NCBI GenBank assembly: GCA_036788815.1
Contig: DAIQMS010000004.1
Coordinates: 1 to 62,660, forward strand
Length of the DNA: 62,660 nt
From: Bacillota bacterium
GTDB taxonomy: Bacteria; Bacillota_I; Bacilli_A; RFN20; CAG-826
Direction of reading: 5' to 3'
In this document: positions 1-62,660 of the stretch, piece after piece
Layout: each line of letters begins with the position of its first letter
How positions within the stretch are numbered: the stretch's first letter is position 1
The notes under the pieces: generated by a model
The model's input: the letters and a program-made list of their open reading frames with translations, nothing else
The model's database searches: none
What the model was told of the DNA's origin: nothing
Program-made: the position numbers and the translations under genes

Positions 1-2
1 CG

Positions 3-1256
3 ACGGCCCAATCAAAAATAGTAACGTTGACTTCGGCGCCGGACATCACTTCGGCCTCGACGGAACCGGGCTTGGTTTTCACCAATCTCGACAATGGGGG
101 AAATACCTCAACGAGTCTTGTCATCGCCTCGGATTCGACCGCTCGGTTTAACCTTTGCAAAATCGTATTGACTCTCGGAAGTTCTTCGCCCGTCGTCTCT
201 TCCAGTTCCGTTTCTTCTTATTCCTCGGCAGTTGGTGGGACTCCACTCAACGTTTACGCGATCGAACAGACGGGAAAATATGGCGATTGTACCTTGTTTA
301 AATACGGGAATTACGAAGCCCTCTTCGATTTCGGAAATACCGGCTCGCAAGCGCAGCTCGCCGAAGCCCTCTCGACGTATGTGACTGACCACGTTTTGGA
401 CTTGGTCGTCTTGACCCATCCTCATACCGATCACTATGGCGGAGTCTATGGTGGGACTACTTCGGCAGGGAACGGTGGAACTTTGATCGATGGAGGGATC
501 ACCTCCGTCACGAAAATCATCGATAACGGGGCGGATGGTTATTCGGCAGCCTCCTATGCGACCTATTGGACGAATGGCGTCCGCTCTTATTGGGTGGGCA
601 AAGGGGCTGTTTATACTCCGATAGCCTCTGTCGTCTCAGGGCATATGTACGATGCGACTTGGACGCTTTCGGGGCCGCTCAGCGTTCAATGGCTCGATAC
701 GAGCAATTATCCGACGGTTGGAGGAGCGGGGCCGACCGATGCCAATGAGGGAAGCGTCGCCTGCGATATGAAATTCGGGACTTATGATTTCATCATGTGC
801 GGCGACCTCCCCAGCACTCCGGAAGAGACCTTGGTGACGAATTATACGGGCCATGCCTTCATCGATAGCGGAGACACCGTAATCTATAAAGCCTGCCATC
901 ATTGCTCAAGCACGTCGAATAGCGCAAACTTCCTCGCGTTCCTCAAACCGACTTATGGTTTTACCGAAAGCGGGATTGATGATGGAAACGCGACATCATC
1001 GGGTGTTGTGAGCAATCAGCATCCTTACGCGGATGCCCGGACCAGGATTGAAACCTACACCGGGGCTGATCACCTTTGGTGGGTGGGGACTTGCGGGACG
1101 TTAACGATGACGATTCCTTCGGATTATTCTTCATTCACGATCCACGGGGCGGGGAGAAAGTACGGTACCTATTACTATAACGGCCTTGTGGTGGATCCCG
1201 ATTCGGAAAAAGACACGCCTCTCGAATCGACGAAATGGGCCTCGACTGGCCATTGA
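3..1256 (+). CDS. ComEC/Rec2-type MBL-fold metallo-hydrolase (probable exported nuclease/phosphoesterase), 5'-truncated by the window edge
   Basis: Frame is open from base 3. Motifs THPHTDHYGG (HxHxDH), NEGSV, MCGDL, KACHHCS, NQHPY. A Ser-rich linker precedes the catalytic domain. Confidence 0.8.
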   Translation, partial: TAQSKIVTLTSAPDITSASTEPGLVFTNLDNGGNTSTSLVIASDSTARFNLCKIVLTLGSSSPVVSSSSVSSYSSAVGGTPLNVYAIEQTGKYGDCTLFKYGNYEALFDFGNTGSQAQLAEALSTYVTDHVLDLVVLTHPHTDHYGGVYGGTTSAGNGGTLIDGGITSVTKIIDNGADGYSAASYATYWTNGVRSYWVGKGAVYTPIASVVSGHMYDATWTLSGPLSVQWLDTSNYPTVGGAGPTDANEGSVACDMKFGTYDFIMCGDLPSTPEETLVTNYTGHAFIDSGDTVIYKACHHCSSTSNSANFLAFLKPTYGFTESGIDDGNATSSGVVSNQHPYADARTRIETYTGADHLWWVGTCGTLTMTIPSDYSSFTIHGAGRKYGTYYYNGLVVDPDSEKDTPLESTKWASTGH

Positions 1257-1328
1257 TTTTGCGTGATTTCTTTATCTCTATATGGCATACTTTTTAGCCG
1301 CTAAAGATCATTTTTAGGACCAAACCCA

Positions 1329-2612
1329 ATGAAAAAGAAAACGATTCTCGCTCTCTCAAGCGCTGTTGTGGTGGGTCTTTTGGCTGTATCTTTAGTTAGC
1401 GTTACGGCCCTTGAATGGGCGAAAGCCGAAGGAAACGCTACTAGTTGTGCCAAAATCGAATTTGGGACGACCACGAATAACAATGCCTCGGAATTAGGAA
1501 CTGACACGAGCAAATTTTCCGTTAGTGGGATGACCATTAATTCCATCTCATCGACTAAGGTTTATTGCTCTACTCTTGGTGAGGCCGCTAAATTGGGCTC
1601 ATCGAGCGCCGGCGGATCCTTGACCGTGACTTTTGATTCTTTATTAATCACTTCGATTCGTCTTTTCGCTTTTGAATATTCTACGAGCGAGGGAACTGCG
1701 GGGATTACGGTTCAAACTTCGGCCCTAGCAGCCGCTCAAGATGGCAGCGTTTCAAACTCGGCCGCGCCGGATTTGACTGCTTTATCTGGGACTGGAATCT
1801 ATCTTTTTTCCGGTCTGGATGGTGGAACCGGAACTTCATCAACCAGCCTGACGATCGCCTCGCCCTCCAAACGATTCTATTTGTCCAAAATTCTTTTGAC
1901 GATCAATGGGTCTTCAGCGCCAGCAAGCAGTTCGAGCGCCGCGAGCTTCTCTGGTGCCTCTTTGAGCAGCAGCGTGGCTTCCGCCTTCCCCGTTTTAAGC
2001 TCTTATGATTATCGGATCGCCCCTAATTATTCCGCCAGCGCTTCAACCATGCCGATTTATAATGTGGCTTTAATCAGCGGGAGTTACAAAGCACAAACGG
2101 CGACCGCAATTACGAAAACAACGGATTGCCTGAACGCGGAGCAAGTGGCGGAATATTATGTGAGTTTCCGTACGCTTCCGCCGAACTACTTCCCGTCAAC
2201 GAGCCAAGCGATAAACTACGGGAAAAACGGCCGGGTCGTTTCGACTTACACTTCGGGTGGTACCCATACCTATGACTATACGGTGAAATTGGGAACTTGG
2301 AATGTGACGTCCGGTGGAACCTATTACGAATTCGATATCGATCTCACCGGGAGTTACAACACCGGTAGCTCTATTTCCCGTGGTTCTGGCCGAGTGGTGG
2401 CGATTGTCGACGGCATCACGGATTACGGTTCAGATCCCGTTTGCTATTACACTGAGGATCATTACGCCGATTTTAAGGAATACTACAACTTCTATAAGGG
2501 CTGGAGCCCCCTTTTCGCCGGGGTCTACAACAAGAGCGGAACCTACGAGAACAGCCCGAAAACCACCTTATCCCGCCCGAGCGTTCCAACCGTCTCTTAT
2601 ACCCTTGCCTGA
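1329..2612 (+). CDS. Secreted protein: signal peptide, beta-rich N-terminal module, Ser-rich linker and C-terminal barnase/binase-like ribonuclease domain
   Basis: N-terminus MKKKTILALSSAVVVGLLAV...WAKA looks like an SPI signal. The C-terminal segments VAEYYVSFRTLPPNY, YYEFDI, RGSGR and YYTEDHYADF match barnase VADYLQTYHKLPDNY, WREADI, RNSDR and YKTTDHYQTF. Confidence 0.75.
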   Translation: MKKKTILALSSAVVVGLLAVSLVSVTALEWAKAEGNATSCAKIEFGTTTNNNASELGTDTSKFSVSGMTINSISSTKVYCSTLGEAAKLGSSSAGGSLTVTFDSLLITSIRLFAFEYSTSEGTAGITVQTSALAAAQDGSVSNSAAPDLTALSGTGIYLFSGLDGGTGTSSTSLTIASPSKRFYLSKILLTINGSSAPASSSSAASFSGASLSSSVASAFPVLSSYDYRIAPNYSASASTMPIYNVALISGSYKAQTATAITKTTDCLNAEQVAEYYVSFRTLPPNYFPSTSQAINYGKNGRVVSTYTSGGTHTYDYTVKLGTWNVTSGGTYYEFDIDLTGSYNTGSSISRGSGRVVAIVDGITDYGSDPVCYYTEDHYADFKEYYNFYKGWSPLFAGVYNKSGTYENSPKTTLSRPSVPTVSYTLA

Positions 2613-2650
2613 TTTTATGGCGGATTCCGTGAAAGGGTGCTAAGATACTC

Positions 2651-2830
2651 GCGAAGAAAAGTCTCTTCTGAGCGAGGGCCGCAGGATGGAAAGGCCTAAG
2701 AGACAAGCCACTTCGACGATCTGGGAGCAATGTCCCCGCGCTTCGCGTTAAGAAGAGAATGAAGATGCACCTCGAGTGAAGAAGGATGGTACCGCGCGAA
2801 TCCGCGTTCCTTCGATGGGGTGTTTTATTT
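2651..2830 (+). promoter_or_regulatory. T-box riboswitch leader of alaS (Ala specifier GCC)
   Basis: Stem I GAAG-aaaa-GTCTCTT...AAGAGAC-aagcca-CTTC carries GCC at 2707-2709, with AGCGA and GGATGGAA boxes. T-box GAAGGATGGTACCGCG at 2781-2796 can pair with CGCGTTCCTT and is followed by a T-rich tail. Confidence 0.9.
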
Positions 2831-2852
2831 TTGTTTCAAGGAGGATTTCTTC

Positions 2853-5462
2853 ATGAAATCATTAACCGGTTCCGAGATCCGTCAAACCTGGATCAAATTC
2901 TTTGAGAGCAAGGGCCATAAATGGCTCCCGGGCGTTTCGCTTATCCCCGTTGGGGATAAGTCCCTGCTTTGGGTCAACGCCGGCGTCACCGGACTCAAGC
3001 ATTATTTCGATGGCTCCGAAGTTCCGCCTTGCCGGAGAATCGTAAATGTCCAGAAATCAATCCGGACCAACGACATCGAAAACGTCGGCCATACCGCCAG
3101 ACACCATACCTTCTTCGAGATGCTCGGCAATTTCTCAATCGGGGATTATTTCCGAAAGGAAGTCATCGCCTGGGCCTTTGAGATCCTGACCGATCCGGTT
3201 CATGGCTTCGGGATGGACAAAGACAAGCTTTATATGACGTATAACCCCGCCGATAAGGAATCGTGGGAGCTTTGGCAGAAGCAAGGCGTCGAGGCATCGC
3301 ACCTTATTCCGCTCGAAGGCAACTATTGGCAGATTGGCGAAGGACCGTGCGGCCCGAACACCGAGGTTTTCTACGATCGCGGCGAGAAGTGGGACCCGAA
3401 GCATCTCGGCGTCAAGCTTTTGGCCGATGATATCGAAAATGATCGTTACATCGAAATCTGGGGCATCGTCTTCAGCCAATACAACGCCGTCAATGGCGTC
3501 CCGCGGGAGCAATACAAAGAACTGCCGTCGAAGAACATCGATACCGGCTCGGGGCTTGAGCGGATCGCCTGCATTCTTCAGGGCACTCCGACGAACTTCG
3601 AAACCGATCTCTTCATGCCGATCATCAAAGCCACCGAGAAACTCTCGGGCGCTTCGTATGATAAGCCGGAGAACAAGATGGCCTTCCGGGTCATCGCCGA
3701 TCACGCCCGCTGCCTCACCTTCGCGCTGAGCGATGGGGCGACCTTCTCGAACGAAGGCCGGGGCTATGTCCTACGGCGAATCATCCGTCGGGCGATGCGC
3801 TATGGCCAGAAGCTTGGCATCAAAGATCCCTTCATGTACAAACTCGTGAAGGTGGTGGCCGACAAATACAATGATTTTTATCCTTACCTTGAGGATCACG
3901 TGGACGAAGTGAGCAAGATGATCCTTTCGGAAGAGGAGAAGTTCCTCAAGACCCTCACCTCGGGCGAAGAGATTCTCCACGAAATGATGAAGGGCAAAAA
4001 AGAACTCTCCGGCGAAGAGGTCTTCAAGCTTTACGACACCTATGGTTTCCCGAGCGACCTCACCAAAGAGATCGCTGCCGAAAATGGCGTCTCGAGCGAT
4101 ATGGATGGCTTCGAGAAGTGCATGGAAGAGCAGCGTGAACGCGCCCGGAATGCCCGGGGCGAGATCGAATCCTTCCATAAGCAATCGAAGGATCTTTTGG
4201 CTTTCAAAATGCCGTCGGAATTCCTTTATGATCAGGATAGCGTCGAAGCGACCGTCACCGGATTATTCGTCGATGGCGTCGCTGTTTCCTCGATCGATGA
4301 AAAAGGCGAAGTCGCCTTTGATAAGACTCCGTTCTACGCTGAAATGGGCGGACAGGTGAGCGATACGGGCTTCCTCAAGAGCAAGACTTTCGAAGCGGAA
4401 GTCACCTCCGTGAGCGTCGCCCCGAACCGTCAGCATCTTCACCAGATCGGCGTGAAGTTCGGCACCCTCAAAGTCGGGGACAAAGTCACGTTGTCGATTG
4501 ATGCTTCACGGAGACGGCTGATCGAGCGCAATCACTCGGCGACCCACCTTCTCCACAAGGCCCTTTGCGATGTCTTGGGGAGCCACGTCGATCAGAAAGG
4601 CTCCTATGTCGATGAGAATTACCTCCGTTTCGATTTCTCCTCGAGCCGCAAATTGACTGCGGAAGAACTCCGGAGCATCGAAGAGGAAGTCAACGCCAAG
4701 ATCGCGGAAGCGATCCCGGAGAAGACGGAGATCCTGCCGATCGAAGAAGCGAAGAAGCTCGGAGCCGAAATGGAATTCTCCGAGAAGTACGGCGCGAATG
4801 TCCGCGTCGTTGAATTCGGCGATTATTCGAAAGAATTCTGCGGTGGCACCCACGTCCATAATTCATCGGACATCGGCGTCTTCGCCCTCGTTGAAGAAGG
4901 CGCGGTTGCTTCAGGCATCCGCCGGATTCAGGGCACGACGAGTGAGGGAGCCTATAAGTATTTGGCCAATCGCTCCCGCTTACTCAATGAAAGCGAAGCC
5001 CTCCTTTCGGCAGCCGATATCGATGTGCTCTCCCACGTTAAGAACGCCCTCGAAGAGAAATCGCTCCTCGAGAAGTCCTTAGCCCAAGAGAAAGCGAAGC
5101 TCGCCGAGATCGAAGCCAAGAGCCTCGCGAATGATGCGAAAGTCGTGAACGGGATCGCCTTATCCGTTCTCCTCAAAGAAGGGGCGTCCCGTCAGGATCT
5201 TTTGACCCTTGGCGATTCGCTCAAAGCCAAGTCGGCCGATTACGTGATCGTCTTGCTCGGCGGGAAAGAGGGCGCCCGTCCGCTCGTCAGTTTCATCGGC
5301 GGGAAAGCGCTTAATAAAGTCAAAGCGGGGGATCTCGTCAAAGAGCTCGCCCATCTTCTCAATGGTTCAGGTGGCGGAAAAGCCGAGATGGCCTCGGGCC
5401 AAGTCAAGACTTCTCAGGGCTTCCTCGACGCGGTAAAATCGTTAGAGGAGAAACTCGCGTGA
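2853..5462 (+). CDS. alaS: Alanine--tRNA ligase
   Basis: WVNAGVTGLK, RHHTFFEMLGNFS, NHSATHLLH, EFCGGTHV, GGGK. SD AAGGAGG precedes the ATG at 2853. Confidence 0.98.
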   Translation: MKSLTGSEIRQTWIKFFESKGHKWLPGVSLIPVGDKSLLWVNAGVTGLKHYFDGSEVPPCRRIVNVQKSIRTNDIENVGHTARHHTFFEMLGNFSIGDYFRKEVIAWAFEILTDPVHGFGMDKDKLYMTYNPADKESWELWQKQGVEASHLIPLEGNYWQIGEGPCGPNTEVFYDRGEKWDPKHLGVKLLADDIENDRYIEIWGIVFSQYNAVNGVPREQYKELPSKNIDTGSGLERIACILQGTPTNFETDLFMPIIKATEKLSGASYDKPENKMAFRVIADHARCLTFALSDGATFSNEGRGYVLRRIIRRAMRYGQKLGIKDPFMYKLVKVVADKYNDFYPYLEDHVDEVSKMILSEEEKFLKTLTSGEEILHEMMKGKKELSGEEVFKLYDTYGFPSDLTKEIAAENGVSSDMDGFEKCMEEQRERARNARGEIESFHKQSKDLLAFKMPSEFLYDQDSVEATVTGLFVDGVAVSSIDEKGEVAFDKTPFYAEMGGQVSDTGFLKSKTFEAEVTSVSVAPNRQHLHQIGVKFGTLKVGDKVTLSIDASRRRLIERNHSATHLLHKALCDVLGSHVDQKGSYVDENYLRFDFSSSRKLTAEELRSIEEEVNAKIAEAIPEKTEILPIEEAKKLGAEMEFSEKYGANVRVVEFGDYSKEFCGGTHVHNSSDIGVFALVEEGAVASGIRRIQGTTSEGAYKYLANRSRLLNESEALLSAADIDVLSHVKNALEEKSLLEKSLAQEKAKLAEIEAKSLANDAKVVNGIALSVLLKEGASRQDLLTLGDSLKAKSADYVIVLLGGKEGARPLVSFIGGKALNKVKAGDLVKELAHLLNGSGGGKAEMASGQVKTSQGFLDAVKSLEEKLA

Positions 5463-5890
5463 AGAAAGTGCTCGGACTCGATTTAGGGACAAGAAGCTGC
5501 GGCATCGCCGAAAGCGATACGTTAGGCATCGCCCACCCGAAAGAGGAATTCCGTTTTCTTGAAGGGGCCTACCGCCAATGCCTGGCCCATCTTGCCGAGA
5601 TCATCAAGCGCGATGAGATCCACGAAATCGCCTTGGGCTATCCGCTTAATATGGATGGCTCAGCTGGCGAAAGCGCCAAGCGGAGCGAGCGCTTCAAAGA
5701 CGAGCTCCTCCAAATGGATCCGACTCTGGAAGTCACGTTGGTTGATGAGCGTCTTACGACGGTCATGGCTTCGAAACGGCTCTTGGAAGCCGATCTCTCC
5801 CGCGGCAAACGCCACGCGGTGATCGACCAGCAAGCCGCCCAAGTGATTCTCGAAAGCTATCTCAATGCCAAGAATGGAGGCAGTTACTGA
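5459..5890 (+). CDS. ruvX: YqgF/RuvX pre-16S rRNA nuclease / Holliday junction resolvase-like protein
   Basis: LGLDLGT, GYPLNMDGS, VDERLTT, IDQQAA; usual position after alaS. Confidence 0.93.
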   Translation: MKKVLGLDLGTRSCGIAESDTLGIAHPKEEFRFLEGAYRQCLAHLAEIIKRDEIHEIALGYPLNMDGSAGESAKRSERFKDELLQMDPTLEVTLVDERLTTVMASKRLLEADLSRGKRHAVIDQQAAQVILESYLNAKNGGSY

Positions 5891-6153
5891 TGTTTGAAAT
5901 CCAAGACAATACGATTCAGATCACGAAGGAAGATGGAACCACCGAGAGTTGGCGCATCTACTTTTATTACCACAACGACACCCGGAAAAAGGATTACTAT
6001 CTGATCTATCAGGATGGCGATCCGGATTCGCTTCTCGTCATGGCGAGCGCCGATGGAAAAGAACTCTCCAACGTTTCGGAAGAGGAATTCCAAGAAGCTC
6101 AGGAAATGCTCGAGACCTACGAGAAGGACCCGAAGATCCAGACGTTGAAGTAG
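5890..6153 (+). CDS. DUF1292/YrzB-like small acidic protein
   Basis: 87 aa, acidic (ITKEDGTTE...YYLIY...EEEFQEAQEML); usual position after alaS-ruvX. Confidence 0.65.
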   Translation: MFEIQDNTIQITKEDGTTESWRIYFYYHNDTRKKDYYLIYQDGDPDSLLVMASADGKELSNVSEEEFQEAQEMLETYEKDPKIQTLK

Positions 6154-6160
6154 TCTTTCC

Positions 6161-6189
6161 TTGTGAAAAGGGGTGGGAATCCCTATAAT
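6161..6189 (+). promoter_or_regulatory. SigA-type promoter of greA
   Basis: TTGTGA-17 nt-TATAAT. Confidence 0.7.
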
Positions 6190-6223
6190 CAATCCCGTTA
6201 GAACGAGTGAGGAATTAACAATT

Positions 6224-6706
6224 ATGGCAGAAGATAAGATGATCATGACCAAAGATGGCATGGACAAACTCGAAAAAGAGTACCGCCATCTCATCGATGT
6301 TGAACGTCCGGACGTCATCGCAGCCCTTCAGGCCGCCCGCGCCCAAGGCGACCTTTCCGAAAACGCCGATTATGATGCGGCCCGCAATAGACAGGCCCAG
6401 ATCGAAGCCCGGATCACCGAGATCGAGCACATCAAAGACATCGCCGTCGTGGTCGAAGAAGGCAAGCAGGGCAAGAAGATCTCGCTCGGCAACCTCGTGA
6501 CCTACAAAGAGAAAGATGGTTCTGAAACGACCGTGAAGATCGTCGGCACCGTCGAAGCCGATCCCTTTGCCACGCCCTATCCCTTGATTTCGAATGAGTC
6601 CGCCTTAGGCGTCGCGCTTCTCGGCCAAGTCGCCGGCAGCTCGATCACGGTCGAAAGCGATGAGCCCTACGAGATTGAGATCGAAAAAGTCGAAGTCGCG
6701 AAGTAA
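6224..6706 (+). CDS. greA: Transcription elongation factor GreA
   Basis: ARAQGDLSENADYDAA, ISNESALGVALLG. Confidence 0.97.
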   Translation: MAEDKMIMTKDGMDKLEKEYRHLIDVERPDVIAALQAARAQGDLSENADYDAARNRQAQIEARITEIEHIKDIAVVVEEGKQGKKISLGNLVTYKEKDGSETTVKIVGTVEADPFATPYPLISNESALGVALLGQVAGSSITVESDEPYEIEIEKVEVAK

Positions 6707-6725
6707 CGATCATTGCTGATCAATT

Positions 6726-6754
6726 AAGGTTCCTTCGGGAACCTTTTTTATTTT
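6726..6754 (+). terminator. Intrinsic terminator after greA
   Basis: AAGGTTCC-TTCG-GGAACCTT followed by TTTTATTTT. Confidence 0.85.
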
Positions 6755-6755
6755 C

Positions 6756-6791
6756 TGGGGCACGAATGGCTTTTTCTTGCCTATGGATATG
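6756..6791 (+). promoter_or_regulatory. Conserved upstream motif, copy 1 (TGGGGCAC-N8-TTTTCTTG-N-CTATNGATATG), upstream of comEA
   Basis: Ungapped match to 35785-35820. Confidence 0.7.
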
Positions 6792-6804
6792 TGGAGGGAT
6801 CAGC

Positions 6805-7347
6805 ATGTTCAAAACCATCATTGCCATCATCATCACGACCGTCGTCGTCCTCATCATCATGGCCGTCGTCGACAAGACGACCGCCCAAATCGTGGATTCC
6901 ACGCCCACGAGCACAAGCCAAAGCGCGTCCGACAGCCTTCAGGTCACGATCACCGGCGAGGTCAATCACACCGGGACCTACCTCTTGGCCCTCAAATCGA
7001 CCCTCAAGGATCTCCTCGATGCCGCCGGGGGCGCCACCTCGAATGCCGATCCGAAGGCTTATGACACGAGCTTTCTTTTGGAGAACAAGGAAACTTTTTA
7101 CATCGCGCCGATCTATGATAACGGGAACACCTGCGCGGTCACGCCGATCAGCAAGGTCTGCATCAATACCGCCGATAAAACGGCCTTATTGGGCGTCAAT
7201 GCTTTCTCGACGACCATCGCGAGCGCGATCGTGAGCTACCGGGAAACGAATGGAGCCTTCAAGCGGATCGAGGATCTCAAGAACGTCTCCGGCATCGGCA
7301 ACGCCACCTTCGAGAAATGCAAAAACTACGTCAGCTTGACGGAATAG
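6805..7347 (+). CDS. comEA: Competence DNA receptor ComEA
   Basis: N-terminal TM anchor, SLBB-like VTITGEVNHTGTY and C-terminal HhH (INTAD...AIVSYRETNGAFKRIEDLKNVSGIG). SD GGAGG. Confidence 0.92.
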   Translation: MFKTIIAIIITTVVVLIIMAVVDKTTAQIVDSTPTSTSQSASDSLQVTITGEVNHTGTYLLALKSTLKDLLDAAGGATSNADPKAYDTSFLLENKETFYIAPIYDNGNTCAVTPISKVCINTADKTALLGVNAFSTTIASAIVSYRETNGAFKRIEDLKNVSGIGNATFEKCKNYVSLTE

Positions 7348-9401
7348 GCCTCGTTAGTTTCTTTTTCGCCCTCGTCAGCTTCGTTCTCGGGGCTTATTTG
7401 GCCTTCGATTTCCATTCGCCTTCGTGCGTCTTGATCTTCTTAAGCATCATCCCCTTTCTTTACGCCGCCTTTAAGCGGGGGAAGGGGAACGTCGTCGTCT
7501 TTCTCCTTTCTTTGGGGCTCGGGATTGGGCTCTTCAGCATCAAGATCCCGCCTCAGGAAGGGAAAGGGACCTACGAGGGCTTCGTCTTGGAGGCCCGGGC
7601 CAATTACTTTTTCTTCGTGAGCAAGGGAGTCCGTTATTACGTCGTCGAGAAAGAAAGCACCCGCGAAAAGGGTGATGTCCTCTCGATCGAAGGGAAAGCG
7701 GCGCCTTATGAAGGAACCGAGTACGAAAGCCGGTTCTCCTTCAAGGAATATCTCGCCAAAAACGGGATCAGCGATCAGCTGAGCGCCTACAAGATCACCG
7801 TGAAATTCCAGCTCCCTCTCCGGCTCCGGGCCAAGGAAGTGAGCTTTCTTTCCCATTTCTCTAAGGAAGGGGCGGACGCGATCGACGCCCTCCTTTTTAA
7901 CCATAAGGATTATTCCTCGAGCTTCATTCAGAAGGCCTCATCCTTGGGCTGCCTTTATTTCCTCTCGTTGTCGGGGCTCCTCTATGGGGGAGTTCTCCGA
8001 GGGAGTGAGAAGCTTCTTTCGCTGAAGCTCAAGGACAAACAAACCCACGCGATTTGTTGGGTTTTGGCTCTTTTGCTTTTGCCCTTTGGCCTAGGAAAAG
8101 CTGGCTTCTGGCGGGTCTTTCTCTCGAGGAGCTATCATCTCTACGCCGAAAGGAAAGGCCTGCGTTCGCCCCCTCATTTTTACGTCCTATCGATCCTCGG
8201 GATCGTGAGTCTTTTGCTCAATCGCTATTACGCCCTCGATAGCGGCTTTCTTTTGGGCTATGGCCTCTCCTTTGCCCTTTGCCTAACGAGGGGCGTCCTT
8301 TCCCGTTACCCGGGCAAAAAGAAGAGTCTCATGAGCTCCCTTTTCGTCCTCTTTTTCCTATTCCCGATGCTGGCGAATAAAGGGGCGCTCCATCTTCTCT
8401 CGCTTCTCTACTCGTTCCTTTTGATGCCTCTTGTCTATCCTTTCGCCTTCTTTTCTAGCCTTTCGTTTCTCACGCTTCCTTGGGTCAAATTCCTCAATGC
8501 TTATGCCCATGTAATTGTCGGTGTGGTCGATGTTTTCGAGAAGGTGGACCTCCTTATCCCCTTGGGGAATTGGAGCGGGCCCTTCACGATCGGTTACTAC
8601 TTTTTCTTCGGGGCGTTTTACTATTTCCGGGAGTTCAACGCCCGCTTGATCGAACGGCTCTTGCTCGGAGCCCTAAGCGGAGTGATCGGCCTCGGGGTTT
8701 TGCCCATCAGCAATGCGGTGAGTGGGGAAGTCTCCTTCATCAACGTCGGGCAAGGGGACGCGATTTTGATTCGGGATCGCTTCACCACGGTTTTGATCGA
8801 TACCGGAGGCTCGCTCTCCTTTGATTTGGCGGAAGAAGTCGACATCCCTTATTTAAGGAAGAATAGGATCTATAAAATCGATTATCTGATTGCGAGCCAT
8901 GGCGACTATGACCATATCGGAGCGGCCGCTTCCTTAAGCCAGCATTTTCATGTGAGCCATTACGTGACGGATAAAAATTCCTTCCCTTTAAAAGCGGGCG
9001 ATCTCACCTTCGTGAATTACAACCTTTGGGGCGGGGCGGAAGAGAACGAGGAGAGTCTCGTCCTGGGTCTTGATTTCCTCGGCAAGGAATGGCTTTTCAC
9101 GGGGGATGCTCCGATTTCGATCGAGAAGAAAATCCTTCAGGAATTCCCGGCGATCAATTGCGATATTCTCAAAGTGGGGCACCATGGCTCAAAGACTTCC
9201 TCGTCCTACGATTTTCTCAAGACTATCACCCCCGAAGTGGCGATCATCTCGGTCGGGAGGAAAAACAAATACGGCCACCCGAATGAGGAGGTGATTGAAC
9301 GGCTCACTTCGCTCGGGATTCCCATCCGGCGGACCGACGAGGAAGGGACGATCACCTACGAAACCTATTTCGGGGCGAAATTAGGGCGCGTTTCATCGTG
9401 A
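7317..9401 (+). CDS. comEC: Competence DNA-uptake channel ComEC/Rec2
   Basis: Multi-TM region followed by an MBL domain (INVGQGDA, IDTGG, SHGDYDHIG, FTGDA, KVGHHGS, GHP); follows comEA. Start codon uncertain. Confidence 0.9.
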   Translation: MQKLRQLDGIGLVSFFFALVSFVLGAYLAFDFHSPSCVLIFLSIIPFLYAAFKRGKGNVVVFLLSLGLGIGLFSIKIPPQEGKGTYEGFVLEARANYFFFVSKGVRYYVVEKESTREKGDVLSIEGKAAPYEGTEYESRFSFKEYLAKNGISDQLSAYKITVKFQLPLRLRAKEVSFLSHFSKEGADAIDALLFNHKDYSSSFIQKASSLGCLYFLSLSGLLYGGVLRGSEKLLSLKLKDKQTHAICWVLALLLLPFGLGKAGFWRVFLSRSYHLYAERKGLRSPPHFYVLSILGIVSLLLNRYYALDSGFLLGYGLSFALCLTRGVLSRYPGKKKSLMSSLFVLFFLFPMLANKGALHLLSLLYSFLLMPLVYPFAFFSSLSFLTLPWVKFLNAYAHVIVGVVDVFEKVDLLIPLGNWSGPFTIGYYFFFGAFYYFREFNARLIERLLLGALSGVIGLGVLPISNAVSGEVSFINVGQGDAILIRDRFTTVLIDTGGSLSFDLAEEVDIPYLRKNRIYKIDYLIASHGDYDHIGAAASLSQHFHVSHYVTDKNSFPLKAGDLTFVNYNLWGGAEENEESLVLGLDFLGKEWLFTGDAPISIEKKILQEFPAINCDILKVGHHGSKTSSSYDFLKTITPEVAIISVGRKNKYGHPNEEVIERLTSLGIPIRRTDEEGTITYETYFGAKLGRVSS

Positions 9402-9434
9402 TTCACCTCGGGCTTTATCCTATAATAGACAGGA

Positions 9435-10409
9435 ATGATTCAGTTACTTTTCTCGCCCCAGCCTCGGATGGTGAAGGGGGCCCTCAAAAAGCTCATGCAG
9501 ACCTCCTGCCCGAATCCCGACGCGATGAATTACGTCTCGTTCGATCTCGGGGTGACACCGCTTCTCGATGTAGCGAACGAATGTCTTTCCCTTCCTCTCG
9601 GGTATGATAAAAAGACCGTGGTGGCGGAGAATTGCTTCTTTTTGGAGAAAAGCCGCAGCAAGCCGAAATACCTCAAAGGCGATGATCCGAAAGCCTTCTT
9701 GGCCTACCTTCAAAACCCCGATCCGGCGATCGACCTTTATCTTTTGGCCTATAGCGATTCCCTCGATGAGCGGAGCGATTTCTTCCAGGCTCTTTTAGCG
9801 GATGGCGCCCGGATCAATCCGGTCAGCGAATTCTCGAAAGAGCAATGGCATGACTATATCGCCCGTTTCTTCGAGAAAAGGAACGTAGCCATCGAGCCGA
9901 TGGCAATCAACGAGATTCAGAATCGGATCGCCGGCGATTACGCCCGCTTCCTGAACGAAGGGCAGAAACTCGTCGCCTACAGCAATGGCGAGAAAATCAC
10001 CAAGGCGGTGGTGGAATCGCTCGTGAGCGAGCCGCTCGAGGATGATGCGTTCCGCCTTTCGAACGCTTTGACGAGGGGCGATGTGAAAAACGCGATTCGG
10101 ATCTATCAGGATCTCCGCGTCTTCTCGGCCGAGCCGATTTCCTTGATCCATCTTTTGGCGAATCAGTTCCGCTTCCTCAACGAAGTCCGTTATCTCCAGA
10201 GCTCGGGGTTAGGGAGCTCCCAGATTTCCGGGGCCCTTCAATGCTCCTCGATGCGGGTCTCCATCGCCCTCGATAATCTTCGTCGGATGGGGGAGGATTC
10301 CCTCAATAACGCCCTTGATGGCCTCTACGATTGCGAGGTCTCCATCTTGACGGGAAAGTGCGATCCCGACATGGCTTTCAGCCTCTATTTAGCAAATTTC
10401 ACCTTATGA
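9435..10409 (+). CDS. holA: DNA polymerase III delta subunit
   Basis: Position after comEC; DDAFRLSNAL, EPISLIHLLANQFR, DCEVSILTG. Confidence 0.9.
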   Translation: MIQLLFSPQPRMVKGALKKLMQTSCPNPDAMNYVSFDLGVTPLLDVANECLSLPLGYDKKTVVAENCFFLEKSRSKPKYLKGDDPKAFLAYLQNPDPAIDLYLLAYSDSLDERSDFFQALLADGARINPVSEFSKEQWHDYIARFFEKRNVAIEPMAINEIQNRIAGDYARFLNEGQKLVAYSNGEKITKAVVESLVSEPLEDDAFRLSNALTRGDVKNAIRIYQDLRVFSAEPISLIHLLANQFRFLNEVRYLQSSGLGSSQISGALQCSSMRVSIALDNLRRMGEDSLNNALDGLYDCEVSILTGKCDPDMAFSLYLANFTL

Positions 10410-10858
10410 AAATCGTCGTGATTTCCGATACCCATGGGGATCTTTCCGCCTTACGCCGGGTCGCGCTCATCGAGAACGACGCCGATGTTTATCTCCATGC
10501 CGGGGACGTCGAAGCCTCGCCCTTGGATATCTCGCCTTTCGCCGCGGTCAAAGGGAACTGCGATGGGGCTTTCCCCGAATACCCGTTCCGTTACGAGACG
10601 ATGACTCCCTTCGGGAAACTCCACATGGAGCATTACCCGCTTTACTCGAGCGCCATGCTCGCCTCCCTGAAGCAAGATGGGGTGCGGATCTTCATCCATG
10701 GGCACACCCATGAAAGGGAAGAGGAGCTGAGGGACGGGGTTTGGATTTTCTGTCCGGGTTCCCTCACCTTCCCGCACGATTCCGACGAAGGGACCTATCT
10801 TGTCCTCGATATCGATGAGAAGACGGTGAAGAGCACCTTCAAAACCATTGTCTACTGA
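10406..10858 (+). CDS. YfcE/YsnB-family metallophosphoesterase
   Basis: ISDTHG, HAGD, VKGNCD, HGHTH, CPGS. Confidence 0.9.
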   Translation: MKIVVISDTHGDLSALRRVALIENDADVYLHAGDVEASPLDISPFAAVKGNCDGAFPEYPFRYETMTPFGKLHMEHYPLYSSAMLASLKQDGVRIFIHGHTHEREEELRDGVWIFCPGSLTFPHDSDEGTYLVLDIDEKTVKSTFKTIVY

Positions 10859-10863
10859 ACATG

Positions 10864-10895
10864 AAAAAAGCCTCGAGTGATCGAGGCTTTCTTTT
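10864..10895. terminator. Bidirectional intrinsic terminator between the phosphoesterase gene and rpsT
   Basis: AAAAAAGCCTCGA-GTGA-TCGAGGCTTTCTTTT. Confidence 0.85.
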
Positions 10896-10911
10896 ATCAT
10901 TGAGAATCGGA

Positions 10912-11175
10912 TTACTTGACCGCGGCGACAAGATGCTGAAGATGGGCTTTCTTGCGGGCGCAGGAATTGTCCGAGATCGTGCCGCGCTGAGCAAGCTGAT
11001 CAAGGAGCGAAACGGCTTCCTTGAGGGCTTCCTGAGCTTCCGCCTTTTTGCCAGCGGCCGCTAAGGTTTCAACCTTTTTGATCGCGGTGCGAGCAGCGTT
11101 CTTCTCGGTGTTGTTCTTTTCGCGGGCGAGCTCATTGGTCTCGTTGCGTTTGATCTGAGATTTGATGTTAGCCAT
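10912..11175 (-). CDS. rpsT: 30S ribosomal protein S20
   Basis: MANIKSQIKRN...ARKKAHL. Confidence 0.97.
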   Translation of the reverse strand: MANIKSQIKRNETNELAREKNNTEKNAARTAIKKVETLAAAGKKAEAQEALKEAVSLLDQLAQRGTISDNSCARKKAHLQHLVAAVK

Positions 11176-11240
11176 AAGTGTTAATGCTTCCTTTTCGTTT
11201 TCGCGAGATAGATTTTAGCCTTTTAGGCTACGCAAAACAA

Positions 11241-13256
11241 CTATTTTTGTTCGCTTTGGGGCTTCTTTTCCTCGTGAAGGAGCCTGAGGATCTCCCCCGC
11301 GAAGTCTTTGACGCAGGCCAACTTGCCGTATTTTTCGGTCGGAATGCTGAGGTGGAAGGCATCATTTAAGTCCGACACCATCGCCACATACGACATCGAG
11401 TCACCCCCAAGATCAGTCGTCCAAATCGCGGTGTCCGAGATCTTGAATTCCGGGAGCAAGAGGCTCTTGGCGAAGACCGTGCGGACTTTTTCGAGAACGT
11501 CTTTGACTTCTTTCGGATCGTAACCCTCAAGCGAGACGCTTTCGCGCTTCTCGCCAAAGGCCATGAAATCATCGGCTCCGTTCTTGAGCGCATCCCGGAG
11601 GACGTAGCGTTTCACCTTCATATTGTTGGCAATCGGCATGCTCTTCTTGTAGACCAAGGTCTTGCTGACCCGTTTTTCGTTCGGGAGCGAGGCATTGATG
11701 GCCTCGATCGCCTTCTGGATCGCGGGGAAGTCGCTATTCTGGACCACGTTGTCGAGCTCCAAAATGAGGACGACGTCTTCTTTATCGCCATTTTTCATGC
11801 CGACCACGACGTCATTGACGACGTGGGGGACGTCTTTGAAGTAGAACTCGATCTCATCGGGGTAGACGTTTTCGCCATTGCTCGAGATGATCGTGTCCTT
11901 GCTCCGGCCTTTGATGTAATATTCGCCCGTCGCATCGACTGCGGCGATATCGCCGGTCGGATAATAGCCATCTTCGGATAAGACGGTGTTTTTGCGGACG
12001 CCGCCGATGATTTCTTCTTGATGGATCGTCGGGGATTTGACCCAGAGTTCGCCTTGGCCTTCCGCGGCGCCTTCGCTCGGGACGATCTTGTATTTCATCC
12101 CCCAAAGCGGGTGGCCGATCGAGCCCTTGAGCCGATCTTCGACCCGGGGCGAAAGCTCGACCGAAGTGACGCCGATCTCGGTCATGCCATAGCCGTTATA
12201 AAGCGGATAGCCGATGCCGTTGATGACGGAAAGGGTCTTTTGCGAAAGATAGCCGCCGCCGGAAATGCAGAATTCGATCTGCTTCCCGAAGACTTTCTTC
12301 TGGAAGGCGTGCTTGACGAACGCATGGGCGGCCCAGCCGGCTTCCCGGCGCGAGATCTGATGATTGTTGTAAGCGACGAGATTATCGAGCATCGTCTCGG
12401 TCTTCTCGCCTTTGAGGGCGGCGCTCCGCTGAATCTTCTGAGCGACCGAATCCCAGAACATCGGGACGCTGTAAAGATGGGTGACCGGGGCTTTCTTGAT
12501 TGCCAAGAAAAGATCGGTCGTGGCCATCGTGGTCGGATAGACGAGAGCCTTGCCATAGAAGGTGTACCAAAGGAACACCGCGGTGAAGCCGAAAATGTGG
12601 TGGAGCGGGATCATGCAAAGGATGTTGGTCCTGCCGCTATGAAAGATGTCTAAGGTTTCTTGAGGCGTGTTGAGAGCGCCCGCAACCTGATAGCAGAGGG
12701 CTTCGCCATTCGTGACCATCATCTTGGCGTCGCCGGTCGTGCCGCTCGAGCAGAAGATGACTTGGTTGGCCCAGTGGGGCGCGAAGGTCGCGTCTTCTTG
12801 GGCGTTTTTGATATCGTTGAGCCGGAAAGAAGCGACCGAATAAGGCTCTTCCTCATTCACGATGATCGCTTTGGCTCCGCTTTGCTTAAGAAGGTTCTCG
12901 GTGTTCTCGTGGGCCAATTTGGCATCAACGAGAAGAATCGGGTGGCCATTCATCACGGTGGCCCAGAAAAGAAGCGGCCAGCTCGGACAGTTCCGGAGTT
13001 TGAGCGCGACGAGGCTCCCGGCCGGAAGACCCGATAAGGCCGTCGAAAGATGGCGGGCGAGATAATAGACGTCCGTTTTGTATTTAGCGTAGGTATAGCT
13101 TTGCTTTTTGCCATCCTCATCGAAATAGATGCAGGCTTTCTCGTTCTGATGGAGCGAGGTCGCAATTTCATAGATGTCTTTCAGGGTGCGGCTGCTCGAA
13201 AGCAACAGCTTCGCCGAATCGACGAATTTCTGAACGTCCCGATATTCTCTAGCCAT
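11241..13256 (-). CDS. Long-chain acyl-adenylate-forming enzyme (AMP-binding) fused to a C-terminal acyl-carrier (phosphopantetheine) domain
   Basis: CSSGTTGDAK, NGYGMTE, YPTGD, KGRSKDTIISSNGENVYPDEIE; C-terminal DLGGDSM carrier motif. SD GGAGG places the start at the ATG overlapping the cysE stop. Confidence 0.85.
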   Translation of the reverse strand: MAREYRDVQKFVDSAKLLLSSSRTLKDIYEIATSLHQNEKACIYFDEDGKKQSYTYAKYKTDVYYLARHLSTALSGLPAGSLVALKLRNCPSWPLLFWATVMNGHPILLVDAKLAHENTENLLKQSGAKAIIVNEEEPYSVASFRLNDIKNAQEDATFAPHWANQVIFCSSGTTGDAKMMVTNGEALCYQVAGALNTPQETLDIFHSGRTNILCMIPLHHIFGFTAVFLWYTFYGKALVYPTTMATTDLFLAIKKAPVTHLYSVPMFWDSVAQKIQRSAALKGEKTETMLDNLVAYNNHQISRREAGWAAHAFVKHAFQKKVFGKQIEFCISGGGYLSQKTLSVINGIGYPLYNGYGMTEIGVTSVELSPRVEDRLKGSIGHPLWGMKYKIVPSEGAAEGQGELWVKSPTIHQEEIIGGVRKNTVLSEDGYYPTGDIAAVDATGEYYIKGRSKDTIISSNGENVYPDEIEFYFKDVPHVVNDVVVGMKNGDKEDVVLILELDNVVQNSDFPAIQKAIEAINASLPNEKRVSKTLVYKKSMPIANNMKVKRYVLRDALKNGADDFMAFGEKRESVSLEGYDPKEVKDVLEKVRTVFAKSLLLPEFKISDTAIWTTDLGGDSMSYVAMVSDLNDAFHLSIPTEKYGKLACVKDFAGEILRLLHEEKKPQSEQK

Positions 13257-13780
13257 TATTTGCATCCTCCGTTTTTCAGCACATGGACTTCGCCATTCAC
13301 GTAGACCGACTCGGGCGGCACATCGTGGCGGACCACTTCGTTGGCACCGATCCTCGAGCAATGCCCGATCGTGATATTCCCAAGGAGAATCGCTCCCGCC
13401 CCAACCATCACATGGTCCTCAAGGGTCGGATGGCGCTTCACTTTCTCATTCGATGTCCCACCGAGGGTGACTCCATGGTAGAGCGTGCAATCATCGCCGA
13501 TGATCGCTGTTTCGCCAATCACGACTCCAGAGCCATGATCGATGAAAAGGTTTCGTCCGATCGTGCAGGCCGGATGGATTTCAATCCCCGTCCGTCTTTT
13601 CGCGATCATCATCAGCATCTCGGCCAAGAACTTCAAATGGCGCTTCCAAAAGAAATGGGCCACATGGTAGTGGCGCATCACGATGGCAGAAGGATAAAGG
13701 AAAAAGATCTCGAGGTTGTTCCTCGCGGCCGGATCCCGGCGTTTGATGGAGGCGTAGTAGGATTCTTTTTTATTTCCCAT
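13256..13780 (-). CDS. cysE: Serine O-acetyltransferase
   Basis: RDPAARN, TGIEIHPACTIG, FIDHGSGVVIGETA, VTLGGT, KRHPTL. Confidence 0.93.
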   Translation of the reverse strand: MGNKKESYYASIKRRDPAARNNLEIFFLYPSAIVMRHYHVAHFFWKRHLKFLAEMLMMIAKRRTGIEIHPACTIGRNLFIDHGSGVVIGETAIIGDDCTLYHGVTLGGTSNEKVKRHPTLEDHVMVGAGAILLGNITIGHCSRIGANEVVRHDVPPESVYVNGEVHVLKNGGCK

Positions 13781-14675
13781 AGATTCCCATCGACATGTAC
13801 TTGATGCCGCCATCGGGCGACACAGCCAATATTCTAAGCCCTTTAGGCGCATTTTCTGTAGCGATTTTTTCGGCGGCTAAAATCGCGGCCGCGCTCGAGA
13901 TTCCGAGGAAATAGCCTTTTTGGGCCAAAGCGTTGGCTTTGGCAATCGCGTCATCGCTCTTGATTTGGAGGATCTGATCCACCAAGCCTTTCTCATAGAG
14001 CGGCGGAACGAAATTGGCGCCGATGCCCTGAATCTTGTGGGGGCCGGCATTTCCGCCTTCAAGGACCGGCGATTCGGCCGGTTCGACGGCGATGGCTTTC
14101 ATCGACGGATAGGCTTTCTTTAAGACTTTGGCATTGCCAACGAGGGTGCCAGCCGTGCCAACGCCTGCGACGAAATAATCGAGGCCATCAGGGAAATCGG
14201 CAAGGATTTCCTTGGCGGTGTTCTTCTCATGGGCCCGGGGGTTCGCCTTATTCTCAAATTGGTTGAGGAAGACGTAGCCCTCTTTCTCCATCTCGGCGGC
14301 TTTCTTCTCGGCCCCGGCCATCCCTTCGGCTTTCGGCGTCAATAAAACGATGGCGCCATAGGCCTTCATGAGATTGATCCGCTCAAGCGACATGTTCTCC
14401 GGCATCACGATGGTGAGGGGAATGCCTTTCACCGCGCAGACGAGGGCGAGGCCGATCCCGGTGTTGCCACTCGTGCCTTCGACCGCTTTTTGGCCGGCTT
14501 TCCCGAGTTTGCCTTCCTTGATCAGGGTTTCGATCATCTCGAGGGCGATTCGATCTTTGATCGACATGCCCGGATTCATCATTTCCAGTTTCACATAGAC
14601 TTCATTGCCATTCAGCGTCTCCAGATGGACGACGGGGGTATGGCCGATTAACTCTAAGATACTTTCATGAATCAT
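13770..14675 (-). CDS. cysK: Cysteine synthase A
   Basis: IGHTPVV, KLEMMNPGMSIKDR (PLP Lys), TSGNTGIGLA, GVGTAGT, HKIQGIG. Confidence 0.95.
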   Translation of the reverse strand: MIHESILELIGHTPVVHLETLNGNEVYVKLEMMNPGMSIKDRIALEMIETLIKEGKLGKAGQKAVEGTSGNTGIGLALVCAVKGIPLTIVMPENMSLERINLMKAYGAIVLLTPKAEGMAGAEKKAAEMEKEGYVFLNQFENKANPRAHEKNTAKEILADFPDGLDYFVAGVGTAGTLVGNAKVLKKAYPSMKAIAVEPAESPVLEGGNAGPHKIQGIGANFVPPLYEKGLVDQILQIKSDDAIAKANALAQKGYFLGISSAAAILAAEKIATENAPKGLRILAVSPDGGIKYMSMGIYGK

Positions 14676-14747
14676 CGTTATTTCTCCTCACGCCTAAGCG
14701 CGCTATAATTTAGACACGAAAAAGGTTACAAGTAAAACGATACGGTA

Positions 14748-15692
14748 ATGGCATTTCAAAACAATCACGACGTCCGAATTCTTTATATGGGTACCCCAGC
14801 GATGTCGGCCCATGTCCTTTCGTCTTTGCTCGATGCGGGTTTCAATGTCGTGGGCCTCGTTTGCCAAGAAGACAAGGCCGTAGGCCGGGAAAAGACGAAT
14901 GAGGTTGTGCCGACTAAAGCGGTGGCTTTAGCCCATAACATCCCGGTTTTTCAGCCCCATAAAGTGCGGCTGGATTTCGAATTCGCCAAGACGCTTGATT
15001 TCGACGTGATCGTGACGATGGCCTATGGCCAGATCATCCCGCAAGGGCTTCTTGATCTCGCCAAAGTGGGCTCCGTCAATTTACACGGCTCCCTCCTTCC
15101 GAAATACCGCGGTGCCGCCCCGATTCAAAGGGCGATCATGGCGGGCGAGAAAGAAACCGGGGTCACCTTGATGGAAATGGTGGCGGCGATGGATGCCGGC
15201 AAGATGTACGACACGATCGCTTTCCCGATTCTCCCCGAGGATAACTACACCTCCGTTTGCGTTAAAATCTCCGATGCAGCCTCAAAACTCATCGTCAAAG
15301 ATCTTTTGGCTTATGCCAATAAGAATCTCGCGGGCGAAGAGCAGAAAGAAAAAGACGTCACGATCGCCAATAAGATCAAACCGGAAGATGAGCATCTCCC
15401 GTTATTTCTTTCCGCCGAAGGGGCCTTCAACTACGTCCGGGGATTGAGCGAAGAGCCGGGCGCTTACGTCCTCCTCAATGACAAAAAACTCAAAATCACG
15501 CGCTCCCACGTCGAGAATCACGATGTGATTCGGGCGGTTGGCGAGGTGATTCCGAACAAAAAGAAGCTATTGGTCCAGTTCTATGACGGCCAGCTTTCGC
15601 TCGATGAAGTCCAGCTCGAAGGCAAGAAGAAGATGGATGCCGCGAGCTTCCTCAATGGCGCTCATCTCTCCGGCCACGTTTTGATCAAGTGA
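14748..15692 (+). CDS. fmt: Methionyl-tRNA formyltransferase
   Basis: YMGTP, VNLHGSLLPKYRGAAPIQ, MDAG. Confidence 0.96.
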   Translation: MAFQNNHDVRILYMGTPAMSAHVLSSLLDAGFNVVGLVCQEDKAVGREKTNEVVPTKAVALAHNIPVFQPHKVRLDFEFAKTLDFDVIVTMAYGQIIPQGLLDLAKVGSVNLHGSLLPKYRGAAPIQRAIMAGEKETGVTLMEMVAAMDAGKMYDTIAFPILPEDNYTSVCVKISDAASKLIVKDLLAYANKNLAGEEQKEKDVTIANKIKPEDEHLPLFLSAEGAFNYVRGLSEEPGAYVLLNDKKLKITRSHVENHDVIRAVGEVIPNKKKLLVQFYDGQLSLDEVQLEGKKKMDAASFLNGAHLSGHVLIK

Positions 15693-15721
15693 ACTCCTAG
15701 GAGTTCGGCTATAATAACCTC

Positions 15722-18070
15722 ATGGCGGAAAAACGCTTTCTTTCTTTATCGGTTCACGGTCTCGTGGATTTTCTTTTGCGGAAAGGTGACATCGATTCCC
15801 GGATCTACAACCAGGAGACGATGCAGATGGGGACGATCCTCCATGCGGCTTTCCAAGAAAAACAGGGCCACGAATACCTTTCTGAATATGCCCTTAAAGA
15901 GACCTTTGAGCGCAAAGAAGGGGTGATCGCTCTTGAAGGGCGGGCTGATGGCATCATCGTCGGCGGGGATTTCCCGATCATCGACGAGATCAAAAGCACG
16001 GTGATTCCGCTTGAGGATTTCTATAACCAGCAAAAGGATTGGCACTTTGGCCAAGCCGAATGCTACGCCCTCATGTATCTTCACGAGACGGAGGGAGAGA
16101 AGTGCGCGATTCGCCTGACTTATCTCTCGCAAACCTCGAGCGAAAAGAAGACGGTGGAACGGCTTTTCGACCTTGGGGCCCTCGAAAAGGATGTCTATGG
16201 CTTGATGGATGAATATCTGGCCTTTTTCTCAAAGCAATTCGCCCATGAGGAACTCCGGAACCGCTCGGCCAAGAGCCTGGCCTTCCCCTTTGGGGGCTTC
16301 CGCAAAGGCCAGCGTGAAATGGCCAAATACGTTTATTCCATCGCCAAAAACGGGGGCACTTTCTATTGCGAGGCGCCGACCGGGATCGGCAAGACGATCT
16401 CGGCGCTTTATCCGGCGGTCAAAGCCTTCGCCGTCACCGACAATAAGAAGATCTTTTATCTGACCGCCAAAACGAGCGGCCGCTTGAGCGCTTATGACGC
16501 TTTGACCGCCCTTTATGCCAAAGGCTTCATGGGGCGGGACTCTTTGCTCGTCGCCAAAGATAAGATCTGCTTTACCCCCGGCGCCGCCTGCAATCCGGAC
16601 GAATGCCCATTCGCGAAAGGCTACTACGACAAGATCAAAAAGGCAATGGAAGAGGCCTGCGATGGGGGCTATCGGTTTGACGAAGAGCACGTGGTGGCTT
16701 TGGCCAAACATTACGCGATGTGCCCTTTTGAGCTCCAACTCGATCTCTCGCTTTGGAGCGATGTCATCATCGGCGACTATAACTATTTCTTCGATCCTTT
16801 GGTCCATCTGGAACGCTATTTCGATCCGGAGGTCGACAGCTCGAAGTTCCTCGTTTTGATCGATGAGGCCCACAACCTGGTCGAACGGGGGAGGGATATG
16901 TATTCGGCGAGTTTGTCCGCCGAGAGCTTCGCCCGGGCGAAAAAAGCCCTCCGGAGCCTCAAAGAGCCGAAGATCAAAACGGCCCTTGGCAAAGTCGAGA
17001 AACTTCTTCGGGATTACGATCTCGCCTCCAAAGGCCCGATCACGGATTTCGCCGCGGTCCCGCCTGAGGTGAAGAAGGCGCTTGATGCCTTCTCCAAAAA
17101 AGGCCAGGAGCTTATGAAAAAGGAACATCCGAAGCTTCCGGACATCTATAAGGAAGTGAGCCGCGAGGCCCATCGTTTTTCCTTTTTGTCGGAGAACTTC
17201 CCCGAAGATGAGACCCTTTATGGGGAGCGGGAGAAGACGGACTACGTCCTTCACCTTTCCTGCCTCGATCCTTCGCCGATGCTCTCTTCTTCCCTCCATA
17301 TCGTGAAGGGCCGAATCCTTTTCTCGGCCACCCTTTCGCCGATGAGCTATTACCAAGACGCCATCAGCGGCAATCATGACGATCCCTACCTCTTATTGCC
17401 CTCGCCTTTCCCGAAGGAGAACTTCGATCTCCTTTTGGCTCCGACCGTCTCGACCCGTTATAAGGACCGGAGCAAAACCTATAAGGATGTGGCGGAGTAT
17501 CTTTCCGCTTTCGTGAAGGGCAAATTAGGGAACTATTTCCTTTATTTCCCCTCATACGAATATCTCGAAAACATCAAGCCGCATCTTTCTTTTCCGGACG
17601 CGAATGTCTTTGAGCAAGAGAAAGAGATGTCCGATGAGGAGAAGTCGCTCTTCCTTTCGCGCTTTCTCTCCCATCCGGAGAAGACGACGATCGGTCTCCT
17701 CATCATCGGCGGTTCCTTCAGCGAGGGGATCGACCTCGTCGAGGACCGGCTGATCGGGGTTGCCGTGGTCGGGATCGGCCTGCCTCAGCTTTCGCACGAG
17801 AAGGATCTTTTGAAGGATTACTTCGCCAAAAAGAACGGCGAAGGCTACGAATATGCTTATATGAACCCGGGAATGAACAAGGTGATGCAGGCGGTGGGGC
17901 GCCTCATCCGAAGCGAGAAAGACCGCGGGGCGGCGCTTCTCATCGATGACCGTTATCTTCATAACGAGTATCGGGATCTCTTCGCCCGGCTTTGGACTTC
18001 GTATGACGTCGTCACCTCCCCGGAGGATGTCCAAAAGAACCTTCAGGAATTCTACAAGAAAGACTTTTGA
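15722..18070 (+). CDS. DinG/XPD-family Fe-S helicase with an N-terminal PD-(D/E)XK nuclease-like domain
   Basis: GRADGI...IDEIKS...QAECY; APTGIGKT; four-Cys region (ICF..CNPDEC...MCPFE); IDEAHN; EGID; QAVGRLIR. Confidence 0.88.
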   Translation: MAEKRFLSLSVHGLVDFLLRKGDIDSRIYNQETMQMGTILHAAFQEKQGHEYLSEYALKETFERKEGVIALEGRADGIIVGGDFPIIDEIKSTVIPLEDFYNQQKDWHFGQAECYALMYLHETEGEKCAIRLTYLSQTSSEKKTVERLFDLGALEKDVYGLMDEYLAFFSKQFAHEELRNRSAKSLAFPFGGFRKGQREMAKYVYSIAKNGGTFYCEAPTGIGKTISALYPAVKAFAVTDNKKIFYLTAKTSGRLSAYDALTALYAKGFMGRDSLLVAKDKICFTPGAACNPDECPFAKGYYDKIKKAMEEACDGGYRFDEEHVVALAKHYAMCPFELQLDLSLWSDVIIGDYNYFFDPLVHLERYFDPEVDSSKFLVLIDEAHNLVERGRDMYSASLSAESFARAKKALRSLKEPKIKTALGKVEKLLRDYDLASKGPITDFAAVPPEVKKALDAFSKKGQELMKKEHPKLPDIYKEVSREAHRFSFLSENFPEDETLYGEREKTDYVLHLSCLDPSPMLSSSLHIVKGRILFSATLSPMSYYQDAISGNHDDPYLLLPSPFPKENFDLLLAPTVSTRYKDRSKTYKDVAEYLSAFVKGKLGNYFLYFPSYEYLENIKPHLSFPDANVFEQEKEMSDEEKSLFLSRFLSHPEKTTIGLLIIGGSFSEGIDLVEDRLIGVAVVGIGLPQLSHEKDLLKDYFAKKNGEGYEYAYMNPGMNKVMQAVGRLIRSEKDRGAALLIDDRYLHNEYRDLFARLWTSYDVVTSPEDVQKNLQEFYKKDF

Positions 18071-18090
18071 GGAATCCCCCTTCTTTCTTT

Positions 18091-18121
18091 TTGACAAGAA
18101 AGAACGGAAATAGGCTATAAT
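18091..18121 (+). promoter_or_regulatory. Probable SigA promoter of lepA
   Basis: TTGACA and TATAAT are both perfect, but the spacer is 19 nt. Confidence 0.55.
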
Positions 18122-18136
18122 CGCTAAGGTAATTTT

Positions 18137-19954
18137 ATGCCCTTTGCTCAATCCCACATTCGCAATTTCTCGGTGATCGCCCACATCGATCACGGTAAAA
18201 GCACGCTTTGCGACCGAATCCTCGAAGACACGGGGGCGGTGGAAAAGCGCGATTTGAAGGAGCAAATGCTCGATTCGATGGACCTCGAACGGGAACGGGG
18301 CATCACCATCAAACTCAACGCCGTCACCGTCTCTTATACCGCCCACAATGGCGAGAAATACATCTTCAACCTGATCGACACCCCGGGGCACGTCGACTTC
18401 ACTTACGAAGTCTCGCGGAGCCTCGCCGCCTGCGAAGGCGCCCTTTTGGTCGTCGATGCGACCCAAGGGGTCCAAGCCCAGACCTTAGCGAACGTCTATC
18501 TCGCGGTTGATAACGACCTCATGATCATCCCGATCATCAATAAGATCGATCTTCCGAGCGCCCAACCCGAAGTCTGCAAAAAGGAAATCGAAGAGAGGAT
18601 CGGGCTTTCGACTGCCGATTGCTGCCTCGTGAGCGCCAAAACCGGCCAAGGGGTTCCCGACATGCTGGAGAAAGTCGTGGAGCTCGTTCCGCCGCCCTCG
18701 GGCGATCCGGACGCGCCCTTACAGGCCTTGATCTTCGACAGTTACTATGATTCCTATCGCGGCGTCGTCGTTTTGATCCGCATCAAAAACGGCTCGGTCA
18801 AAGTGGGGGATGAGATCCTTCTCATGGCGACCCACAAGAAATACCTGGTCACCGAAGTCGGCATCCGCACGCCGAAAGAGATCCCGACCAAAGAACTCGA
18901 TTGCGGCGAAGTCGGCTATCTCACCGCGACGATCAAGGATATCCACGATGTCTTCCCGGGCGAGACGATTACCTTGGCGAATAATCCGACCCCGGATCCT
19001 CTTCCGGGTTATCGGAAGATCAACCCGATGGTTTATTGCGGACTTTATCCGGTTGAATCGGCCGATTATGGCAACCTCAAAGACGCACTCGAAAAGCTCT
19101 CTTTGAACGATGCCTCCTTAACTTTTGAACCGGAGAGCTCCCAAGCATTGGGCTTTGGCTTCCGGGTTGGCTTCCTTGGCCTCCTTCATATGGACGTGGT
19201 CCAAGAGAGGCTTGAACGCGAATACAATCTCAACCTGATTCTGACCGCCCCATCCGTCAAATACCAAGTGGATTTGACTAACGGGACGACATTGACGCTT
19301 GATAATCCGTCCGAGATGCCTGATCCTTCGAAAATCAAAGACATCAAAGAACCGTTCGTGAACGCCTCGATCATGACCCCGAAGGAATTCGTGGGGCCGG
19401 TCATGCAGATCTGCCAGGATAAGCGCGGGGTCTACCAGGATCTCGTTTATTTCGATGACACCAGGCAAATCGTGAAGTACGACCTGCCGCTTTCGGAGAT
19501 TATCTTCAACTTCTTCGATAAGCTCAAGAGCGCGACCAAAGGCTACGCTTCCCTCGACTACGAACTCGCCGAATACCGGCCGAGCGATCTCGCCAAGATG
19601 GACATCCTCCTCAATGGCGATGTGATCGACGCCCTTTCGACCGTCGTCTATAAGCCCAGCGCCTATAACCGGGGCATCGCTCTCGTCCGCAAACTGAAGG
19701 AAATCATCCCGAAGCAGCAATTCGAAGTGCCAGTCCAGGCGGCGATCAATGGCAAAGTGGTGGCGCGAGCTGACATTCAGAGCGTTCGCAAAGACGTCTT
19801 GGCCAAGTGCTATGGCGGCGATATCTCCCGGAAGAAGAAACTGCTCGAAAAGCAAAAAGAAGGCAAGAAGCGGATGAAGGCGATCGGCTCGGTCGACGTC
19901 CCGCAAGAGGCTTTCATGAGCATGCTCTCGCTCGATGACGATTCGAACAAATAA
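18137..19954 (+). CDS. lepA: Elongation factor 4 (LepA)
   Basis: [36 protein letters not shown]. Confidence 0.98.
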
Positions 19955-20031
19955 AAGCATTTTAATCCGACCATAAGAAGGCATTCTCAGTTTCGGAAAC
20001 CGCCTTTTTAGTAGTTTTTTAGTCATTCATC

Positions 20032-20060
20032 TTGTCGGGAGTCCCGGAAGGTTGTATTCT
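20032..20060 (+). promoter_or_regulatory. SigA-type promoter predicted to give a leaderless transcript of the Fic-like gene
   Basis: TTGTCG-17 nt-TATTCT, then exactly 6 nt to the ATG at 20067. Confidence 0.6.
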
Positions 20061-20066
20061 TAAGGC

Positions 20067-21746
20067 ATGAGCGAAAAAGAATGGGCCGTGGCTTACACGG
20101 ACGAGCAATACCTTTTACGAAGCGAAGTGGTCAAGGCGATGAACACCACCTTGATCGATGGCTATTGGGCCGACATTTTGGCCTATCGGAAGAGCAAGTC
20201 GATCACCCTTCCTTTCAAGACCATCACCAACCGCTTTTTCACTTTGACGTTATCGGAAGCCATCAAGGCGAAGATCACCGCGTTCGAACTCGTGAGCGCC
20301 CGCTTTGCCGGCGTCCTTAAAAAACTGAGCGATCCGCGGGAGAAAGAACAGGCCGAACGGGCTTGCCTTCTTTTGTCTCTCCGCGAGGTGTCCCTCAACG
20401 AAAACGCCCAGATGAGCGAGCTTTCTTTGAAGGCCTTGCTCAATGGGACCTATCAGGAAAACAATCCCTTCCACGCCCCGGTCGTCGCCTACCGGGATGC
20501 GCTTCATTTCTATCTCCATAATCCTTCGACGGCCCCTTTACGGCCCAATGAGGATTTCCTGGCCGAAGCGCTCGGGAAGTGCCTCGGGGTCGAAGAACTC
20601 ACGAGCTTTTATAGGACCGGCGATTTCGATGGCACGGCCCAACGTGCCCGCCATCTTTATAATCCAGACTTCAATTACGCCCCGTTCGATTTCATCGAGA
20701 CCCTGATGGGGGACTTCCTCCATTGGCTCAGCCATGGGGACGAGGTTTCCTATTTCGTGAAAGCCGTCGCCGCCTCCTATTATCTCGATTACGTGATGCC
20801 GTTTGAGGAACGGAATGACGAAGTGGCCACCCTTTTGGCCAAGACCGTCTTCCAGACTTCCGAAGCCGGACGGGAAGCGTTCCTTTTCCCCTTCGAAGCG
20901 TTGCTCCTCAAGACCGCCCGTTACAAGCTCTTGGCCCTCGAGACCCAGCGGAGCGGCGATCTCACTTACCTCGTGATGGAAGCGATCGACGTTTTGACGC
21001 CGCTACTCGAGAATCTGAGCGATGCGATCAAAGCCATCAAGATTGATACCTACCGCCGTGAATTCACCGCCGTCTCGCCTGAGGAGAAATCCGCAGCTGA
21101 ATCTACCCAAAAATCGGCCCCGGCCCAACAGCTTTCCCTCTTTGGTAATGCCGAAGAAAAACCGGTGGCGAAACCCGTCGAAGCGCCGAAAGCGGTGGCT
21201 CCGACTCCGGTAGCCGTCCCCGAGCCCGCTCCCGCACCCACTCCGGTCGCTGTCGCTCCAACCCCCGTTATTTCCGAAGAAAAGCCGATTCCTGCTCCCG
21301 TGGTTGAGCCGGCGAAGCCGGTAGAAGAAACGCCGGTCGTCCCGGAGCCCACTCCCGTAGAGCCCGCGCCGGTCACCAAAGAAGAGAAGCCGCGCGTCGC
21401 CCCGGAAAAAGTGATTACCCTTGAGGAGATGGCGCCGAAGGAAAACGAAGGCGAAAGCGCCCTCCAAGTCGAGAGCAATCCCTTGAGCGGGAAGGAAATC
21501 AAGGAATACACCCAGTATCTTCTTGAGACCAACCCCGCCCTCAACAAAAACCAAGCCTCTTTCTTGGCCAATCACTGCACGATGGGCCGTTATTACACGA
21601 TCCAGCAGTTCAAGAAATTCACCCGCTGCGCCTACGAAACCGCACGAACTTCTATGGATAAGCTCGCTCAGGAGCGCTATTATACCAAATTGCAGGTGAA
21701 GAATAAGTTCGTCTACACCCCGATCAAAAAAGGAGAAGCAAAATGA
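20067..21746 (+). CDS. Fic-like protein with degenerate active site, Pro/Glu-rich linker and probable C-terminal winged-HTH
   Basis: YYLDYVMPFEERNDEVA in place of HPFxDGNGR; PVAVPEPAPAP repeats; C-terminal YTIQQFKKFTRCAYETARTSMDKL. Confidence 0.65.
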   Translation: MSEKEWAVAYTDEQYLLRSEVVKAMNTTLIDGYWADILAYRKSKSITLPFKTITNRFFTLTLSEAIKAKITAFELVSARFAGVLKKLSDPREKEQAERACLLLSLREVSLNENAQMSELSLKALLNGTYQENNPFHAPVVAYRDALHFYLHNPSTAPLRPNEDFLAEALGKCLGVEELTSFYRTGDFDGTAQRARHLYNPDFNYAPFDFIETLMGDFLHWLSHGDEVSYFVKAVAASYYLDYVMPFEERNDEVATLLAKTVFQTSEAGREAFLFPFEALLLKTARYKLLALETQRSGDLTYLVMEAIDVLTPLLENLSDAIKAIKIDTYRREFTAVSPEEKSAAESTQKSAPAQQLSLFGNAEEKPVAKPVEAPKAVAPTPVAVPEPAPAPTPVAVAPTPVISEEKPIPAPVVEPAKPVEETPVVPEPTPVEPAPVTKEEKPRVAPEKVITLEEMAPKENEGESALQVESNPLSGKEIKEYTQYLLETNPALNKNQASFLANHCTMGRYYTIQQFKKFTRCAYETARTSMDKLAQERYYTKLQVKNKFVYTPIKKGEAK

Positions 21747-22135
21747 CAGGTTTATGGTACGTCTTAGGTCTTGTGGCCATCTTCGGCGTCATTGTTTTAG
21801 CGGTTATTCTCATCAAGAAGTATGGCAAACATTTCAAGAATGACGAGAAACCGAAGAGCGATAAGGAAATCGCCGAGGAAGAAGTGAAGCGGATGGTCGT
21901 CGATGTCGACGACGAGACCGCCGAAAAGATGGACGAAGCCTCGAAAGAACTCGCGGAGAAGTCCGCGAAAGACGCGACGAAACCCGAAGAAAAAGAAGTC
22001 GCGGCCGAAGAGGTTTCCCGGGCGACCCGTCCGGTCGAGGACGAAGAATCCGCCAAAGCGATGGCCAAATATGCCGCCGAGCATCCGGAAGAAGCGGAAG
22101 CCGTGAGCGAGCCTAAAGAAGCCGTCAAAAAGTGA
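21743..22135 (+). CDS. Hypothetical single-pass membrane protein with charged cytoplasmic tail
   Basis: One hydrophobic N-terminal helix then an E/K/A-rich region. SD AAGGAG; ATGA/GTGA overlaps with both neighbours. Confidence 0.75.
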   Translation: MTGLWYVLGLVAIFGVIVLAVILIKKYGKHFKNDEKPKSDKEIAEEEVKRMVVDVDDETAEKMDEASKELAEKSAKDATKPEEKEVAAEEVSRATRPVEDEESAKAMAKYAAEHPEEAEAVSEPKEAVKK

Positions 22136-23220
22136 AGCCGACCGCCCTCTATATCCATATTCCGTTTTGCGCCCATATCTGCGCGTATTGTGACTTTCCC
22201 AAAGTCCTCTACACCCCGAGTTGGGCCTTTTCTTATGTACAAGAACTTGAAAAAGAAGTGCGCTCGGAGGGGATCGACTCGGTAAAGACGATCTATGTCG
22301 GCGGGGGCACCCCGACCTCCTTAAATGAGGAAGAGCTGGAAAACCTCCTTTCTTTCTTGGCGCCTTACCTGGAAAAAGGCGGGGAATTCACCGTGGAAGC
22401 CAATCCGGAGAACTTCACGGCAACTAAAGCGGAAATCCTCCAAAAATACGGGGTTAATCGCCTTTCTTTCGGCGTTCAGTCTTCTTTGGAAAGACTGCTT
22501 AAACTCATGGGACGGAAGCATAGTTTCCTCGAGGCGAAACAGGCGGTGATGCTGGCCCGGGAGAAAGGCTTTCGCAATATCTCTTGCGATCTGATCTATG
22601 GGCTTCCGGACGAATCGATGGGGGAGCTCGAGCAGGATATCGACGCCTTGTTGAGCCTCCAAAGCGAGCACCTTTCGACCTATTGCCTTTCCGTCAACCC
22701 TGGCACCGTCTTCTCAGCCCGTCATCTTCAAGAGATGGACCAGGCCTTGGCCGCCGATCAGTATGAGCGGATTCTTTCCCGGCTAAGAGAAGCGGGCTAC
22801 GACCGTTACGAAGTCTCGAACTTCGCGAAAGACGGCCATTATTCTCGGCACAATCTCACCTATTGGAAGGATGAGCCTTATTACGCGGCGGGATTAGGGG
22901 CCTCGGGCTACATCGGGGATCTGCGCTACACGAATACGCGGGATCTTTCGGCCTATTTGAAGGGCAAGCGCCACGCGGAAGAGGAGATCGTGACGCCCTT
23001 AGAAGACAAGAAATACTTCTTCCTCACGAACCTCCGGCTCGAAACGGGTTTTGGACTCGACGCTTACGAAGCGCGTTTTCACGAACGGTTCGAAAAAACC
23101 TATGAAAAAGCGGTGGAACCCCTTATTTCATCGGGCTTATTGACTCTCACGAAAGAAAGGGTTTTCGCGACGGACAAAGGGATTCTTCTTTTGGATCGGA
23201 TTCTTCTTGCGCTATATTAA
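22132..23220 (+). CDS. hemW: Radical SAM heme chaperone HemW (HemN-like)
   Basis: LYIHIPFCAHICAYCDF, GGGTP, EANP, YEVSNFA. Confidence 0.9.
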   Translation: MKPTALYIHIPFCAHICAYCDFPKVLYTPSWAFSYVQELEKEVRSEGIDSVKTIYVGGGTPTSLNEEELENLLSFLAPYLEKGGEFTVEANPENFTATKAEILQKYGVNRLSFGVQSSLERLLKLMGRKHSFLEAKQAVMLAREKGFRNISCDLIYGLPDESMGELEQDIDALLSLQSEHLSTYCLSVNPGTVFSARHLQEMDQALAADQYERILSRLREAGYDRYEVSNFAKDGHYSRHNLTYWKDEPYYAAGLGASGYIGDLRYTNTRDLSAYLKGKRHAEEEIVTPLEDKKYFFLTNLRLETGFGLDAYEARFHERFEKTYEKAVEPLISSGLLTLTKERVFATDKGILLLDRILLALY

Positions 23221-23227
23221 AGAGGTT

Positions 23228-23644
23228 ATGGGGATCGCACGTTACGAAAAACGAATGATGGGCTGGCTGATCGACAAGCTCTTTTCTTTGCTGGCTCTCG
23301 CCGCCGTCCTCACGGTCGAGATTCTTTATTTCCCCAAGGATTTCTCGCTTTATCTCGAGATTTTGATCGCGATTGCTTCGGGCTACGTCTACTACGTGAT
23401 CGTCAATTGCGCTTTCTTACATCTCCTTAACGGCGCTACCCTTGGGATGGCGATCATGGGGATCAAGACCTGCCACGCCGATAAATCGCGGATCCGTTTC
23501 AAAGAGGCTTTCCTTAAGGCGCTCACGACCGGTTTGACCGCGATGGACCTCGTGAATTCGATCTATATGCTCTCGAAGCACACCGAGCGAAGCGTCTTCG
23601 ATCGGCTGACCAATACCCTGGTGATCGACATCCGGGTCAAATAA
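23228..23644 (+). CDS. RDD-family membrane protein
   Basis: KRMMGWLID...GATLGMAIMGIK...RSVFDRLTNTLVI. Confidence 0.8.
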   Translation: MGIARYEKRMMGWLIDKLFSLLALAAVLTVEILYFPKDFSLYLEILIAIASGYVYYVIVNCAFLHLLNGATLGMAIMGIKTCHADKSRIRFKEAFLKALTTGLTAMDLVNSIYMLSKHTERSVFDRLTNTLVIDIRVK

Positions 23645-23694
23645 AGGATTTTTAAACGAAAAAGAATGAGGCCTGATGGCCTCTTTTTCATAAT

Positions 23695-23721
23695 TTAGCA
23701 CTTTGAAGTTGACAGTGCTAA
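23695..23721 (+). promoter_or_regulatory. CIRCE element 1 (HrcA operator) overlapping the -35
   Basis: TTAGCACTT-N9-CAGTGCTAA versus consensus TTAGCACTC-N9-GAGTGCTAA. Confidence 0.92.
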
Positions 23722-23736
23722 AACGCTGGTTATAAT
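23709..23736 (+). promoter_or_regulatory. SigA promoter of the hrcA-grpE-dnaK-dnaJ operon
   Basis: TTGACA-16 nt-TATAAT. Confidence 0.85.
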
Positions 23737-23740
23737 GGTG

Positions 23741-23767
23741 CTAGCACCAAGAGAAGGTGACTGCTAA
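23741..23767 (+). promoter_or_regulatory. CIRCE element 2
   Basis: CTAGCACCA-N9-GACTGCTAA, downstream of the -10 and just before the SD. Confidence 0.8.
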
Positions 23768-23781
23768 AAGGAGGCGGGACT

Positions 23782-24882
23782 ATGACGCGACAAGACGAGA
23801 TTCTGAAACTCATCGTGGAGCACTTTATCAAAACCGCCGAACCGGTGGGCAGCAAAACCCTCCAAGAGGTGTATCACCTTGACGTCTCAAGCGCGACGAT
23901 CCGCAACGAAATGAATGCCCTGGAGCAAGAAGGCTATCTCGAAAAGACCCATACTTCCTCCGGCCGCGTCCCTTCTGAAAAGGGTTATCAATATTACGCC
24001 GAGCACATCCGGGAAAGAGGCGTGGACGAGTCGACGAAAAACGCGCTCGCGAACGTCCTCAGCGAAAAGACCAAATCGGTCGAGGAAGTCATGAAGGAAG
24101 CGTGCGAGATCCTCTCGCACATGACCAACTTGGCCTCGGTCGTCCTTGGCCCGACGGTCAACGAGGAAAAACTCGTCTCCGTCCAAATCATCCCGCTTGG
24201 CGAGAATACCGCGACCGCGGTGTTCGTCACCGACAAAGGCTACGTCGAGAATAAGACGTTCCTGATCGATCCCACCCTGAAAACGGATGAGGTCGTGAAG
24301 ACCGTCAAACTCCTCAATGACCGTTTGAGCGGGACGCCCGTGAGCGATCTCGTCACGAAGATGGAGGCGATGAAGCCGGCTCTCACCGATTATGTGGTGG
24401 GGCAGGAAGTCATCTATGACGCCATCCTCGAGGCCTTCGCCAAATTTGCGACCGATCGTCTCTCCCTTTATGGGAAGGACGCGCTCTATAATCAGCCCGA
24501 ATACGCGAACGATGCGGAGAAACTCCGCCAGCTCCTTTCGCTCCTTGACGATCCGGAAAACCTCAAAAAGGCGCTTTCTGGAACCAAGGCGAGCAAGGAT
24601 GGCGTCAGCATTCACATCGGCACCGCCAAGGAAGGGCTCGAAGACCTGGCGGTCGTTTCCGCCGGGGTTTCGCTCCCGGGTGATCCGAACTGTTGCCTCA
24701 CGGTCCTCGGGCCGTCACGAATGGACTATGAGAAAGTCGTCTCGACTCTCAAGTACTTCGCGGAGGCGCTGGATCAGTACTTCGATCGAACGACAATCCA
24801 TGGAGGAGGAGAAACATCATGGCAGAAAATGCAAAAGGCAGTGAGCCCGAAAAGCAAGCAGCCCCCGAAGAAAAAGAAGTGA
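23782..24882 (+). CDS. hrcA: Heat-inducible transcription repressor HrcA
   Basis: IVEHFIKTAEPVGSK, SSATIRNEMNALE, HTSSGRVPS, LGPSRMDY. Confidence 0.96.
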   Translation: MTRQDEILKLIVEHFIKTAEPVGSKTLQEVYHLDVSSATIRNEMNALEQEGYLEKTHTSSGRVPSEKGYQYYAEHIRERGVDESTKNALANVLSEKTKSVEEVMKEACEILSHMTNLASVVLGPTVNEEKLVSVQIIPLGENTATAVFVTDKGYVENKTFLIDPTLKTDEVVKTVKLLNDRLSGTPVSDLVTKMEAMKPALTDYVVGQEVIYDAILEAFAKFATDRLSLYGKDALYNQPEYANDAEKLRQLLSLLDDPENLKKALSGTKASKDGVSIHIGTAKEGLEDLAVVSAGVSLPGDPNCCLTVLGPSRMDYEKVVSTLKYFAEALDQYFDRTTIHGGGETSWQKMQKAVSPKSKQPPKKKK

Positions 24883-25439
24883 AGAAAGACGAGGCTAAGC
24901 CCGAAGGCAAGCTGGTCAGCCAAAAAGAATACGATGACCTCCTTGCCCTCTATAAGAAAGCCAATGACGAGATGGGCGAATGGAAAAACAAATACTATCT
25001 CGCCTACGCCGATACCCAGAACCTGCGGAAGGATCTTGAAAAAGACCATCAGCAGGCGATGAAGTATCGGGCCGAAGGCTTCCTCGATAGCTTGCTCCCG
25101 GCGCTCGATAGCTTCTATATCGCGCTTCAGAGCTCGCCGAAAGACGCCGAAGCCAAAGCGTATCAGCAAGGCTTCCAATACCTCTACAACCAAATCGAGA
25201 ACGCGCTCTTCGCCGAAGGCGTGAGCGAGGTGCTCCCGAAGGTTGGCGAACCCTTCGACAGCGCCACGATGCACGCTGTGGATGTCAAAGAAGGGGACGA
25301 AGATGGCAAGATCGTTCAGATCTTCGCCAAAGGCTACAAACTCCATGATCGGCTCGTCCGTCCGGCCATGGTGAGCGTATCCAAGAAGAAAGTCGAAACG
25401 AAGGACGAAAAAATGGATTCGAAGGCTACTAAAGCCTAA
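24819..25439 (+). CDS. grpE: Nucleotide exchange factor GrpE
   Basis: [40 protein letters not shown]. Confidence 0.95.
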
Positions 25440-25453
25440 GGAGAATAAAATTT

Positions 25454-27322
25454 ATGGCAAAAGAAATCATTGTCGGCATCGATCTTGGGACGACCAATTC
25501 GGTCATCTCGTATCTGCAAGCCGATGGCAAAGTCAAAGTCATTCCGAACCCGGAAGGCACCAATACGACCCCGTCGGTCGTGGCCTTTAAGGGCGATGGC
25601 GAGGAGATCGTCGGCAACGCCGCGAAGCGTCAGATGATCACCAATCCGGACACCGTCCGTTCGGCCAAGCGCCACATGGGCACTTCGGATAAGTTCCATA
25701 TTTCCTGCCTGAATAAGGATTTCACGCCGCAGGAAATCTCGGCGAAGGTCCTCGCGTATATGAAGGATTACGCCGAGAAGTCGATTGGCCAATCAGTCAA
25801 GAAAGCGGTCATCACCGTTCCGGCTTACTTCAATGACGCTCAGCGTCAGGCCACCAAGGATGCCGGCACAATCGCCGGACTCGACGTGGTCCGCATCATC
25901 AACGAACCGACCGCCAGCTGCTTGGCCTATGGCCTCGATACCAAGAAGAGCGAGAAAGTCTTGGTCTTCGATTTGGGCGGCGGCACCCTCGATGTTTCGA
26001 TTCTCGATATTGGCGATGGCACCTTCCAGGTCTTGGCGACCTCGGGCGACACCCATCTCGGCGGCGATGATTGGGATAAGGCAGTGGCCGATTGGATCCA
26101 CGCCCAAATCCAGATCGAAACCGGCGCCAATTTGACCGATAAGATGGCCCAGCAGCGTTTCATCGATGCGGCTGAAAAGGCCAAGATCGAGCTCTCTTCG
26201 AGCCTTCAGACCACGATTTCTCTGCCGTTCATCGGCACCGGAACCAACGGCCCGATCTCTTGGGAAGGCACGCTCACCCGGGCGAAATTCCAGGATCTCA
26301 CCCGCAATTTGCTCGAACGCTGCAAAGTTCCGATGGAGAAAGCCATGGCCGACGCGAAGCTCAGCTACAACGATCTCGGGGATATCCTGATGATCGGCGG
26401 CTCGATCCGTATGCCAGCCGTCCAGGATCTCGTCAAACAGGTCTCGGGCCACGCGATCAACCTCTCGGTCAACCCCGATGAGGCCGTCAGTATCGGCGCT
26501 GCGATTCAAGGCGGCGTCATCGCTGGCGAAGTCAAGGATGTCGTCCTTCTCGACGTCACCCCGCTCACCCTCGGCATTGAAACCCTTGGCGGCGTCATGA
26601 CTCCGCTCATTCCGCGCAATACGACCATCCCGACCACCAAGAGCCAGGTGTTCTCGACCGCTGAGGATAATCAGCCGGCTGTCGACATCATGGTTTACCA
26701 AGGCGAGCGGCCGATGGCGCACGATAATAAGCTCCTTGGCCATTTCACGCTCTCGGGCATCAAACCGGCGAGACGCGGCCAGCCGCGCATCGAGGTTACC
26801 TTCTCGATCGACGTGAACGGCATCGTCAAAGTCGCGGCCAAAGACCTCGATTCTGGCTTGAGCCAAGATATCACGATCAGCGGTTCGAACGGACTCTCCA
26901 AAGGCGATATTGACCGGATGGTCAAGGAAGCCGAGGAGAACAAGGAAGCCGATGAGAAGCGCAAAGGCGACATCGAAGTCAAGAACAAGGCCCAGACCTA
27001 TGTTGACGAGATCAACTCGGTTCTCAACGATCCGGCCCAATCGGGCAAGTTGACTCCTGAGCAGAAAGCCCAGCTCACTCAGCTCCGCGATGACGCCCAA
27101 GGCGCCATCCAGTCGAACAACATCGACAAGCTCCGGGAGATCGTCGGCAAACTCGAAGACGCCGCGAACCAGGCGCACGCGGGCCAGTTCCAGCAACAAG
27201 CGGGCGCCCAAGGCGCTGCCTCTTCCGATGCGGGGAATGCGTCTAACGCATCGTCCACTGAAGGCCACGAAGGCCCGGACGATGTGGTGGATGCCGACTT
27301 CACCGATAAGAAGAAAAAGTAA
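25454..27322 (+). CDS. dnaK: Chaperone DnaK
   Basis: [35 protein letters not shown]. Confidence 0.99.
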
Positions 27323-27335
27323 GCTGAACGTCAAT

Positions 27336-27363
27336 GAGGGCGGGAGCGATTCCGCCCTCTTTT
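27336..27363 (+). terminator. Hairpin/terminator between dnaK and dnaJ
   Basis: GAGGGCGGGA-GCGA-TTCCGCCCTC-TTTT. Confidence 0.75.
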
Positions 27364-27382
27364 AAGGAAAGGAGGGAACATT

Positions 27383-28522
27383 ATGGCGGAAACGAAACGG
27401 GATTTCTATGAAGTCCTGGGCGTGAGCAAGACCGCGACGAAAGACGAAATCAAAAGCGCCTATCGGAAACTGGCCAAGCAATACCACCCGGATTTGAACA
27501 AATCCCCGGATGCCCCGAAGAAATTCGAGGAGATCCAGGAAGCCTATGATGTCCTCTACGACGACAATAAACGCAAACAATACGACCAGTTCGGCATGGC
27601 AGCCTTCGAACAAGGCGCCTCGACCGGCGGCGCCGGGAACCCCTTCGCTGGGGGCGATTTCTCAGGCCAAGGCTTTGGCGATGTCGATCTCAATGATATT
27701 TTCCAGAGCTTCTTCGGCGGGGGCGGCGGTCAGCGCCGCGCCCGGAACGATGGCTCGCCTCGCAAAGGCGAGGATACGTTTTTCCGGGTCAAGATCGATT
27801 TCATGGATGCCATCAATGGCCGCCATGTGACGATCCCTCTTACCTACGATGAACCCTGCTCCAATTGCCATGGAACCGGCGCCGACAGTCCGAATGATGT
27901 CGACGTTTGCCCCGATTGCGGGGGTTCGGGTTATGTCCGTCAGCGTCAGCAGACAATCTTCGGCGTCATGGAGAGCACTGGGCCGTGCCCGCGCTGCCAT
28001 GGGACCGGCAAAATCGTCCGGAATCGCTGCCATGTCTGCGGCGGAAGCGGCTACAACCGGGTCCACAAGGATCTCGATGTCAACATTCCCGCCGGCATTG
28101 CCTCGGGTCAGCAGATCCGGGTATCTGGCAAAGGACAGCGCGGCACGAATGGCGGACCGAATGGCGATCTTTATGTCGAAGTCCAGGTTCAGCCGCATGA
28201 GACCTTCAAGCGCGAGGGGAACGACATTCACATCGATGTTCCGCTCAGCTTCGTCGATTGCGCGTTGGGCGTGACGATTGACGTTCCGACCGTCTATGGC
28301 GACGTGAGCGTCGAGATCCCCGAAGGCACCCAGCCCGAGGGCATCCTCAAGCTCCGCGGCAAAGGCGTGAAGGATCTTCGGACTGGCCGTCCGGGCGATG
28401 AATACCTCCATATCAAGGTGAAGACTCCGACGAATCTCACCAAGAGCGAGAAGGATCTCCTCGACGAATTCCGGAAGCAAGAAGACGCCAAGTGGTGGCA
28501 CAATCCGTTCAAACGGAGTTAA
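27383..28522 (+). CDS. dnaJ: Chaperone DnaJ
   Basis: J-domain HPD, G/F-rich region, four CxxCxGxG repeats. Confidence 0.98.
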
Positions 28523-28525
28523 AGG

Positions 28526-28556
28526 AAGACGGGACGAAAACCCGTCTTTTCTTTTT
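28526..28556 (+). terminator. Intrinsic terminator after dnaJ
   Basis: AAGACGGG-ACGAAAA-CCCGTCTT followed by TTCTTTTT. Confidence 0.8.
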
Positions 28557-28615
28557 GGTTAATTCCTTCAATAAGGGGCGTAAAATAAAAAAGATAAGGG
28601 GCCAAGAATCGAGCA

Positions 28616-29080
28616 ATGAAGTATCAAGACTATATGGCTTTGGCCATCAAAGAAGCCCAAAAGGGCATTGAATCGGGCGAAGGCGGTCCTTTCGGGGCGG
28701 TGATTGTGAAGGATGGGGCCATTATCGGAATGGGTCATAACGAAGTCATCAAAGAAAAAGACCCGACGTGCCATGGCGAGATCATGGCGATTCATGCCGC
28801 CTGCAAAAAGCTCGGGACATTCGATCTTTCAGGATCGATCATCTTTACGACGGGCTATCCCTGTCCGATGTGCCTCGGGGCGATTCTCTGGGCCAATATC
28901 GAGACGGTTTATTATGGCTGCAATCTTGAAGATACCGCGACCCTTGGCTTCCGCGATTCGGCCTTCTATGAAAAAAGCCAAGGAACGGGGGCGAAAAGCT
29001 TCCTCCACGAGCTTTCGCGGGCGGATTGTCTCAAGCTTTATGACGAGTATCGTTCATTGACCGATAAAAAAGCGTATTGA
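28616..29080 (+). CDS. Zn-dependent nucleoside/nucleobase deaminase, GuaD (guanine deaminase)-like
   Basis: GGPFGAVIV, DPTCHGE, PCPMCLGAILWANI. Confidence 0.82.
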   Translation: MKYQDYMALAIKEAQKGIESGEGGPFGAVIVKDGAIIGMGHNEVIKEKDPTCHGEIMAIHAACKKLGTFDLSGSIIFTTGYPCPMCLGAILWANIETVYYGCNLEDTATLGFRDSAFYEKSQGTGAKSFLHELSRADCLKLYDEYRSLTDKKAY

Positions 29081-29133
29081 AAGCGGTTTTGCCGTCTAGC
29101 GTTTTTCGGAAGAAGGTATACACTAAAGACGTT

Positions 29134-29577
29134 ATGCCACAGTGCAAAAATTGCCATCGTGAAATCACGAAATTCGATAATGATGTCTGCCCTTATTGCG
29201 GAACCGTCCATCCGATTGACGAGAACTACAAGACGAAGGACATGACTCAATTTGTCGACCCCGTCAGCGGAAATTATCAGCTTTATAAGAGCAAGACGAA
29301 GAAAACCGCCGCGCTTTTGGCCATCTTCTTGGGCTGGACCGGCGCCCATTTCTTCTACCTTGGCTTCAAGAAAAAAGGCCTTTATGCGATCTTGGCCACC
29401 ATGGCGATCATCGGAGGGGTGGGGAGTTTGCTTTTTTTCACGGTCTCCGAGATGCGGAACTTCGGACTCGGCTATCTTTTGGCTTTCCTTTTTGCCTGGA
29501 TCATCTATCCGCCGATGGCGGTTCGTTACGTCAAGAGCGATACCTACAAAGACGCCAATGGCGAATTCCTGAGATAA
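29134..29577 (+). CDS. Zinc-ribbon + TM2-domain membrane protein
   Basis: CKNC...CPYCG; KTKKTAALLAIFLGWTGAHFFYLG. Confidence 0.82.
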   Translation: MPQCKNCHREITKFDNDVCPYCGTVHPIDENYKTKDMTQFVDPVSGNYQLYKSKTKKTAALLAIFLGWTGAHFFYLGFKKKGLYAILATMAIIGGVGSLLFFTVSEMRNFGLGYLLAFLFAWIIYPPMAVRYVKSDTYKDANGEFLR

Positions 29578-29589
29578 AGGGGCGATCTG

Positions 29590-30327
29590 ATGCAGCGCTA
29601 TTTTGGACGAGTGGGAAATGGCGAGGCTTTTTTAAGTGAGGGCGACGTCCATCATCTTTTGGACGTGATGCGCTCCAAAGTCGGCGAAGCGATTGAAATC
29701 GTCGATGAAGGCGAGCTTTATGATGCGGTCGTTTCTTCGACGAATCCGCTTAAAATCACAATCAAAGGCCTAAAGAAACGGGAGACGGAACTCCAAGCGA
29801 AGTTGCTCTTATCCTTTTCCCTCCTCAAACACGGGAACGATGATTTGGTTTTCGAGAAGGGGACCGAGCTCGGCGTGAGCGATTTCTATCCTTTCATCTC
29901 TTCGCGCACCATCATCCGGGTGGATTCCGAGGAAGATAAAGCAAAAAAACTCCTCCGTGAAGAAAAGATCGTGAAAGGGGCCGCCGAGCAATCGAAGCGC
30001 GAACGGGTTCCCTCGGTGCATCCCTTGCTGGATTATTCGGCGTTATTGGACGTTTCCGCCGATCTTAAACTTTTTGCCTACGAGAACGAGAGCGACGATG
30101 TCGCCTCGCTTCCCGAAGCCTTCAAGGCTCTCCCCGAAAAAGGGAGCTGCCTCATCGTGATCGGCCCCGAAGGGGGCTTTTCGCCCGAGGAAGCCCAAGA
30201 AGCGAAAGCAAAAGGCTTCCGTTTTGTCTCGCTCGGGAAGCGGATTCTTCGGGCCGAGACGGCTGCCCTTTATGCCGCGAGCGTCTTTTCCTACGCCACC
30301 GAAAGCGAAGGAGGGCAAAGAAAATGA
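29590..30327 (+). CDS. rsmE: 16S rRNA m3U1498 methyltransferase
   Basis: KGTELGVS, GAAEQSKR, IGPEGGFS, LGKRILRAETA. Confidence 0.95.
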   Translation: MQRYFGRVGNGEAFLSEGDVHHLLDVMRSKVGEAIEIVDEGELYDAVVSSTNPLKITIKGLKKRETELQAKLLLSFSLLKHGNDDLVFEKGTELGVSDFYPFISSRTIIRVDSEEDKAKKLLREEKIVKGAAEQSKRERVPSVHPLLDYSALLDVSADLKLFAYENESDDVASLPEAFKALPEKGSCLIVIGPEGGFSPEEAQEAKAKGFRFVSLGKRILRAETAALYAASVFSYATESEGGQRK

Positions 30328-31124
30328 CCCTCTACGAAGAACTCGAATCCCACCAACGGACCACGCCCTTTTCGACCTCCAGCGAGGCCACGTTCTATAA
30401 CGAGAACGCCTTTCTCCTCTCCGGGGTAGAGCAATGGGCGATGTTCTTAAAGCCGCTCGACCCGTTTCTCACGATCCGGGCGAACATCCTGATCCGGGGT
30501 CTCCTCAATAAGGAACGGATCGAAAAACTCTATCTTGCCAAAACCAAGGAGGCCGATTTTCCGAAAGAGGAACGGCTTTCCCTCAAAGAATACATGGCTT
30601 CGGGCATGAGTAATCTTCCCTATCTGCTTTATGAAGGAGAGAAGATCTACGTCCCGTTTTTCCCGACTTCGCTCAACGCGCTTTATGCGAAGGATTGGGC
30701 GAAATTAGCCCAATCGCCCTATGAAAGACTGGTCCGCGAATACCAGGCGGCGACAGTTGATTGCTTCGATTATTATGGCTATGCCCTCTTTGATTCCTAC
30801 TTCACCAAATTGGTGCCGATTCGGAAGAGCCCGAAGGTCATGGCGGCTTACGATTACGACGCTGAAGCCCTCTATTTCATCAACGACGAAGGCCGGCTCG
30901 ACGCCAAGATCTGCCTCTTTGACCGCGAGATCAAATCCCCGGTCAAAACCCACATGGTCAAGCGGATCGAGAAAGTGGCCGATGCGTATTTCGAGAACGA
31001 TCGGAATGCGCTGATTCGCTCCCTCGTCGAAGGCAATCTCATCTCCTCGAGCCTGATGCACGAATTGGCAGGCAAGGAAATCAAAGTGCAGGAACGACGC
31101 GAGAAAACGGGGGAGAAAGAATGA
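30324..31124 (+). CDS. Hypothetical protein
   Basis: 266-aa ORF coupled by ATGA overlaps to rsmE and mtaB, with SD GGAGG; no family recognised. Confidence 0.75.
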   Translation: MTLYEELESHQRTTPFSTSSEATFYNENAFLLSGVEQWAMFLKPLDPFLTIRANILIRGLLNKERIEKLYLAKTKEADFPKEERLSLKEYMASGMSNLPYLLYEGEKIYVPFFPTSLNALYAKDWAKLAQSPYERLVREYQAATVDCFDYYGYALFDSYFTKLVPIRKSPKVMAAYDYDAEALYFINDEGRLDAKICLFDREIKSPVKTHMVKRIEKVADAYFENDRNALIRSLVEGNLISSSLMHELAGKEIKVQERREKTGEKE

Positions 31125-32401
31125 AGTTCTTCCTCTTTTCCTTAGGCTGCAAAGTCAATTCCTACGAGCTTGACACCCTCCGCAACGCCCTTGAGAAAGC
31201 GGGGCATAAGGAGGTCTTTTCCGCAGTAGAAGCCGACCTCATCATTGTCAATACCTGCTCCGTCACAGCCACAGCCGACCAGAAATCCCGCCAACACATC
31301 CGGAAGTTCCGCCGCCTCGCGCCGGACGCGATCCTTTCGGTCATGGGTTGCTATAGCGAGCTTCACGCTCAAGAAACCCTTGCGATGGGGGCCGATATCG
31401 TCCTCGGGACCAGCAAGCGGAGCGTGCTCCTTAAGGATGTCGAACGTTTCAAAAGCGACCACCAAAAGATCGTCGACGTGAAAAAAGACGTCCGGCACGA
31501 GACCTATGAAGAGATGGGCCAGATGGCTCTTGCCGATAACGCCCGGGCCTATCTCAAAGTCCAGGATGGCTGCGATAATTTCTGCGCCTATTGTTTGATC
31601 CCTCGGATTCGGGGCAATTCCCGCTCAAGAGAAAAGGAAGACACCCTCCGCGAGGCCAAGCGCCTCGTCGAGAATGGTTATAAGGAAATCGTGATCGCCG
31701 GGATCCATATCGGCGCGTATGGGAAAGAAATCAATGATGGCACCTATCGTCTAGGCGATCTCCTCCGCGACATGCTGACGCTCTGCCCTGAGCTCCCGCG
31801 CTTAAGGATTTCGTCCATCGAAGAGAGCGAGATCGATGAGAAGATGCTTTCCTTGCTCCGGGATTTCCCACAGGTGGTGGATCATCTTCACATCCCGCTT
31901 CAATCGGGCTCCTCGAGCGTTCTCAAACGGATGAAACGGCGTTACGACACCGCGAGTTTCTTAACGAAACTCGAAGCGATCCGCGCGATCCGGCCGGATA
32001 TCGCGATCACGACAGACGTCATCGTCGGTTTTCCCGAAGAGAGCGATGAGGAGTGGAAGGAAACGATGGCCTTCTGCGAAAAGGCTCGCTTCGCCGAGAT
32101 CCACGTTTTCCCGTTCTCTCCGCGCGAGGGGACTTTCGCCGCGACTTTGCCCGATACGCCCGCCCCGATCAAAGAGGCTCGGGTCCAGGAACTCTTGGCC
32201 CTTTCAAAGCGGCTTCGGACGGAGTACGAAGAGCGATTCTATGGAAAGAAGCTGCCCATCCTTTTTGAGGATTTCGATCCGAAGAGCGGATTTGCCTATG
32301 GCCATAGCGGCAATTACCTGCTCGTCAAAATCCCGTCAACGAAACCGCTCCATGGCGAAATCCGCGACGTCGTCTATAGCCCTTCGACCCAAGCCGATTG
32401 A
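31121..32401 (+). CDS. mtaB: tRNA methylthiotransferase MtaB
   Basis: LGCKVNSYE, NTCSVT, KVQDGCDNFCAYCLIP, TDVIVGFP, HVFPFSPREGT. Confidence 0.94.
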   Translation: MKFFLFSLGCKVNSYELDTLRNALEKAGHKEVFSAVEADLIIVNTCSVTATADQKSRQHIRKFRRLAPDAILSVMGCYSELHAQETLAMGADIVLGTSKRSVLLKDVERFKSDHQKIVDVKKDVRHETYEEMGQMALADNARAYLKVQDGCDNFCAYCLIPRIRGNSRSREKEDTLREAKRLVENGYKEIVIAGIHIGAYGKEINDGTYRLGDLLRDMLTLCPELPRLRISSIEESEIDEKMLSLLRDFPQVVDHLHIPLQSGSSSVLKRMKRRYDTASFLTKLEAIRAIRPDIAITTDVIVGFPEESDEEWKETMAFCEKARFAEIHVFPFSPREGTFAATLPDTPAPIKEARVQELLALSKRLRTEYEERFYGKKLPILFEDFDPKSGFAYGHSGNYLLVKIPSTKPLHGEIRDVVYSPSTQAD

Positions 32402-32485
32402 TTCTTTTTGCTCTTTTCAGTCGGTGGCCGACATAATTAACAATCGAATCTTTTAGCGATTCTTTTGACATTGTATAAAGATTGA

Positions 32486-32513
32486 TTGACTCCTAGCCGA
32501 TACCCCCTATAAT
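32486..32513 (+). promoter_or_regulatory. SigA promoter of rpmF
   Basis: TTGACT-16 nt-TATAAT. Confidence 0.7.
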
Positions 32514-32540
32514 TAACCCCGTTGAAAAGAGGAAAAAACA

Positions 32541-32735
32541 ATGGCAGTCCCGTTTAGAAGAACATCGAAAACCGCGAAAAGGTTACGGCGCACTCACTTC
32601 AAGCTCGAAGTGACTGGGCTTGTCGCTTGCCCGCATTGCGGCGCTATGGTTCCGGCCCATCACGTTTGCCCGGAATGTGGCTACTATGATGGCAAGGAAA
32701 TCATCCATCACGCCACGAAAAAGGAAGAGAAGTAG
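32541..32735 (+). CDS. rpmF: 50S ribosomal protein L32 (Zn-ribbon type)
   Basis: [17 protein letters not shown]...CPHCG...[10 protein letters not shown]. Confidence 0.97.
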
Positions 32736-32752
32736 TCTTCTTTGATCCTTGA

Positions 32753-32776
32753 GAAGCCCCTTCGGGGGCTTTTTTC
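32753..32776 (+). terminator. Intrinsic terminator after rpmF
   Basis: AAGCCCC-TTCG-GGGGCTT-TTTT. Confidence 0.85.
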
Positions 32777-32842
32777 GTCCTTCGCCTCTATCAAAGCGAA
32801 GGAAACTAGCATAAGATAAAACCATAAAAAGAAGGTTTCAGC

Positions 32843-33487
32843 ATGAACTACAACAAATTCTTCGACCACACTTGTCTCAAAGCCGATGCCACCCTCGACG
32901 ACATCACCAAGCTTTGCGCCGAAGCGAAGCAATATGATTTCATGAGCGTCTGCGTTAATCCTTTCTACGTTCCGGTCGCCAAGAAGCTTTTGGCGGGAAC
33001 CGACGTGAAAGTCTGCACCGTCATTGGCTTCCCGTTAGGGCAGATGACCCCGGCCTCGAAAGTCGCCGAAGCCAAGAACGCCGTCAAGATGGGCGCCGAT
33101 GAAGTCGATATGGTCCAGAACATCGCGATGGCGAAGGAACACAACTTCGGTTTCATCGAGAAAGAAGTTGCTCTCATCAAGAAAGCGGTGGGCAATCACG
33201 TTTTGAAGGTCATTCTCGAGAATTGCTATCTCAATAAAGACGAGATCAAAGAGTCGTGCCTCGCCGCCAAAAAAGGCGGAGCGGACTTCGTGAAGACCTC
33301 GACGGGATTCGGCACCGGCGGCGCGACCGCCGAAGATGTTGCCCTCATGCGCGAGACCGTCGGTCCCGCGATGGGCGTGAAAGCCGCAGGCGGCATCCAC
33401 AACAAAGCCCAGATGCTCGAGCTTCTCTCGGCCGGAGCCAACCGGATTGGCTGCTCCCACTCCGTGGAGATCATGAACGAGAAATAA
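32843..33487 (+). CDS. deoC: Deoxyribose-phosphate aldolase
   Basis: DHTCLK, VCTVIGFPLG, GADEVDMV, FVKTSTGF, VKAAGGI. Confidence 0.96.
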   Translation: MNYNKFFDHTCLKADATLDDITKLCAEAKQYDFMSVCVNPFYVPVAKKLLAGTDVKVCTVIGFPLGQMTPASKVAEAKNAVKMGADEVDMVQNIAMAKEHNFGFIEKEVALIKKAVGNHVLKVILENCYLNKDEIKESCLAAKKGGADFVKTSTGFGTGGATAEDVALMRETVGPAMGVKAAGGIHNKAQMLELLSAGANRIGCSHSVEIMNEK

Positions 33488-33491
33488 AAGG

Positions 33492-34496
33492 ATGAAAGTC
33501 CTGATCTATTTCGAAGACGAGAATGCGATTAAGACGTCCGGGATCGGCCGGGCGATGCGCCATCAAATGGAAGCCTGCACTTTGGCGGGCATCCCTTTCA
33601 CGACGAATCCGAAGGATTCTTTCGACATCGCCCATATCAATACGATCTGGGCCAAAAGCAAACGGCTTTTGAAGCGCTGCAAGAAAGCGGGCATCCCGGT
33701 CATCGTCCATGGCCATTCGACCTACGAGGATTTCCGCCGTTCGTTCAAATGCTGGCAATTGGCCGAGCCTTTTTTCGACCATCAATTGACCTCGATGTAT
33801 TCGAAGGCTGACCTTATCATCACCCCGACGCCTTACTCGAAGGGGCTGATTGATTCCTACCATATCGCCAAGAAAGTCATCGCCATCTCCAATGGCATCG
33901 ACCTCAAGGAATACGCGCCGAACCCCGAGGCCCAGAAGGCTTTCCGGGAGAAGTTCTCCCTTAAGGAAGGCGAGAAGTTCGTGATGGGGGTGGGTTTCCC
34001 CTTCGAAAGGAAAGGCATCCAAGATTTCTTCGATGTCGCCCGGGCTTTTCCGGAGATCAAGTTCATTTGGTTCGGCCATCTTTCGGGCTGGCTCACCAAC
34101 GATAAAGTCAAACGTTGGATCCGGAAACGGCCAGCGAATGCGATCATGGCCGGCTATTGCAAGGGCGAGTTGATCCATGGCGCCTTCCAGACCGCGAGCG
34201 CCCTCTTCTTCCCGTCTTACGAGGAGACCGAAGGCATCGTCGTCTTGGAGGCTTTGGCCTCAAAATGCCCTTTGGTGGTCCGCGATGTCGGAGTCTATGA
34301 GCCTTGGTTAACCGATGGCGTGAACTGCCATAAAGGCAAGACCAACGCCGATTTCGAGAGGATTCTCAAAGGCCTCTTCGAAAAAGGCGAGGATCCGAAG
34401 ATCCTCGAGTCAGGATACGAAGTCGCCGCTCAGCGTTCCCTCGACCACGTCGGGGAAGAGCTCAAAGAAGCCTATTCGTCTTTGCTTCAAAAGTAA
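33492..34496 (+). CDS. GT4 glycosyltransferase (glycolipid synthesis CpoA-like, by inference)
   Basis: SGIGRA, VIVHGHST, ISNGIDL, FPSYEETEGIVVLEALAS. Confidence 0.85.
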   Translation: MKVLIYFEDENAIKTSGIGRAMRHQMEACTLAGIPFTTNPKDSFDIAHINTIWAKSKRLLKRCKKAGIPVIVHGHSTYEDFRRSFKCWQLAEPFFDHQLTSMYSKADLIITPTPYSKGLIDSYHIAKKVIAISNGIDLKEYAPNPEAQKAFREKFSLKEGEKFVMGVGFPFERKGIQDFFDVARAFPEIKFIWFGHLSGWLTNDKVKRWIRKRPANAIMAGYCKGELIHGAFQTASALFFPSYEETEGIVVLEALASKCPLVVRDVGVYEPWLTDGVNCHKGKTNADFERILKGLFEKGEDPKILESGYEVAAQRSLDHVGEELKEAYSSLLQK

Positions 34497-35443
34497 AAAG
34501 CTTTCGAAGCGTCATCGCTGAAGAAGGACCCCTCCGCAACGAGGGGTTTTTTCATGGTTTTGAGGAGCTTCCAATCTTTCTTGAGCTCCGCGAAATAAGC
34601 AGGAGCTGCCCCGGCTTTTTTATCCAAGCGTTTATCGAAGGAAAGCGACATCGCCATCCGAGGGAGTTTGGCTTGGAAAGCCTTGAGGCCTTCTTCGTTG
34701 GCCGTCTTCTCGAGGAAATAGCGTTCGAGGGCGAAAACGACGAGGTGGCGGAAGGCCCGATTGGTCCGTTTCACCGTCATGGCACTATTGGCGTTGGTCT
34801 TATCATAGTAATAAAGAGGTTTCCGCAACGAGACGACTTTGGAGCAATAGGAGAGCAAGGCGCAATTGAGAGCCACGTCTTCGAATTGCATATCTAGTGG
34901 CGCCCCCAAAACGAGGAGCGGCCGTTTCTTCGTGAGTTCGGTTTTATAAAGTTTGGTCCAGCAAAAGCCGCGGATAAAAGAATCATCGAAATAGGCTTTA
35001 AGGATATTTTTCTTCGATAAGGTGGCGTTTTTTGAGAAGGGATAGTAGTGGGCTTTCGCCTTTTTGCCGCTCACGTAATAAAAAGAGCAGTTCACGCAAT
35101 CAGCGTTACTCTCGCGGGCGGTTTTTAGAAGCGTCTCCAAGGCCTCAGGCGCCAAGACGTCATCTGCGTCCATGAAGTAAAAATAGGGCGAGGTGGCCTT
35201 CTCAATCCCCCTGATCCTCGAAAGGCCGATGCCCATCCGTTTCTCGGGCGCGTCGATGACAAGGCTCGGAAAACGTTTCTGAAAGCTCTCAGCGATTGCT
35301 AAGGAATCATCTTTCGATGGATCAATCTCCAAGATGACTTCGATCGGCTCTTTCAGGGTTTGCTTCTCCAAAAGCGAGCTCAAAGAGCGCGCTAAATAGG
35401 CGCTGGAATTGTAGACCGGCATGATCACGCTGAGGCTTGCCAT
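34487..35443 (-). CDS. GT2 glycosyltransferase
   Basis: SVIMPVYNS, FMDADD, WTKLYK, FED. Start placed at the ATG at 35443. Confidence 0.88.
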   Translation of the reverse strand: MASLSVIMPVYNSSAYLARSLSSLLEKQTLKEPIEVILEIDPSKDDSLAIAESFQKRFPSLVIDAPEKRMGIGLSRIRGIEKATSPYFYFMDADDVLAPEALETLLKTARESNADCVNCSFYYVSGKKAKAHYYPFSKNATLSKKNILKAYFDDSFIRGFCWTKLYKTELTKKRPLLVLGAPLDMQFEDVALNCALLSYCSKVVSLRKPLYYYDKTNANSAMTVKRTNRAFRHLVVFALERYFLEKTANEEGLKAFQAKLPRMAMSLSFDKRLDKKAGAAPAYFAELKKDWKLLKTMKKPLVAEGSFFSDDASKAFYF

Positions 35444-35560
35444 GCTGGGATTATAGCATCGCAAATGCGGAAAAAGCATCTTTCCTACGGAATCATCTTG
35501 CAAAAACTCTCTCGCGCGATAGAATTAACACGCTGAAAAGTGGGAAGAAGGTGAGTTCCA

Positions 35561-35737
35561 ATGGCTGTCAAAACTGTGCTTCATGAGGGCGAATCCCTTG
35601 ATGATGCGATGCGTCGGTTCAAACGTTCGGTCAATAAGAGCGGCGTCCTTCTCGAATCCCGCAAAAGAGAGTGCTACTACAAGACGAACTTGAAGCGGAA
35701 GATGAAATCCGAAGCTGCACGTCGTAAAAAGTGGTAA
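35561..35737 (+). CDS. rpsU: 30S ribosomal protein S21 (not in the ORF track)
   Basis: Read by hand: [58 protein letters not shown]. Confidence 0.95.
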
Positions 35738-35751
35738 AAATTTGATTCGAT

Positions 35752-35783
35752 AAATCCTGAGGAAACTCAGGATTTTTTATTTT
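35752..35783 (+). terminator. Intrinsic terminator after rpsU
   Basis: AAATCCTGAG-GAAA-CTCAGGATTT followed by TTTATTTT. Confidence 0.88.
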
Positions 35784-35784
35784 G

Positions 35785-35820
35785 TGGGGCACAAAACGAC
35801 TTTTCTTGTCTATAGATATG
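35785..35820 (+). promoter_or_regulatory. Conserved upstream motif, copy 2, upstream of the C39 peptidase gene
   Basis: TGGGGCAC-aaaacgac-TTTTCTTG-t-CTATAGATATG; matches 6756-6791. Confidence 0.7.
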
Positions 35821-35821
35821 T

Positions 35822-37018
35822 GTGGAAACAATTTATCAAGGCGACGAAGAAGGATGTGGGTTAGCCTCCCTCCGGATGCTCCTCATTCTCGTCTCTCACG
35901 AGGCGAATTACCGCTATCTGACCCTCGAGGGTCATCCTCCTTATTCTTTAGAGGAACTCACTCGAGCGGCGGCCAAAGAGGGGCTTGGACTCAAGTTCAA
36001 ACGGGTCCAAAGCAAAGAGGACCTTGTCCATAACACCTCTTGGCCGATTCTCCTCCTCTACGGGAAGGAAGAGGACTCCCATTGCCTCGTGGCCGTCAAA
36101 AAGCGGGGGAGCAAGATTCTCATCGATGACCCTTCCGAAGGGAAAAGGTGGGAGTCCATTCCCGCGATTGAACGCCGATGGAACGGGATCTATGGCGAAG
36201 TCGTCTCCTATTTCGCGACCCGCTGCCCCTATAAGAAAAAGCGGGTCCCTCTCCCGGCGGGAATCGTCTTGGCCTCCTTTTTCGAGATTCTCTCGGAAGC
36301 GGCGCTGTACTTTGGCTTTTATAACGTCCAAAAGGATGCCGATTATCTTTATTCGGTCATTTTCTTCGCCCTCTTTGGCCTCTTTTCGATCATCAAGCGC
36401 TCGTTCGCGGTCTGGGGGATGAAAGCCTTCGACAAAGGCCACCTCGAATCGATCTATGATCCCGATCCCCATCGCTTAAGGAGTAACTACGAGCATTATT
36501 ACCGTTATAAGGCTCTCCTTTTCGGGGGTTGGATCGAATTCCTTTCCGCCCTTTTCTTCAGTTCCGCCCTCTTGGCCCTCGTGGGCTTCAATAGCCCGTA
36601 TTTCCTGGCTTCGGCCGGCGGATTTCTGATCTACGCCCTCTTCGAGGCCCTTTATTGGCGGAAGAATCTTCAAAAGGAGAAAAGCGCCCTCGAAAACGAC
36701 GAGAAAACGCTTTTTCTGTCGAAAGAGAGCGCCGATGAGAAGAAACGGAGCATCCTTTCGCTCAGTCAGAAGGCGTACCGGCTCGGGGATTACGTCTCCT
36801 ATTCCCAGGCGGTCCGCTTCGTCCTTTCCTTGGCCCTGGCCCTGATTCCGATGCTGGCTTCTCAGGCGATTTCCCTAAACTATTTCCTCTTTCACTTTTT
36901 CGCTCTCCTTGCAATCGGGGATGGCTTCGAAAAAGTGGTCTCTTTCTTCATGAAAGGACGGGAGAGAAGCCAGGAATTTGACTATTTCCTGGAATATTTC
37001 CTCAAAGAGGGCGAATAG
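35822..37018 (+). CDS. C39 cysteine peptidase domain + multi-pass membrane domain, no ATPase domain
   Basis: YQGDEEGCGLASL (Q...C), SHCLV (H), IDDPSEG (D), followed by several hydrophobic segments. No Walker A/B or LSGGQ. GTG start without SD. Confidence 0.8.
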   Translation: METIYQGDEEGCGLASLRMLLILVSHEANYRYLTLEGHPPYSLEELTRAAAKEGLGLKFKRVQSKEDLVHNTSWPILLLYGKEEDSHCLVAVKKRGSKILIDDPSEGKRWESIPAIERRWNGIYGEVVSYFATRCPYKKKRVPLPAGIVLASFFEILSEAALYFGFYNVQKDADYLYSVIFFALFGLFSIIKRSFAVWGMKAFDKGHLESIYDPDPHRLRSNYEHYYRYKALLFGGWIEFLSALFFSSALLALVGFNSPYFLASAGGFLIYALFEALYWRKNLQKEKSALENDEKTLFLSKESADEKKRSILSLSQKAYRLGDYVSYSQAVRFVLSLALALIPMLASQAISLNYFLFHFFALLAIGDGFEKVVSFFMKGRERSQEFDYFLEYFLKEGE

Positions 37019-37059
37019 GGATAACAAAAGGAGGCACAATGTGCTAATCTACTTACGCG

Positions 37060-37518
37060 ATGGAAGTTTGCTTTACCTCCCCCTTCGGGGCGGACTACGA
37101 TTACCTGGAAAGCCGTTACCGCCAGCTGGCGGAAGTGGCATTCTCTTATTTAAAAATCACCACGAACTACGAAGTCGATGTGTCGCTCGTGGACGACGAT
37201 ACGATTCATACGATCAATCGCGACTACCGCCATGTTGACAAAGTGACGGATGTCATCTCCTTCGCCTTCAACGACGACAAGGACCCTCATGACCAAATCA
37301 ACGATCCCTCCTTCGAGCGGATGCTCGGCGAGATTCTCATTTGTTTGCCCCAAGCCCAGCGCCAGGCTAAGGCGATCGGAAATTCCGAACGACGCGAACT
37401 AAGCTTCTTATTTGTGCACGGGCTCTTGCATTTGCTGGGGTACGACCACATGAAAAAGGAAGATGAGGAGGTCATGTTCCCCCTTCAGGACATCATCCTG
37501 GAGAAAGCGGGAGCGTAA
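37060..37518 (+). CDS. ybeY: rRNA maturation endoribonuclease YbeY
   Basis: NRDYRHVDKVTDVISF, FVHGLLHLLGYDH. Confidence 0.96.
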   Translation: MEVCFTSPFGADYDYLESRYRQLAEVAFSYLKITTNYEVDVSLVDDDTIHTINRDYRHVDKVTDVISFAFNDDKDPHDQINDPSFERMLGEILICLPQAQRQAKAIGNSERRELSFLFVHGLLHLLGYDHMKKEDEEVMFPLQDIILEKAGA

Positions 37519-37525
37519 AAACAGT

Positions 37526-37924
37526 ATGGATGAAAGCCAGTTGATCGATTGCGCGAAAGAAGCCCGCGAGCTCTCTTATTCGCCTTATTCGCATTTTGCG
37601 GTCGGGGCAGCCCTTGTCTGCACCGATGGTTCCGTTTACGTTGGCGCCAATGTCGAAAATTCGTCCTATCCGCTCTCGATGTGCGCGGAGCGCAATGCCG
37701 TTTATAACGCGATGATGGATGGGAAAACCACCGATGATTTCGTCGCTTTGGCGATCATCGCGGATACCGATGGACCTTGCTCGCCCTGCGGCGCGTGCCG
37801 TCAGGTCTTAAGCGAGCTTTTCCCTTCGGATGCCCCGATTTATCTCACGAACCTCAAAGGCGATGTGAAAACGACGAACGTCAAGGAGCTTTTGCCCTTC
37901 GCCTTTACCGGTGACGATTTATGA
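37526..37924 (+). CDS. cdd: Cytidine deaminase (homotetrameric type)
   Basis: SYSPYSHFAVGAAL, GANVENSSY, CAER, PCGACRQ. Confidence 0.96.
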   Translation: MDESQLIDCAKEARELSYSPYSHFAVGAALVCTDGSVYVGANVENSSYPLSMCAERNAVYNAMMDGKTTDDFVALAIIADTDGPCSPCGACRQVLSELFPSDAPIYLTNLKGDVKTTNVKELLPFAFTGDDL

Positions 37925-38817
37925 AGAGCGGATTTTGCGCGATCGTAGGGCGCCCGAATGTCGGGAAGAGCACCTTGCTCAACGCCCTTCTTTCCAAGAA
38001 AGTCTCGATCGTCTCGCCTAAACCGCAGACGACCCGTGACCAGATCATCGGGATCTATAACGAAAAGGATCTCCAGATCGTTTTCATCGACACCCCGGGG
38101 CTTTTCGAAAGCGAAGAGGCCCTCGATAAGGCGATGAACAAAGCCGCCCGCGGCTCGCTCGCGGACATTGATTGCCTTCTCTATTTGATCGATGCCTCCG
38201 AAGAAACGTATGATGACGATGACAAAGTCTTATCGACGATCCATTCCGATAAGCCTTGGATCCTCACTTTCAACAAGATCGATTTGGCGGATGCCGCGAT
38301 GATGGAAAAGATCACCGCCCATTTCAAGACCCTTTATCCGAAGGCGGAGCAGCTTCAGCTTTCCGCCCTCACCAACTTCGGCCTCAAAGACGTGAAAGAT
38401 ACGGTGGCGAGCCATCTTAAGGAAGGCCCCCAATACTATCCGGAAGGCGAAGTGAGCGACAAAGACCATGCGTTCATGGCCAAAGAGATCGTCCGCCAAG
38501 AGTTACTGCATTTCCTCAAACAAGAAGTTCCTCATCAATCGGCTGTTTACATTTCTTCCTTCAAGGAAGACAAGGAGACGGCGAAGATCTCCGGCGTGAT
38601 CTATGTCGAAAAAGAAACCCAGAAGGGAATCGTGATCGGACACGGAGGCGAAATGATCAAGAAGATTTCCATGTCCGCCCGCCACGAATTGGAGCGGATG
38701 TGGCAAAAGCACGTGATTCTCGTTTTGGAAGTCGACTATTCCGCCAACTGGCGGAATGACGTCGCCAAACTCAAGAAACTCGGCTATGGAGCAAAGAATG
38801 ACGAGGACTCTGACTGA
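37921..38817 (+). CDS. era: GTPase Era
   Basis: GRPNVGKSTL, PQTTRD, DTPG, NKID, KH domain GIVIG. Confidence 0.97.
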   Translation: MKSGFCAIVGRPNVGKSTLLNALLSKKVSIVSPKPQTTRDQIIGIYNEKDLQIVFIDTPGLFESEEALDKAMNKAARGSLADIDCLLYLIDASEETYDDDDKVLSTIHSDKPWILTFNKIDLADAAMMEKITAHFKTLYPKAEQLQLSALTNFGLKDVKDTVASHLKEGPQYYPEGEVSDKDHAFMAKEIVRQELLHFLKQEVPHQSAVYISSFKEDKETAKISGVIYVEKETQKGIVIGHGGEMIKKISMSARHELERMWQKHVILVLEVDYSANWRNDVAKLKKLGYGAKNDEDSD

Positions 38818-39526
38818 CGTCGAAGGCTACGTAATCCATTTATCAGCCTACAAAGATAATGATTCGATGGTGACGGTCTATTCTTCGGAAGGATCGGTCT
38901 CATTTTTGGCGCGGGGAATCCAAAAGACAACCTCCAAAAACGCGGGATCCTGCCAGCTTTTGTCCTATTCCCGTTTTTCGCTTGAGGTCGGCAAGAGCGG
39001 CGGCTATTCCCTCAAGGAAGGGATTTCGCTGAAGCCGATTGACGGCCGCGATAATCTCGAACGCCTGACCGCCTTCTCCTTTCTGGCGGAAATCAGTTCC
39101 AAGCTCATCCAGGAAGACGAGGTCAAGGAAGCCTATCCTTGGCTCAAAGGCAGTTTGGATGCCCTCGAAGGAAATGCCGATCCTTTCAGCGTTTCGCTGA
39201 TTTATTTCGCGCATTTGCTTGTGATCGGCGGATATGGCCTCGATGTCGATGAGTGCATCTATTGCCAGTCGAAGAGCAATATCAAAGGCGTCTCTTATAG
39301 CGATGGCGGCTTTGTTTGCGCGAACGAGATGGATGAAGGGGCGACCCCTTTGGACGCCCGGCATCTGAAGATCCTGCGCTACATTTTCCGCTGCGGCGTC
39401 GCCGATATCCGACGGGTGGCGTTCGCCAAAGAGGAATGCCAGGGATTCTTCCAGAGTCTATCGCAATATTTGGCCGATTTGACCGGGGTCGAACTCAAAA
39501 GCATCGATCTCCTCTTAAAGGCTTGA
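38798..39526 (+). CDS. recO: DNA repair protein RecO
   Basis: Position after era; YKDNDSMVTVY..EG, LARG, CIYC Zn site. Confidence 0.88.
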   Translation: MTRTLTDVEGYVIHLSAYKDNDSMVTVYSSEGSVSFLARGIQKTTSKNAGSCQLLSYSRFSLEVGKSGGYSLKEGISLKPIDGRDNLERLTAFSFLAEISSKLIQEDEVKEAYPWLKGSLDALEGNADPFSVSLIYFAHLLVIGGYGLDVDECIYCQSKSNIKGVSYSDGGFVCANEMDEGATPLDARHLKILRYIFRCGVADIRRVAFAKEECQGFFQSLSQYLADLTGVELKSIDLLLKA

Positions 39527-39548
39527 CAAAAAGTACCCTTAAAAGGGG

Positions 39549-39576
39549 TTGACATCAATTAAACCGAGGTTAAAAT
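39549..39576 (+). promoter_or_regulatory. SigA promoter of the glycyl-tRNA synthetase gene
   Basis: TTGACA-16 nt-TAAAAT. Confidence 0.7.
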
Positions 39577-39629
39577 AACCTTCGTCTTTCTCATAGAGAA
39601 AGAGTTTTTATACTCAAAGGAGCCTGACA

Positions 39630-41009
39630 ATGGCTAGTAAATTTGATTTTGAGAAGATCACGTCGCATTTGCAGTTGACCGGATACGTCTATCCGGGTTC
39701 CCAGATCTACGGGGGCCTCTCGAATAGCTGGGACTATGGTCCTTTGGGCGCCGAACTCAAGAAAAACATCCGTGCCGCCTGGTGGAAACGTTTCGTCCAG
39801 GAATCGCCGACCAACGTCGGACTCGATGCGGGCATTCTCATGAATCCGAAGGTTTGGGAAGCCACTGGCCACGTCTCGACCTTCAACGATCCGATGGTGG
39901 ATTGCAAGGCTTGCAAGAGCCGCCAAAGAGCCGATGATCTCATCAAAGCCCAATATCCGAATGAAGACGTCGACAATATGACGTTTGAGGATATGGACAA
40001 ATTCATGCAGACCCATAAGATGGTCTGCCCGGTTTGCGGCAAGAGCGATTTCACTCCGATCCGCAAATTCAACATGATGTTCAAGACCCATGTCGGCGTC
40101 ACCGAAGACGATTCGGCGGTGGTCTATCTCCGTCCGGAAACCGCCCAAGGCGTCTTTGTTAACTTCAAAAACGTTCAGCGTTCGACCCGAAAGAAGATCC
40201 CGTTTGGCATCTGCAATTCGGGCAAGAGCTTCCGCAACGAGATTACTCCGGGGAACTTCATCTTCCGGACGCGCGAATTCGAGCAGATGGAAATGGAATT
40301 CTTCTGCAAGCCGGGGACCGATTTGGATTGGTTCAAGTATTGGAAGGATTTCTGCCTTAAATTCGTCGAAAGTCTCGGCCCGAAGGCTGAAAACCTTCGT
40401 TTCCGTGACCATGAGCCGGCGGAACTTGCTTTCTACAGCAAGGCCACGACCGATGTCGAATACGATTTCCCGACGATTGGCTGGGGCGAGATCCTCGGCG
40501 TCGCCGATCGCACCGACTACGATCTCAAGCGCCATCAAGACTACAGCAAAGAAGATCTGACCTACTTCGATCCGGAGACCAACGAGAAATACCTCCCGTT
40601 CGTCATCGAACCGTCGATGGGGCTTGATCGCTTGATGCTCATGACGATGATCGATGCCTATGATGAAGAAGCGCTTGAAGGCGGCGATACCCGCGTGGTT
40701 ATGCACCTTCTTCCGAGCTTAGCTCCGTATAAAGTGGCGGTGCTTCCGCTCTCAAAGAAGCTTGAGGATAAAGCGAACGAAGTGCTCGCGATCCTCAATC
40801 AGCACTTTATGTGCACCAGCGATTCGACCGGCTCGATCGGCAAACGCTATCGGCGCCAAGACGAAATCGGCACCCCGTTCTGCGTGACGATCGACTTCGA
40901 CACCGCGAATGATCAGTCCGTGACCATTCGTGAGCGCGATTCGATGAAGCAAATCCGGCTTCCGATTACCGAGCTTGTCAATTACTTCACCGTGAAGTGC
41001 TTCTATTGA
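39630..41009 (+). CDS. glyQS: Glycine--tRNA ligase (alpha2 type)
   Basis: WDYGPLG, YLRPETAQG, FRNEITPGNFIFRTREFEQME, IEPSMGLDR, IGKRYRRQDEIGTP. Confidence 0.97.
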   Translation: MASKFDFEKITSHLQLTGYVYPGSQIYGGLSNSWDYGPLGAELKKNIRAAWWKRFVQESPTNVGLDAGILMNPKVWEATGHVSTFNDPMVDCKACKSRQRADDLIKAQYPNEDVDNMTFEDMDKFMQTHKMVCPVCGKSDFTPIRKFNMMFKTHVGVTEDDSAVVYLRPETAQGVFVNFKNVQRSTRKKIPFGICNSGKSFRNEITPGNFIFRTREFEQMEMEFFCKPGTDLDWFKYWKDFCLKFVESLGPKAENLRFRDHEPAELAFYSKATTDVEYDFPTIGWGEILGVADRTDYDLKRHQDYSKEDLTYFDPETNEKYLPFVIEPSMGLDRLMLMTMIDAYDEEALEGGDTRVVMHLLPSLAPYKVAVLPLSKKLEDKANEVLAILNQHFMCTSDSTGSIGKRYRRQDEIGTPFCVTIDFDTANDQSVTIRERDSMKQIRLPITELVNYFTVKCFY

Positions 41010-41080
41010 TTTAGTTTAGATTCAGTTGAATATTAGTCGATATTATATCTTTAGATATAAAAAGAAAGGAGAGTGGTGGC

Positions 41081-42904
41081 ATGTACGATCGCGACTTAAT
41101 CGATAAGATCCTCGCCAGCGCTGACATTGTCACCATCATCTCCGCTTATATCCCCGTCACGAAGAAAGGCCGAAGCTACGTTGCGCTCTGCCCGTTCCAC
41201 GACGACAAGAATCCCTCGCTCAACATCTCAAAGGAAAAGCAGATTTTCAAATGCTTTGTCTGTGGGACCGGCGGCAATGCGATCACTTTCGTCGAGAAAT
41301 ACGAGAAGATTTCTTTTGAAGAAGCCGTCCGCAAGGTGGCCGATCTCATCAATTTCCACGATGAGCGCTTGGAAAAGCAGGCATACCATGCCTATGTCAA
41401 CCCCGAGCTCACCCCGCTTTACGCCTGCATCAGCGATTTGGAGAAGTATTACCAATACGCCCTGTCGATCCCCGAAGGCAAACTCGCCTCGGATTACCTC
41501 GCCGGGCGTCATATTTCCCCCGATCAAATCTCGAAATACGGCCTTGGCTACGCCCCGATGGACGGCGCCAAGACGGTTCAATACCTCCAAGCCAAGGGCC
41601 ATTCGCTCAAGGCGATCGAGGATATCGGCATCGCCCTCGCCAAAAAAGAAGGCACAAGCGATTCGAACGCCGGGCGATTGATCTTCCCGCTTTTCGATGC
41701 GGATGGTCAGGTCGTCGGCTTTTCCGCGCGCAAGCTCAAAGAGGAGCAATCCCCAAAATACGTCAACTCGCCTGGCACAAGAATCTTCGATAAGGGCAAG
41801 CTTTTATTCAATTATCAAAATGCCAAGAACACCGCCCGCCACGATGGCTATGTCTACGTTCTCGAAGGCTTCATGGATGTGATGGCCCTCGACAAAGCCG
41901 GCATTCCTTCGGCGGTGGCGCTCATGGGAACCTCCCTCACCAACGAGCAGATCTCTTTGCTTCGAAAACTCAATTGCGAAGTCCGACTTTGCCTCGATGG
42001 CGACGCGCCAGGGCAGGCGGGCATGATGAAAATGATCACGCTATTGAACCGTTCCGGCATCGCCTTCCGCCTTGTTTCGAACCCGGGCGACCTCCGCGAT
42101 CCAGACGATATCTTGCAGGAATCGGGGCCCGATGCCCTCAAGACGAGCATGAACCATCTCGTCGATGCCTTCGACTTCCAAGTCGATTACTACACCAATG
42201 TCAAAAAGCTCGATTCCCCCGAGGAAAAGAAGAAGGTCATGATGTATTTCATCCCCTTCCTCAGGAACGTTCCGGCCGGGATCGATCGCGATAACTACAT
42301 CGTCAAACTCTCGAAGGCGACCGGCTACGAAATCCGGGCGATCCGCGAGCAGATCAATCTGGCGGTGCCTGAAGAGACGACCGGCGAAGAGACCACCTAC
42401 ATCGATCAAATCGAGTTCGAGCGGCTCCATCCGGAAAAGATCGTCCTAAAGCGGCTCGTGAAAGCCGAGCGAGAAGCCCTCTTCTATATGCTGGAAGACA
42501 TGGGGGCGGTCAAATACTTCGAAGATCACATCGACAATTTCTACTATCCGCTCTACCAAGACATCGCGAACTACGTGGTGGATTACGTGGAGAAGCGGAA
42601 GGAGCCCGTCGATGTGAAATCCCTCCTTGGGGACATCGCCTCCTCCGGGGTCGATAACGCCGATGAGCTCGAAGCCAAAATCTCCGAGATCGTCGAAGAC
42701 AGCTACCATCCGCCCTATAGTGAGAAGACCATCGGCGATTGCGCCCTGGCCATCAAAGAAGAGAAAGACCGCGCCTATGACCGCGAGAGCACTGAGAAAG
42801 CCCTCGAAGGCAAAAGTGAGGCCGAGAAGACGAAGATCATCCAAGCTTATAGCAAACGTCAGGCCGAGAGGTTAAGGGCCCGGTCCAAGAAAAACAGCGC
42901 TTGA
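41081..42904 (+). CDS. dnaG: DNA primase
   Basis: [10 protein letters not shown]...CFVC Zn finger, PKYVNSP, TOPRIM EGFMDV, DGDAPG, DPDD. Confidence 0.97.
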
Positions 42905-42929
42905 GCGCTTAATGAGAAGGAACAGAGTT

Positions 42930-44524
<1,595 letters not shown>

Positions 44525-44525
<1 letters not shown>

Positions 44526-45541
44526 TGAAGAAAAAAGCAACAGGGCTCGAAGCGGCCGAGGCCTTCTTCCTTGAGCAAGCTCAGGGAAAAGGCTCGATCG
44601 ATCAGAACTTTTTGCTCGATGAAGCCGATGACTTTCTTTTAAGCGAGGAGGAATTCGAGAAACTCAGCGATTTCCTTTCGGCCCACAAGATCGCCATCCG
44701 CGACGACGAACTGATTCCAAACGAGAAGCCGCTTCAGGTTTCTTCGAGCGATCCGTTCCGTCTTTATCTTTCGCAAATGGGCCAATTCCCGCTTCTCTCC
44801 AAGGATCAGGAAATCGAGCTCGCCAAGAAAATCGCTCAAGGGGACCTCGAAGCAAAGAACGCTTTGATCAATAGCAACCTCCGGCTCGTCGTTTCGATTG
44901 CCAAGCATTATGCCAATAGCGGCGTTCCGATCCAGGACTTGATCCAGGAGGGGAACATCGGTTTGGCTCATGCGGCCGAAAAGTTTGACTACACCAAAGG
45001 TTTTAAGTTTTCGACTTACGCGACGTGGTGGATCAAGCAAGCCATCACCCGGGCGATCGCCGATCAATCCCGCAACATCCGGATTCCGGTCCATGTCGCC
45101 GAGACTTTGACCAAGATCAACCGCTCCCGCCACGAATTGGCGCAGAGTTTGGGCCGGGAAGCCACCGACGAAGAAGTGGCGGCCGCGCTCAAGATGCCGA
45201 TCGAAGACGTCCGTTATTATGCTTCTTTGCCGCTCAGCACGACCTCTTTAGACGCCCCGGTCGGGGATGACGAAGGGGACGAGATGAGTAATTTCGTCGC
45301 CGATCCGAGCGAGAACGATACCGATACGATCGACGTCGAGGACGATTTGGGGCTGATCTCCAAAGGAATGTCTTCTCTCAATGAGCGGGAGCGGAACATC
45401 ATCGTTCAGCTTTTTGGCCTCACCGACGGGGAGAGCAAATCCCTCGAAGAGGTCGGGGCCCAATACGGGCTCTCGCGCGAAAGAATCCGCCAAATCCGCG
45501 ATGGCGCCTTAGCGAAAATGCGGAAGGAACTCAAAAAATGA
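44525..45541 (+). CDS. Second RpoD-like (group 1/2) sigma-70 factor
   Basis: [79 protein letters not shown]; TGATG overlap with rpoD. Confidence 0.93.
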
Positions 45542-46215
45542 CGCTGTCGAAGAGGCTTTTAGCCGTGGCTGAGATGATCCCAGGAGGCGCGAAGATCGCC
45601 GACGTCGGGAGCGATCATGCCCAGCTGCCTCTTTTTCTTTTGGAACAGAAGCGGATTCAAAGCGCTGAGGCAATCGAGAATAAGCCCGGCCCTTACGCCC
45701 GAATGGCCAAAGCCGTTCGCTCCTCGGAATTTTCAGAACAAGTTTTGCTCTCTTTAAGCGACGGCATCTCTTCTTTAGCGGAAGAGGTGGATACGGTTGT
45801 CTTGGCGGGAATGGGCGGTCGCTTGATCCTGAGGATTATAAAGGACCATCCGGAAAAACTCGCTCAGGTCAAAACCATTGTGGTGGACGCCCATAACGAA
45901 AGACCTTTATTGATCGCCGAAATGGGGGCGCTTTCCTACCGTCTTGTCCAAGCGAAATTCTTTTATGACGAGGGTATCGCCTACGATGTGATGCGGTTCG
46001 ATAAAAATCCAGGTCCGATCGTCTATTCTTCGGAGGAATGCCTCTTTGGTCCGACTCATCTAAAAGAGGACCCTGGCCCGGATTTCCGCACCTATTGGTC
46101 GAAGGAAGAAAGCCGTTATGGGGACCTATTGAAGAATGAGCAGCTTTCGCCCAAAGCCCGTAACGACTACGAAACGCTGGTGAAAGCCATCCAGGAGGTT
46201 CTCCATGAACACTAG
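45538..46215 (+). CDS. trmK: tRNA m1A22 methyltransferase
   Basis: LSKRL, ADVGSDHAQLP, DGI, LAGMGG. Confidence 0.93.
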   Translation: MTLSKRLLAVAEMIPGGAKIADVGSDHAQLPLFLLEQKRIQSAEAIENKPGPYARMAKAVRSSEFSEQVLLSLSDGISSLAEEVDTVVLAGMGGRLILRIIKDHPEKLAQVKTIVVDAHNERPLLIAEMGALSYRLVQAKFFYDEGIAYDVMRFDKNPGPIVYSSEECLFGPTHLKEDPGPDFRTYWSKEESRYGDLLKNEQLSPKARNDYETLVKAIQEVLHEH

Positions 46216-46969
46216 ATCATTGCTCCGTTCTTTGGCGGTATATTATCCCCAAAGACTGCGGGAATCCTACGACCACGGCGGTTTGATGGTCGGAAAGCTT
46301 CCTCTTGAGACAAAGAAGATCTTCCTTTGCCTTGATTTCGACGATGAAGTCTATCCTTTGGCCCTCAAAGAGAAGCCGGATCTCATCCTAACCCACCATC
46401 CGTTTTTCTTCGGGAGCCGGAATAAGATCCTGAAGGAGGATCCCGTCAAAGCCGCACTTTATGAGAAGATGCTCCAAGCGGGCATGACCCTTTGCTCGTA
46501 CCACACGAATTTCGATTCCGGGAATCCCGGAATGAACGACGAATTGGCCGAAAAGCTCGGTTTGATCGATCCTAAACCTTTACTGGAAGCTCCGATGGCA
46601 CGGGGCGGAAGACTGCCTGAGCCGATGGAAATCCACGCTTTTGCGCGCTTCGCGAAAAGCAAATTAGGCGTTGATTATGGCCTTCTTATCGCAGCAGGGA
46701 AGCAAGAGATTACGACGGTCGCGCTCATTGGCGGCGGGGGATGGATGGAAAACGAGATCGCTCAGAAGGAAGGCTACGATATTTACCTCTCCGGCGACTG
46801 TCCGCATCATGGAAGACGGGAAATAGTACTTCGCAATTACAATTATCTTGATCTTCCTCATGAAATCGAAAAAGCGTTTATGACTAGAATGACTAAAACA
46901 TTACTAACTATTAACCAATCCTTAGTCATTTCATCCGTTGATCACGAAAAACTTCCGGAAGTGATTTAA
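46205..46969 (+). CDS. Nif3-like dinuclear metal-centre protein (YqfO/YbgI)
   Basis: LILTHHPFF, YHTNFD, YLSGD, HEIE. Confidence 0.9.
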   Translation: MNTRSLLRSLAVYYPQRLRESYDHGGLMVGKLPLETKKIFLCLDFDDEVYPLALKEKPDLILTHHPFFFGSRNKILKEDPVKAALYEKMLQAGMTLCSYHTNFDSGNPGMNDELAEKLGLIDPKPLLEAPMARGGRLPEPMEIHAFARFAKSKLGVDYGLLIAAGKQEITTVALIGGGGWMENEIAQKEGYDIYLSGDCPHHGRREIVLRNYNYLDLPHEIEKAFMTRMTKTLLTINQSLVISSVDHEKLPEVI

Positions 46970-47844
46970 AGAGTCTTTAGATAGGCTTCAACCTCGGAAA
47001 ATACCAGGGGCGAAGTCGAAGCACCGCTCGCAAGGGCGGCTTTCTTTTTGCCCGTAAGATCGTGCGATTGGAGATCGGCTAAATCCAAAACCCGGAGCAC
47101 CGGAACTTTGGGGTAGGCTTTCTTTGCGACGGCTTCAAGCTTCAAAGTGTTGTTGCTGCGGCTTGAGCCCAAAATGATATAAACATCGATGTCTTCAGGG
47201 GCGGTAAGGATCGCCGTCTGGCGGCGCTGAGTGGCCGAGCAGCGTTCGGCTTGGAAGCGGGCCGACGGATAGATGCGGCGGATGCTTTCTTGAGCGGACG
47301 CGATATCATCGAGGTCCATGGTCGTCTGGGCAAGGACAAGTGGCGAGGAAGATTCGATGCTTTGCCAGGAATCATCCTCAGGATGCTCGCTGTCGAAGAG
47401 ATGGACGCGCGCGGAATCGATTCCCAAAGTCGCGATCGCTTCGGCGTGTTTCTTACGGCCGATATAAATGACGTCGTTCCCGATTTGGGTCTCCCGGGAA
47501 ATGACAAAAGCGTTATCCTTCACGAAATGGCAGGTGGCATCGTAAGTAATGAGGTGACGGTCCTCAGCCATCCGATCTAATCTCGGCGCGTGGCCGTGGG
47601 CGGCGAAAACAACGACGCTCCGCTCGGGGATTTCCGCGATCCATTCTTCGAGGCTTTTCGTTTGCTCATCGCAAAAAAGAAACCCCTCTTTTTCTAAACG
47701 CCCGATGACGTCTTCGTTGTGGACCAAAAGGCCTAAAACATAGATGGGGCCTATCGGATGCTCCTTTCGGGCTTCCTTGGCTTTAAGCAAGGCCGAAACA
47801 ACGCCCTCGCAAAAACCATGCGGTTCGATCGATATAACTTCCAT
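46966..47844 (-). CDS. ispH: HMBPP reductase IspH
   Basis: GFCEGV, LVHN, AHG, DATCHFV, CSATQRRQ, SGASTSP. Confidence 0.93.
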   Translation of the reverse strand: MEVISIEPHGFCEGVVSALLKAKEARKEHPIGPIYVLGLLVHNEDVIGRLEKEGFLFCDEQTKSLEEWIAEIPERSVVVFAAHGHAPRLDRMAEDRHLITYDATCHFVKDNAFVISRETQIGNDVIYIGRKKHAEAIATLGIDSARVHLFDSEHPEDDSWQSIESSSPLVLAQTTMDLDDIASAQESIRRIYPSARFQAERCSATQRRQTAILTAPEDIDVYIILGSSRSNNTLKLEAVAKKAYPKVPVLRVLDLADLQSHDLTGKKKAALASGASTSPLVFSEVEAYLKTL

Positions 47845-47898
47845 GGCTCTATTATCGCCAGTGATGAATAAAATTGCAATTTCCTCTATAATGTCGGC

Positions 47899-49278
47899 AT
47901 GAGTTTTTCAGGATTCAACCTTTCCGACAAATTAGTCAGCGCCCTCCGCAAAATGGGCTACGTGGAGCCCTCTCCCGTCCAAAGCGCGGTGATTCCGAAG
48001 GCGCTCCGCGGTGTCTCCCTTCTCGCTCAAAGCGAGACCGGAAGCGGCAAAACGCACGCTTATCTCGTTCCGTTGATTCAAAAAACGGACATGGAGCTCA
48101 ATCGGCCACAGTCGATCATCATCGCTCCGACGAGGGAGCTTTGCCGGCAAATCTATGATTTCGCCCGAGCTTTCGTGCCCTATTTCCCGCATTTCCGGGT
48201 TCGGCTTTATACTCCGGAGACGGAGGTTGCCCAGAACGAAGAGGGGCAGAGCATTCCGCCTCAGATGATCATTGGCACCCCAGGCCGCCTAAAGGATCTT
48301 CTCGTCGATAAATCCCTCTTTGGTCTACAAAACGTCCGAAGCGTTGTCCTCGATGAGGCCGATATGCTCCTCGATTTGGGCTATTTCGATGATATCGAGG
48401 CCCTTTTTGCCTTACTCAAGAATCCGCAGACCATGGTCTTTTCGGCCACCCTCAAGCAGAATCTCCGCGATGAGCTCAGCAAGTTTGTCCGCAGCGATTT
48501 CGAATTCGAGAGCGACCACATTCAGACCGCCTCGAAGGTCCGGCATCACCTCGTGGACGTCAAGCACGTCGGCACGATCAGCGCCTTGGTCTCTTTCTTA
48601 AAGATTCGCCATCCTTATCTTTGCTTGGTTTTCGCTTCGAAGAAAGAAACCGTCAAAGAGGTCTACGATGGGCTCAAGAGCAATAACTTCGATGCCCTCT
48701 ATTTCTCAGGAAATCTCGATGATCGCTCACGTCGCAAGGCTTTGCGCGATATCAAATCAAACCGTTATTCCTTGATTGTCTGCAGCGATCTTCTCGCCCG
48801 GGGCATGGATATTCCGGACGTGAGCGATGTCGTCTCGGTCGATCTGCCGCTCGATCTGGAGTTCTATTATCATCGGGCTGGCCGGACCGGACGGTTTGGG
48901 AAAGATGGCGATTCGTGGGTATTTTATAACGCCGACACCACCGAGCGGCCGGAGATTTTGCTCCAAAGCGGCGTCAAATTCGATTTCTACGTTCTGAAAG
49001 GCGATAAGCTGGAACTCGATCCGGTGGGCTTAGCCCCGAAACGGAAGCTCTCGCAAAAGAAGGAGCTGCCGGAACAGGAACGGAAGGAAATCAAGATTGC
49101 CAAGGCACTATCGCGGGAAAAGACTGTGAAGCCGATGTATAAGAAGAAGACACAGTTCGCGATCGACAAGGTCAAAAAGAAGTATCGGCGGAAGGCGATT
49201 CAGAAATCGGTCCGCCTCGAGCTCGAGAAGCAATGGAAAGCCGAAGCCAAAAAGAAGAACCATCGGGACGACGAGTGA
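47899..49278 (+). CDS. cshB: DEAD-box RNA helicase (CshB-like)
   Basis: Q motif PSPVQ, SETGSGKT, PTREL, DEAD, SAT, ARGMDI, HRAGRTGR; position between ispH and nfo. Confidence 0.85.
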   Translation: MSFSGFNLSDKLVSALRKMGYVEPSPVQSAVIPKALRGVSLLAQSETGSGKTHAYLVPLIQKTDMELNRPQSIIIAPTRELCRQIYDFARAFVPYFPHFRVRLYTPETEVAQNEEGQSIPPQMIIGTPGRLKDLLVDKSLFGLQNVRSVVLDEADMLLDLGYFDDIEALFALLKNPQTMVFSATLKQNLRDELSKFVRSDFEFESDHIQTASKVRHHLVDVKHVGTISALVSFLKIRHPYLCLVFASKKETVKEVYDGLKSNNFDALYFSGNLDDRSRRKALRDIKSNRYSLIVCSDLLARGMDIPDVSDVVSVDLPLDLEFYYHRAGRTGRFGKDGDSWVFYNADTTERPEILLQSGVKFDFYVLKGDKLELDPVGLAPKRKLSQKKELPEQERKEIKIAKALSREKTVKPMYKKKTQFAIDKVKKKYRRKAIQKSVRLELEKQWKAEAKKKNHRDDE

Positions 49279-50162
49279 TGGCTGAAGAAATCTATCTCGG
49301 TTCTCATCTTTCTTTGAAGGGGCCGGATTTTTACCTTGGAACCTGCGAGACCGCTTTTCGTTATGGCGAAAACGCCTTCATGTTCTACACCGGGGCGCCC
49401 CAATCCTCCAAACGCGCGCCACTTGAGAGTCTTAAAATCCCCGAAGGACGGGCTTTTTTGAAGGCTCATGGCTACGATGAGACCAAGCTTGTCGTCCACG
49501 CGCCTTATATCCTTAATCTCGGCAATAACCTCAATCCGGAAGCTTACCAAGCCGGCATTCAGCTCCTCCATTCCGAACTCGAAAGAACCGCGGGATTCGG
49601 CGTCTCGCTTCTCGTCTTTCATCCGGGGAACGCTCTGAGTCTGCCGCGAGAAGAAAGCCTCAAAGCGGTGGCGGAAGGCATCGATTTGGCGATGGAGAAC
49701 GACGCTTCGGGCGTGACGCTTTGCCTCGAGACTATGGCGGGCAAAGGAAGCGAAGTCGGCATTAGCTTCGAAGAGCTGGCCCAAATCATTTCGTATTCGA
49801 AAAACAAAGATCGGCTGGGCATTTGCCTAGATACCTGCCATATCAACGATGCCGGAATGGATGAGAAAAACATCCCAGCTATCTTGGATCATTTCGACCA
49901 GGTGATCGGGCTTTCCAGGCTCAAGGTCATCCATCTGAACGACAGCAAGAATCCGCTGGGATCCCATAAAGACCGCCACGAGAATATCGGCTATGGGACT
50001 TTGGGGTTCGATATCCTTTCTTCTTGGGTTCACGAAAAAAGGATCTTGGGCATTCCCAAAATCCTTGAGACTCCGACGGATGGCATCCACGATCCTTATG
50101 CGAAGGAAATCGCGATGCTGAGAGCGAATCGATTCGAAAAGGGCTGGCGCGAAGCCTTATAA
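49278..50162 (+). CDS. nfo: Endonuclease IV
   Basis: LGSHLS, VHAPY, FHPG, LETMAGKGSE, CLDTCH, HLNDSK, DRHENIG, LETP. Confidence 0.95.
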   Translation: MAEEIYLGSHLSLKGPDFYLGTCETAFRYGENAFMFYTGAPQSSKRAPLESLKIPEGRAFLKAHGYDETKLVVHAPYILNLGNNLNPEAYQAGIQLLHSELERTAGFGVSLLVFHPGNALSLPREESLKAVAEGIDLAMENDASGVTLCLETMAGKGSEVGISFEELAQIISYSKNKDRLGICLDTCHINDAGMDEKNIPAILDHFDQVIGLSRLKVIHLNDSKNPLGSHKDRHENIGYGTLGFDILSSWVHEKRILGIPKILETPTDGIHDPYAKEIAMLRANRFEKGWREAL

Positions 50163-51209
50163 CTTGTTGATCTCTTCGACCAAAGCATCATAAATCTGGC
50201 TATCATCGACGGTTTTCAGGACTTCGCCTTTTTTGAAGATGGCCCAGACCCCGTTGCCTCCGGCCGCTCCGAGATCGGCGTGGCGCGCTTCGCCAGGCCC
50301 GTTCACGATGCAACCCATGACGGCGACGGTCTTATTGATATGATGTTCTTCGAGATAGGCCAAAATCCGTTTGGCCAATGGGATCAGGTTCACTTCGGTT
50401 CGGCCACAGGTCGGGCACGAGATGAACGTCGGATAATCCTCTTTTAAGCCGAGATCATGAAGGAGGCGATTGGCCGCTTTGATCTCTTCTTCGGGCTCAT
50501 CGCTCAAGGAAATGCGGATCGTATTGCCAATCCCATCGAGCAAAAGCGGGGCAAGTCCCGCCGAAGAACGAATCAGGCCGATGTCTTTCGGGCCGGCTTC
50601 GGTGATGCCGAGATGGAGCGGATAGGGGAAGCGCTCGCTGGCCGCCCGATAAGCGGCAATCGTGCTCCGGACATCGCTGCCCTTTAAGGAAAGAACAATA
50701 TCATAAAAGCCCATATCTTCGAGGATTTTGACATGCTTAGCCGCACTTTCGACGAGCAGATTCCCGTGGATGATGTCTTTCCCGTAATAGATCGTTTTGT
50801 CCAAGCTGCCGGAATTCACGCCGATCCGAATCGGAGCGTGGTGGGCTTTGCAGGAATCGACGACCGCTTGAATCGCGCTCACGCTGCCGATGTTGCCGGG
50901 ATTGATCCGGACCGCATCGACGCCGGAATCGAGGGCCGCCAAAGCGAGCCGATAATCGATGTGGATATCCGCGACGAGCGGCACTTTGGTTAGGGTCTTA
51001 ATCGTCTTGATGGCTTCCGCATCTTTGAAATCAAGGACGGAAACCCGCATGAGATCGGCTCCTAAGGCCGCGCAGCGGTTGATTTGATCCGCCACCTCCT
51101 TGGCTTTCTCCGTCTTGATGTTGCACATGCTCTGAACGAGAACTCGATCCTCGCCTCCGAGAGTCAGGGAGCCGATGGCGACACTATGTGTCGAATTGCG
51201 TTTGGTCAT
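50157..51209 (-). CDS. ispG: HMBPP synthase IspG
   Basis: VQSM, VADIH, RINPGN, RIGVNSGSL, HLGITEAG, CPTCGR, MGCIVNGPGEA. Confidence 0.96.
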   Translation of the reverse strand: MTKRNSTHSVAIGSLTLGGEDRVLVQSMCNIKTEKAKEVADQINRCAALGADLMRVSVLDFKDAEAIKTIKTLTKVPLVADIHIDYRLALAALDSGVDAVRINPGNIGSVSAIQAVVDSCKAHHAPIRIGVNSGSLDKTIYYGKDIIHGNLLVESAAKHVKILEDMGFYDIVLSLKGSDVRSTIAAYRAASERFPYPLHLGITEAGPKDIGLIRSSAGLAPLLLDGIGNTIRISLSDEPEEEIKAANRLLHDLGLKEDYPTFISCPTCGRTEVNLIPLAKRILAYLEEHHINKTVAVMGCIVNGPGEARHADLGAAGGNGVWAIFKKGEVLKTVDDSQIYDALVEEINKL

Positions 51210-51306
51210 TTGGCCTCATTTTACGCTTAAATGAAGATTTCTTGTAGATAATTTCCGGAGGCTATGTTAGGATTAGCACCGCGAAAAGAAAGAAGTGTGA
51301 AAATCT

Positions 51307-51468
51307 ATGGCAAAAAGCAAACGCGATGATGTAACGCTTGAATGCACGGTCTGCGGAGAGCAGAACTACATCACAACCCGCAATAAGCGCTCCCATCCGA
51401 ACAAGATGGAGAAGATGAAATATTGCCCCCGTTGCAAGAAAGAAACGCTCCATAAAGAGGCGAAATAA
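51307..51468 (+). CDS. rpmG: 50S ribosomal protein L33, Zn-binding form (not in the ORF track)
   Basis: Read by hand: [53 protein letters not shown]. Confidence 0.95.
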
Positions 51469-51492
51469 ATAAGGCTTCGGCCTTATTTTTTT
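51467..51492 (+). terminator. Intrinsic terminator after rpmG
   Basis: AAATAAGGC-TTCG-GCCTTATTT-TTTT. Confidence 0.85.
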
Positions 51493-51502
51493 GCTCAAAA
51501 AC

Positions 51503-52138
51503 ATGAAAATCGTCAAACTCTATCACGGCGGAGTCGAATGCAACACTTATGTCGTGGGCGAAGAGGGGAAACCCTGCGTCGTCATCGACCCTGGCTATAA
51601 CGAGAATGGCTCGCTCGACAATTACATCGAAAAGCACCATGGCTATTGCCTTGGGTATTTGATCACCCATGGCCATAGCGACCATATCACTGGACTCAAA
51701 AGCCTGACTCACAAGGCGACCGTCTTCATGATGGAAGACGATGTTCCGTGCCTGACCGATCCGGATCTCAACGTCTCGCGCGGCTTATTCGGCCAAGAAG
51801 GCCTCGTCCTAGACAATATCGAGCCTTATGAGTTAGACGATGAAGACGAAATTCGGCTTGGCGACGAGGTTTTTAAGGTAATCGCCACCCCGTTCCACAC
51901 CAAAGGAAGCTGTTGCTTTTACGTCGAGAAAGAAGCGGTGCTTTTCTCAGGGGATACCCTGTTCCATCTCGGGATCGGCCGTTCGGATCTTCCCGGCGCC
52001 GCTCCGAAAGAGATCTCCTCTAGCCTCCGCAAGCTGGCAGCGCTCCCGATTTCGACCAAAGTCTATCCGGGACACGGAGAAATGACGAGCATCAAGACAG
52101 AATTGGCCTTCAATCAAGATTTGCGGGAAATGATTTAG
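51503..52138 (+). CDS. MBL-fold hydrolase (YqgX/glyoxalase II-like)
   Basis: IDPG, THGHSDHI, PFHTKGS, FSGDTLF, GRSDL, PGHG. Confidence 0.9.
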   Translation: MKIVKLYHGGVECNTYVVGEEGKPCVVIDPGYNENGSLDNYIEKHHGYCLGYLITHGHSDHITGLKSLTHKATVFMMEDDVPCLTDPDLNVSRGLFGQEGLVLDNIEPYELDDEDEIRLGDEVFKVIATPFHTKGSCCFYVEKEAVLFSGDTLFHLGIGRSDLPGAAPKEISSSLRKLAALPISTKVYPGHGEMTSIKTELAFNQDLREMI

Positions 52139-52198
52139 GTAGATAAACCGCCGTGATTGGTATAGAATACCAACCGCGTAGTAAAGGAGAAATTGTAC

Positions 52199-52756
52199 AT
52201 GAACGTTACAGAATTACGCCCTGGCAACTATTTTGAAGATGAAGATTGCCTTTATCAGGTCATCGATATTCTTCTCAATAAGACCGCGATGAGAAAGATG
52301 GTCGCCAAAGTCAAGGTGCGGAACATCCGCACGGGCGCCGTCATTGAGCTTGCCCGTAACTCGGGCTACGATGTCGAACCGGTTTCGATCAACAAGAAGA
52401 ACATGCAGTACCTTTATGATTCGGGCACGACCTTAGTCTTCATGGATCCGAAAACCTTCGAGCAAATCGAACTTCCGAAGCAGAATCTCGAGGCTCAGGC
52501 CCCGTATCTCGCTCCGAATGGCGAAGTCATCGTGATCAGCTATGACGACGAAATCCTTGGCATCGAGCTTCCGGCGAAGGTCGCTTTGACCGTCACCGAG
52601 TGCGAGCCGGGTGTCCGCGGCGACACCGTCACCAATGGTGGCGCGAAGGATGCCGTTCTCGAAACGGGCCTCAAGATCAAGATTCCGCTCTTCATCAATG
52701 CCGGTGAAAAGGTCATTGTTGACACGACCACTGGCAAATACGATAAGAGAGGTTAA
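52199..52756 (+). CDS. efp: Elongation factor P
   Basis: FMDPKTFEQI, PGVRGDT, LETGLKIKIPLFI; SD AAGGAG. Confidence 0.96.
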   Translation: MNVTELRPGNYFEDEDCLYQVIDILLNKTAMRKMVAKVKVRNIRTGAVIELARNSGYDVEPVSINKKNMQYLYDSGTTLVFMDPKTFEQIELPKQNLEAQAPYLAPNGEVIVISYDDEILGIELPAKVALTVTECEPGVRGDTVTNGGAKDAVLETGLKIKIPLFINAGEKVIVDTTTGKYDKRG

Positions 52757-52761
52757 TCGAA

Positions 52762-52986
52762 ATGCCATACTTAGAGGTTTGGCAGTTCGTCCTGTATCTC
52801 ATCCTTGTTTTGATTCTCGGTTTAGTCGGCGGCTTCTTCGGCGCCCGCGCTCTCATCAAACGTGAGATGGCCAAGAACCCTCCGGTCAATGAGCAGATGA
52901 TCCGCGCGATGTTCCTCCAGATGGGTCGCAAGCCCTCTGAAGCTCAGATCCGAGCCGTCATGAATAGCATGAAGAAGAACCAATAG
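52762..52986 (+). CDS. yneF: YneF (UPF0154) family protein
   Basis: GGFFGAR...KNPPVNEQMIRAMFLQMGRKPSEAQI. Confidence 0.92.
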   Translation: MPYLEVWQFVLYLILVLILGLVGGFFGARALIKREMAKNPPVNEQMIRAMFLQMGRKPSEAQIRAVMNSMKKNQ

Positions 52987-53007
52987 GTTCCTTCCGAAAG
53001 CGCTAGT

Positions 53008-53034
53008 GGCCCTCCCTAAACGGAGGGCCTTTTT
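53008..53034 (+). terminator. Intrinsic terminator after efp-yneF
   Basis: GGCCCTCC-CTAAAC-GGAGGGCC-TTTTT. Confidence 0.85.
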
Positions 53035-53150
53035 CATGACCCATAAAGAGGCAGTGGTAGGTTTAAAATTTGAAAGAGCATTTTTCGGTCTCCTAAAAGA
53101 CTTATCCAATACGTCGTCAATCAAAAACAAGCCAATCATCGAAATAATTT

Positions 53151-53178
53151 AAACAAAAAACTCCATTTCTGGAGTTTT
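53151..53178 (-). terminator. Intrinsic terminator after plsY
   Basis: On the minus strand: AAAACTCC-AGAAAT-GGAGTTTT followed by TTGTTT. Confidence 0.75.
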
Positions 53179-53213
53179 CCACAGGCTGTTTTTATTTTAT
53201 TAAAAACTACTAA

Positions 53214-53942
53214 TTATTTACTAGGCCACACCAGCGGGGCTTCTTCGCCTTTCGAGAGGCGCTTGATGTTCGCCGCATGGCGGATGACGAGCATGATGTA
53301 GATCAAGGTGACAACGCTTGCCGGCTCCCAGCCGTAATTGAGCCCGCCGCCAAAGCCAAAGTTCCATTGGCAAAGCGGTCCGTTCATTCCGGCGAAGGCG
53401 ACCAGGATGTACATCAGCCATTCGAAGACGCAAAGGATGCCGCCGGAGACGAGCGAGGCAATGGAGACGATTTTCTTGCCGAGGAAGATCGGCATGAAGG
53501 CGAGCCAGCAAAGAATGAAACCAATCCAACTCGTCCCGCCGACGAGGCCCATATAGCAGGCGACGGCTTTGCCGCCTTTGAATTTGAGATAAGGCGAATA
53601 GCAATGCCCAATCGCCGCGCCTAAAGGCGCCAACCAGTTATAGAGAACGCCATCATCGAAGACGTCGACGACTTCCCGAAGCCCGCTGAAGCGAAGGATT
53701 GCCCAGATGATCCAGAAGGCCAGCATGCATTTAACCATATCAAGGGCGATCACGAGGATGCCGACCCATTTTCCGAAGACCCTTCCGACGTTGGTGCCGC
53801 CGGAATTGTGGGAACCATAGTCCCGTGGGTCCTTATGAAAAAATAATTTTCCGATGACGACCCCGTTGGGGATCCCCCCGAGAAAATAGCCAAAAAGGAA
53901 ACAAACGAGGCCGATTGCGATATTTTCTCCGATGTTCCCCAT
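53214..53942 (-). CDS. plsY: Glycerol-3-phosphate acyltransferase PlsY
   Basis: DPRDYGSHNSGGTN, GHCYSPYLKFKGGKAVA, RHAANIKRL; divergent from parE. Confidence 0.94.
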   Translation of the reverse strand: MGNIGENIAIGLVCFLFGYFLGGIPNGVVIGKLFFHKDPRDYGSHNSGGTNVGRVFGKWVGILVIALDMVKCMLAFWIIWAILRFSGLREVVDVFDDGVLYNWLAPLGAAIGHCYSPYLKFKGGKAVACYMGLVGGTSWIGFILCWLAFMPIFLGKKIVSIASLVSGGILCVFEWLMYILVAFAGMNGPLCQWNFGFGGGLNYGWEPASVVTLIYIMLVIRHAANIKRLSKGEEAPLVWPSK

Positions 53943-54048
53943 GCTACGTTCCTTCGATTTCGCCTTCTATTATGCAATAATAGGGGTTCGATTTTCAATT
54001 GCCCTTTGCTATAATGATACCCAGCATAAGGAATAACGACCCCACATC

Positions 54049-56001
54049 ATGGTAGACTTTGAAAAAGCTGAAGAAGATTATACCGCCAAAGATATTGAGC
54101 TCCTCTCGGAACTTGAGGGCGTTCGGAAACGTCCTGGCATGTACATCGGAAGCACCAATCTCACGGGCCTCCATCATTTGGTATGGGAAATCGTTGATAA
54201 CGCCGTCGATGAGGCCGTTAACGGCTATGGCGATCGCATCACGGTAACCATCGAAAAAGACGGATCGATTCAGGTCGAAGACGAAGGACGCGGCATTCCG
54301 GTCGATATCCATCCCCAGACGCATATGCCGGCGATCCAACTTATTTATACGACCCTTCATTCCGGCGGCAAGTTCAATAGCAAGGTTTATCAGACGAGCG
54401 CTGGCCTTCACGGCGTTGGCGCGACCGTCACCAATGCCCTTTCGGAGTGGCTAGAAGTCACTGTTTACCGCGAGGGCAAGATTTACAGCATCCGCTTCCA
54501 TAATGGCGGTGCTTTGGAGCAGCCGCTCAAAGTTTTGGGCGATACTAAAAAGCACGGCACGACCGTTCGCTTCAAACCCGATCCGAAGATTTTCCCGAAC
54601 ACTAAGTTCTCCTGGGACACGATTTATAACCGGCTCGAGGAGAAGAGCTATCTTCTCACCGGCGTTCATTTCATTTTGAAAGACGCTGCGACGGGGAACT
54701 CCCACGAATTCTTCGCCGAACACGGCCTCCGCGAATACGTCGCCTCGATGACCCAGAACAAGACCCCGCTCGGCGAAATCATCGATTTCTCCGACACGGT
54801 CGACAATATTCAGGTCGAAATCGCTATGGAATGGTGCAATAGCGACTACAACGAGAACATCTATTCTTACGCGAACGATGTCCGGACCGCCGATGGCGGA
54901 ACCCACGAAGTCGGTTTCAAAGGCGCGCTCACGAAGACCCTGAACGATTGGGCTTTGGCCAATAACCTCATCAAGCCGAATCAATCGATCGATGGCAGCG
55001 ATATCCGCGAGGGTCTCACCGCGATTATTTCGGTGAAGATCCCGGAAGACAAACTTGAATACGAAGGCCAGACCAAAGGCAAACTCGGCACCCCCGAAGC
55101 CGGGCCGGTCGTCGGAGGCGTCATCTCCAATCGTTTTACCTATTATCTTAATGAGCATCAGGCGTTCGCGATCGATTTGATCCATAAATGCGACGCTTCG
55201 AAAGAAGCCCGCGATGCCGCGAGGAAGGCCAAAGAAGCCGCCCGTGGCAATGCCAAAGCCAAGAAGAATGACCTCATGATCAGCGACAAGCTCGCCGCGG
55301 CTCAGTCAAAAGACTACCCGGAGAACGAACTCTTCATCGTCGAGGGCGATTCGGCCGGCGGCAGCGCCAAGACAGGCCGCGATCGGCTTCATCAGGCGAT
55401 TCTTCCTTTGCGCGGCAAACCGCTCAACACGGATACCGTCTCGATGGAACGGATGATCGAGAACCTCGAAATGTCGACCTTGATCCAAACGATCGGGGCG
55501 GGCGTAGGCCAGGATTTCGACGTTGAGGAAGCCCATTATGGCAAGATCATCATCATGACCGATGCTGATACCGATGGCTCCCACATCCAGACCTTGCTTT
55601 TGACGTTCTTCTATAACTATATGAAACCCCTGATCGAAAAAGGGATGGTCTATATCGCCCAGCCGCCGCTTTACCGCGTCTACAAAAAGAGCGATCCTTC
55701 CAAGCATATCTACGTTTGGGATGATACCAAACTCGAAGAAGCCAAAACGAAGATCGGGGCCGGATATGGCATCAACCGCTATAAGGGACTTGGCGAAATG
55801 AACGCCGATCAGCTCGCGGCGACCACGATGAACAAAAAGACCCGGATTCTCTTACAGGTTCATATCGACGATCCGCTCGTGGTGGAGAAGCGCATCAGCG
55901 TCTTGATGGGCAAGGACTCCTCCCAGCGGTGGAACTGGATTCAGGAGAATGTCGACTTCGACCTCGTCGATAGCTTCGAAAAAGAAGTCAAAGGCAACTA
56001 A
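54049..56001 (+). CDS. parE: DNA topoisomerase IV subunit B
   Basis: VRKRPGMY, EIVDNA, GLHGVG, VEGDSAGGSAK, PLRGK, MTDADTDG, RYKGLGEM; plsY-parE-parC arrangement. Confidence 0.9.
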   Translation: MVDFEKAEEDYTAKDIELLSELEGVRKRPGMYIGSTNLTGLHHLVWEIVDNAVDEAVNGYGDRITVTIEKDGSIQVEDEGRGIPVDIHPQTHMPAIQLIYTTLHSGGKFNSKVYQTSAGLHGVGATVTNALSEWLEVTVYREGKIYSIRFHNGGALEQPLKVLGDTKKHGTTVRFKPDPKIFPNTKFSWDTIYNRLEEKSYLLTGVHFILKDAATGNSHEFFAEHGLREYVASMTQNKTPLGEIIDFSDTVDNIQVEIAMEWCNSDYNENIYSYANDVRTADGGTHEVGFKGALTKTLNDWALANNLIKPNQSIDGSDIREGLTAIISVKIPEDKLEYEGQTKGKLGTPEAGPVVGGVISNRFTYYLNEHQAFAIDLIHKCDASKEARDAARKAKEAARGNAKAKKNDLMISDKLAAAQSKDYPENELFIVEGDSAGGSAKTGRDRLHQAILPLRGKPLNTDTVSMERMIENLEMSTLIQTIGAGVGQDFDVEEAHYGKIIIMTDADTDGSHIQTLLLTFFYNYMKPLIEKGMVYIAQPPLYRVYKKSDPSKHIYVWDDTKLEEAKTKIGAGYGINRYKGLGEMNADQLAATTMNKKTRILLQVHIDDPLVVEKRISVLMGKDSSQRWNWIQENVDFDLVDSFEKEVKGN

Positions 56002-56003
56002 CG

Positions 56004-58724
56004 ATGGCGAAAAAAGAAAAAGAAATCATCAAAGAAACAATCGAGACGGATTCGCTCGACCAGATCATGGGCGACAAATACGCCTCCTATGCCCGCGACG
56101 TCATTCAGGATCGGGCGATCCCCGATGCGAGAGACGGCCTCAAGCCGGTTCAGCGCCGCATTCTTTTCGACATGTACAATACCGGCAACACGATCGATAA
56201 GCCGACCAAGAAGTGCGCCCACATCGTCGGCGACGTCATGGGCAAATACCATCCGCACGGCGATAGCTCGATTTATCTCGCCCTCGTCCATATGTCCCAA
56301 GGCTGGGCGTATCGTTATCCGCTCATTGATTTCCAAGGCAACAACGGCTCGATCGATGGCGATGGGCCGGCCGCCTACCGTTACACCGAAGCCCGGCTAA
56401 GCGCCCTTTCGAATGAGCTTCTTTCCGATATCGACGAAGATACCGTGAAGATGGACCTCACCTTCGATGACACCCTTTTCGAACCGGATGTCCTGCCCGC
56501 CCGTTTCCCGAACCTTTTGGTCAACGGCTCCGAAGGCATCGCCGTCGGCATCGCGACCTCGATTCCGCCCCATAACCTCAAAGAGATCACTCAGGCGATC
56601 ATCTACCGAATTAAGCATCCGAACTGCGAGGTCGAAGATCTTTTGAAGTACATCCCCGGCCCGGATTTCCCGACCGGCGGCATCATCTACGCTTCGGATT
56701 CCTTGAAGGATATCTATCGGACAGGGCATGGCAAAGTCTGCATCTCGAGCCGCTGCACGATCACGACGTCCGAAGATGGGGTTCCCCAGATCATCGTTTC
56801 CGAGATCCCGTATCAGGTCAATAAGTCCGAGCTCGTCAAGGCGATCGACAAGATCCGCCACGACAAGACGATCCCGGGCATCGATGAAGTCCGCGATGAG
56901 ACCGACAAAGAAGGCCTCCGAATCGCGATCGATCTCAAAGACGACGCCAAACCGGAAGCCATCTTGGCTTATTTGATGCAGAAGACGCCGCTTCAGACCA
57001 ATTACACCGCGAATATGATGGCGATCGTCGACGGGCATCCCCGCTCGATGGATCTCATCACCTATTGCGATTGCTACATCCAGCATCAGCTCGATGTCAT
57101 CACCCGCCGGAGCCAATTCCGTTTCAAGAAGGACACGGCCCGTCTTTTGATCGTCAATGGCCTCATCAAAGCGGCCTCGATCATCAACGAGGTGATCGCC
57201 GTGATCCGTTCCTCGGCCGATAAAGCTGACTCGAAGGTCAACCTCGAAAAGAAATATGGCTTCACCGAAGAGCAAGCCGAAGCGATCGTGATGATGCCGC
57301 TCTATAAACTGTCGCACACCGATATCACGGTCCTCGAAAACGAGAAGGCATCGCTCGAAAGCGATTTGGCTCTCCTTAAAGGATTGCTCCAAGAACAAAG
57401 TAAGCGCGAAGACCTCATCATCGGCGATCTTCAAACGATCGCGAAAGAATACGGAGGCAAACGCCTCACCGAAGTCCGCAACGCGGAAGAGCTCCAAAGC
57501 GTGACTCAGGTCGATAAACGCGACCTGATCGCCCAAGAAGATGTTTATGTGGTGGCCACCCGCGATGGCTATTTGAAGCGCAGCTCGATCAAATCCTGGA
57601 AGGGATCGGGCGGACAGAACGGCGCTCGGCCCGGCGTGAAGGCAGGGGATGGCTTCGTTTACATCGGCCAATGCCAAACCACCGATTACATGCTTATTTT
57701 CACCTCGAAAGGCAATTACCTTTACATCCCGGTGAACGAGATCAAGGAGACCAAGTGGAACGATGAAGGCTTCCACGTGAGCCAGCTTGTCTCAATCGCC
57801 CCGGACGAGAAATTGGTCCGCGCTTTCGCGGTCAGTCATTTCCGCGATGATCTTTATATCGTCGTCTTATCGAAGAAAGGCCTCGTCAAACGGATCGCCC
57901 TTTCGAGCTTCCCGGTCGTCCGGCGGAGCAAAGGCTATCCGGCGATCAAGCTTATCAATGACGATGAGCTCGTCGGCGCTACCCTCACCAGCGGCAATTC
58001 CGCGCTCTTCATCGTCTCAAATGACGGGAAGGCAGTTTTCTATAACGAGAACGAAGTCCTGATCACGAACCCGAGAACCGGCGGCATGAAAGCCGGCGCC
58101 TTCAAAGGGCAGGATCTCGTCGATGTCCTTTCCTTCCGTCCGGATGAAGGCGGCAAAGTCGCCCTCATCACCGACCGGGGCTGCACGAGGACTTTCGAAA
58201 TGTCGCATATCGAGATGAGCGGAAGGCTTTCGAAGGCCACCCTCATCGTTCCTTCCTTCCAGAAGGAGCCGCACAAAGTCGTCTACGTCGGAAAGATCCT
58301 GGCCAAGCCCTCGCCCTTTACCTATGACGCGGTCTTGGAAGATGCGACCCGAATCGACGTGACGTTCCCGGATTTCTATTTGACGCCGATTGAAAAGTAC
58401 GCGAAGCGGCCGGATGGCTTCCCCGTCAAAGCCCGCATCGTTTTCGTCTCTTACGAAGAGAGCGAGCGGATCGATGATTCGACGGTGAGTTTGCCTCTCC
58501 CGGCGAAGGAGGTTCCCCCATCACCTTTATTGGAAGAACCGCAAGAAAAGAAAGACGGCTACGAGCAAATCTCGCTTTTCGACGAAGACACGGAAGAAGA
58601 TAAAACGCCGAGCCTCGTCCAAAAAGAAACGGCGGATCAAACATCCGCTCCGAAAGAAGCTAGCGGATCGGAAAGCGCTACGGAAACGCCCGAAGAGCCG
58701 AAAGCGTCGGAGGAAAAGAAGTGA
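56004..58724 (+). CDS. parC: DNA topoisomerase IV subunit A with acidic C-terminal tail
   Basis: [27 protein letters not shown]; no GyrA-box (QRRGGKG) seen. Confidence 0.9.
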
Positions 58725-58758
58725 GGGCAGGGGTTGAGAAAGCGCCCTTTCATCGGTT

Positions 58759-59289
58759 ATGATTAAGGCGAAGTATCTCCCCACCTATACCGCTCATTCC
58801 TTTTACGAGATACCTTCCTCGTTCTATCTCGAGCAGGGATTGAAGAACATCTTGCTCGACCTCGACAACACCTTAGCCCCTTATAAGGAAAAGGAGCCGA
58901 GCGAAGAAACCAAAGCCTGGGTGAGCTCTCTTCAAAAAGAAGGGCTCCATCTCTATATCGCGTCGAATAACACCTCCAAGCGGGTGACCCGTTACGCCAA
59001 ACTCCTGGGCGTCAAAGCCCTCTCGGGTCTCCTCAAGCCCTTTGCCTTCCGGCTCAAACGGATCCTCAAAGAGCAGGGCTTCGTGAAAAACGAGACCGTT
59101 CTGATCGGCGATCAGATCATGACCGACGTCGTGAGCGCCAACCATTCAGGGATTCGAAGCATCCTGACGGATCCGCTCTCGCCGAAGGAACCTTGGGTGA
59201 CGAAGTGGAATCGGCTCTTCGATACGCCCAAGCGAAAAAAGATGATGAAGGGGCATCTCGTCCCCTCGTGGAAGGAGAAAAAAGAATGA
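58759..59289 (+). CDS. yqeG: YqeG HAD-IIIA phosphatase
   Basis: LDLDNTL, SNN, KP, IGDQIMTDV. Confidence 0.92.
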   Translation: MIKAKYLPTYTAHSFYEIPSSFYLEQGLKNILLDLDNTLAPYKEKEPSEETKAWVSSLQKEGLHLYIASNNTSKRVTRYAKLLGVKALSGLLKPFAFRLKRILKEQGFVKNETVLIGDQIMTDVVSANHSGIRSILTDPLSPKEPWVTKWNRLFDTPKRKKMMKGHLVPSWKEKKE

Positions 59290-60428
59290 GTCAGCTCAAT
59301 GTGGTGAGACGCTGCTACAACTGCGGAGCCATCCTCCAAAGCGAGAAGCCGGGCGAAGAAGGCTATATCGCTCAGAAGATTCTCGAGAACAGCCCGCTCG
59401 ATCAGATTCTTTTCTGTGAGCATTGCTACCACGAGAACAAGTTCAATCTCACCCCGCAAGAAGCGCTCGTGAGCCCCGACTTCCTCACGATGCTCTCCGA
59501 TGCGAAAGCCTCGGATGCCTTGATCGTTTATGTGGTGGATCTCTTCAGTTTCGAATGCTCCTTCTCGAGCAAAGTGAACGAGATCATTCGTTCTTTGCCG
59601 CTCGTGATTTTGGCCAATAAGCGCGACTTGATGCCGAAAGAAGCCAAAGACGAGGATTTACGGGAGTACGTCGCTCACCGCTTCCGGGCCTCAGGGCTTC
59701 CGGCGCAGAAAGAAGACGTCGTCCTGGTGAGTCTCTCTTCCTTGGGCGATACTTCGGAAGCCGCCAAATTGATCGAAGAGAAACGGCGGCGGCACGATGT
59801 TTATATCATCGGCTCGGTCGGGGCGGGAAAAACCCTCTTCTTATCGAGCTTCCTTCATGATTACACCAATCGTTCGTCCCGCTCGATCGTGACGGGCGAA
59901 TATCCTTCGACCCACCTTCGGGTCATGCAGATCCCGCTCGATTCGTCTTCGAGCATCTACGACACTCCGGGGACCGGGAACGAGAATTCGCTCTGCGGGC
60001 ACGATAGCGCCTTAGCGAGAGCTCTCACCCCGAGCGCTGCCCTCAAAGGCCGCGACTTCGTCTTAGAAGAAGGCTCGTCCCTTTGGATCGGTGGCTTAGC
60101 CCGAATTGACCTCCTCAAATCGGAGAAGAAAGTGACCGTCCGGGCCTATTGCGCGGACGCGGTCGACATCAAGCGGATCCATCCGAACAAGAAGATGGAC
60201 GATGACTACAAGAAATCGCTCGAAAAGGGATCCTTAGCCCCCGCCTGGGAAAGAGTCCATTCGCTCCATGACCTCGATATCTTTGATATCCCGGTAACGG
60301 AAACGGGCCGGCGCGACATCGGCGTGGCCGGGCTTGGCTGGTTCACCTTCGAAGGCGAAAACGAGACGTTCCGGCTTTACGTGCCGAAAGGCATCGGCGT
60401 TTATGGCTCAAGGGCCAAGGTAAAATAA
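59286..60428 (+). CDS. yqeH: Circularly permuted ribosome-biogenesis GTPase YqeH
   Basis: CYNCG...CEHC Zn finger, NKRD, GSVGAGKT, DTPG. Confidence 0.9.
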   Translation: MSQLNVVRRCYNCGAILQSEKPGEEGYIAQKILENSPLDQILFCEHCYHENKFNLTPQEALVSPDFLTMLSDAKASDALIVYVVDLFSFECSFSSKVNEIIRSLPLVILANKRDLMPKEAKDEDLREYVAHRFRASGLPAQKEDVVLVSLSSLGDTSEAAKLIEEKRRRHDVYIIGSVGAGKTLFLSSFLHDYTNRSSRSIVTGEYPSTHLRVMQIPLDSSSSIYDTPGTGNENSLCGHDSALARALTPSAALKGRDFVLEEGSSLWIGGLARIDLLKSEKKVTVRAYCADAVDIKRIHPNKKMDDDYKKSLEKGSLAPAWERVHSLHDLDIFDIPVTETGRRDIGVAGLGWFTFEGENETFRLYVPKGIGVYGSRAKVK

Positions 60429-60429
60429 T

Positions 60430-60717
60430 ATGCTCACATCCAAGAATAAAGCGTTGCTCCTCAAACTTGCGAATCCCTTAGAGCCTTCGCTCACGGTCGG
60501 AAAAGGCGAGATCGATGATCACGTCGTCGCGGTCATCGACAAAGCGCTGACCGCCCACGAGCTCATCAAGATCAAAGTGCTGACCACTCAGAAAGAGGAA
60601 TTGGCTCCCTTAGGGGAAGAAATCGCTGAGAAGAGCAAGAGCGAAGTCGTCCAAATCGTCGGGCGGATCCTCATTCTTTATCGCGCGCGCAAGGAGAATC
60701 CCTCGATCGTTCTCTAA
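60430..60717 (+). CDS. yhbY: YhbY/CRM RNA-binding protein
   Basis: MLTSKNKALL, VGKG, ALTAHELIKIK, VQIVGR. Confidence 0.92.
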   Translation: MLTSKNKALLLKLANPLEPSLTVGKGEIDDHVVAVIDKALTAHELIKIKVLTTQKEELAPLGEEIAEKSKSEVVQIVGRILILYRARKENPSIVL

Positions 60718-60719
60718 CT

Positions 60720-61829
60720 ATGGAGAAAATCATCATCTACGGCGGATCCTTCGATCCGATTCATAACGGGCACCTCCGTCTCGCAAGAGCCGCTTCTTTA
60801 CGGCTCAACGCGGACGTCGTTTTTGTCCCCGCGAAAGATCCCCGTTGGAAGAAGCCCGAGGCCTCGGCCCTCGACCGGGTGAACATGCTTCACCTCGCCC
60901 TCGATCACGATGGCTCCGGCGGCTTCAGCCTCGACCTCTGCGAGATGACGCGGCCAGGCAACATCACCTATTCGATCGACACGGTGAAGGAGTTTACGAA
61001 ACGCTACCCGAACCGCGAATTCTATTGGCTGATCGGCGCCGATGAAGTGAACAAATTCCCCAAATGGAAAAGCCCCGACGAAATGGCGTCTTTGGTCCAT
61101 TTGATCTATATCCCTCGGCCCGGAGTCGAAGTGGATCCGGCCATCTTAACGAAATATGGGATTGAGAAACTGGATTACGAAGGTTCTGGCGCGGTCTCGA
61201 GCAGCGACGTTCGGGAGCTCAAATCGATCGACGTCCCCTTAAGCGTCCTCGATTACATCGAGAAGAACGATCTTTACTTCATGAAGAAGATCGAGACCTA
61301 TATCAGCGGCCATCGGCTCGCCCATTCGCTCTCGGTGGCGCACCTGGCCTACGCGATCGCCCAACGGAATAAGCTCATCGCGCCCGATCACGCTTATATC
61401 GCCGGGCTCCTCCATGATCTTGGGAAGCACCTTTCCGAAGACGAAAGCCGCAAGATCATCACCGAGCATTTCCCGGAATACAAAGATTACCCGTCTTGGT
61501 GCTTGCACCAGTTCACGGGCGCCTATCTTGCCAAAACCGAATTCGGGATCCAAAGCGAGGACATCCTCGATGCGATCCAATACCATTGCACGGGCAAAGC
61601 CCATATGCCGCCCTTGACCAAAATCATCTATTCTTCCGATAAAATCGATCCTTCCCGAGGTTACGATTCCTCAAAGATGATCGATGCTTGCTTGAAGAAC
61701 TATTACGTCGGATTCCTCAAAGTCCTCAAGGAGAATGAGAAGTTCCTCGAAAAGCAAGGCGAGCTCGAGTCGACGCCACTATCCGATAGCTGCCGGGATC
61801 TTTATCTCGGAGAAAGAAAAACCAAATGA
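60720..61829 (+). CDS. nadD: Nicotinate-nucleotide adenylyltransferase fused to a YqeK HD-domain Ap4A hydrolase
   Basis: GGSFDPIHNGH, LIGAD, SSSDVR; then RLAHS, LLHDLGK, YHCTG, SDKID. Confidence 0.93.
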   Translation: MEKIIIYGGSFDPIHNGHLRLARAASLRLNADVVFVPAKDPRWKKPEASALDRVNMLHLALDHDGSGGFSLDLCEMTRPGNITYSIDTVKEFTKRYPNREFYWLIGADEVNKFPKWKSPDEMASLVHLIYIPRPGVEVDPAILTKYGIEKLDYEGSGAVSSSDVRELKSIDVPLSVLDYIEKNDLYFMKKIETYISGHRLAHSLSVAHLAYAIAQRNKLIAPDHAYIAGLLHDLGKHLSEDESRKIITEHFPEYKDYPSWCLHQFTGAYLAKTEFGIQSEDILDAIQYHCTGKAHMPPLTKIIYSSDKIDPSRGYDSSKMIDACLKNYYVGFLKVLKENEKFLEKQGELESTPLSDSCRDLYLGERKTK

Positions 61830-62158
61830 GACAAACCAAAGAAGTAAAGCTTATCGTTGATGTCCTCGAAGACCACAAAGCCGAAGACGTCGAGGTGGTG
61901 GACGTCAAGGAGCGGACCCCCTTCGCGGATTTCTATATTCTGGCGACCGCACCGAGCGCTAAAGCTCTCGTGGGTTATCCGGATGACATTGAAGAAGCAT
62001 TGACGAAAGCCAAATTCGAGATCCGGAAAGTGGAAGGAACACTGGAAAGCGAATGGGTGGTGGTCGACTGTGGAGCTGTCGTCGTCCAGATTTTCACCGA
62101 AAAGAAACGGCAGGAAATCGGTCTCGACGAACTTTTGAATCGTAAACTCGGCAGATAA
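61826..62158 (+). CDS. rsfS: Ribosome silencing factor
   Basis: LEDHKAEDV, ADFYILAT, EGTLESEWVVVDCG, LDEL. Confidence 0.92.
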   Translation: MRQTKEVKLIVDVLEDHKAEDVEVVDVKERTPFADFYILATAPSAKALVGYPDDIEEALTKAKFEIRKVEGTLESEWVVVDCGAVVVQIFTEKKRQEIGLDELLNRKLGR

Positions 62159-62196
62159 GAAAATCATCGTTCTACAAGCGATCAAAGATTTCGGTG

Positions 62197-62228
62197 AAGA
62201 GGCTATCAAATGACGGCCTCTTTTTTTC
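62197..62228 (+). terminator. Intrinsic terminator after rsfS
   Basis: AAGAGGC-12 nt-GCCTCTT followed by a T run. Confidence 0.65.
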
Positions 62229-62604
62229 TTTTCGGTTAAACGCAATCCAAACAAAGGAAAAAAAGAGCATTTTCGAAAAGAGAAAGAAAGCAGATCAGAA
62301 AGATGAAGCAGTGGAACAAAATGTAAGATTTAAAATATTCTAATAATGTAAACAAATTTTTCTTTCAATTTGTGCAAGCTTTTTTCTAATCATCGCGATT
62401 AATTTTAGGAATCCCCTTTGGTTTTTCCCGTTTGGGAGACCTTTTACTGATAGCCCGTTCTTGGAAGGCGATGCTGTAGTCGGGGGTTAGGCTCTCGGAG
62501 ATTTGGGGGAAAGGTCTAATGGGCTCGCTTCTCTCGGCAGTGGCTGCTCTTTTCTTTGAACTCATCCCTATCACTTCCTTTCATTATATTCCTTTTTTAT
62601 ATCT

Positions 62605-62632
62605 ACTGCGCATAATGCCCATTATGTTAATA
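62605..62632 (+). other. XerC/XerD dif-like site-specific recombination site
   Basis: ACTGCGCATAA-TGCCCA-TTATGTTAATA; 21/28 identical to E. coli dif (GGTGCGCATAA-TGTATA-TTATGTTAAAT), with the same 11-6-11 architecture. Confidence 0.8.
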
Positions 62633-62660
62633 AAAAAGAAAAGAAAAGGCTTTAATCCTT

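Follow-up and report, generated by a model that had tools for sequence, protein, structure and literature searches.

What signal stands in front of the DNA-uptake genes comEA and comEC in a bacterial lineage known only from metagenomes, and why does the same signal recur in front of a C39-peptidase gene? To our knowledge, the control of competence genes is understood only for a few cultured models (ComK, ComX, sigmaH, Sxy/CRP and TfoX). The DNA considered here, referred to as the window, is the whole stretch of 62,660 nt that was analysed (DAIQMS010000004.1, positions 1 to 62,660, forward strand; GCA_036788815.1; Bacillota bacterium, CAG-826), and outside the units described below it is a housekeeping region with gene order as in Bacillus. 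Its relatives are MAGs labelled Bacilli or Bacillota bacterium, with farther relatives labelled "Erysipelotrichaceae bacterium RUG" and "Candidatus Enteromonas"; their fetched loci carry L-numbers (L101, L113 and so on), and orthologous loci were obtained by DNA pattern and protein look-up. Scans of genome and metagenome contigs gave no match to the window itself. The right end of the window (50719-62660) is matched at 99.4% identity by the JGI contig Ga0554530_0003226 (L161), which shows that public metagenomes contain the window's species; this contig continues past the window with rsfS, an ABC permease, an xerD-like gene, dinB, dxs, xseB/A and nusB.

The first site lies between greA and comEA and comprises the following features.

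6173-6706: greA (Pfam).
6726-6754, forward strand: intrinsic terminator of greA, a hairpin (6726-6745) with a T-tail that supplies the T-run opening the 48-mer discussed below.
6757-6793, forward strand: box copy 1, beginning GGGGCAC and spanning -36 to the predicted +1; GGGCAC 6758-6763 (-35 to -30), N8 6764-6771, TTTT 6772-6775, CTAT 6781-6784, GATA 6786-6789.
G6793, forward strand: transcription start predicted from geometry.
6793-9401, forward strand: comEA-comEC unit (Pfam HHH_3/SLBB and Lactamase_B; homologues named ComEA and ComEC relatives).
6805-7347, forward strand: comEA, starting with ATG, with a Shine-Dalgarno sequence (SD), GGAGGGA, at 6793-6799, at the predicted mRNA 5' end.
7317-9401, forward strand: comEC (Pfam Lactamase_B).
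9421-10409, forward strand: holA (Pfam), ATG at 9435, with its own TATAAT (9421-9426) 8 nt before the ATG, of leaderless type.

The second site follows rpsU.

35561-35737: rpsU, with a canonical TTGCAA-N16-TAGAAT promoter at 35498-35525.
35752-35783, forward strand: intrinsic terminator of rpsU, a hairpin (35752-35775) with a T-tail.
35786-35822, forward strand: box copy 2, beginning GGGGCAC; GGGCAC 35787-35792, N8, TTTT 35801-35804, CTAT 35810-35813, GATA 35815-35818; orthologous copies in L001/L097, L118, L119, L121 and L123.
G35822, forward strand: +1 predicted from geometry, the first base of the GTG start codon.
35822-39526, forward strand: operon of the C39 gene, ybeY, cdd, era and recO (Pfam).
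35822-37018, forward strand: PCAT-like C39 peptidase/TMD gene, 398 aa, GTG start, predicted leaderless, without SD.
37060-37518, forward strand: ybeY (Pfam).
To 37924, forward strand: cdd (Pfam).
37921-38817, forward strand: era (Pfam).
To 39526, forward strand: recO (Pfam), the last gene of the operon.

The sequence-only reading of this DNA had aligned 6744-6791 with 35773-35820 without gaps at 40 of 48 positions, placed five of the mismatches in one 8-nt spacer, and set both copies directly 3' of the terminator of a housekeeping gene (greA, rpsU) and before a new unit. All three observations are borne out: the sequences are as quoted, a repeat search of the window (family D17) extends the match to a gapless 50-nt pair (6744-6793 vs 35773-35822) with 42/50 = 84% identity, direct reading of both sites puts five mismatches inside the spacer, and hairpins and Pfam assignments agree on the setting. 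What needs trimming is the length of the box. The leading ~12 nt of both copies (TTTTTTATTTT) are the T-tails of intrinsic terminators and are therefore not independent evidence for a shared box, so that a real conserved part of ~37 nt, (G/A)GGGCAC-N8-TTTT-N5-CTAT-N-GATA-N3-G, is left of the 48 bp first proposed. Without the T-tails the pair is identical at 29/36 positions, a match expected ~0.02 times window-wide in an all-against-all comparison and ~2e-4 times among the window's intergenic DNA. With up to 3 mismatches allowed, the pattern TGGGGCAC-N8-TTTTCTTG-N-CTAT-N-GATATG matches the window at exactly these two sites; 100 shuffles that preserve dinucleotides yield no match. Together with the conservation in relatives described next, these figures lead us to reject chance similarity of the copies.

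At the C39 locus, comparison of five species whose C39 proteins are 66-76% identical to that of the window leaves (G/A)GGGCAC, CTAT and GATA unchanged and the 8-nt spacer scrambled, with variable columns numbering 0/14 in the core vs 12/14 in the spacer (Fisher p 6e-6, five species). CTATnGATA-N3-(GTG/ATG) is retained in L001/L097, L118, L119, L121 and L123, and even in front of a C39 orthologue of 47% identity GGGCCA-N16-CTATAGATAggtATG is still present. At the comEA locus the species at 83-84% identity retain AGGGCAC-N8-TTTT-N5-CTAT with small changes in GATA, and the copy at 75% identity reads GGGCAA...CTATtAGAA; GGGCAC and CTAT overall persist at 75-84% protein identity, and at 67% only TGGCTC...CTATgTATG is found. 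The box fades between 75% and 57% ComEA identity, and the family-level relatives (ComEC 36-45% identical, L002-L019) have a CTAT-like -10 block directly before the SD without GGGCAC, some of them with a GGC core at -35. The earlier proposal of a link between comEA and the C39 gene through a common box, and of conservation upstream of comEA orthologues, holds across the genus: the signal precedes the DNA-uptake genes in the window and in the orthologous loci L113, L115 and L158/L159.

Other origins of the similarity were considered. A structured RNA or known RNA family was rejected, as scanning the window and three loci against Rfam at the gathering threshold found no known family; a tRNA search of the three loci was likewise empty. 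For a mobile or viral origin, viral contigs contained no match to the box, though two instances lie on islands with restriction-modification (R-M) and recombinase genes. A literature search for the motif found nothing relevant.

The arrangement of the conserved blocks is that of a promoter. GGGCAC and CTAT are separated by N17 in 13 instances and by N16 in L123, and the box shows the general layout of the sigma70 family, with two short elements ~17 bp apart, fixed orientation and a predicted start 5-8 nt past the second element. The register is provided by the C39 gene, whose start codon (GTG in four species, ATG in two) falls exactly 3 nt after GATA in 6/6 orthologues; in the window an in-frame TAG lies just upstream of this start, and the catalytic motif begins at residue 6. 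The same start codon stands 6 nt after CTATNG in the six orthologues, as in the leaderless-type sigmaA genes of the same genomes, which have TATAAT-N6-ATG (DinG-like helicase, cshB-like) or TATAAT-N8-ATG (holA). This shared placement therefore sets CTATNG at the TATAAT position and GGGCAC at -35 to -30. In this C39-based numbering CTATNG occupies -12 to -7, TTTT -21 to -18, and the G or A of the start codon is +1; TG usually stands at -15/-14 (G at -14 in 11/13 and T at -15 in ~9/13 instances). In the members that have an SD, the purine-rich run (GGAGGG, GAGGAGG and similar) begins at the predicted +1 position, even where the start codon is far away or absent (L111, L147, L148, L101), as would be expected for the first transcribed bases.

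Taken together, these features suggest a -35 element GGGCAC, a 17-bp spacer with a T-tract at -21 to -18 and usually TG at -15/-14, and a -10 region CTATnGATA, with transcription predicted to begin at the purine that lies 4 nt past GATA. The start sites of the box-driven units are inferred from this geometry, and the resulting mRNAs would be leaderless, as for the PCAT-like C39 gene, or would begin with the SD, as for comEA, whose predicted 12-nt leader would open with it. The view that the two conserved blocks around a variable spacer resemble a promoter, put forward on first inspection, agrees with their canonical -35/-10 positions and their constant orientation and distance to the SD or start codon.

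Leaderless translation seems to be routine in this lineage. Genes of leaderless type, with TATAAT 6-8 nt ahead of the ATG and without an SD, occur in the window at 9421-9437 (holA), 15707-15724 (DinG-like helicase) and 47884-47901 (DEAD-box helicase); holA and the helicase keep this arrangement in four or five species, and for holA it is shared by L113, L115 and L158. Since holA has its own sigmaA promoter, this essential gene is independent of the box promoter, and its separate promoter is consistent with conditional expression of the comE unit.

The alternative that the box is not a promoter at all, and is instead the site of a repressor or other DNA-binding protein (an operator, or a recombination or uptake-related site), would account for a conserved 3' block, TGTCTATnGATAaGTG, that is longer than a typical -10 element and for the DNA-metabolism theme of the genes concerned, as in SOS-type regulons. 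We consider it highly improbable: the box has no dyad symmetry on direct reading, every instance strictly keeps its orientation towards, and its distance from, the gene that follows, no other promoter lies between terminator and start for comEA or the C39 gene, and the leaderless C39 start needs a promoter exactly here. The box is very probably a promoter, one that would co-regulate comEA-comEC, the C39 operon and other units.

In the genus, 13 high-scoring instances were found, and more distant relatives carry degenerate copies at the same loci; membership was read from the fetched stretches, and comG, comF, dprA, recA and coiA lie outside all of them. All instances are co-oriented with the downstream gene, with conserved blocks and variable spacers. 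A 42-nt position weight matrix (PWM) built from these 13 instances themselves gives bimodal scores over ~290 kb of lineage DNA on both strands, the instances at 47-61 bits and everything else below 14 bits, without any looser copy at or above 14 bits. The 9 kb that follow the window on its right contain no copy, and none lies near dinB or xseAB. When genome and metagenome collections were scanned for the exact pattern, most of the matches were due to chance and were filtered by context; the others were genuine copies.

One of the further units is rpsF-ssb-rpsR, where the box directly follows the lysS terminator in two species (L147; L111/L154/L155) and is absent in two of the four species examined (L152/L153, L156/L157). 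There it stands in tandem, ~95 nt upstream of a sigmaA-like TTTGCT-N18-TATAAT promoter, which is the pattern of an additional, conditional promoter. The proposal that further copies would be found at competence or recombination genes is borne out in part by this locus and by recO in the C39 operon, and is weakened by the two species whose ssb locus has no box. Other observations at the locus concern its surroundings: after the sigmaA-like promoter runs a conserved leader of ~100 nt (L147 reverse strand, oriented 1719-1960; L154 10968-11210), whose sequence tatgaccgcc...cacatactcttatggtcacacgc is shared across species and which has no Rfam match in L111; in L152 a Tn7-like module (TnsB-type HTH, TniB, TniQ; 14198-18802) is inserted downstream of rpsR; and in L152/L153 a gene for a 227-aa membrane protein lies between lysS and rpsF, the position of the box in other species.

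In two genomes the box precedes a small gene divergent from type III R-M mod/res genes (L110 12404-12805, 133 aa; L148 6443-6661, 72 aa). The two products share 30% identity (E 7e-8) and have no Pfam or PADLOC match, and their neighbours include a large serine recombinase in one genome and a DUF262-like gene in the other. The small protein is a candidate controller or restriction-alleviation factor. A further instance, with a leader of ~85 nt, precedes an AlbA_2/HATPase_c_4/winged-HTH gene (L101 424-4358) followed by a gene for a 656-aa protein with a weak PIN_4 match; the AlbA_2 gene may encode a regulator belonging to the regulon or may serve in defence. Neither the R-M-linked small gene nor the AlbA_2/HTH gene is a classical competence gene, which counts against reading the set as a competence regulon.

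This distribution also bears on whether the box could be an ordinary constitutive promoter variant, the two window copies resembling each other because a terminator-promoter cassette was copied, by gene conversion or duplication, and then inherited. Most copies do directly follow terminators, in one genome the spacers of the two copies are more alike (L113 AGGGCACaaaaggctTTTTCC vs L118 AGGGCACaaaagcctTTTTCC), and the ybeY-era operon needs expression during growth. Against such copying, the spacers of the two window copies have diverged (5/8 differ) while their blocks are identical, and the same contrast of block and spacer recurs in the five-species orthologues and at unrelated loci, including mobile R-M islands; housekeeping genes of the same genomes use canonical TTGACA/TATAAT promoters, and the PWM scores are bimodal. 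A constitutive variant is thus very unlikely, and a co-regulating promoter continues to be the reading that we prefer.

The unit behind copy 2 is larger than first described. The C39 gene does come first, as reported, in what proves to be a five-gene operon that also contains housekeeping ybeY, cdd and era, and within it no terminator or sigmaA-type promoter was found above chance. As ybeY and era have no other recognisable promoter, either the box is active in growth or read-through from rpsU feeds them. The same gene order surrounds the C39 operon in relatives, and the C39 gene lies between rpsU and ybeY in all loci examined. The ybeY SD, GGAGG, lies 25 nt from the listed ATG (37060; window 37026-37060), and translation may in fact begin at a GTG at ~37045, 6 nt past the SD.

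The product of the first gene has an N-terminal C39 domain (PF03412, Pfam) in which Cys12, His87 and Asp103 are invariant and Gln6 near-invariant in an alignment of 15 sequences. A structure model (pLDDT 84, pTM 0.70) matches the peptidase and transmembrane domain of PCAT1 in Foldseek (TM 0.72, E 2e-13, ~465 columns); a PDB profile search with the protein sequence also gives matches to PCAT1, and the peptidase domain matches ComA as well. No ABC_tran domain was found by Pfam, and the protein ends after the last membrane helix. As modelled, it is a PCAT-like peptidase with an exporter membrane domain and without an ATPase domain. It resembles the PCAT1/ComA exporters in joining a C39 domain with the Cys/His/Asp triad to an ABC exporter transmembrane domain, and differs from them in having no nucleotide-binding domain and in being confined to this lineage, to which all 38 detectable homologues (380-424 aa) belong.

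Is this, then, a competence regulon? The box-driven set suggests a small DNA-handling regulon, possibly for competence, which would join comEA-comEC, the operon ending in recO, rpsF-ssb-rpsR in some species and R-M-linked genes. Competence proper is a plausible label, although the odds lean somewhat against it. It is favoured by a conserved core of comEA/comEC with recO and sometimes ssb included, by an ssb box that adds to a sigmaA promoter, and by the independence of holA from the comE promoter. In pneumococcus DpnA is competence-induced, and by analogy the R-M-linked small proteins are candidate factors that would shield incoming DNA from restriction; the R-M-adjacent genes in this way recall competence-induced protection of such DNA, which likewise speaks for the label. 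So does Listeria sigmaH, which shows both a housekeeping operon in the regulon and a promoter distance of ~20 nt (PMC4754846). The label is weakened by the normally essential ybeY and era without another visible promoter, by the patchy membership of ssb, and by dinB and xseAB without a box. A strictly competence-induced promoter in particular fits poorly with an operon of ybeY, cdd and era that has no sigmaA promoter of its own.

Which protein might read the box? A consensus scan finds no sigmaA promoter between terminator and gene at either site, and canonical TTGACA/TATAAT promoters are common elsewhere in the window. The box itself was rejected as a sigmaA promoter, having GGGCAC and CTATNG/TATNGA instead of TTGACA/TATAAT (A at -11, T at -7, 16-18 bp apart), and its standing as a promoter class distinct from the housekeeping sigmaA promoters, as judged from these motif comparisons, is well supported. 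Among the canonical promoters, the one before hrcA-grpE-dnaK-dnaJ (window 23700-23780) is overlapped by a CIRCE-like inverted repeat, TTAGCACT-N9-AGTGCTAA, which is ordinary heat-shock control.

The window also contains, after dnaG, tandem genes for principal-type sigma factors (42912-45541), sigA (537 aa) and an overlapping 339-aa paralogue. The latter, sig2 (44522-45541), is 42% identical to sigA, lacks region 1.1 and keeps the YATWWI.QAITR (-10) and RERIRQ (-35) reading residues of SigA; the pair is conserved in L118, L119, L121 and L123. Since its DNA-reading residues equal those of SigA, sig2 would leave GGGCAC unexplained, and it was rejected as the reader of the box.

Either of the two sigmas could nevertheless serve if the box were a weak extended -10 promoter (TGnnTATnGA) helped by a class II activator bound at GGGCAC(AAA), a form of ComK-like control. 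The frequent TG of the instances (T at -15 in ~9/13, G at -14 in 11/13) and the TAT core of the -10 block fit this arrangement, as does GGCACA, which matches TTGACA at 3/6 positions and lies 17 bp from TATnGA; region 3.0 and the RERIRQ -35 helix are retained in both principal-type sigmas, and the roughly 70 kb of this genome that were read showed no gene for an alternative sigma. Three features tell against it. The -35 block is only 6-7 bp long and sits exactly at -35 to -30, which is typical of sigma region 4 and not of a dimeric activator site; the -10 block is without T at -7 in every instance; and conservation runs through GATA and GT to +1, which is unusual for sigmaA promoters. We regard the activator as rather unlikely but as a serious rival, more so than the constitutive promoter or the non-promoter site.

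A dedicated regulator, most probably an alternative sigma factor of the ECF/sigmaH-like type, would account for the short and exactly placed -35 block, the invariant motif and the tiny regulon, and for these reasons we lean towards an alternative sigma as the reader. A small DNA-transaction regulon under such a dedicated regulator is, on balance, the explanation that we favour for the data as a whole. The more specific scenario, in which an alternative sigma or an activator of this small-genome genus reads GGGCAC-N17-CTATnGATA as a new signal and runs a competence-like programme combining uptake with SSB, RecO, an ATPase-less PCAT-like double-glycine peptidase translated from a leaderless message, and R-M-linked small proteins, is possible but rather doubtful.

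In this lineage, a cis signal unlike the known ones is shared by the genes for DNA uptake, by ssb and recO, by restriction-linked genes and by the gene of an unusual peptidase/exporter-like protein. As a searchable motif it lends itself to delimiting the regulon, to a search for the regulator by phylogenetic co-occurrence and to following promoter use in existing metatranscriptomes, and the predicted starts would document leaderless and minimal-leader mRNAs as a regular feature of the lineage.

Known systems resemble this signal to differing degrees. ECF-type sigma factors recognise promoters such as GGAAC-N16-17-TCTRA/CGTC, and in both cases the -35 is G-rich and ends in AC, the spacer measures 16-17 bp, the short -10 includes TCT, and a very small regulon has near-invariant motifs, a resemblance that we take as a lead only; the box differs in having CAC for the hallmark AAC and a conserved block that extends past the 5-nt -10, and no ECF sigma/anti-sigma pair was seen near any copy. 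The sigma54 pattern TGGCAC-N5-TTGC has no match in the window, and its GG and GC lie 10 bp apart, whereas GGCAC and TTG(C/T) of the box are 13 nt apart. The K-boxes of ComK in B. subtilis activate comE, comG, comF, ssb and recA, and many box spacers carry AAAA-N4-TTTT, a pattern missing in 5/13 instances; however, a K-box consists of a pair of AAAA-N5-TTTT boxes, helically spaced and lying ahead of a sigmaA promoter, and the window contains no such pair (8, 18 or 31 bp apart), nor does either site contain a single AT-box.

The cin-box, or com-box, is the streptococcal late competence signal that drives comEA/EC, ssb and many accessory genes. Like it, the box described here is a dedicated, specific signal centred on the -10 with a T-rich stretch upstream, standing before comEA/EC, ssb and accessory genes, and the ComX (sigmaX) regulon is likewise small, its motif matching either fully or not at all, and is likewise linked to double-glycine (C39) peptidases. 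It differs in that the cin-box TACGAATA and its one-mismatch variants are absent from both intergenic regions (6650-6830 and 35700-35850) and in that the box has a strong -35, GGGCAC; the available sequence showed no ComX-like gene. These scans uphold the initial statement that the motif matches neither the ComK box nor the cin-box.

The sigmaH competence promoters of the non-sporulating Bacilli Listeria, S. aureus and L. sakei are comparable in that an alternative sigma drives comE and comG from very close by, in Listeria from only 19-22 nt (PMC4754846). Both of their elements and the spacing are unlike the box: a regex scan for the sigmaH motif (RNAGGAWWW, about 11-14 bp, RNNGAAT; in Listeria AAAGGATTT-N11-GGCGAAT, PMC4754846), including Listeria AAAGGATTT and GGCGAAT, found none at either site. 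In Listeria sigmaH also drives the housekeeping operon LMRG_00908-dnaG-rpoD (PMC4754846), and a mixed regulon of com and housekeeping genes therefore has precedent. Set beside these systems, the box would represent a familiar kind of regulon whose signal for com genes is specific to this lineage, and not a new principle.

Follow-up and report, generated by a model that had tools for sequence, protein, structure and literature searches.

A C39 peptidase joined to a PCAT-type membrane domain without an ATPase, encoded between rpsU and ybeY in uncultured Bacilli

What does a PCAT-like peptidase do when it is joined to an exporter-type membrane domain, carries no ATPase and is encoded among housekeeping genes? 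Peptidase-containing ABC transporters (PCATs) are the textbook machinery by which Gram-positive bacteria process pheromones and bacteriocins and send them out of the cell, in a transport cycle that presumably needs ATP-driven release of the peptidase domain. Ordinary bacteriocin loci are accessory and lie beside their cargo. Here we describe a 398-aa protein with a C39 peptidase and six transmembrane (TM) segments, referred to as C39-TM, which is encoded in a window of 62.7 kb (the whole stretch of DNA that was analysed; features in Table 1). A preliminary description of this locus had reported a gene between rpsU and ybeY, intact C39 residues with TM segments next to them, an end at 398 aa without Walker motifs, the absence of an ABC ATPase or double-glycine ORF nearby and a comE-type box upstream, and all of these observations were confirmed by the analyses below. 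A literature search for an ATPase-less C39 membrane protein or for the C39-TM family found no description, and the only database name of family members was "C39 domain-containing protein".

Table 1. Features of the C39-TM locus and of the comEA-comEC locus, in positions of the window
Feature	Positions	Strand	Remarks
Twin of the comE-type box, before comEA	6746..6798	+	GGCAC 6759-6763, CTATGGAT 6781-6788; preceded by the greA terminator hairpin and followed by a ribosome-binding site, GGAGGG 6793-6798
comEA and overlapping comEC	6805..9401	+	comEA with probable start ATG 6805, end 7347; comEC 7317-9401
rpsU	35561-35737		upstream of the C39-TM gene
Terminator-like hairpin	35752..35775	+	after rpsU; 10 bp stem, GAAA loop and T-run; from scan and sequence
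Putative promoter (comE-type box)	35775..35821	+	T-run, GGCAC (35788-35792), 17 nt, CTATAGAT (35810-35817)
CDS of the C39-TM protein	35822..37018	+	398 aa, C39 peptidase + 6 TM; GTG start, TAG stop
Cytoplasmic Peptidase_C39 domain, residues 1-130	35822..36211	+	Pfam, profile matches, residue conservation
Codons of the catalytic residues	Q6 35837-35839; C12 35855-35857; H87 36080-36082; D103 36128-36130	+
Basic linker, residues 131-145 (...CPYKKKRVPLP)	36212..36256	+	peptidase to TM1
Six-helix membrane domain, residues 146-377	36257..36952	+	PCAT-type ABC-exporter fold; AF2 model, Foldseek, profile alignments, conservation
Short cytoplasmic tail, residues 378-398	36953..37015	+	helix 379-392; occupies the ATPase position of PCATs
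ybeY, cdd, era, recO	37060..39526	+	short gaps

An in-frame TAG at 35813-35815 excludes a longer N-terminus of the protein. Longer N-terminal gene calls of 415-424 aa were present in the homologs P0006, P0022 and P0027, and that of P0006 was rejected as an over-extension whose extra codons cross the terminator hairpin and the box. At the other end, the protein has no ABC_tran match and stops about 21 residues past TM6, and ybeY begins 41 nt after the stop codon, so that no room is left for an ATPase remnant. The C-terminal tail carries a YFLEYF.K motif that is shared with close relatives.

The N-terminal part of the protein matched Pfam Peptidase_C39 (PF03412) over residues 3-123 (E 1.1e-11, 45.2 bits against a cutoff of 22), and in a profile search the same model matched all 68 family members tested. 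The C39 motifs were YQGDEEGCG, containing Q6 and C12, SHCLV with H87, and DDP with D103. Among 177 aligned members with a median identity to the query of 24%, these residues were conserved in 89% (Q6), 97% (C12), 99% (H87) and 100% (D103), and C12 was never substituted, the remaining 3% being gaps at position 12. An inactive peptidase, which the preliminary description had considered, is therefore not indicated at the residue level. The domain is predicted to be an active papain-like cysteine endopeptidase with Q6 in the oxyanion hole, C12 and H87 as the catalytic pair and D103 as the orienting Asp, and its specificity would most likely be for a leader of the double-glycine type.

The best sequence match of the peptidase domain was LahT150 (PDB 6MPZ; PMC6363468), which has the same catalytic residues (family profile E 4e-18), and the profile also matched the homologous C39 domain of pneumococcal ComA (E 1e-14). 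NCBIfam gave sub-threshold matches only, the best being to a Mycoplasma PCAT family (Mbov_0121, E 6e-5). LahT150 is the excised domain of a full transporter, whereas the native C39-TM polypeptide combines its peptidase with a membrane domain alone. The C39-like domains (CLDs) of HlyB-type type 1 secretion ABC transporters have no catalytic cysteine and do not cleave. Like the C39-TM protein, these transporters carry a C39 fold at the N-terminus of an exporter (Foldseek matches 7sgr and 8dck); in contrast to the CLDs, every C39-TM family member with a residue at position 12 has the cysteine.

The six hydrophobic segments behind the C39 domain follow the positive-inside rule with N- and C-termini in the cytoplasm. 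On the cytoplasmic side, ICL1 has 6 Lys/Arg residues, ICL2 has 9 and the C-terminal tail has 4, and the linker ahead of TM1 adds the run KKKR; the outer loops contain 1, 0 and 0. An AF2 model of the monomer (pLDDT 84, pTM 0.69) matched inward-facing PCAT1 (6v9z, 8vp5 and 4ry2) over both domains in Foldseek (TMq 0.65-0.72, E 3e-12 to 4e-10), with further matches to the membrane domains of MsbA, TmrAB, TAP and McjD and to the NBD-less SbmA. The family profile aligned collinearly to PCAT1 (query 4-315 to PCAT1 15-363, E 5e-17), and so did a separate profile alignment (query 240-314 to PCAT1 291-364), with collinearity through TM4/ICL2 in both. These structural matches and the PCAT1 profile alignment bear out the relation of the TM part to ABC membrane domains that the preliminary description had supposed, and for which it had suggested structure prediction and HMM searches. 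The two HMMs it named gave different outcomes: all 68 members matched Peptidase_C39, but none of them matched Pfam ABC_membrane (PF00664), even at E<=1. The case for homology of the membrane domain is therefore built on its fold plus a profile alignment that is collinear but weak.

Over both domains, the best Foldseek match was PCAT1 of Clostridium (Acetivibrio) thermocellum (PDB 4RY2, 6V9Z, 7T54-57, 8VP3-9), with a TMq of 0.69-0.72 and a sequence identity of only 13-14%. Both proteins have an N-terminal C39 domain with the Q/C/H/D residues that is docked on a six-helix type IV exporter domain. Unlike PCAT1, the C39-TM protein has no nucleotide-binding domain (NBD), with a tail of about 20 aa instead, its ICL tips are short and variable without coupling helices, and its gene lies inside a conserved housekeeping cluster with no neighbouring cargo gene. 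Of the features that characterize PCAT/AMS proteins, the N-terminal C39 domain and the six-helix domain are thus present, and the C-terminal NBD and a cargo gene in the locus are absent.

The lack of an ATPase and of an adjacent substrate gene might be expected of a decaying PCAT remnant, i.e. a truncated gene without function. This explanation was refuted and we give it practically no credence. Relatives fall into at least 255 divergent clusters (50% identity) at E<1e-30, with similar lengths of 306-422 aa in the best 150 of them, and all 38 close homologs measure 306-424 aa. The tail past TM6 comprises 16-43 aa in each of the 177 aligned members, in which the catalytic residues are retained at the low identity given above. 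The gene order rpsU-X-ybeY-(cdd)-era-recO was kept in 13 of 13 reference genomes and in 4 metagenome loci, down to 25% identity. A recent truncation of a full-length PCAT, an outcome the preliminary description had allowed for and had proposed to examine by synteny and length, or a pseudogene, is ruled out by this constancy of length and gene order. The C39-TM gene is a vertically inherited core gene in a lineage of uncultured Bacilli seen solely as metagenome-assembled genomes.

An ATPase might still be supplied from elsewhere in the genome, with the C39-TM protein acting as the peptidase and membrane half of a split ABC exporter. Near-invariant residues of the membrane domain are D204 (in an FD motif), K230, N257 and E294, and three of them (D204, K230 and E294; 96-99% conserved) lie in cytoplasmic helix extensions at which a partner could dock. 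D204 and E294 may resemble motifs of the ABC_membrane consensus that ATP-driven exporters keep. The genome was inspected over 62.7 kb only, which also leaves space for such a partner. However, the tips of ICL1 and ICL2, the would-be docking point of an ATPase, are 4-residue turns in the AF2 model in place of coupling helices. Conservation in the family is lowest at these tips, with 0.85 and 0.91 bits, while other segments of the TM helices and of the extensions that these send into the cytoplasm reach 1.3-1.9 bits. No ORF with a Walker A and an ABC signature motif was found in the whole window, no ABC ATPase was encoded in the orthologous neighbourhoods inspected, and the short tail closes the protein in every aligned member. 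In known type IV exporters the NBDs are almost always fused. We therefore regard a split exporter as improbable; of the two possibilities in the preliminary description, "split or non-ATP-driven", the second is favoured and the first is not.

Another possibility would be a membrane-anchored protease, in which the exporter domain serves as an anchor or as a platform for substrate recognition and nothing is translocated, the product leaving by other means or staying in the cell. Mean pairwise identity is higher in the peptidase domain (31%) than in the membrane domain (21%), and stand-alone C39 peptidases exist, such as FapD, to which there was a weak NCBIfam match (E 0.03). Conserved proton-relay residues were not found in the family either. 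A search for strongly conserved protonatable residues within the membrane yielded none, the candidates being E275 (about 51% D/E), D367 (about 53% D/E) and H358 (about 46%), so that proton coupling is without direct support from the sequence. On the other hand, the six-helix architecture, the nearly invariant loop lengths (35 aa in ICL1, 49 aa in ICL2) and the outer-turn motifs at N257 and N353 are maintained in highly divergent members, all of which would be needless for a simple anchor. We consider the purely proteolytic role to be unlikely.

Exporter folds without an ATPase have a precedent in SbmA/BacA (SLiPT; PDB 9G3D; PMC8442886, PMC13316013), which like the C39-TM protein has an ABC-exporter-like TMD and neither ATPase nor coupling helices, and which also handles peptides. 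The C39-TM protein displays the features by which SLiPTs are defined, an exporter-like TMD lacking an NBD and coupling helices (PMC8442886), and its model matched SbmA in Foldseek (E 8e-4, TMq 0.41). Unlike the C39-TM protein, SbmA lacks a peptidase domain, spans the membrane with 8 TM helices and imports peptides; it also has a conserved "glutamate ladder" for protons, to which no equivalent is conserved in the C39-TM family. There was no detectable sequence similarity between the two and no SbmA_BacA Pfam match. Besides the SbmA-type transporters that lack coupling helices, NBD-less LmrA can run on the proton gradient (PMC8442886).

We next consider the genomic context. The terminator-like hairpin separates rpsU from the C39-TM gene, and an equivalent hairpin with a T-run was found at the same place in all orthologous loci inspected. 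Downstream, the scan gave no terminator-like site between the C39-TM gene and ybeY-cdd-era-recO, with which it is probably co-transcribed, as judged from the sequence. The neighbours in every genome were rpsU, ybeY, cdd, era, recO and glycosyltransferases. PADLOC and PHROGs searches gave no match, and Rfam gave only chance-level matches on 35300-37300. The strict rpsU-X-ybeY-era order in every genome seen, together with the probable co-transcription with ybeY and era, might suggest an accessory factor of ribosome or RNA maturation that processes a ribosomal or ribosome-assembly protein, comparable to the Prp protease that trims L27. We find this very unlikely. The C39-TM protein has diverged much more quickly than the products of the adjacent genes (25-36% identity versus 44-98%, mostly 65-90%), and its gene has its own terminator-insulated putative promoter, which it shares with comEA rather than ribosomal genes. 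It is also hard to see what an exporter fold embedded in the membrane would do in ribosome assembly, and a double-glycine leader is absent from all of the neighbouring proteins.

The comE-type box ends right at the GTG start codon of the C39-TM gene in a leaderless-type layout, and in 5 orthologs the distance from "CTA" to the start codon is exactly 12 nt. Its consensus is bipartite, GGyAC-N17-CTAnnnnT, and we infer that it is a promoter at which a leaderless mRNA starts. The comEA-comEC genes, identified by Pfam matches (SLBB and HHH_3; Lactamase_B) and by homologs that carry the name ComEC, form the sole other transcription unit in the window with this box. The 23-mer CTTTTCTTGNCTATNGATATGTG occurred with <=1 mismatch only at 6771-6793, before comEA, and at 35800-35822 (0.00 expected by chance), and in a position-weight scan of the window both box sites had scores of about 75 bits, with 1.5 for the site ranked after them. 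The window also encodes a second sigma factor (44522-45541), a candidate for directing transcription from the box. A sigma-54 promoter was considered and rejected: GGCAC resembles a -24 element, but TTGC is 13 nt away instead of 4-5 nt and is missing from the C39-TM copy.

The box is also conserved ahead of the ortholog at locus L003. In a second genome the copies before comEA and the C39-TM gene were 85% alike, and orthologous boxes were 74-76% alike. In a third, distant genome the bipartite anchor alone was retained, the similarity between the two boxes being weak (47% ungapped). A metagenome-wide scan for the box pattern returned 3 loci, none of them a known competence gene: a C39-TM ortholog, an unknown 133-aa ORF without Pfam match, and a site that follows lysS without an evident gene. 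A regulon was not delimited by these loci; as copies in other genomes differ at several positions, the search pattern had probably been too strict. The competence link of the C39-TM gene through the box it shares with comEA, clear in two genomes and weak in the third, is thus circumstantial. As the same element precedes comEA-comEC, the C39-TM protein is probably co-expressed with the DNA-uptake machinery, but a strictly competence-specific promoter fits poorly, because it is directly followed by ybeY and era, two essential genes for which no separate promoter is obvious.

On balance we think it probable, if by no wide measure, that the C39-TM protein is an ATPase-less PCAT derivative which cleaves, and perhaps passes, a substrate with a double-glycine leader that is encoded elsewhere, and which itself possibly belongs to a DNA-uptake regulon. 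A PCAT ancestor would have lost its ATPase and kept the C39 domain and the six-helix exporter fold. The gene would be transcribed from its dedicated bipartite element into a leaderless mRNA, jointly with comEA-comEC. The cytoplasmic C39 domain would remove the leader, and by analogy with the PCAT/type IV exporter fold a homodimer would hold the peptidase at the cytoplasmic mouth of a translocation cavity; dimerisation is assumed here, as the model is a monomer. The cleaved cargo might then cross the membrane without ATP hydrolysis by the C39-TM protein itself, either driven by the proton-motive force or facilitated (cf. SbmA and NBD-less LmrA), or might alternatively be released to another route.

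Within the window we found no credible ORF with a double-glycine leader, only shadow ORFs inside other genes, and none adjoined any ortholog. The ComEA-internal sequence LKDLLDAAGG, which overlaps or closely adjoins the SLBB match (residues 60-95 of the listed ORF), was rejected as a cleavage site: it lies past the N-terminal membrane anchor, in a part expected to be extracellular, and the peptidase is cytoplasmic. Pilin processing is normally the task of A24 prepilin peptidases, which cleave behind a single Gly, and nothing was found in support of the pilin maturase that the preliminary description had offered as an alternative.

Pneumococcal ComA contains an ATPase and has ComB as its partner; its gene is located next to or close to the pheromone system and belongs to the early competence genes. 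A connection to competence might be common to ComA (S. pneumoniae / S. mutans; PDB 8HF4, 3K8U, 5XE8) and the C39-TM protein, for the latter via the comEA/comEC box. Unlike for ComA, no ATPase, partner or pheromone gene was found for the C39-TM protein in the window and the ortholog neighbourhoods, and its box is shared with DNA-uptake genes, which are late competence genes in streptococci, whereas ComA is early.

A bolder interpretation, which we consider doubtful, would see here the first ATP-free peptidase-exporter. Descended from a PCAT and acting by secondary-active or facilitated transport, it would cleave and export a peptide or protein with a double-glycine leader, be made from a leaderless mRNA under the same alternative promoter as comEA/comEC and be an integral, lineage-wide part of DNA uptake. 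Its cargo might for example be a signal, or a lysis factor through which donor DNA becomes accessible. Apart from this interpretation, a natural family with peptidase and exporter membrane domain but no ATPase, in at least 255 clusters at 50% identity, would directly test what these two domains do alone. The family would also add a second natural case to SbmA/BacA, in which an ABC-exporter fold works although no NBD is present. The fixed position in a housekeeping cluster and the promoter element shared with comEA/comEC suggest that the protein has a core function in the physiology of these bacteria, perhaps in DNA uptake.

The host group consists of little-known uncultured Bacilli from rumen and other metagenomes.

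The C39-TM gene encodes a protein of which residues 3-123 matched the Pfam domain Peptidase_C39 (E 1.1e-11; score 45 bits, cutoff 22), and neither ABC_membrane nor ABC_tran was found by Pfam in the same protein. NCBIfam returned sub-threshold matches only, the best being to a Mycoplasma peptidase-ABC transporter family (E 6e-5). A longer N-terminus is excluded because of an in-frame TAG at 35813-35815, ahead of the GTG start. The C39 motifs quoted in the preliminary description were all located, namely YQGDEEGCG with Q6 and C12, SHCLV with H87 and DDP with D103. The peptidase domain is followed by six hydrophobic segments. Basic residues cluster in the linker (KKKR), intracellular loops 1 (6) and 2 (9) and the tail (4), and the three outer loops of 3-6 residues each contain 1, 0 and 0, a distribution that places the peptidase and both termini in the cytoplasm. 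The protein ends about 21 residues past TM6, and ybeY starts 41 nt downstream of the gene. Public records of three orthologs (P0006 of L003/L005, P0022 and P0027) are called at 415-424 aa with N-terminal extensions. DNA-level inspection of P0006 only showed an over-extension, with the extra codons covering the hairpin of the rpsU terminator as well as the promoter box; at this locus a GTG/ATG giving about 398 aa is the conserved start.

Features of the window discussed in the text
Feature	Position	Strand	Details
Metallo-beta-lactamase-fold protein	27-1256	+	409 aa
Protein with C-terminal barnase-type ribonuclease domain	1329-2612	+	427 aa
Shared element before comEA and the C39-TM gene	6746-6797 and 35775-35826		TTTTATTTTnTGGGGCAC-N7-yTTTTCTTGyCTATrGATATGTG
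ORF	20067-21746	+	559 aa; no Pfam or NCBIfam match
ORF	30324-31124	+	266 aa; no Pfam or NCBIfam match
Terminator-like hairpin and T-run	35752-35775		after rpsU
C39-TM gene	35822-37018	+	GTG start; 398 aa
RpoD-like gene	42912-44525	+	537 aa
Second sigma-70-type gene	44522-45541	+	339 aa; regions 1.2, 2, 3, 4

A word-indexed search recovered 38 homologs (34-99% identity, 306-424 aa), all from uncultured 'Bacilli bacterium' assemblies and named at best 'C39 domain-containing protein'; the few short ones sit on contigs that measure about 1-2 kb or reach up to 16 kb. When 1.84 billion representatives were searched exhaustively with a profile, at least 255 clusters (50% identity) passed E<1e-30 and 1055 passed E<1e-3; the best 150 of the at least 255 measured 306-422 aa. 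In an alignment of 177 members with a median identity of 24% to the window protein, the catalytic set was retained (Q6 89%, C12 97% with gaps in the rest, H87 99%, D103 100%), as were D204, K230 and E294 (96-99%) and N257 (89%). Mean pairwise identity was 31% in the peptidase domain versus 21% in the membrane domain. The preliminary description had named, as points that would count against it, a recent truncation of this copy and an inactive peptidase. Constant length and conservation across the family exclude the former, and the four catalytic residues exclude the latter. The peptidase is intact and under selection, and very likely active; that the gene is a decaying remnant is refuted by this conservation and hardly conceivable.

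The window represents a housekeeping run of alaS, greA, comEA, comEC, holA, fmt, lepA, hrcA, rsmE, rpsU, ybeY, cdd, era, recO, glyQS, dnaG, rpoD, parE/parC-like genes and others. Synteny was conserved along with length in relatives: the order mtaB-deoC-(glycosyltransferases)-rpsU-C39-TM-ybeY-(cdd)-era-recO-glyQS was identical in every one of the at least 13 GTDB reference genomes with a relative and at four metagenome loci, even for members of only 25-28% identity. Between genomes the C39-TM protein showed 25-36% identity, versus 44-98% (mostly 65-90%) for rpsU, ybeY and glyQS, and is thus by far the faster-evolving gene. Such fixed synteny at high divergence marks it as part of the lineage's core genome, single-copy and inherited vertically, rather than an accessory bacteriocin locus. 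In B. subtilis the slot between rpsU and ybeY is presumably occupied by yqeY...phoH-pgpH. The operon context might also suggest a role in ribosome maturation, which we consider very improbable. Ahead of ybeY, a strong Shine-Dalgarno sequence AGGAGG (37030-37035) precedes a two-codon mini-ORF, ATG TGC TAA (37039-37047), and the ybeY ATG at 37060 has no ribosome-binding site nearby; this arrangement may be a translational-coupling device.

The AlphaFold2 model (23-sequence alignment, mean pLDDT 84, pTM 0.69) showed six long helices after a peptidase domain of the alpha/beta type. Its top Foldseek matches in the PDB were structures of PCAT1, a peptidase-containing ABC transporter (PCAT), and covered both domains (6v9z, 8vp5, 9azl, 7t55, 4ry2; E 3e-12 to 4e-10, query TM-score 0.65-0.72, about 440-460 columns), with a poorer fit to the ATP-bound outward-facing form 7t54 (TM-score 0.54). 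Membrane domains of MsbA, TmrAB, TAP, BmrCD and McjD ranked below, as did the ATPase-less SbmA (9g3d, E 8e-4). With a 23-sequence profile, residues 4-122 and 240-314 aligned collinearly with PCAT1 residues 16-137 and 291-364 as two separate blocks, and with a 68-sequence profile the alignment was continuous (4-315 to 15-363, E 4.8e-17); the latter profile also matched LahT150 (E 4e-18) and pneumococcal ComA (E 1e-14). The proposed relation to ABC membrane domains thus holds by fold and profile alignment but not by Pfam, where none of the 68 family members matched ABC_membrane even at E<=1, which marks the domain as highly diverged. We are highly confident of its PCAT ancestry.

That the protein lacks an ATPase, with none adjacent, was confirmed in several ways. 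The tail past TM6 measured 16-43 aa (median 21) in 177/177 members, no ORF with Walker A and ABC signature motifs occurred in the 62.7-kb window, and no ABC genes stood beside orthologs in the neighbourhoods inspected. The ATPase of an ABC exporter is gripped by coupling helices located at the tips of the intracellular loops. Here both tips were modelled as 4-residue turns (212-215 and 300-303) and were the least conserved positions (0.85 and 0.91 bits, versus 1.3-1.9 bits in the rest of the TM helices and of the extensions these have into the cytoplasm), and the docking site is probably absent. A split transporter with its ATPase supplied in trans would be in keeping with the conservation of D204, K230 and E294, and the ATPase scan covered 62.7 kb of the genome only, but the degenerate loop tips speak against this improbable arrangement. 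A protein without any dedicated ATPase partner is the likely state. The same argument was made for SbmA: SbmA-like peptide transporters are without the coupling helices an orphan nucleotide-binding domain would require, and the proton gradient can power LmrA minus its nucleotide-binding domain (PMC8442886). SbmA/BacA resembles the C39-TM protein as an exporter fold without a nucleotide-binding domain; however, the latter lies outside that sequence family, carries a peptidase and, unlike SbmA, has no strongly conserved acidic membrane ladder (best positions 275 and 367, about 50% D/E in the family).

No cargo gene adjoins the C39-TM gene. The suggested genome search for double-glycine-leader ORFs and orphan nucleotide-binding-domain genes was negative for both within the 62.7-kb window, the leader scan returning shadow ORFs only. 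An AAGG motif within ComEA was rejected as cleavage site because it lies past the N-terminal membrane anchor in a region expected to be extracellular, whereas the peptidase is cytoplasmic. The protein descends from a PCAT and has a putative PCAT-like way of working, but should not be filed as one because it has neither the defining ATPase nor the habitual cargo-gene adjacency. No match was found in defence-system and phage libraries (PADLOC, PHROGs), and no description of such an ATPase-less C39-membrane family in the literature searched. On balance we favour a mechanism in which the protein would dimerise like other type IV exporter domains, its cytoplasmic peptidase would bind and cut the double-glycine-type leader carried by a substrate whose gene lies elsewhere, and the cargo would be threaded through the membrane domain without ATP hydrolysis of its own or released to another route, with expression coordinated with comEA/comEC. 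Translocation is by itself plausible at somewhat under even chances; a membrane-anchored protease and nothing else is unlikely.

The 47 nt between the hairpin and the GTG closely match the DNA before comEA, and the 'comE-type box' described ahead of the gene was borne out by three scans of the window. The box 23-mer occurred at the two box sites and nowhere else (0.00 expected by chance), a position-weight matrix scored both at about 75 bits against 1.5 for the next best site, and matches to the degenerate core GGYAC-N17-CTANNNNT were confined to them. The box recurs at the ortholog of a 69%-identical species. In a second species (685-kb contig), the comEA and C39-TM boxes are again similar and have species-specific changes in common, with 85% identity to each other versus 74-76% between orthologous boxes; this likeness within a species suggests, from sequence comparison, that the boxes co-evolve with one shared factor. 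In a third, distant species the two boxes have in common only the bipartite anchor, GTAC-N17-CTCTACT.... In five orthologs (window, 35810-35824; L003, L022, L024, L001) the distance from the box 'CTA' to the start codon, GTG or ATG, is exactly 12 nt, without a Shine-Dalgarno sequence; comEA has its ribosome-binding site GGAGGG at that position instead. We therefore infer an mRNA with no leader or almost none. More distant orthologs (L008-L019) have a TATA-like motif about 11-22 nt before the start, counted from the motif beginning. The mechanical comEA start (ATG 6766) falls inside the box, and the true start is probably ATG 6805, after GGAGGG (6793-6798), opening the N-terminal membrane anchor MFKTIIAIIITT....

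A sigma-54 promoter was rejected on spacing, and Rfam found nothing at the C39-TM box region. The 339-aa sigma paralog is a candidate for reading the GGyAC-N17-CTAnnnnT box; it stayed under every NCBIfam cutoff, with RpoD/RpoS-like best matches. The two full-length sigma-70-type genes stand in tandem after dnaG with a 4-nt overlap. ybeY, cdd, era and recO follow the C39-TM gene closely, separated by short gaps in which no promoter is recognisable. Because these downstream genes are essential, the box could not be strictly competence-specific unless rpsU read-through or unseen promoters feed them. We regard a link to competence as tentative. A metagenome-wide scan found the box at three loci only. 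At L006 (12355-12805) it precedes a 133-aa ORF with a good ribosome-binding site and no Pfam match, adjoining what is, by sequence reading alone, a probable DNA methyltransferase; at L007 (169-200, minus strand) it comes after the terminator of lysS, and the available DNA shows no clear gene downstream.

The metallo-beta-lactamase-fold and barnase-type proteins may belong together as a nuclease pair; their genes precede comEA/comEC by a few kb. The rsmE-mtaB slot of the 266-aa ORF holds, in L001 and L003, an ORF of 257-265 aa with no Pfam match on record.

Follow-up and report, generated by a model that had tools for sequence, protein, structure and literature searches.

Most work on sigma factors that resemble the primary sigma concerns cyanobacteria, actinobacteria, and proteobacteria; those of Firmicutes have been studied far less. 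Cyanobacterial SigB to SigE and actinobacterial HrdA, HrdC, HrdD, and SigB form group 2, primary-like factors that stand beside an essential primary sigma; HrdA and HrdD of Streptomyces are examples. Group 2 sigmas keep the DNA-recognition determinants of the primary factor, and they also keep the residues K593 and R596. Their evolution is faster, and they tune how similar promoters are used. Their genes are usually dispersed and individually regulated, and the proteins are commonly described as being without region 1.1.

Among Firmicutes, C. difficile SigA2 is almost alone in having any expression data. This second sigma of the RpoD/SigA type is encoded by CD1498 and is classed by sequence in group 1 (PMC7438776, Table 1). 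The sigA2 gene lies at a locus separate from sigA1 (CD1455), has its own SigH-dependent promoter, and is not significantly expressed in vegetative growth. GTDB places Turicibacter in the class Bacilli. Turicibacter sanguinis is reported to have three sigA paralogues, which are known solely as annotations at dispersed loci (bioRxiv 10.64898/2026.01.06.697881).

Here we describe a second primary-type sigma gene, sig2, that lies directly behind rpoD. The window, which is the whole stretch of DNA analysed, is 62,660 nt long. The genes and signals around sig2 are as follows.

39549..39576, + strand: sigma-A-type promoter-like site, TTGACA-16-TAAAAT, 11/12 matches, 5' of glyQS (consensus scan)
39630..41009, + strand: glyQS, glycyl-tRNA synthetase, opening the conserved block (ORF; Pfam families of orthologues at the same position)
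41081..42904, + strand: dnaG, DNA primase (Pfam Zn_ribbon_DnaG, DNAG_N, Toprim, DnaB_bind)
42912..44525, + strand: rpoD, primary sigma, 537 aa (Pfam regions 1.1 [weak], 1.2, 2, 3, and 4; TIGR02393)
44514..44517, + strand: GGAG Shine-Dalgarno motif for sig2, 7 nt 5' of its ATG and within the rpoD 3' end
44523..44527, + strand: TGATG stop/start overlap of rpoD and sig2 (sequence)
44525..45541, + strand: sig2, second primary-type sigma, 338 aa (ORF, Pfam, profiles, AF2 model)
45538..46215, + strand: trmK, tRNA m1A22 methyltransferase (Pfam TrmK)
46205..46969, + strand: NIF3/DUF34 gene, closing the co-directional block (Pfam PF01784)
47024..47039, + strand: best terminator-like hairpin, five G-C pairs and a T run, 3' of the block (scan)

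The first-pass annotation had described a 338-aa paralogue that overlaps the rpoD stop codon, and the reading frame bears this out. The rpoD stop TGA (44523-44525) and the sig2 ATG (44525-44527) have one A in common. An in-frame TTG at 44522 is a possible alternative start. At the other end of sig2, the trmK ATG overlaps the sig2 stop (ATGA). The same 1-nt overlap of rpoD and sig2, as TGATG or TAATG, is present in relatives L091, L001, and L089, and the two genes are 2 to 22 nt apart in L094, L002, L084, and L087. AAGGAG- or GAGG-like motifs also precede sig2 in L091, L001, L084, and L087. Like sig2, C. difficile SigA2 coexists in a Firmicute with a canonical dnaG-linked sigA (SigA1). Unlike sigA2, however, sig2 adjoins rpoD with overlapping stop and start codons, and no promoter of its own was detected.

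The site at 39549..39576 was the only strong promoter-like match in the neighbourhood in the sigma-70 consensus scan, and it is a candidate promoter for the whole operon. Between this site and sig2, no plus-strand site reached at least 9/12 except a weak one within glyQS. The scans found no promoter-like site in rpoD and no terminator between the genes, and from dnaG to trmK no promoter- or terminator-like element separates the two sigma genes. The promoter scan used consensus sigma-70 hexamers only, so that an internal non-consensus promoter in rpoD could have escaped it. The terminator scan gave 21 matches in the region, which is not above shuffled sequences (16.7, SD 4.0), and the plus-strand consensus matches inside the block (44746, 45389, and 46225) have just three G-C pairs each. 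An Rfam scan of the whole window at gathering thresholds gave zero matches and hence no leader or attenuator bearing on the operon. The GC and GC3 contents of sig2 are those of its neighbours. No anti-sigma or regulator gene adjoins sig2 in the window or in the relatives' loci, and similarity to sig2 revealed no further sigma-70 family ORF in the 62-kb window. A TGGGGCAC box raised by the first-pass annotation was discarded as not significant and unrelated to the sig2 locus (3 matches versus 0.86 expected; 6/100 shuffles reach 3).

The sig2 protein is 42% identical to the window's RpoD over 337 columns (BLASTP, E 4e-82). Its domains are as follows.

44540..44716, + strand: region 1.1-like acidic domain, residues about 6 to 64, with an unusually short linker next (profiles, AF2 model)
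44750..44848, + strand: region 1.2, residues 76 to 108 (Pfam PF00140, 52.4 bits versus gathering score 22)
44864..45073, + strand: region 2 (core binding, -10 recognition, melting), residues 114 to 183 (PF04542, 81.1 versus 24)
45101..45316, + strand: region 3, residues 193 to 264, including the diverged sigma finger (PF04539, 68.8 versus 25.3)
45368..45526, + strand: region 4 with a family-specific signature, residues 282 to 334 (PF04545, 60.9 versus 24.1)

Regions 1.2, 2, 3, and 4, all proposed earlier from the letters of the sequence, thus score above the Pfam gathering levels. Because Pfam did not call region 1.1 on the N terminus of the window's own sig2, profiles were needed to show homology there. 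A profile-profile comparison by hhalign matched the sig2 N terminus to those of Firmicute RpoDs with a probability of 96.5% (E 7e-10). Each of the four best PDB matches of the N-terminal profile (5mww, 7l7b, 8x6f, and 7ckq) covers region 1.1 of SigA in register, and Pfam Sigma70_r1_1 matches 13 of the 22 family members. These profile matches support homology of the N-terminal domain to region 1.1, which had been suggested before on the basis of a short similar segment. In the AF2 model, the domain comprises helices 8-19, 27-36, and 41-53 and strands 24-26 and 57-59, with a pLDDT of about 75 to 80. The first 75 residues contain 17 D+E versus 8 K+R. The linker that follows is about 12 to 15 residues long, and may be too short for region 1.1 of sig2 to reach the DNA channel as that of RpoD does.

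In Foldseek, the AF2 model matches SigA and RpoS holoenzyme structures along its full length. The sigma finger, PVGDDEGDEMSNFVAD, is diverged from its RpoD counterpart by motif comparison, and residues 239-269 have a pLDDT below 50. The protein ends just four residues past region 4, without a C-terminal tail. The best solved-structure matches are SigA of B. subtilis and S. aureus (7ckq, 8x6f, and 5mww). Their domains follow the same order from region 1.1 onwards, and their identity to sig2 over regions 1.2 to 4 is 48%. However, these SigA proteins are single-copy essential primary sigmas, whereas sig2 has its own region 4 signature, a short linker, and a SigA score of 307 versus a cutoff of 572. 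It falls below all the NCBIfam RpoD/SigA equivalog cutoffs (NF004208, 321.8 versus 555; NF006666, 307.4 versus 572; TIGR02393, 275.8 versus 354) and below those for RpoS (302.8 versus 378.7 and 286.8 versus 394 for TIGR02394 and NF004207). The score for MzaA, the sigma of an anti-phage system, is also below its cutoff (NF041931, 280.6 versus 800), and the gene context of sig2 is a housekeeping operon.

By contrast, the window's rpoD clears the RpoD_Cterm model TIGR02393 (398.8 versus a cutoff of 354). Its core is 93 to 99% identical across the clade and 84 to 85% identical to the single sigma of outgroups L005, L017, and L030. The genome's true SigA orthologue is this co-resident rpoD. Two of its segments are as follows.

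42912..43175, + strand: basic K/A/P-rich N-terminal tail (short repeats at offsets that are multiples of 3 nt, often 9 nt; repeat families D2 and D3)
43659..43751, + strand: insertion of about 28 aa between regions 1.2 and 2.1, missing from the window's sig2 (BLASTP gaps and cross-locus comparison)

The basic tail is clade specific and varies in length; the outgroup N termini are acidic instead. The window's sig2 has no such tail, and the 28-aa segment is gapped in the alignment, in agreement with the earlier description. However, the sig2 of L084 (P0027) has a homologous insertion at the same site and of the same 33-aa length as the clade-specific rpoD insertion. The two share 10 to 13 identities (13/33 without gaps, a value that 0/20,000 shuffles reached; shuffle P of ≤0.001).

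We then compared the DNA-contacting residues across the sig2 family. Relative to other RpoDs, 94 columns are conserved and identical, and 16 are conserved but different, with 10 of these 16 in region 4. In region 2, D138, Q141, G143, N144, F162, T164, Y165, W168, W169, Q172, and R176 are invariant in 34 members, and L139, I140, and E142 are at least 90% conserved. H190, R318, E319, R320, R322, and Q323 are invariant in the family alignment, and E193 is at least 90% conserved. W168, W169, Q172, R176, H190, and E193 correspond to W433, W434, Q437, R441, H455, and E458 of sigma-70, and R318, E319, R320, R322, and Q323 fall in R584-Q589 by PDB alignment offsets. The DNA-recognition residues in regions 2.4, 3.0, and 4.2 (Q172, R176, H190, E193, and the R318-Q323 set) are those of the RpoD consensus. 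The base-contacting residues for the -10, extended -10, and -35 elements are kept in sig2, with residue roles carried over from E. coli and Thermus. At T440 (sig2 T175), some members have S, A, or N instead, and a few have D, A, or Q at E458; because of this variation, specificity may be non-uniform across the family.

The family substitutions in region 4 include R562L, E591R, A592D, and H600K in sigma-70 numbering, and K593 and R596 are also lost. Thus, sig2 changes two residues that group 2 sigmas keep. R562, K593, and R596 of sigma-70 are listed as -35 interacting (PMC4943231), and R588, K593, and R596 form a patch touched by lambda CI (PMC1874639). The strings quoted in the first-pass annotation (GKGSIDQNFLL, WWIKQAITR, PVHVAET, RERIRQ, and a C-terminal IRDGALAKMRK that differs from rpoD) are all present. 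Its picture of nearly unchanged promoter contacts with a divergent C terminus also describes the family, in which the contacts are conserved and the region 4 surface and C terminus differ throughout.

The order dnaG-rpoD-sig2-trmK was found in all 11 distinct relatives examined (L001, L002, L084, L087, L089, L090, L091, L092, L093, L094, and L096), with sig2 identity ranging from 97% down to 47%. rpoD lies directly 5' of sig2 in the window and in the related loci, except that a contig end cuts it off in L090 and L093. The family has about 41 intact members (47 to 97% identity), forms a single tight group (100/100 bootstraps), and is missing from the nearest sampled outgroups. In the clade, glyQS is 86 to 90% identical and dnaG 72 to 86% identical. 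A profile search of 1.8 billion protein clusters returned three representatives of the family and then a continuum. The dN/dS of sig2 against close relatives is 0.023 to 0.058 over the full length and 0.017 to 0.048 in the core; these values are approximate, since dS is near saturation (0.8 to 1.8). They indicate strong purifying selection. sig2 is a real, conserved gene, far beyond chance. Its core nonetheless evolves about 12 times faster than that of the co-resident rpoD, and the protein is about 52% identical to all RpoDs.

A few copies look damaged. We rejected pseudogenisation, because these copies trace to poor contigs or assemblies. In P0024 (L095), glyQS, dnaG, and rpoD on the same contig are fragmented as well, and P0022 is a chimeric, frameshifted assembly that runs into trmK. 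P0046 (L096) comes from sample 3300059061, in which other genes, on L089 and L093, are frameshifted too. An apparent triple sigma array in L089 was likewise rejected, since its first two ORFs are a single rpoD split by a 1-nt frameshift.

The first-pass annotation had proposed an old duplication. Its age holds up, because sig2 occurs throughout the clade and is absent from the nearest outgroups; duplication in place was not proven by trees. We infer a local duplication from the tandem position and the shared insertion site. In the neighbor-joining (NJ) tree of 260 core columns, sig2 is a long branch outside all sampled RpoDs, and it grouped with the co-resident rpoD in 0/100 bootstraps. Against the family consensus, the co-resident rpoD ranks 26 to 57 of 94, no nearer than Clostridia RpoDs, and the two share three exclusive columns, which is noise (0 to 4 for unrelated groups). 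All of this would also fit a sig2 that landed beside rpoD by horizontal transfer, with a phage or another Firmicute as its source. However, the 12-fold faster rate suffices to explain the long branch and the tree position, and no donor stands out, as sig2 is evenly 51 to 54% identical to all Firmicute RpoDs and the profile search passed from three family clusters straight into a continuum. Its GC3 equals that of its neighbours, every member has it precisely between rpoD and trmK, and the insertion in L084 matches that of rpoD in site, length, and sequence. We consider a horizontal origin quite improbable. Recent gene conversion between sig2 and rpoD was rejected, since their DNA matches at best at 73% over 275 nt and they share no identical tract of any length.

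The analysis shows that the gene is intact, conserved, and under purifying selection, and it shows which domains and residues are kept and how the locus is arranged; we infer its co-translation, its promoter specificity, and the functional effect of its region 4 changes. We suggest that sig2 is probably a functional group 2-like sigma, co-expressed with rpoD, that works at SigA-type promoters but contacts activators and the backbone differently. It would be transcribed together with glyQS, dnaG, rpoD, trmK, and nif3 from the operon promoter. Ribosomes terminating at the rpoD stop would translate sig2, given the TGATG overlap and the Shine-Dalgarno motif, and sig2 would therefore be made whenever RpoD is made. 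The protein is predicted to bind core RNA polymerase through its unchanged region 2.2 and to read TATAAT-type -10, TG extended -10, and TTGACA-type -35 elements through its unchanged base-contacting residues. It departs from RpoD in having no basic tail, no insertion between regions 1.2 and 2.1, a very short linker after region 1.1, and a diverged sigma finger. In region 4 it lacks R562, K593, and R596, basic residues that touch the -35 backbone or class II activators in E. coli sigma-70; the charge at E591 is reversed, and the C-terminal tail is missing. The sig2 holoenzyme would be expected to compete with the RpoD holoenzyme for the same promoter class but to rank the promoters differently, because it would lean less on the -35 backbone and on regulators that touch region 4.

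Alternatively, sig2 could be regulated on its own as a sigma for stationary phase or stress, in the manner of C. difficile SigA2 or RpoS, and replace RpoD under certain conditions. A promoter within the 3' part of rpoD, proteolysis, or an anti-sigma would then control how much sig2 is present. C. difficile sigA2, a second SigA with a SigH promoter and a stationary-phase annotation, offers a precedent, and the RpoS-model score of sig2 (302.8 bits) nearly equals its RpoD-model scores. Moreover, sig2 evolves fast, as non-essential sigmas do, and its region 4 surface is changed at regulator-binding sites. However, the absence of an internal promoter- or terminator-like site in our scans points to co-transcription, which argues against separate growth-phase use. 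The stop/start overlap or a gap of ≤22 nt is kept in all lineages, no anti-sigma or regulator gene adjoins sig2, and the window holds no other sigma-70 family ORF similar to sig2, such as a driving SigH. We regard separate regulation as unlikely. The loss of three basic region 4 residues and the C-terminal tail, together with the diverged sigma finger, could instead suggest that sig2 does not initiate at promoters but acts as a competitor or decoy, either by occupying core RNA polymerase or by titrating an RpoD-binding regulator. This seems very improbable, because the base-specific contact residues and the melting aromatics are invariant among members that are otherwise only 47% identical, which is unexpected for a decoy.

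An extension of the group 2-like reading, which we put forward as doubtful, is that the clade runs a constitutive system of two housekeeping sigmas. Fixed-ratio holoenzymes would split the SigA promoters by architecture, not by growth phase. One would contain RpoD with its histone-like basic tail and the insertion between regions 1.2 and 2.1, and the other the coupled, minimal sig2 without the R562/K593/R596 patch and the C-terminal tail. If true, this would be a mode undescribed for group 2 sigmas.

In the sigma classification, sig2 combines the group 1 domain layout (1.1, 1.2, 2, 3, and 4) with the evolutionary behaviour of group 2, that is, primary-like and accessory. Like group 2 factors, it coexists with a bona fide primary sigma and keeps its recognition residues. 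Unlike them, it retains a region 1.1 homologue and sits inside the rpoD operon. It has the region 1.1 of group 1 but fails the RpoD/SigA cutoffs and is not a slow SigA orthologue. The family is compact, strongly selected, and confined to one uncultured Bacilli clade, with the second sigma hard-wired into the operon of dnaG and rpoD. It is a natural experiment in which the base-reading residues of region 4 are kept and a basic backbone/activator patch is removed. It overturns no current view of sigma factor biology.

That such pairs might be already documented and widespread, as the first-pass annotation had allowed, is partly borne out: sigA paralogues are described in C. difficile and Turicibacter, and tandem pairs occur independently in Clostridia. 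The Turicibacter paralogues are missing from the best 80 genome loci closest to sig2. In Clostridia metagenome-assembled genomes L023, L029, L071, L072, L074, L075, and L079, we found tandem dnaG-sigma-sigma arrangements, sometimes with trmK next. In the tree, these copies group with their tandem partners or with local relatives, and none falls in the sig2 family; they are separate, mostly younger duplications. The canonical IEAKALRKLRHPSRSK end is retained in most of them, and the upstream gene is the diverged one in L029, L079, and L071. sig2 adds a new family to a kind of sigma paralogue that was known before, and its novelty is modest. Tandem duplication of sigA behind dnaG happened repeatedly in Firmicutes, which affects annotation, since both copies are usually labelled RpoD/SigA, and the use of rpoD as a single-copy marker. 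Finally, assembled contigs of about 1.5 Mb in the sig2 clade suggest small genomes.

The second RpoD-type sigma gene, sig2, lies directly after rpoD within a co-directional block of genes:

39630-41009, glyQS, first gene of the block
41081-42904, dnaG
42912-44525, rpoD, 537 aa
44525-45541, sig2, 338 aa
45538-46215, trmK
46205-46969, NIF3-family gene

The first-pass annotation reported this second sigma gene beside rpoD. The gene is real, and every string quoted for it is present. At the junction TGATG, the rpoD stop TGA (44523-44525) and the sig2 ATG have one base in common. A GGAG lies 7 nt 5' of the sig2 ATG, and the sig2 stop overlaps the trmK start (ATGA). Scans for promoters and terminators placed the sole strong promoter-like site ahead of glyQS and the best candidate terminator hairpin 3' of the NIF3-family gene. 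They detected nothing promoter-like within rpoD, nor any terminator separating the genes of the block, which argues that sig2 and rpoD are most likely expressed together. glyQS is preceded by a spacer of only about 100 nt (39527-39629). It contains a near-consensus promoter at 39549-39576 and, at 39585-39603, a hairpin whose tail is rich in T. Rfam found no T-box in this spacer and no match to any family in the whole 62 kb window.

Sequence comparison identifies rpoD, the upstream gene, as the primary sigma of the genome. Over a core of 260 aligned columns it is 93 to 99% identical across the clade, and its identity to the one sigma that each of the nearest outgroups has is 84 to 85%. Over the same genomes the sig2 core is 53 to 89% identical, with a median distance 12-fold higher than that of rpoD. 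RpoD passed TIGR02393, and sig2 fell below the cutoff of every RpoD and RpoS equivalog tested. Residues 1 to about 88 of RpoD (window 42912-43175) form a basic, histone-like, K/A/P-rich tail. The repeats that encode it are short, and their offsets are multiples of 3 nt, in many cases 9 nt. This tail also occurs in the related loci L001, L084, L087, and L089, and within the clade it varies between about 17 and about 110 aa in length. In place of the tail, the nearest outgroups have acidic N termini.

A database search found about 41 intact sig2 family members, 47 to 97% identical, every one of them from metagenomic sequences or MAGs that carry the label Bacilli. In every distinct relative with fetched DNA (L001, L002/L081, L084, L087, L089, L090, L091, L092, L093, L094, and L096), sig2 lies between rpoD and trmK. 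In four lineages rpoD and sig2 overlap by 1 nt; in the others they are 2 to 22 nt apart. We calculated dN/dS against close relatives by the Nei-Gojobori method. The ratios were 0.023 to 0.058 for sig2 and 0.046 to 0.074 for rpoD at full length, and 0.017 to 0.048 and 0.016 to 0.029, respectively, over the core. With dS at 0.8 to 1.8 the ratios are approximate, yet all clearly lie well under 1. The pseudogene reading of three disrupted database copies was rejected, as all three are assembly artefacts: in L095, glyQS, dnaG, and rpoD are fragmented too; P0022 is a chimeric protein running into trmK; and other contigs from the sample of L096 are likewise frameshifted. sig2 is a conserved gene, neither a recent nor a decaying copy. 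The contigs of that JGI sample, 3300059061, carry single frameshifts, in different genes on each contig, that are probably assembly errors and not pseudogenes:

L089, about 380-420, rpoD region 1.1
L096, about 6578-6597, sig2
L093, 2460-4141, nif3 and ispH

The family has a narrow distribution. When 1.84 billion cluster representatives were searched with a profile, three real representatives emerged (P0015, P0043, and P0121), followed by duplicated-domain assembly chimeras and then the RpoD continuum. The nearest sampled genomes, L005, L017 (Firmicutes bacterium CAG:449), L030, L054, L064, and L068 (an Acholeplasmatales MAG), have one sigma only between dnaG and trmK. A clear break in identity to the window separates the sig2-bearing clade from these outgroups, at 86 to 90% versus 56 to 69% for glyQS and 72 to 86% versus 34 to 44% for dnaG. 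The single sigma in the outgroups and this break argue that the origin of sig2 lies at the base of one clade or earlier, and that the gene was retained from then on.

In NJ trees, the sig2 family was monophyletic in 100/100 bootstraps, and sig2 grouped with the co-resident rpoD in 0/100. The family consensus shows 51 to 54% identity with every Firmicute RpoD and favors none of them, and exclusive characters shared by sig2 and the co-resident rpoD are at noise level. No gene-conversion tract was found between the two genes. The composition of sig2 is like that of its neighbors. The sig2 of L084 (P0027) has a 33-aa insertion exactly at the clade-specific rpoD insertion site, and in ungapped comparisons it has 10 to 13 identities to the rpoD insertions of the clade (13 to that of the window; shuffle P ≤ 0.001). 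The invariant tandem position and this shared site with similar sequence suggest that sig2 most likely arose by local duplication, followed by acceleration. In a few sig2 members, regions 1.2 and 2.1 are separated by an insertion at the site of the clade's rpoD insertion. That in the L084 gene (6001-7128) has the rpoD-insertion length and is significantly similar; that in the L087 gene (4572-5762; P0037/P0038) is longer and less similar. The RpoD of L068 (3325-4539) has a similar-sized insertion at the same site, so the insertion may predate the sig2-bearing clade or may have arisen more than once.

sig2 and RpoD align with 42% identity (E = 4e-82), and a 28-aa RpoD segment after region 1.2 is missing in sig2. 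Regions 1.2, 2, 3, and 4 of sig2 are above the Pfam threshold; region 1.1 has no Pfam match in the window's sig2. The claim that sig2 keeps a region 1.1-like segment nonetheless proved right, because three separate N-terminus tests agreed. A profile of 34 family N termini matched a region 1.1 profile of 81 other, mostly Firmicute, RpoDs (probability 96.5%, E = 7e-10). The four best matches of the same kind of profile among PDB sequences were all SigA region 1.1, including the isolated Bacillus subtilis domain (5mww), in register at residues 6 to 70. Pfam Sigma70_r1_1 matched in 13/22 family members. In an AlphaFold2 model (mean pLDDT 74.9), residues 8 to 59 fold into a small domain of helices plus two short strands. 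The N terminus is acidic (17 D+E versus 8 K+R in the first 75 residues). The linker from region 1.1 to 1.2 is only about 12 to 15 residues in most members and about 55 in the basal P0042/P0121 lineage.

We compared the family with 87 other RpoD-type sigmas. Ninety-four columns are conserved and identical, and 16 are conserved but different, 10 of them in region 4. Residues were mapped to Escherichia coli sigma-70 numbering by offsets from PDB alignments. On this mapping, sig2 keeps the melting aromatics W433 and W434; in region 2.4, Q437, T440 (variable in some members), and R441; in region 3.0, H455 and E458; and in region 4, R554, L573, E574, E575, G577, R584, E585, R586, R588, and Q589. DLIQEGNIGL of region 2.2, taken here as the segment that binds core, varies little or not at all. 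Throughout the family, the changes are R562L, T572S, V582L, T583S, E591R, A592D, L598M, and H600K. In place of K593 the family has G, A, or S, and in place of R596 mostly a non-basic residue; the RpoD tail after H600 is absent, and the sigma finger differs from that of RpoD (GDEMSNFVAD in sig2). The -35-interacting residues include R562, K593, and R596, and the core-binding residues include R562 and L598 (PMC4943231); lambda CI contacts the basic patch R588, K593, and R596 (PMC1874639). From the kept DNA-reading residues and the changes in region 4 and the sigma finger, we predict that sig2 would read promoters of the class read by RpoD. Its non-specific contacts at -35 would be weaker, its contacts with regulators would differ, and its initiation kinetics might differ too. 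The initial interpretation, a probable rpoD duplication giving two sigmas of predicted housekeeping specificity, is supported.

Clostridioides difficile has sigA1 in the dnaG operon and a separate, SigH-dependent sigA2 annotated as stationary-phase (PMC7438776), and three sigA paralogues are reported in Turicibacter sanguinis (bioRxiv 10.64898/2026.01.06.697881). Among 78 non-family loci fetched by similarity, seven Clostridia MAGs carry a tandem pair of RpoD-type genes directly behind dnaG:

L023, 4641-6954
L029, 5806-8051
L071, 5152-8028
L072, 4411-6816
L074, 4349-6816
L075, 5719-7968
L079, 5884-8053

Therefore, a primary-like sigma paralogue is a known kind of feature, and tandem duplication behind dnaG is recurrent. 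The seven loci are unrelated, several being labelled Ruminococcus or Acutalibacteraceae, and by sequence each pair appears to be an independent duplication. Unlike sig2, most of these pairs keep a canonical region 4, and in L029, L079, and L071 the diverged copy is the upstream one. The novelty of sig2 is modest: what is new is the family itself, marked by its age, tight rpoD coupling, retained region 1.1, and region 4 signature.

The trmK genes of the window (45538-46215) and its closest relative, L091 (6017-6694), are only 66% identical, versus 94 to 97% for dnaG, rpoD, and sig2 of the same pair (dN of 0.29 versus 0.03). Either trmK evolves very fast or recombination replaced the allele just 3' of sig2. 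The TGGGGCAC box named in the first-pass annotation has three plus-strand copies in the window (6756, 9175, and 35785; 0.86 expected), an excess that is not significant, as 6/100 shuffles reach three. Two of these copies lie just 5' of ORF starts, at 6766 and 35822.
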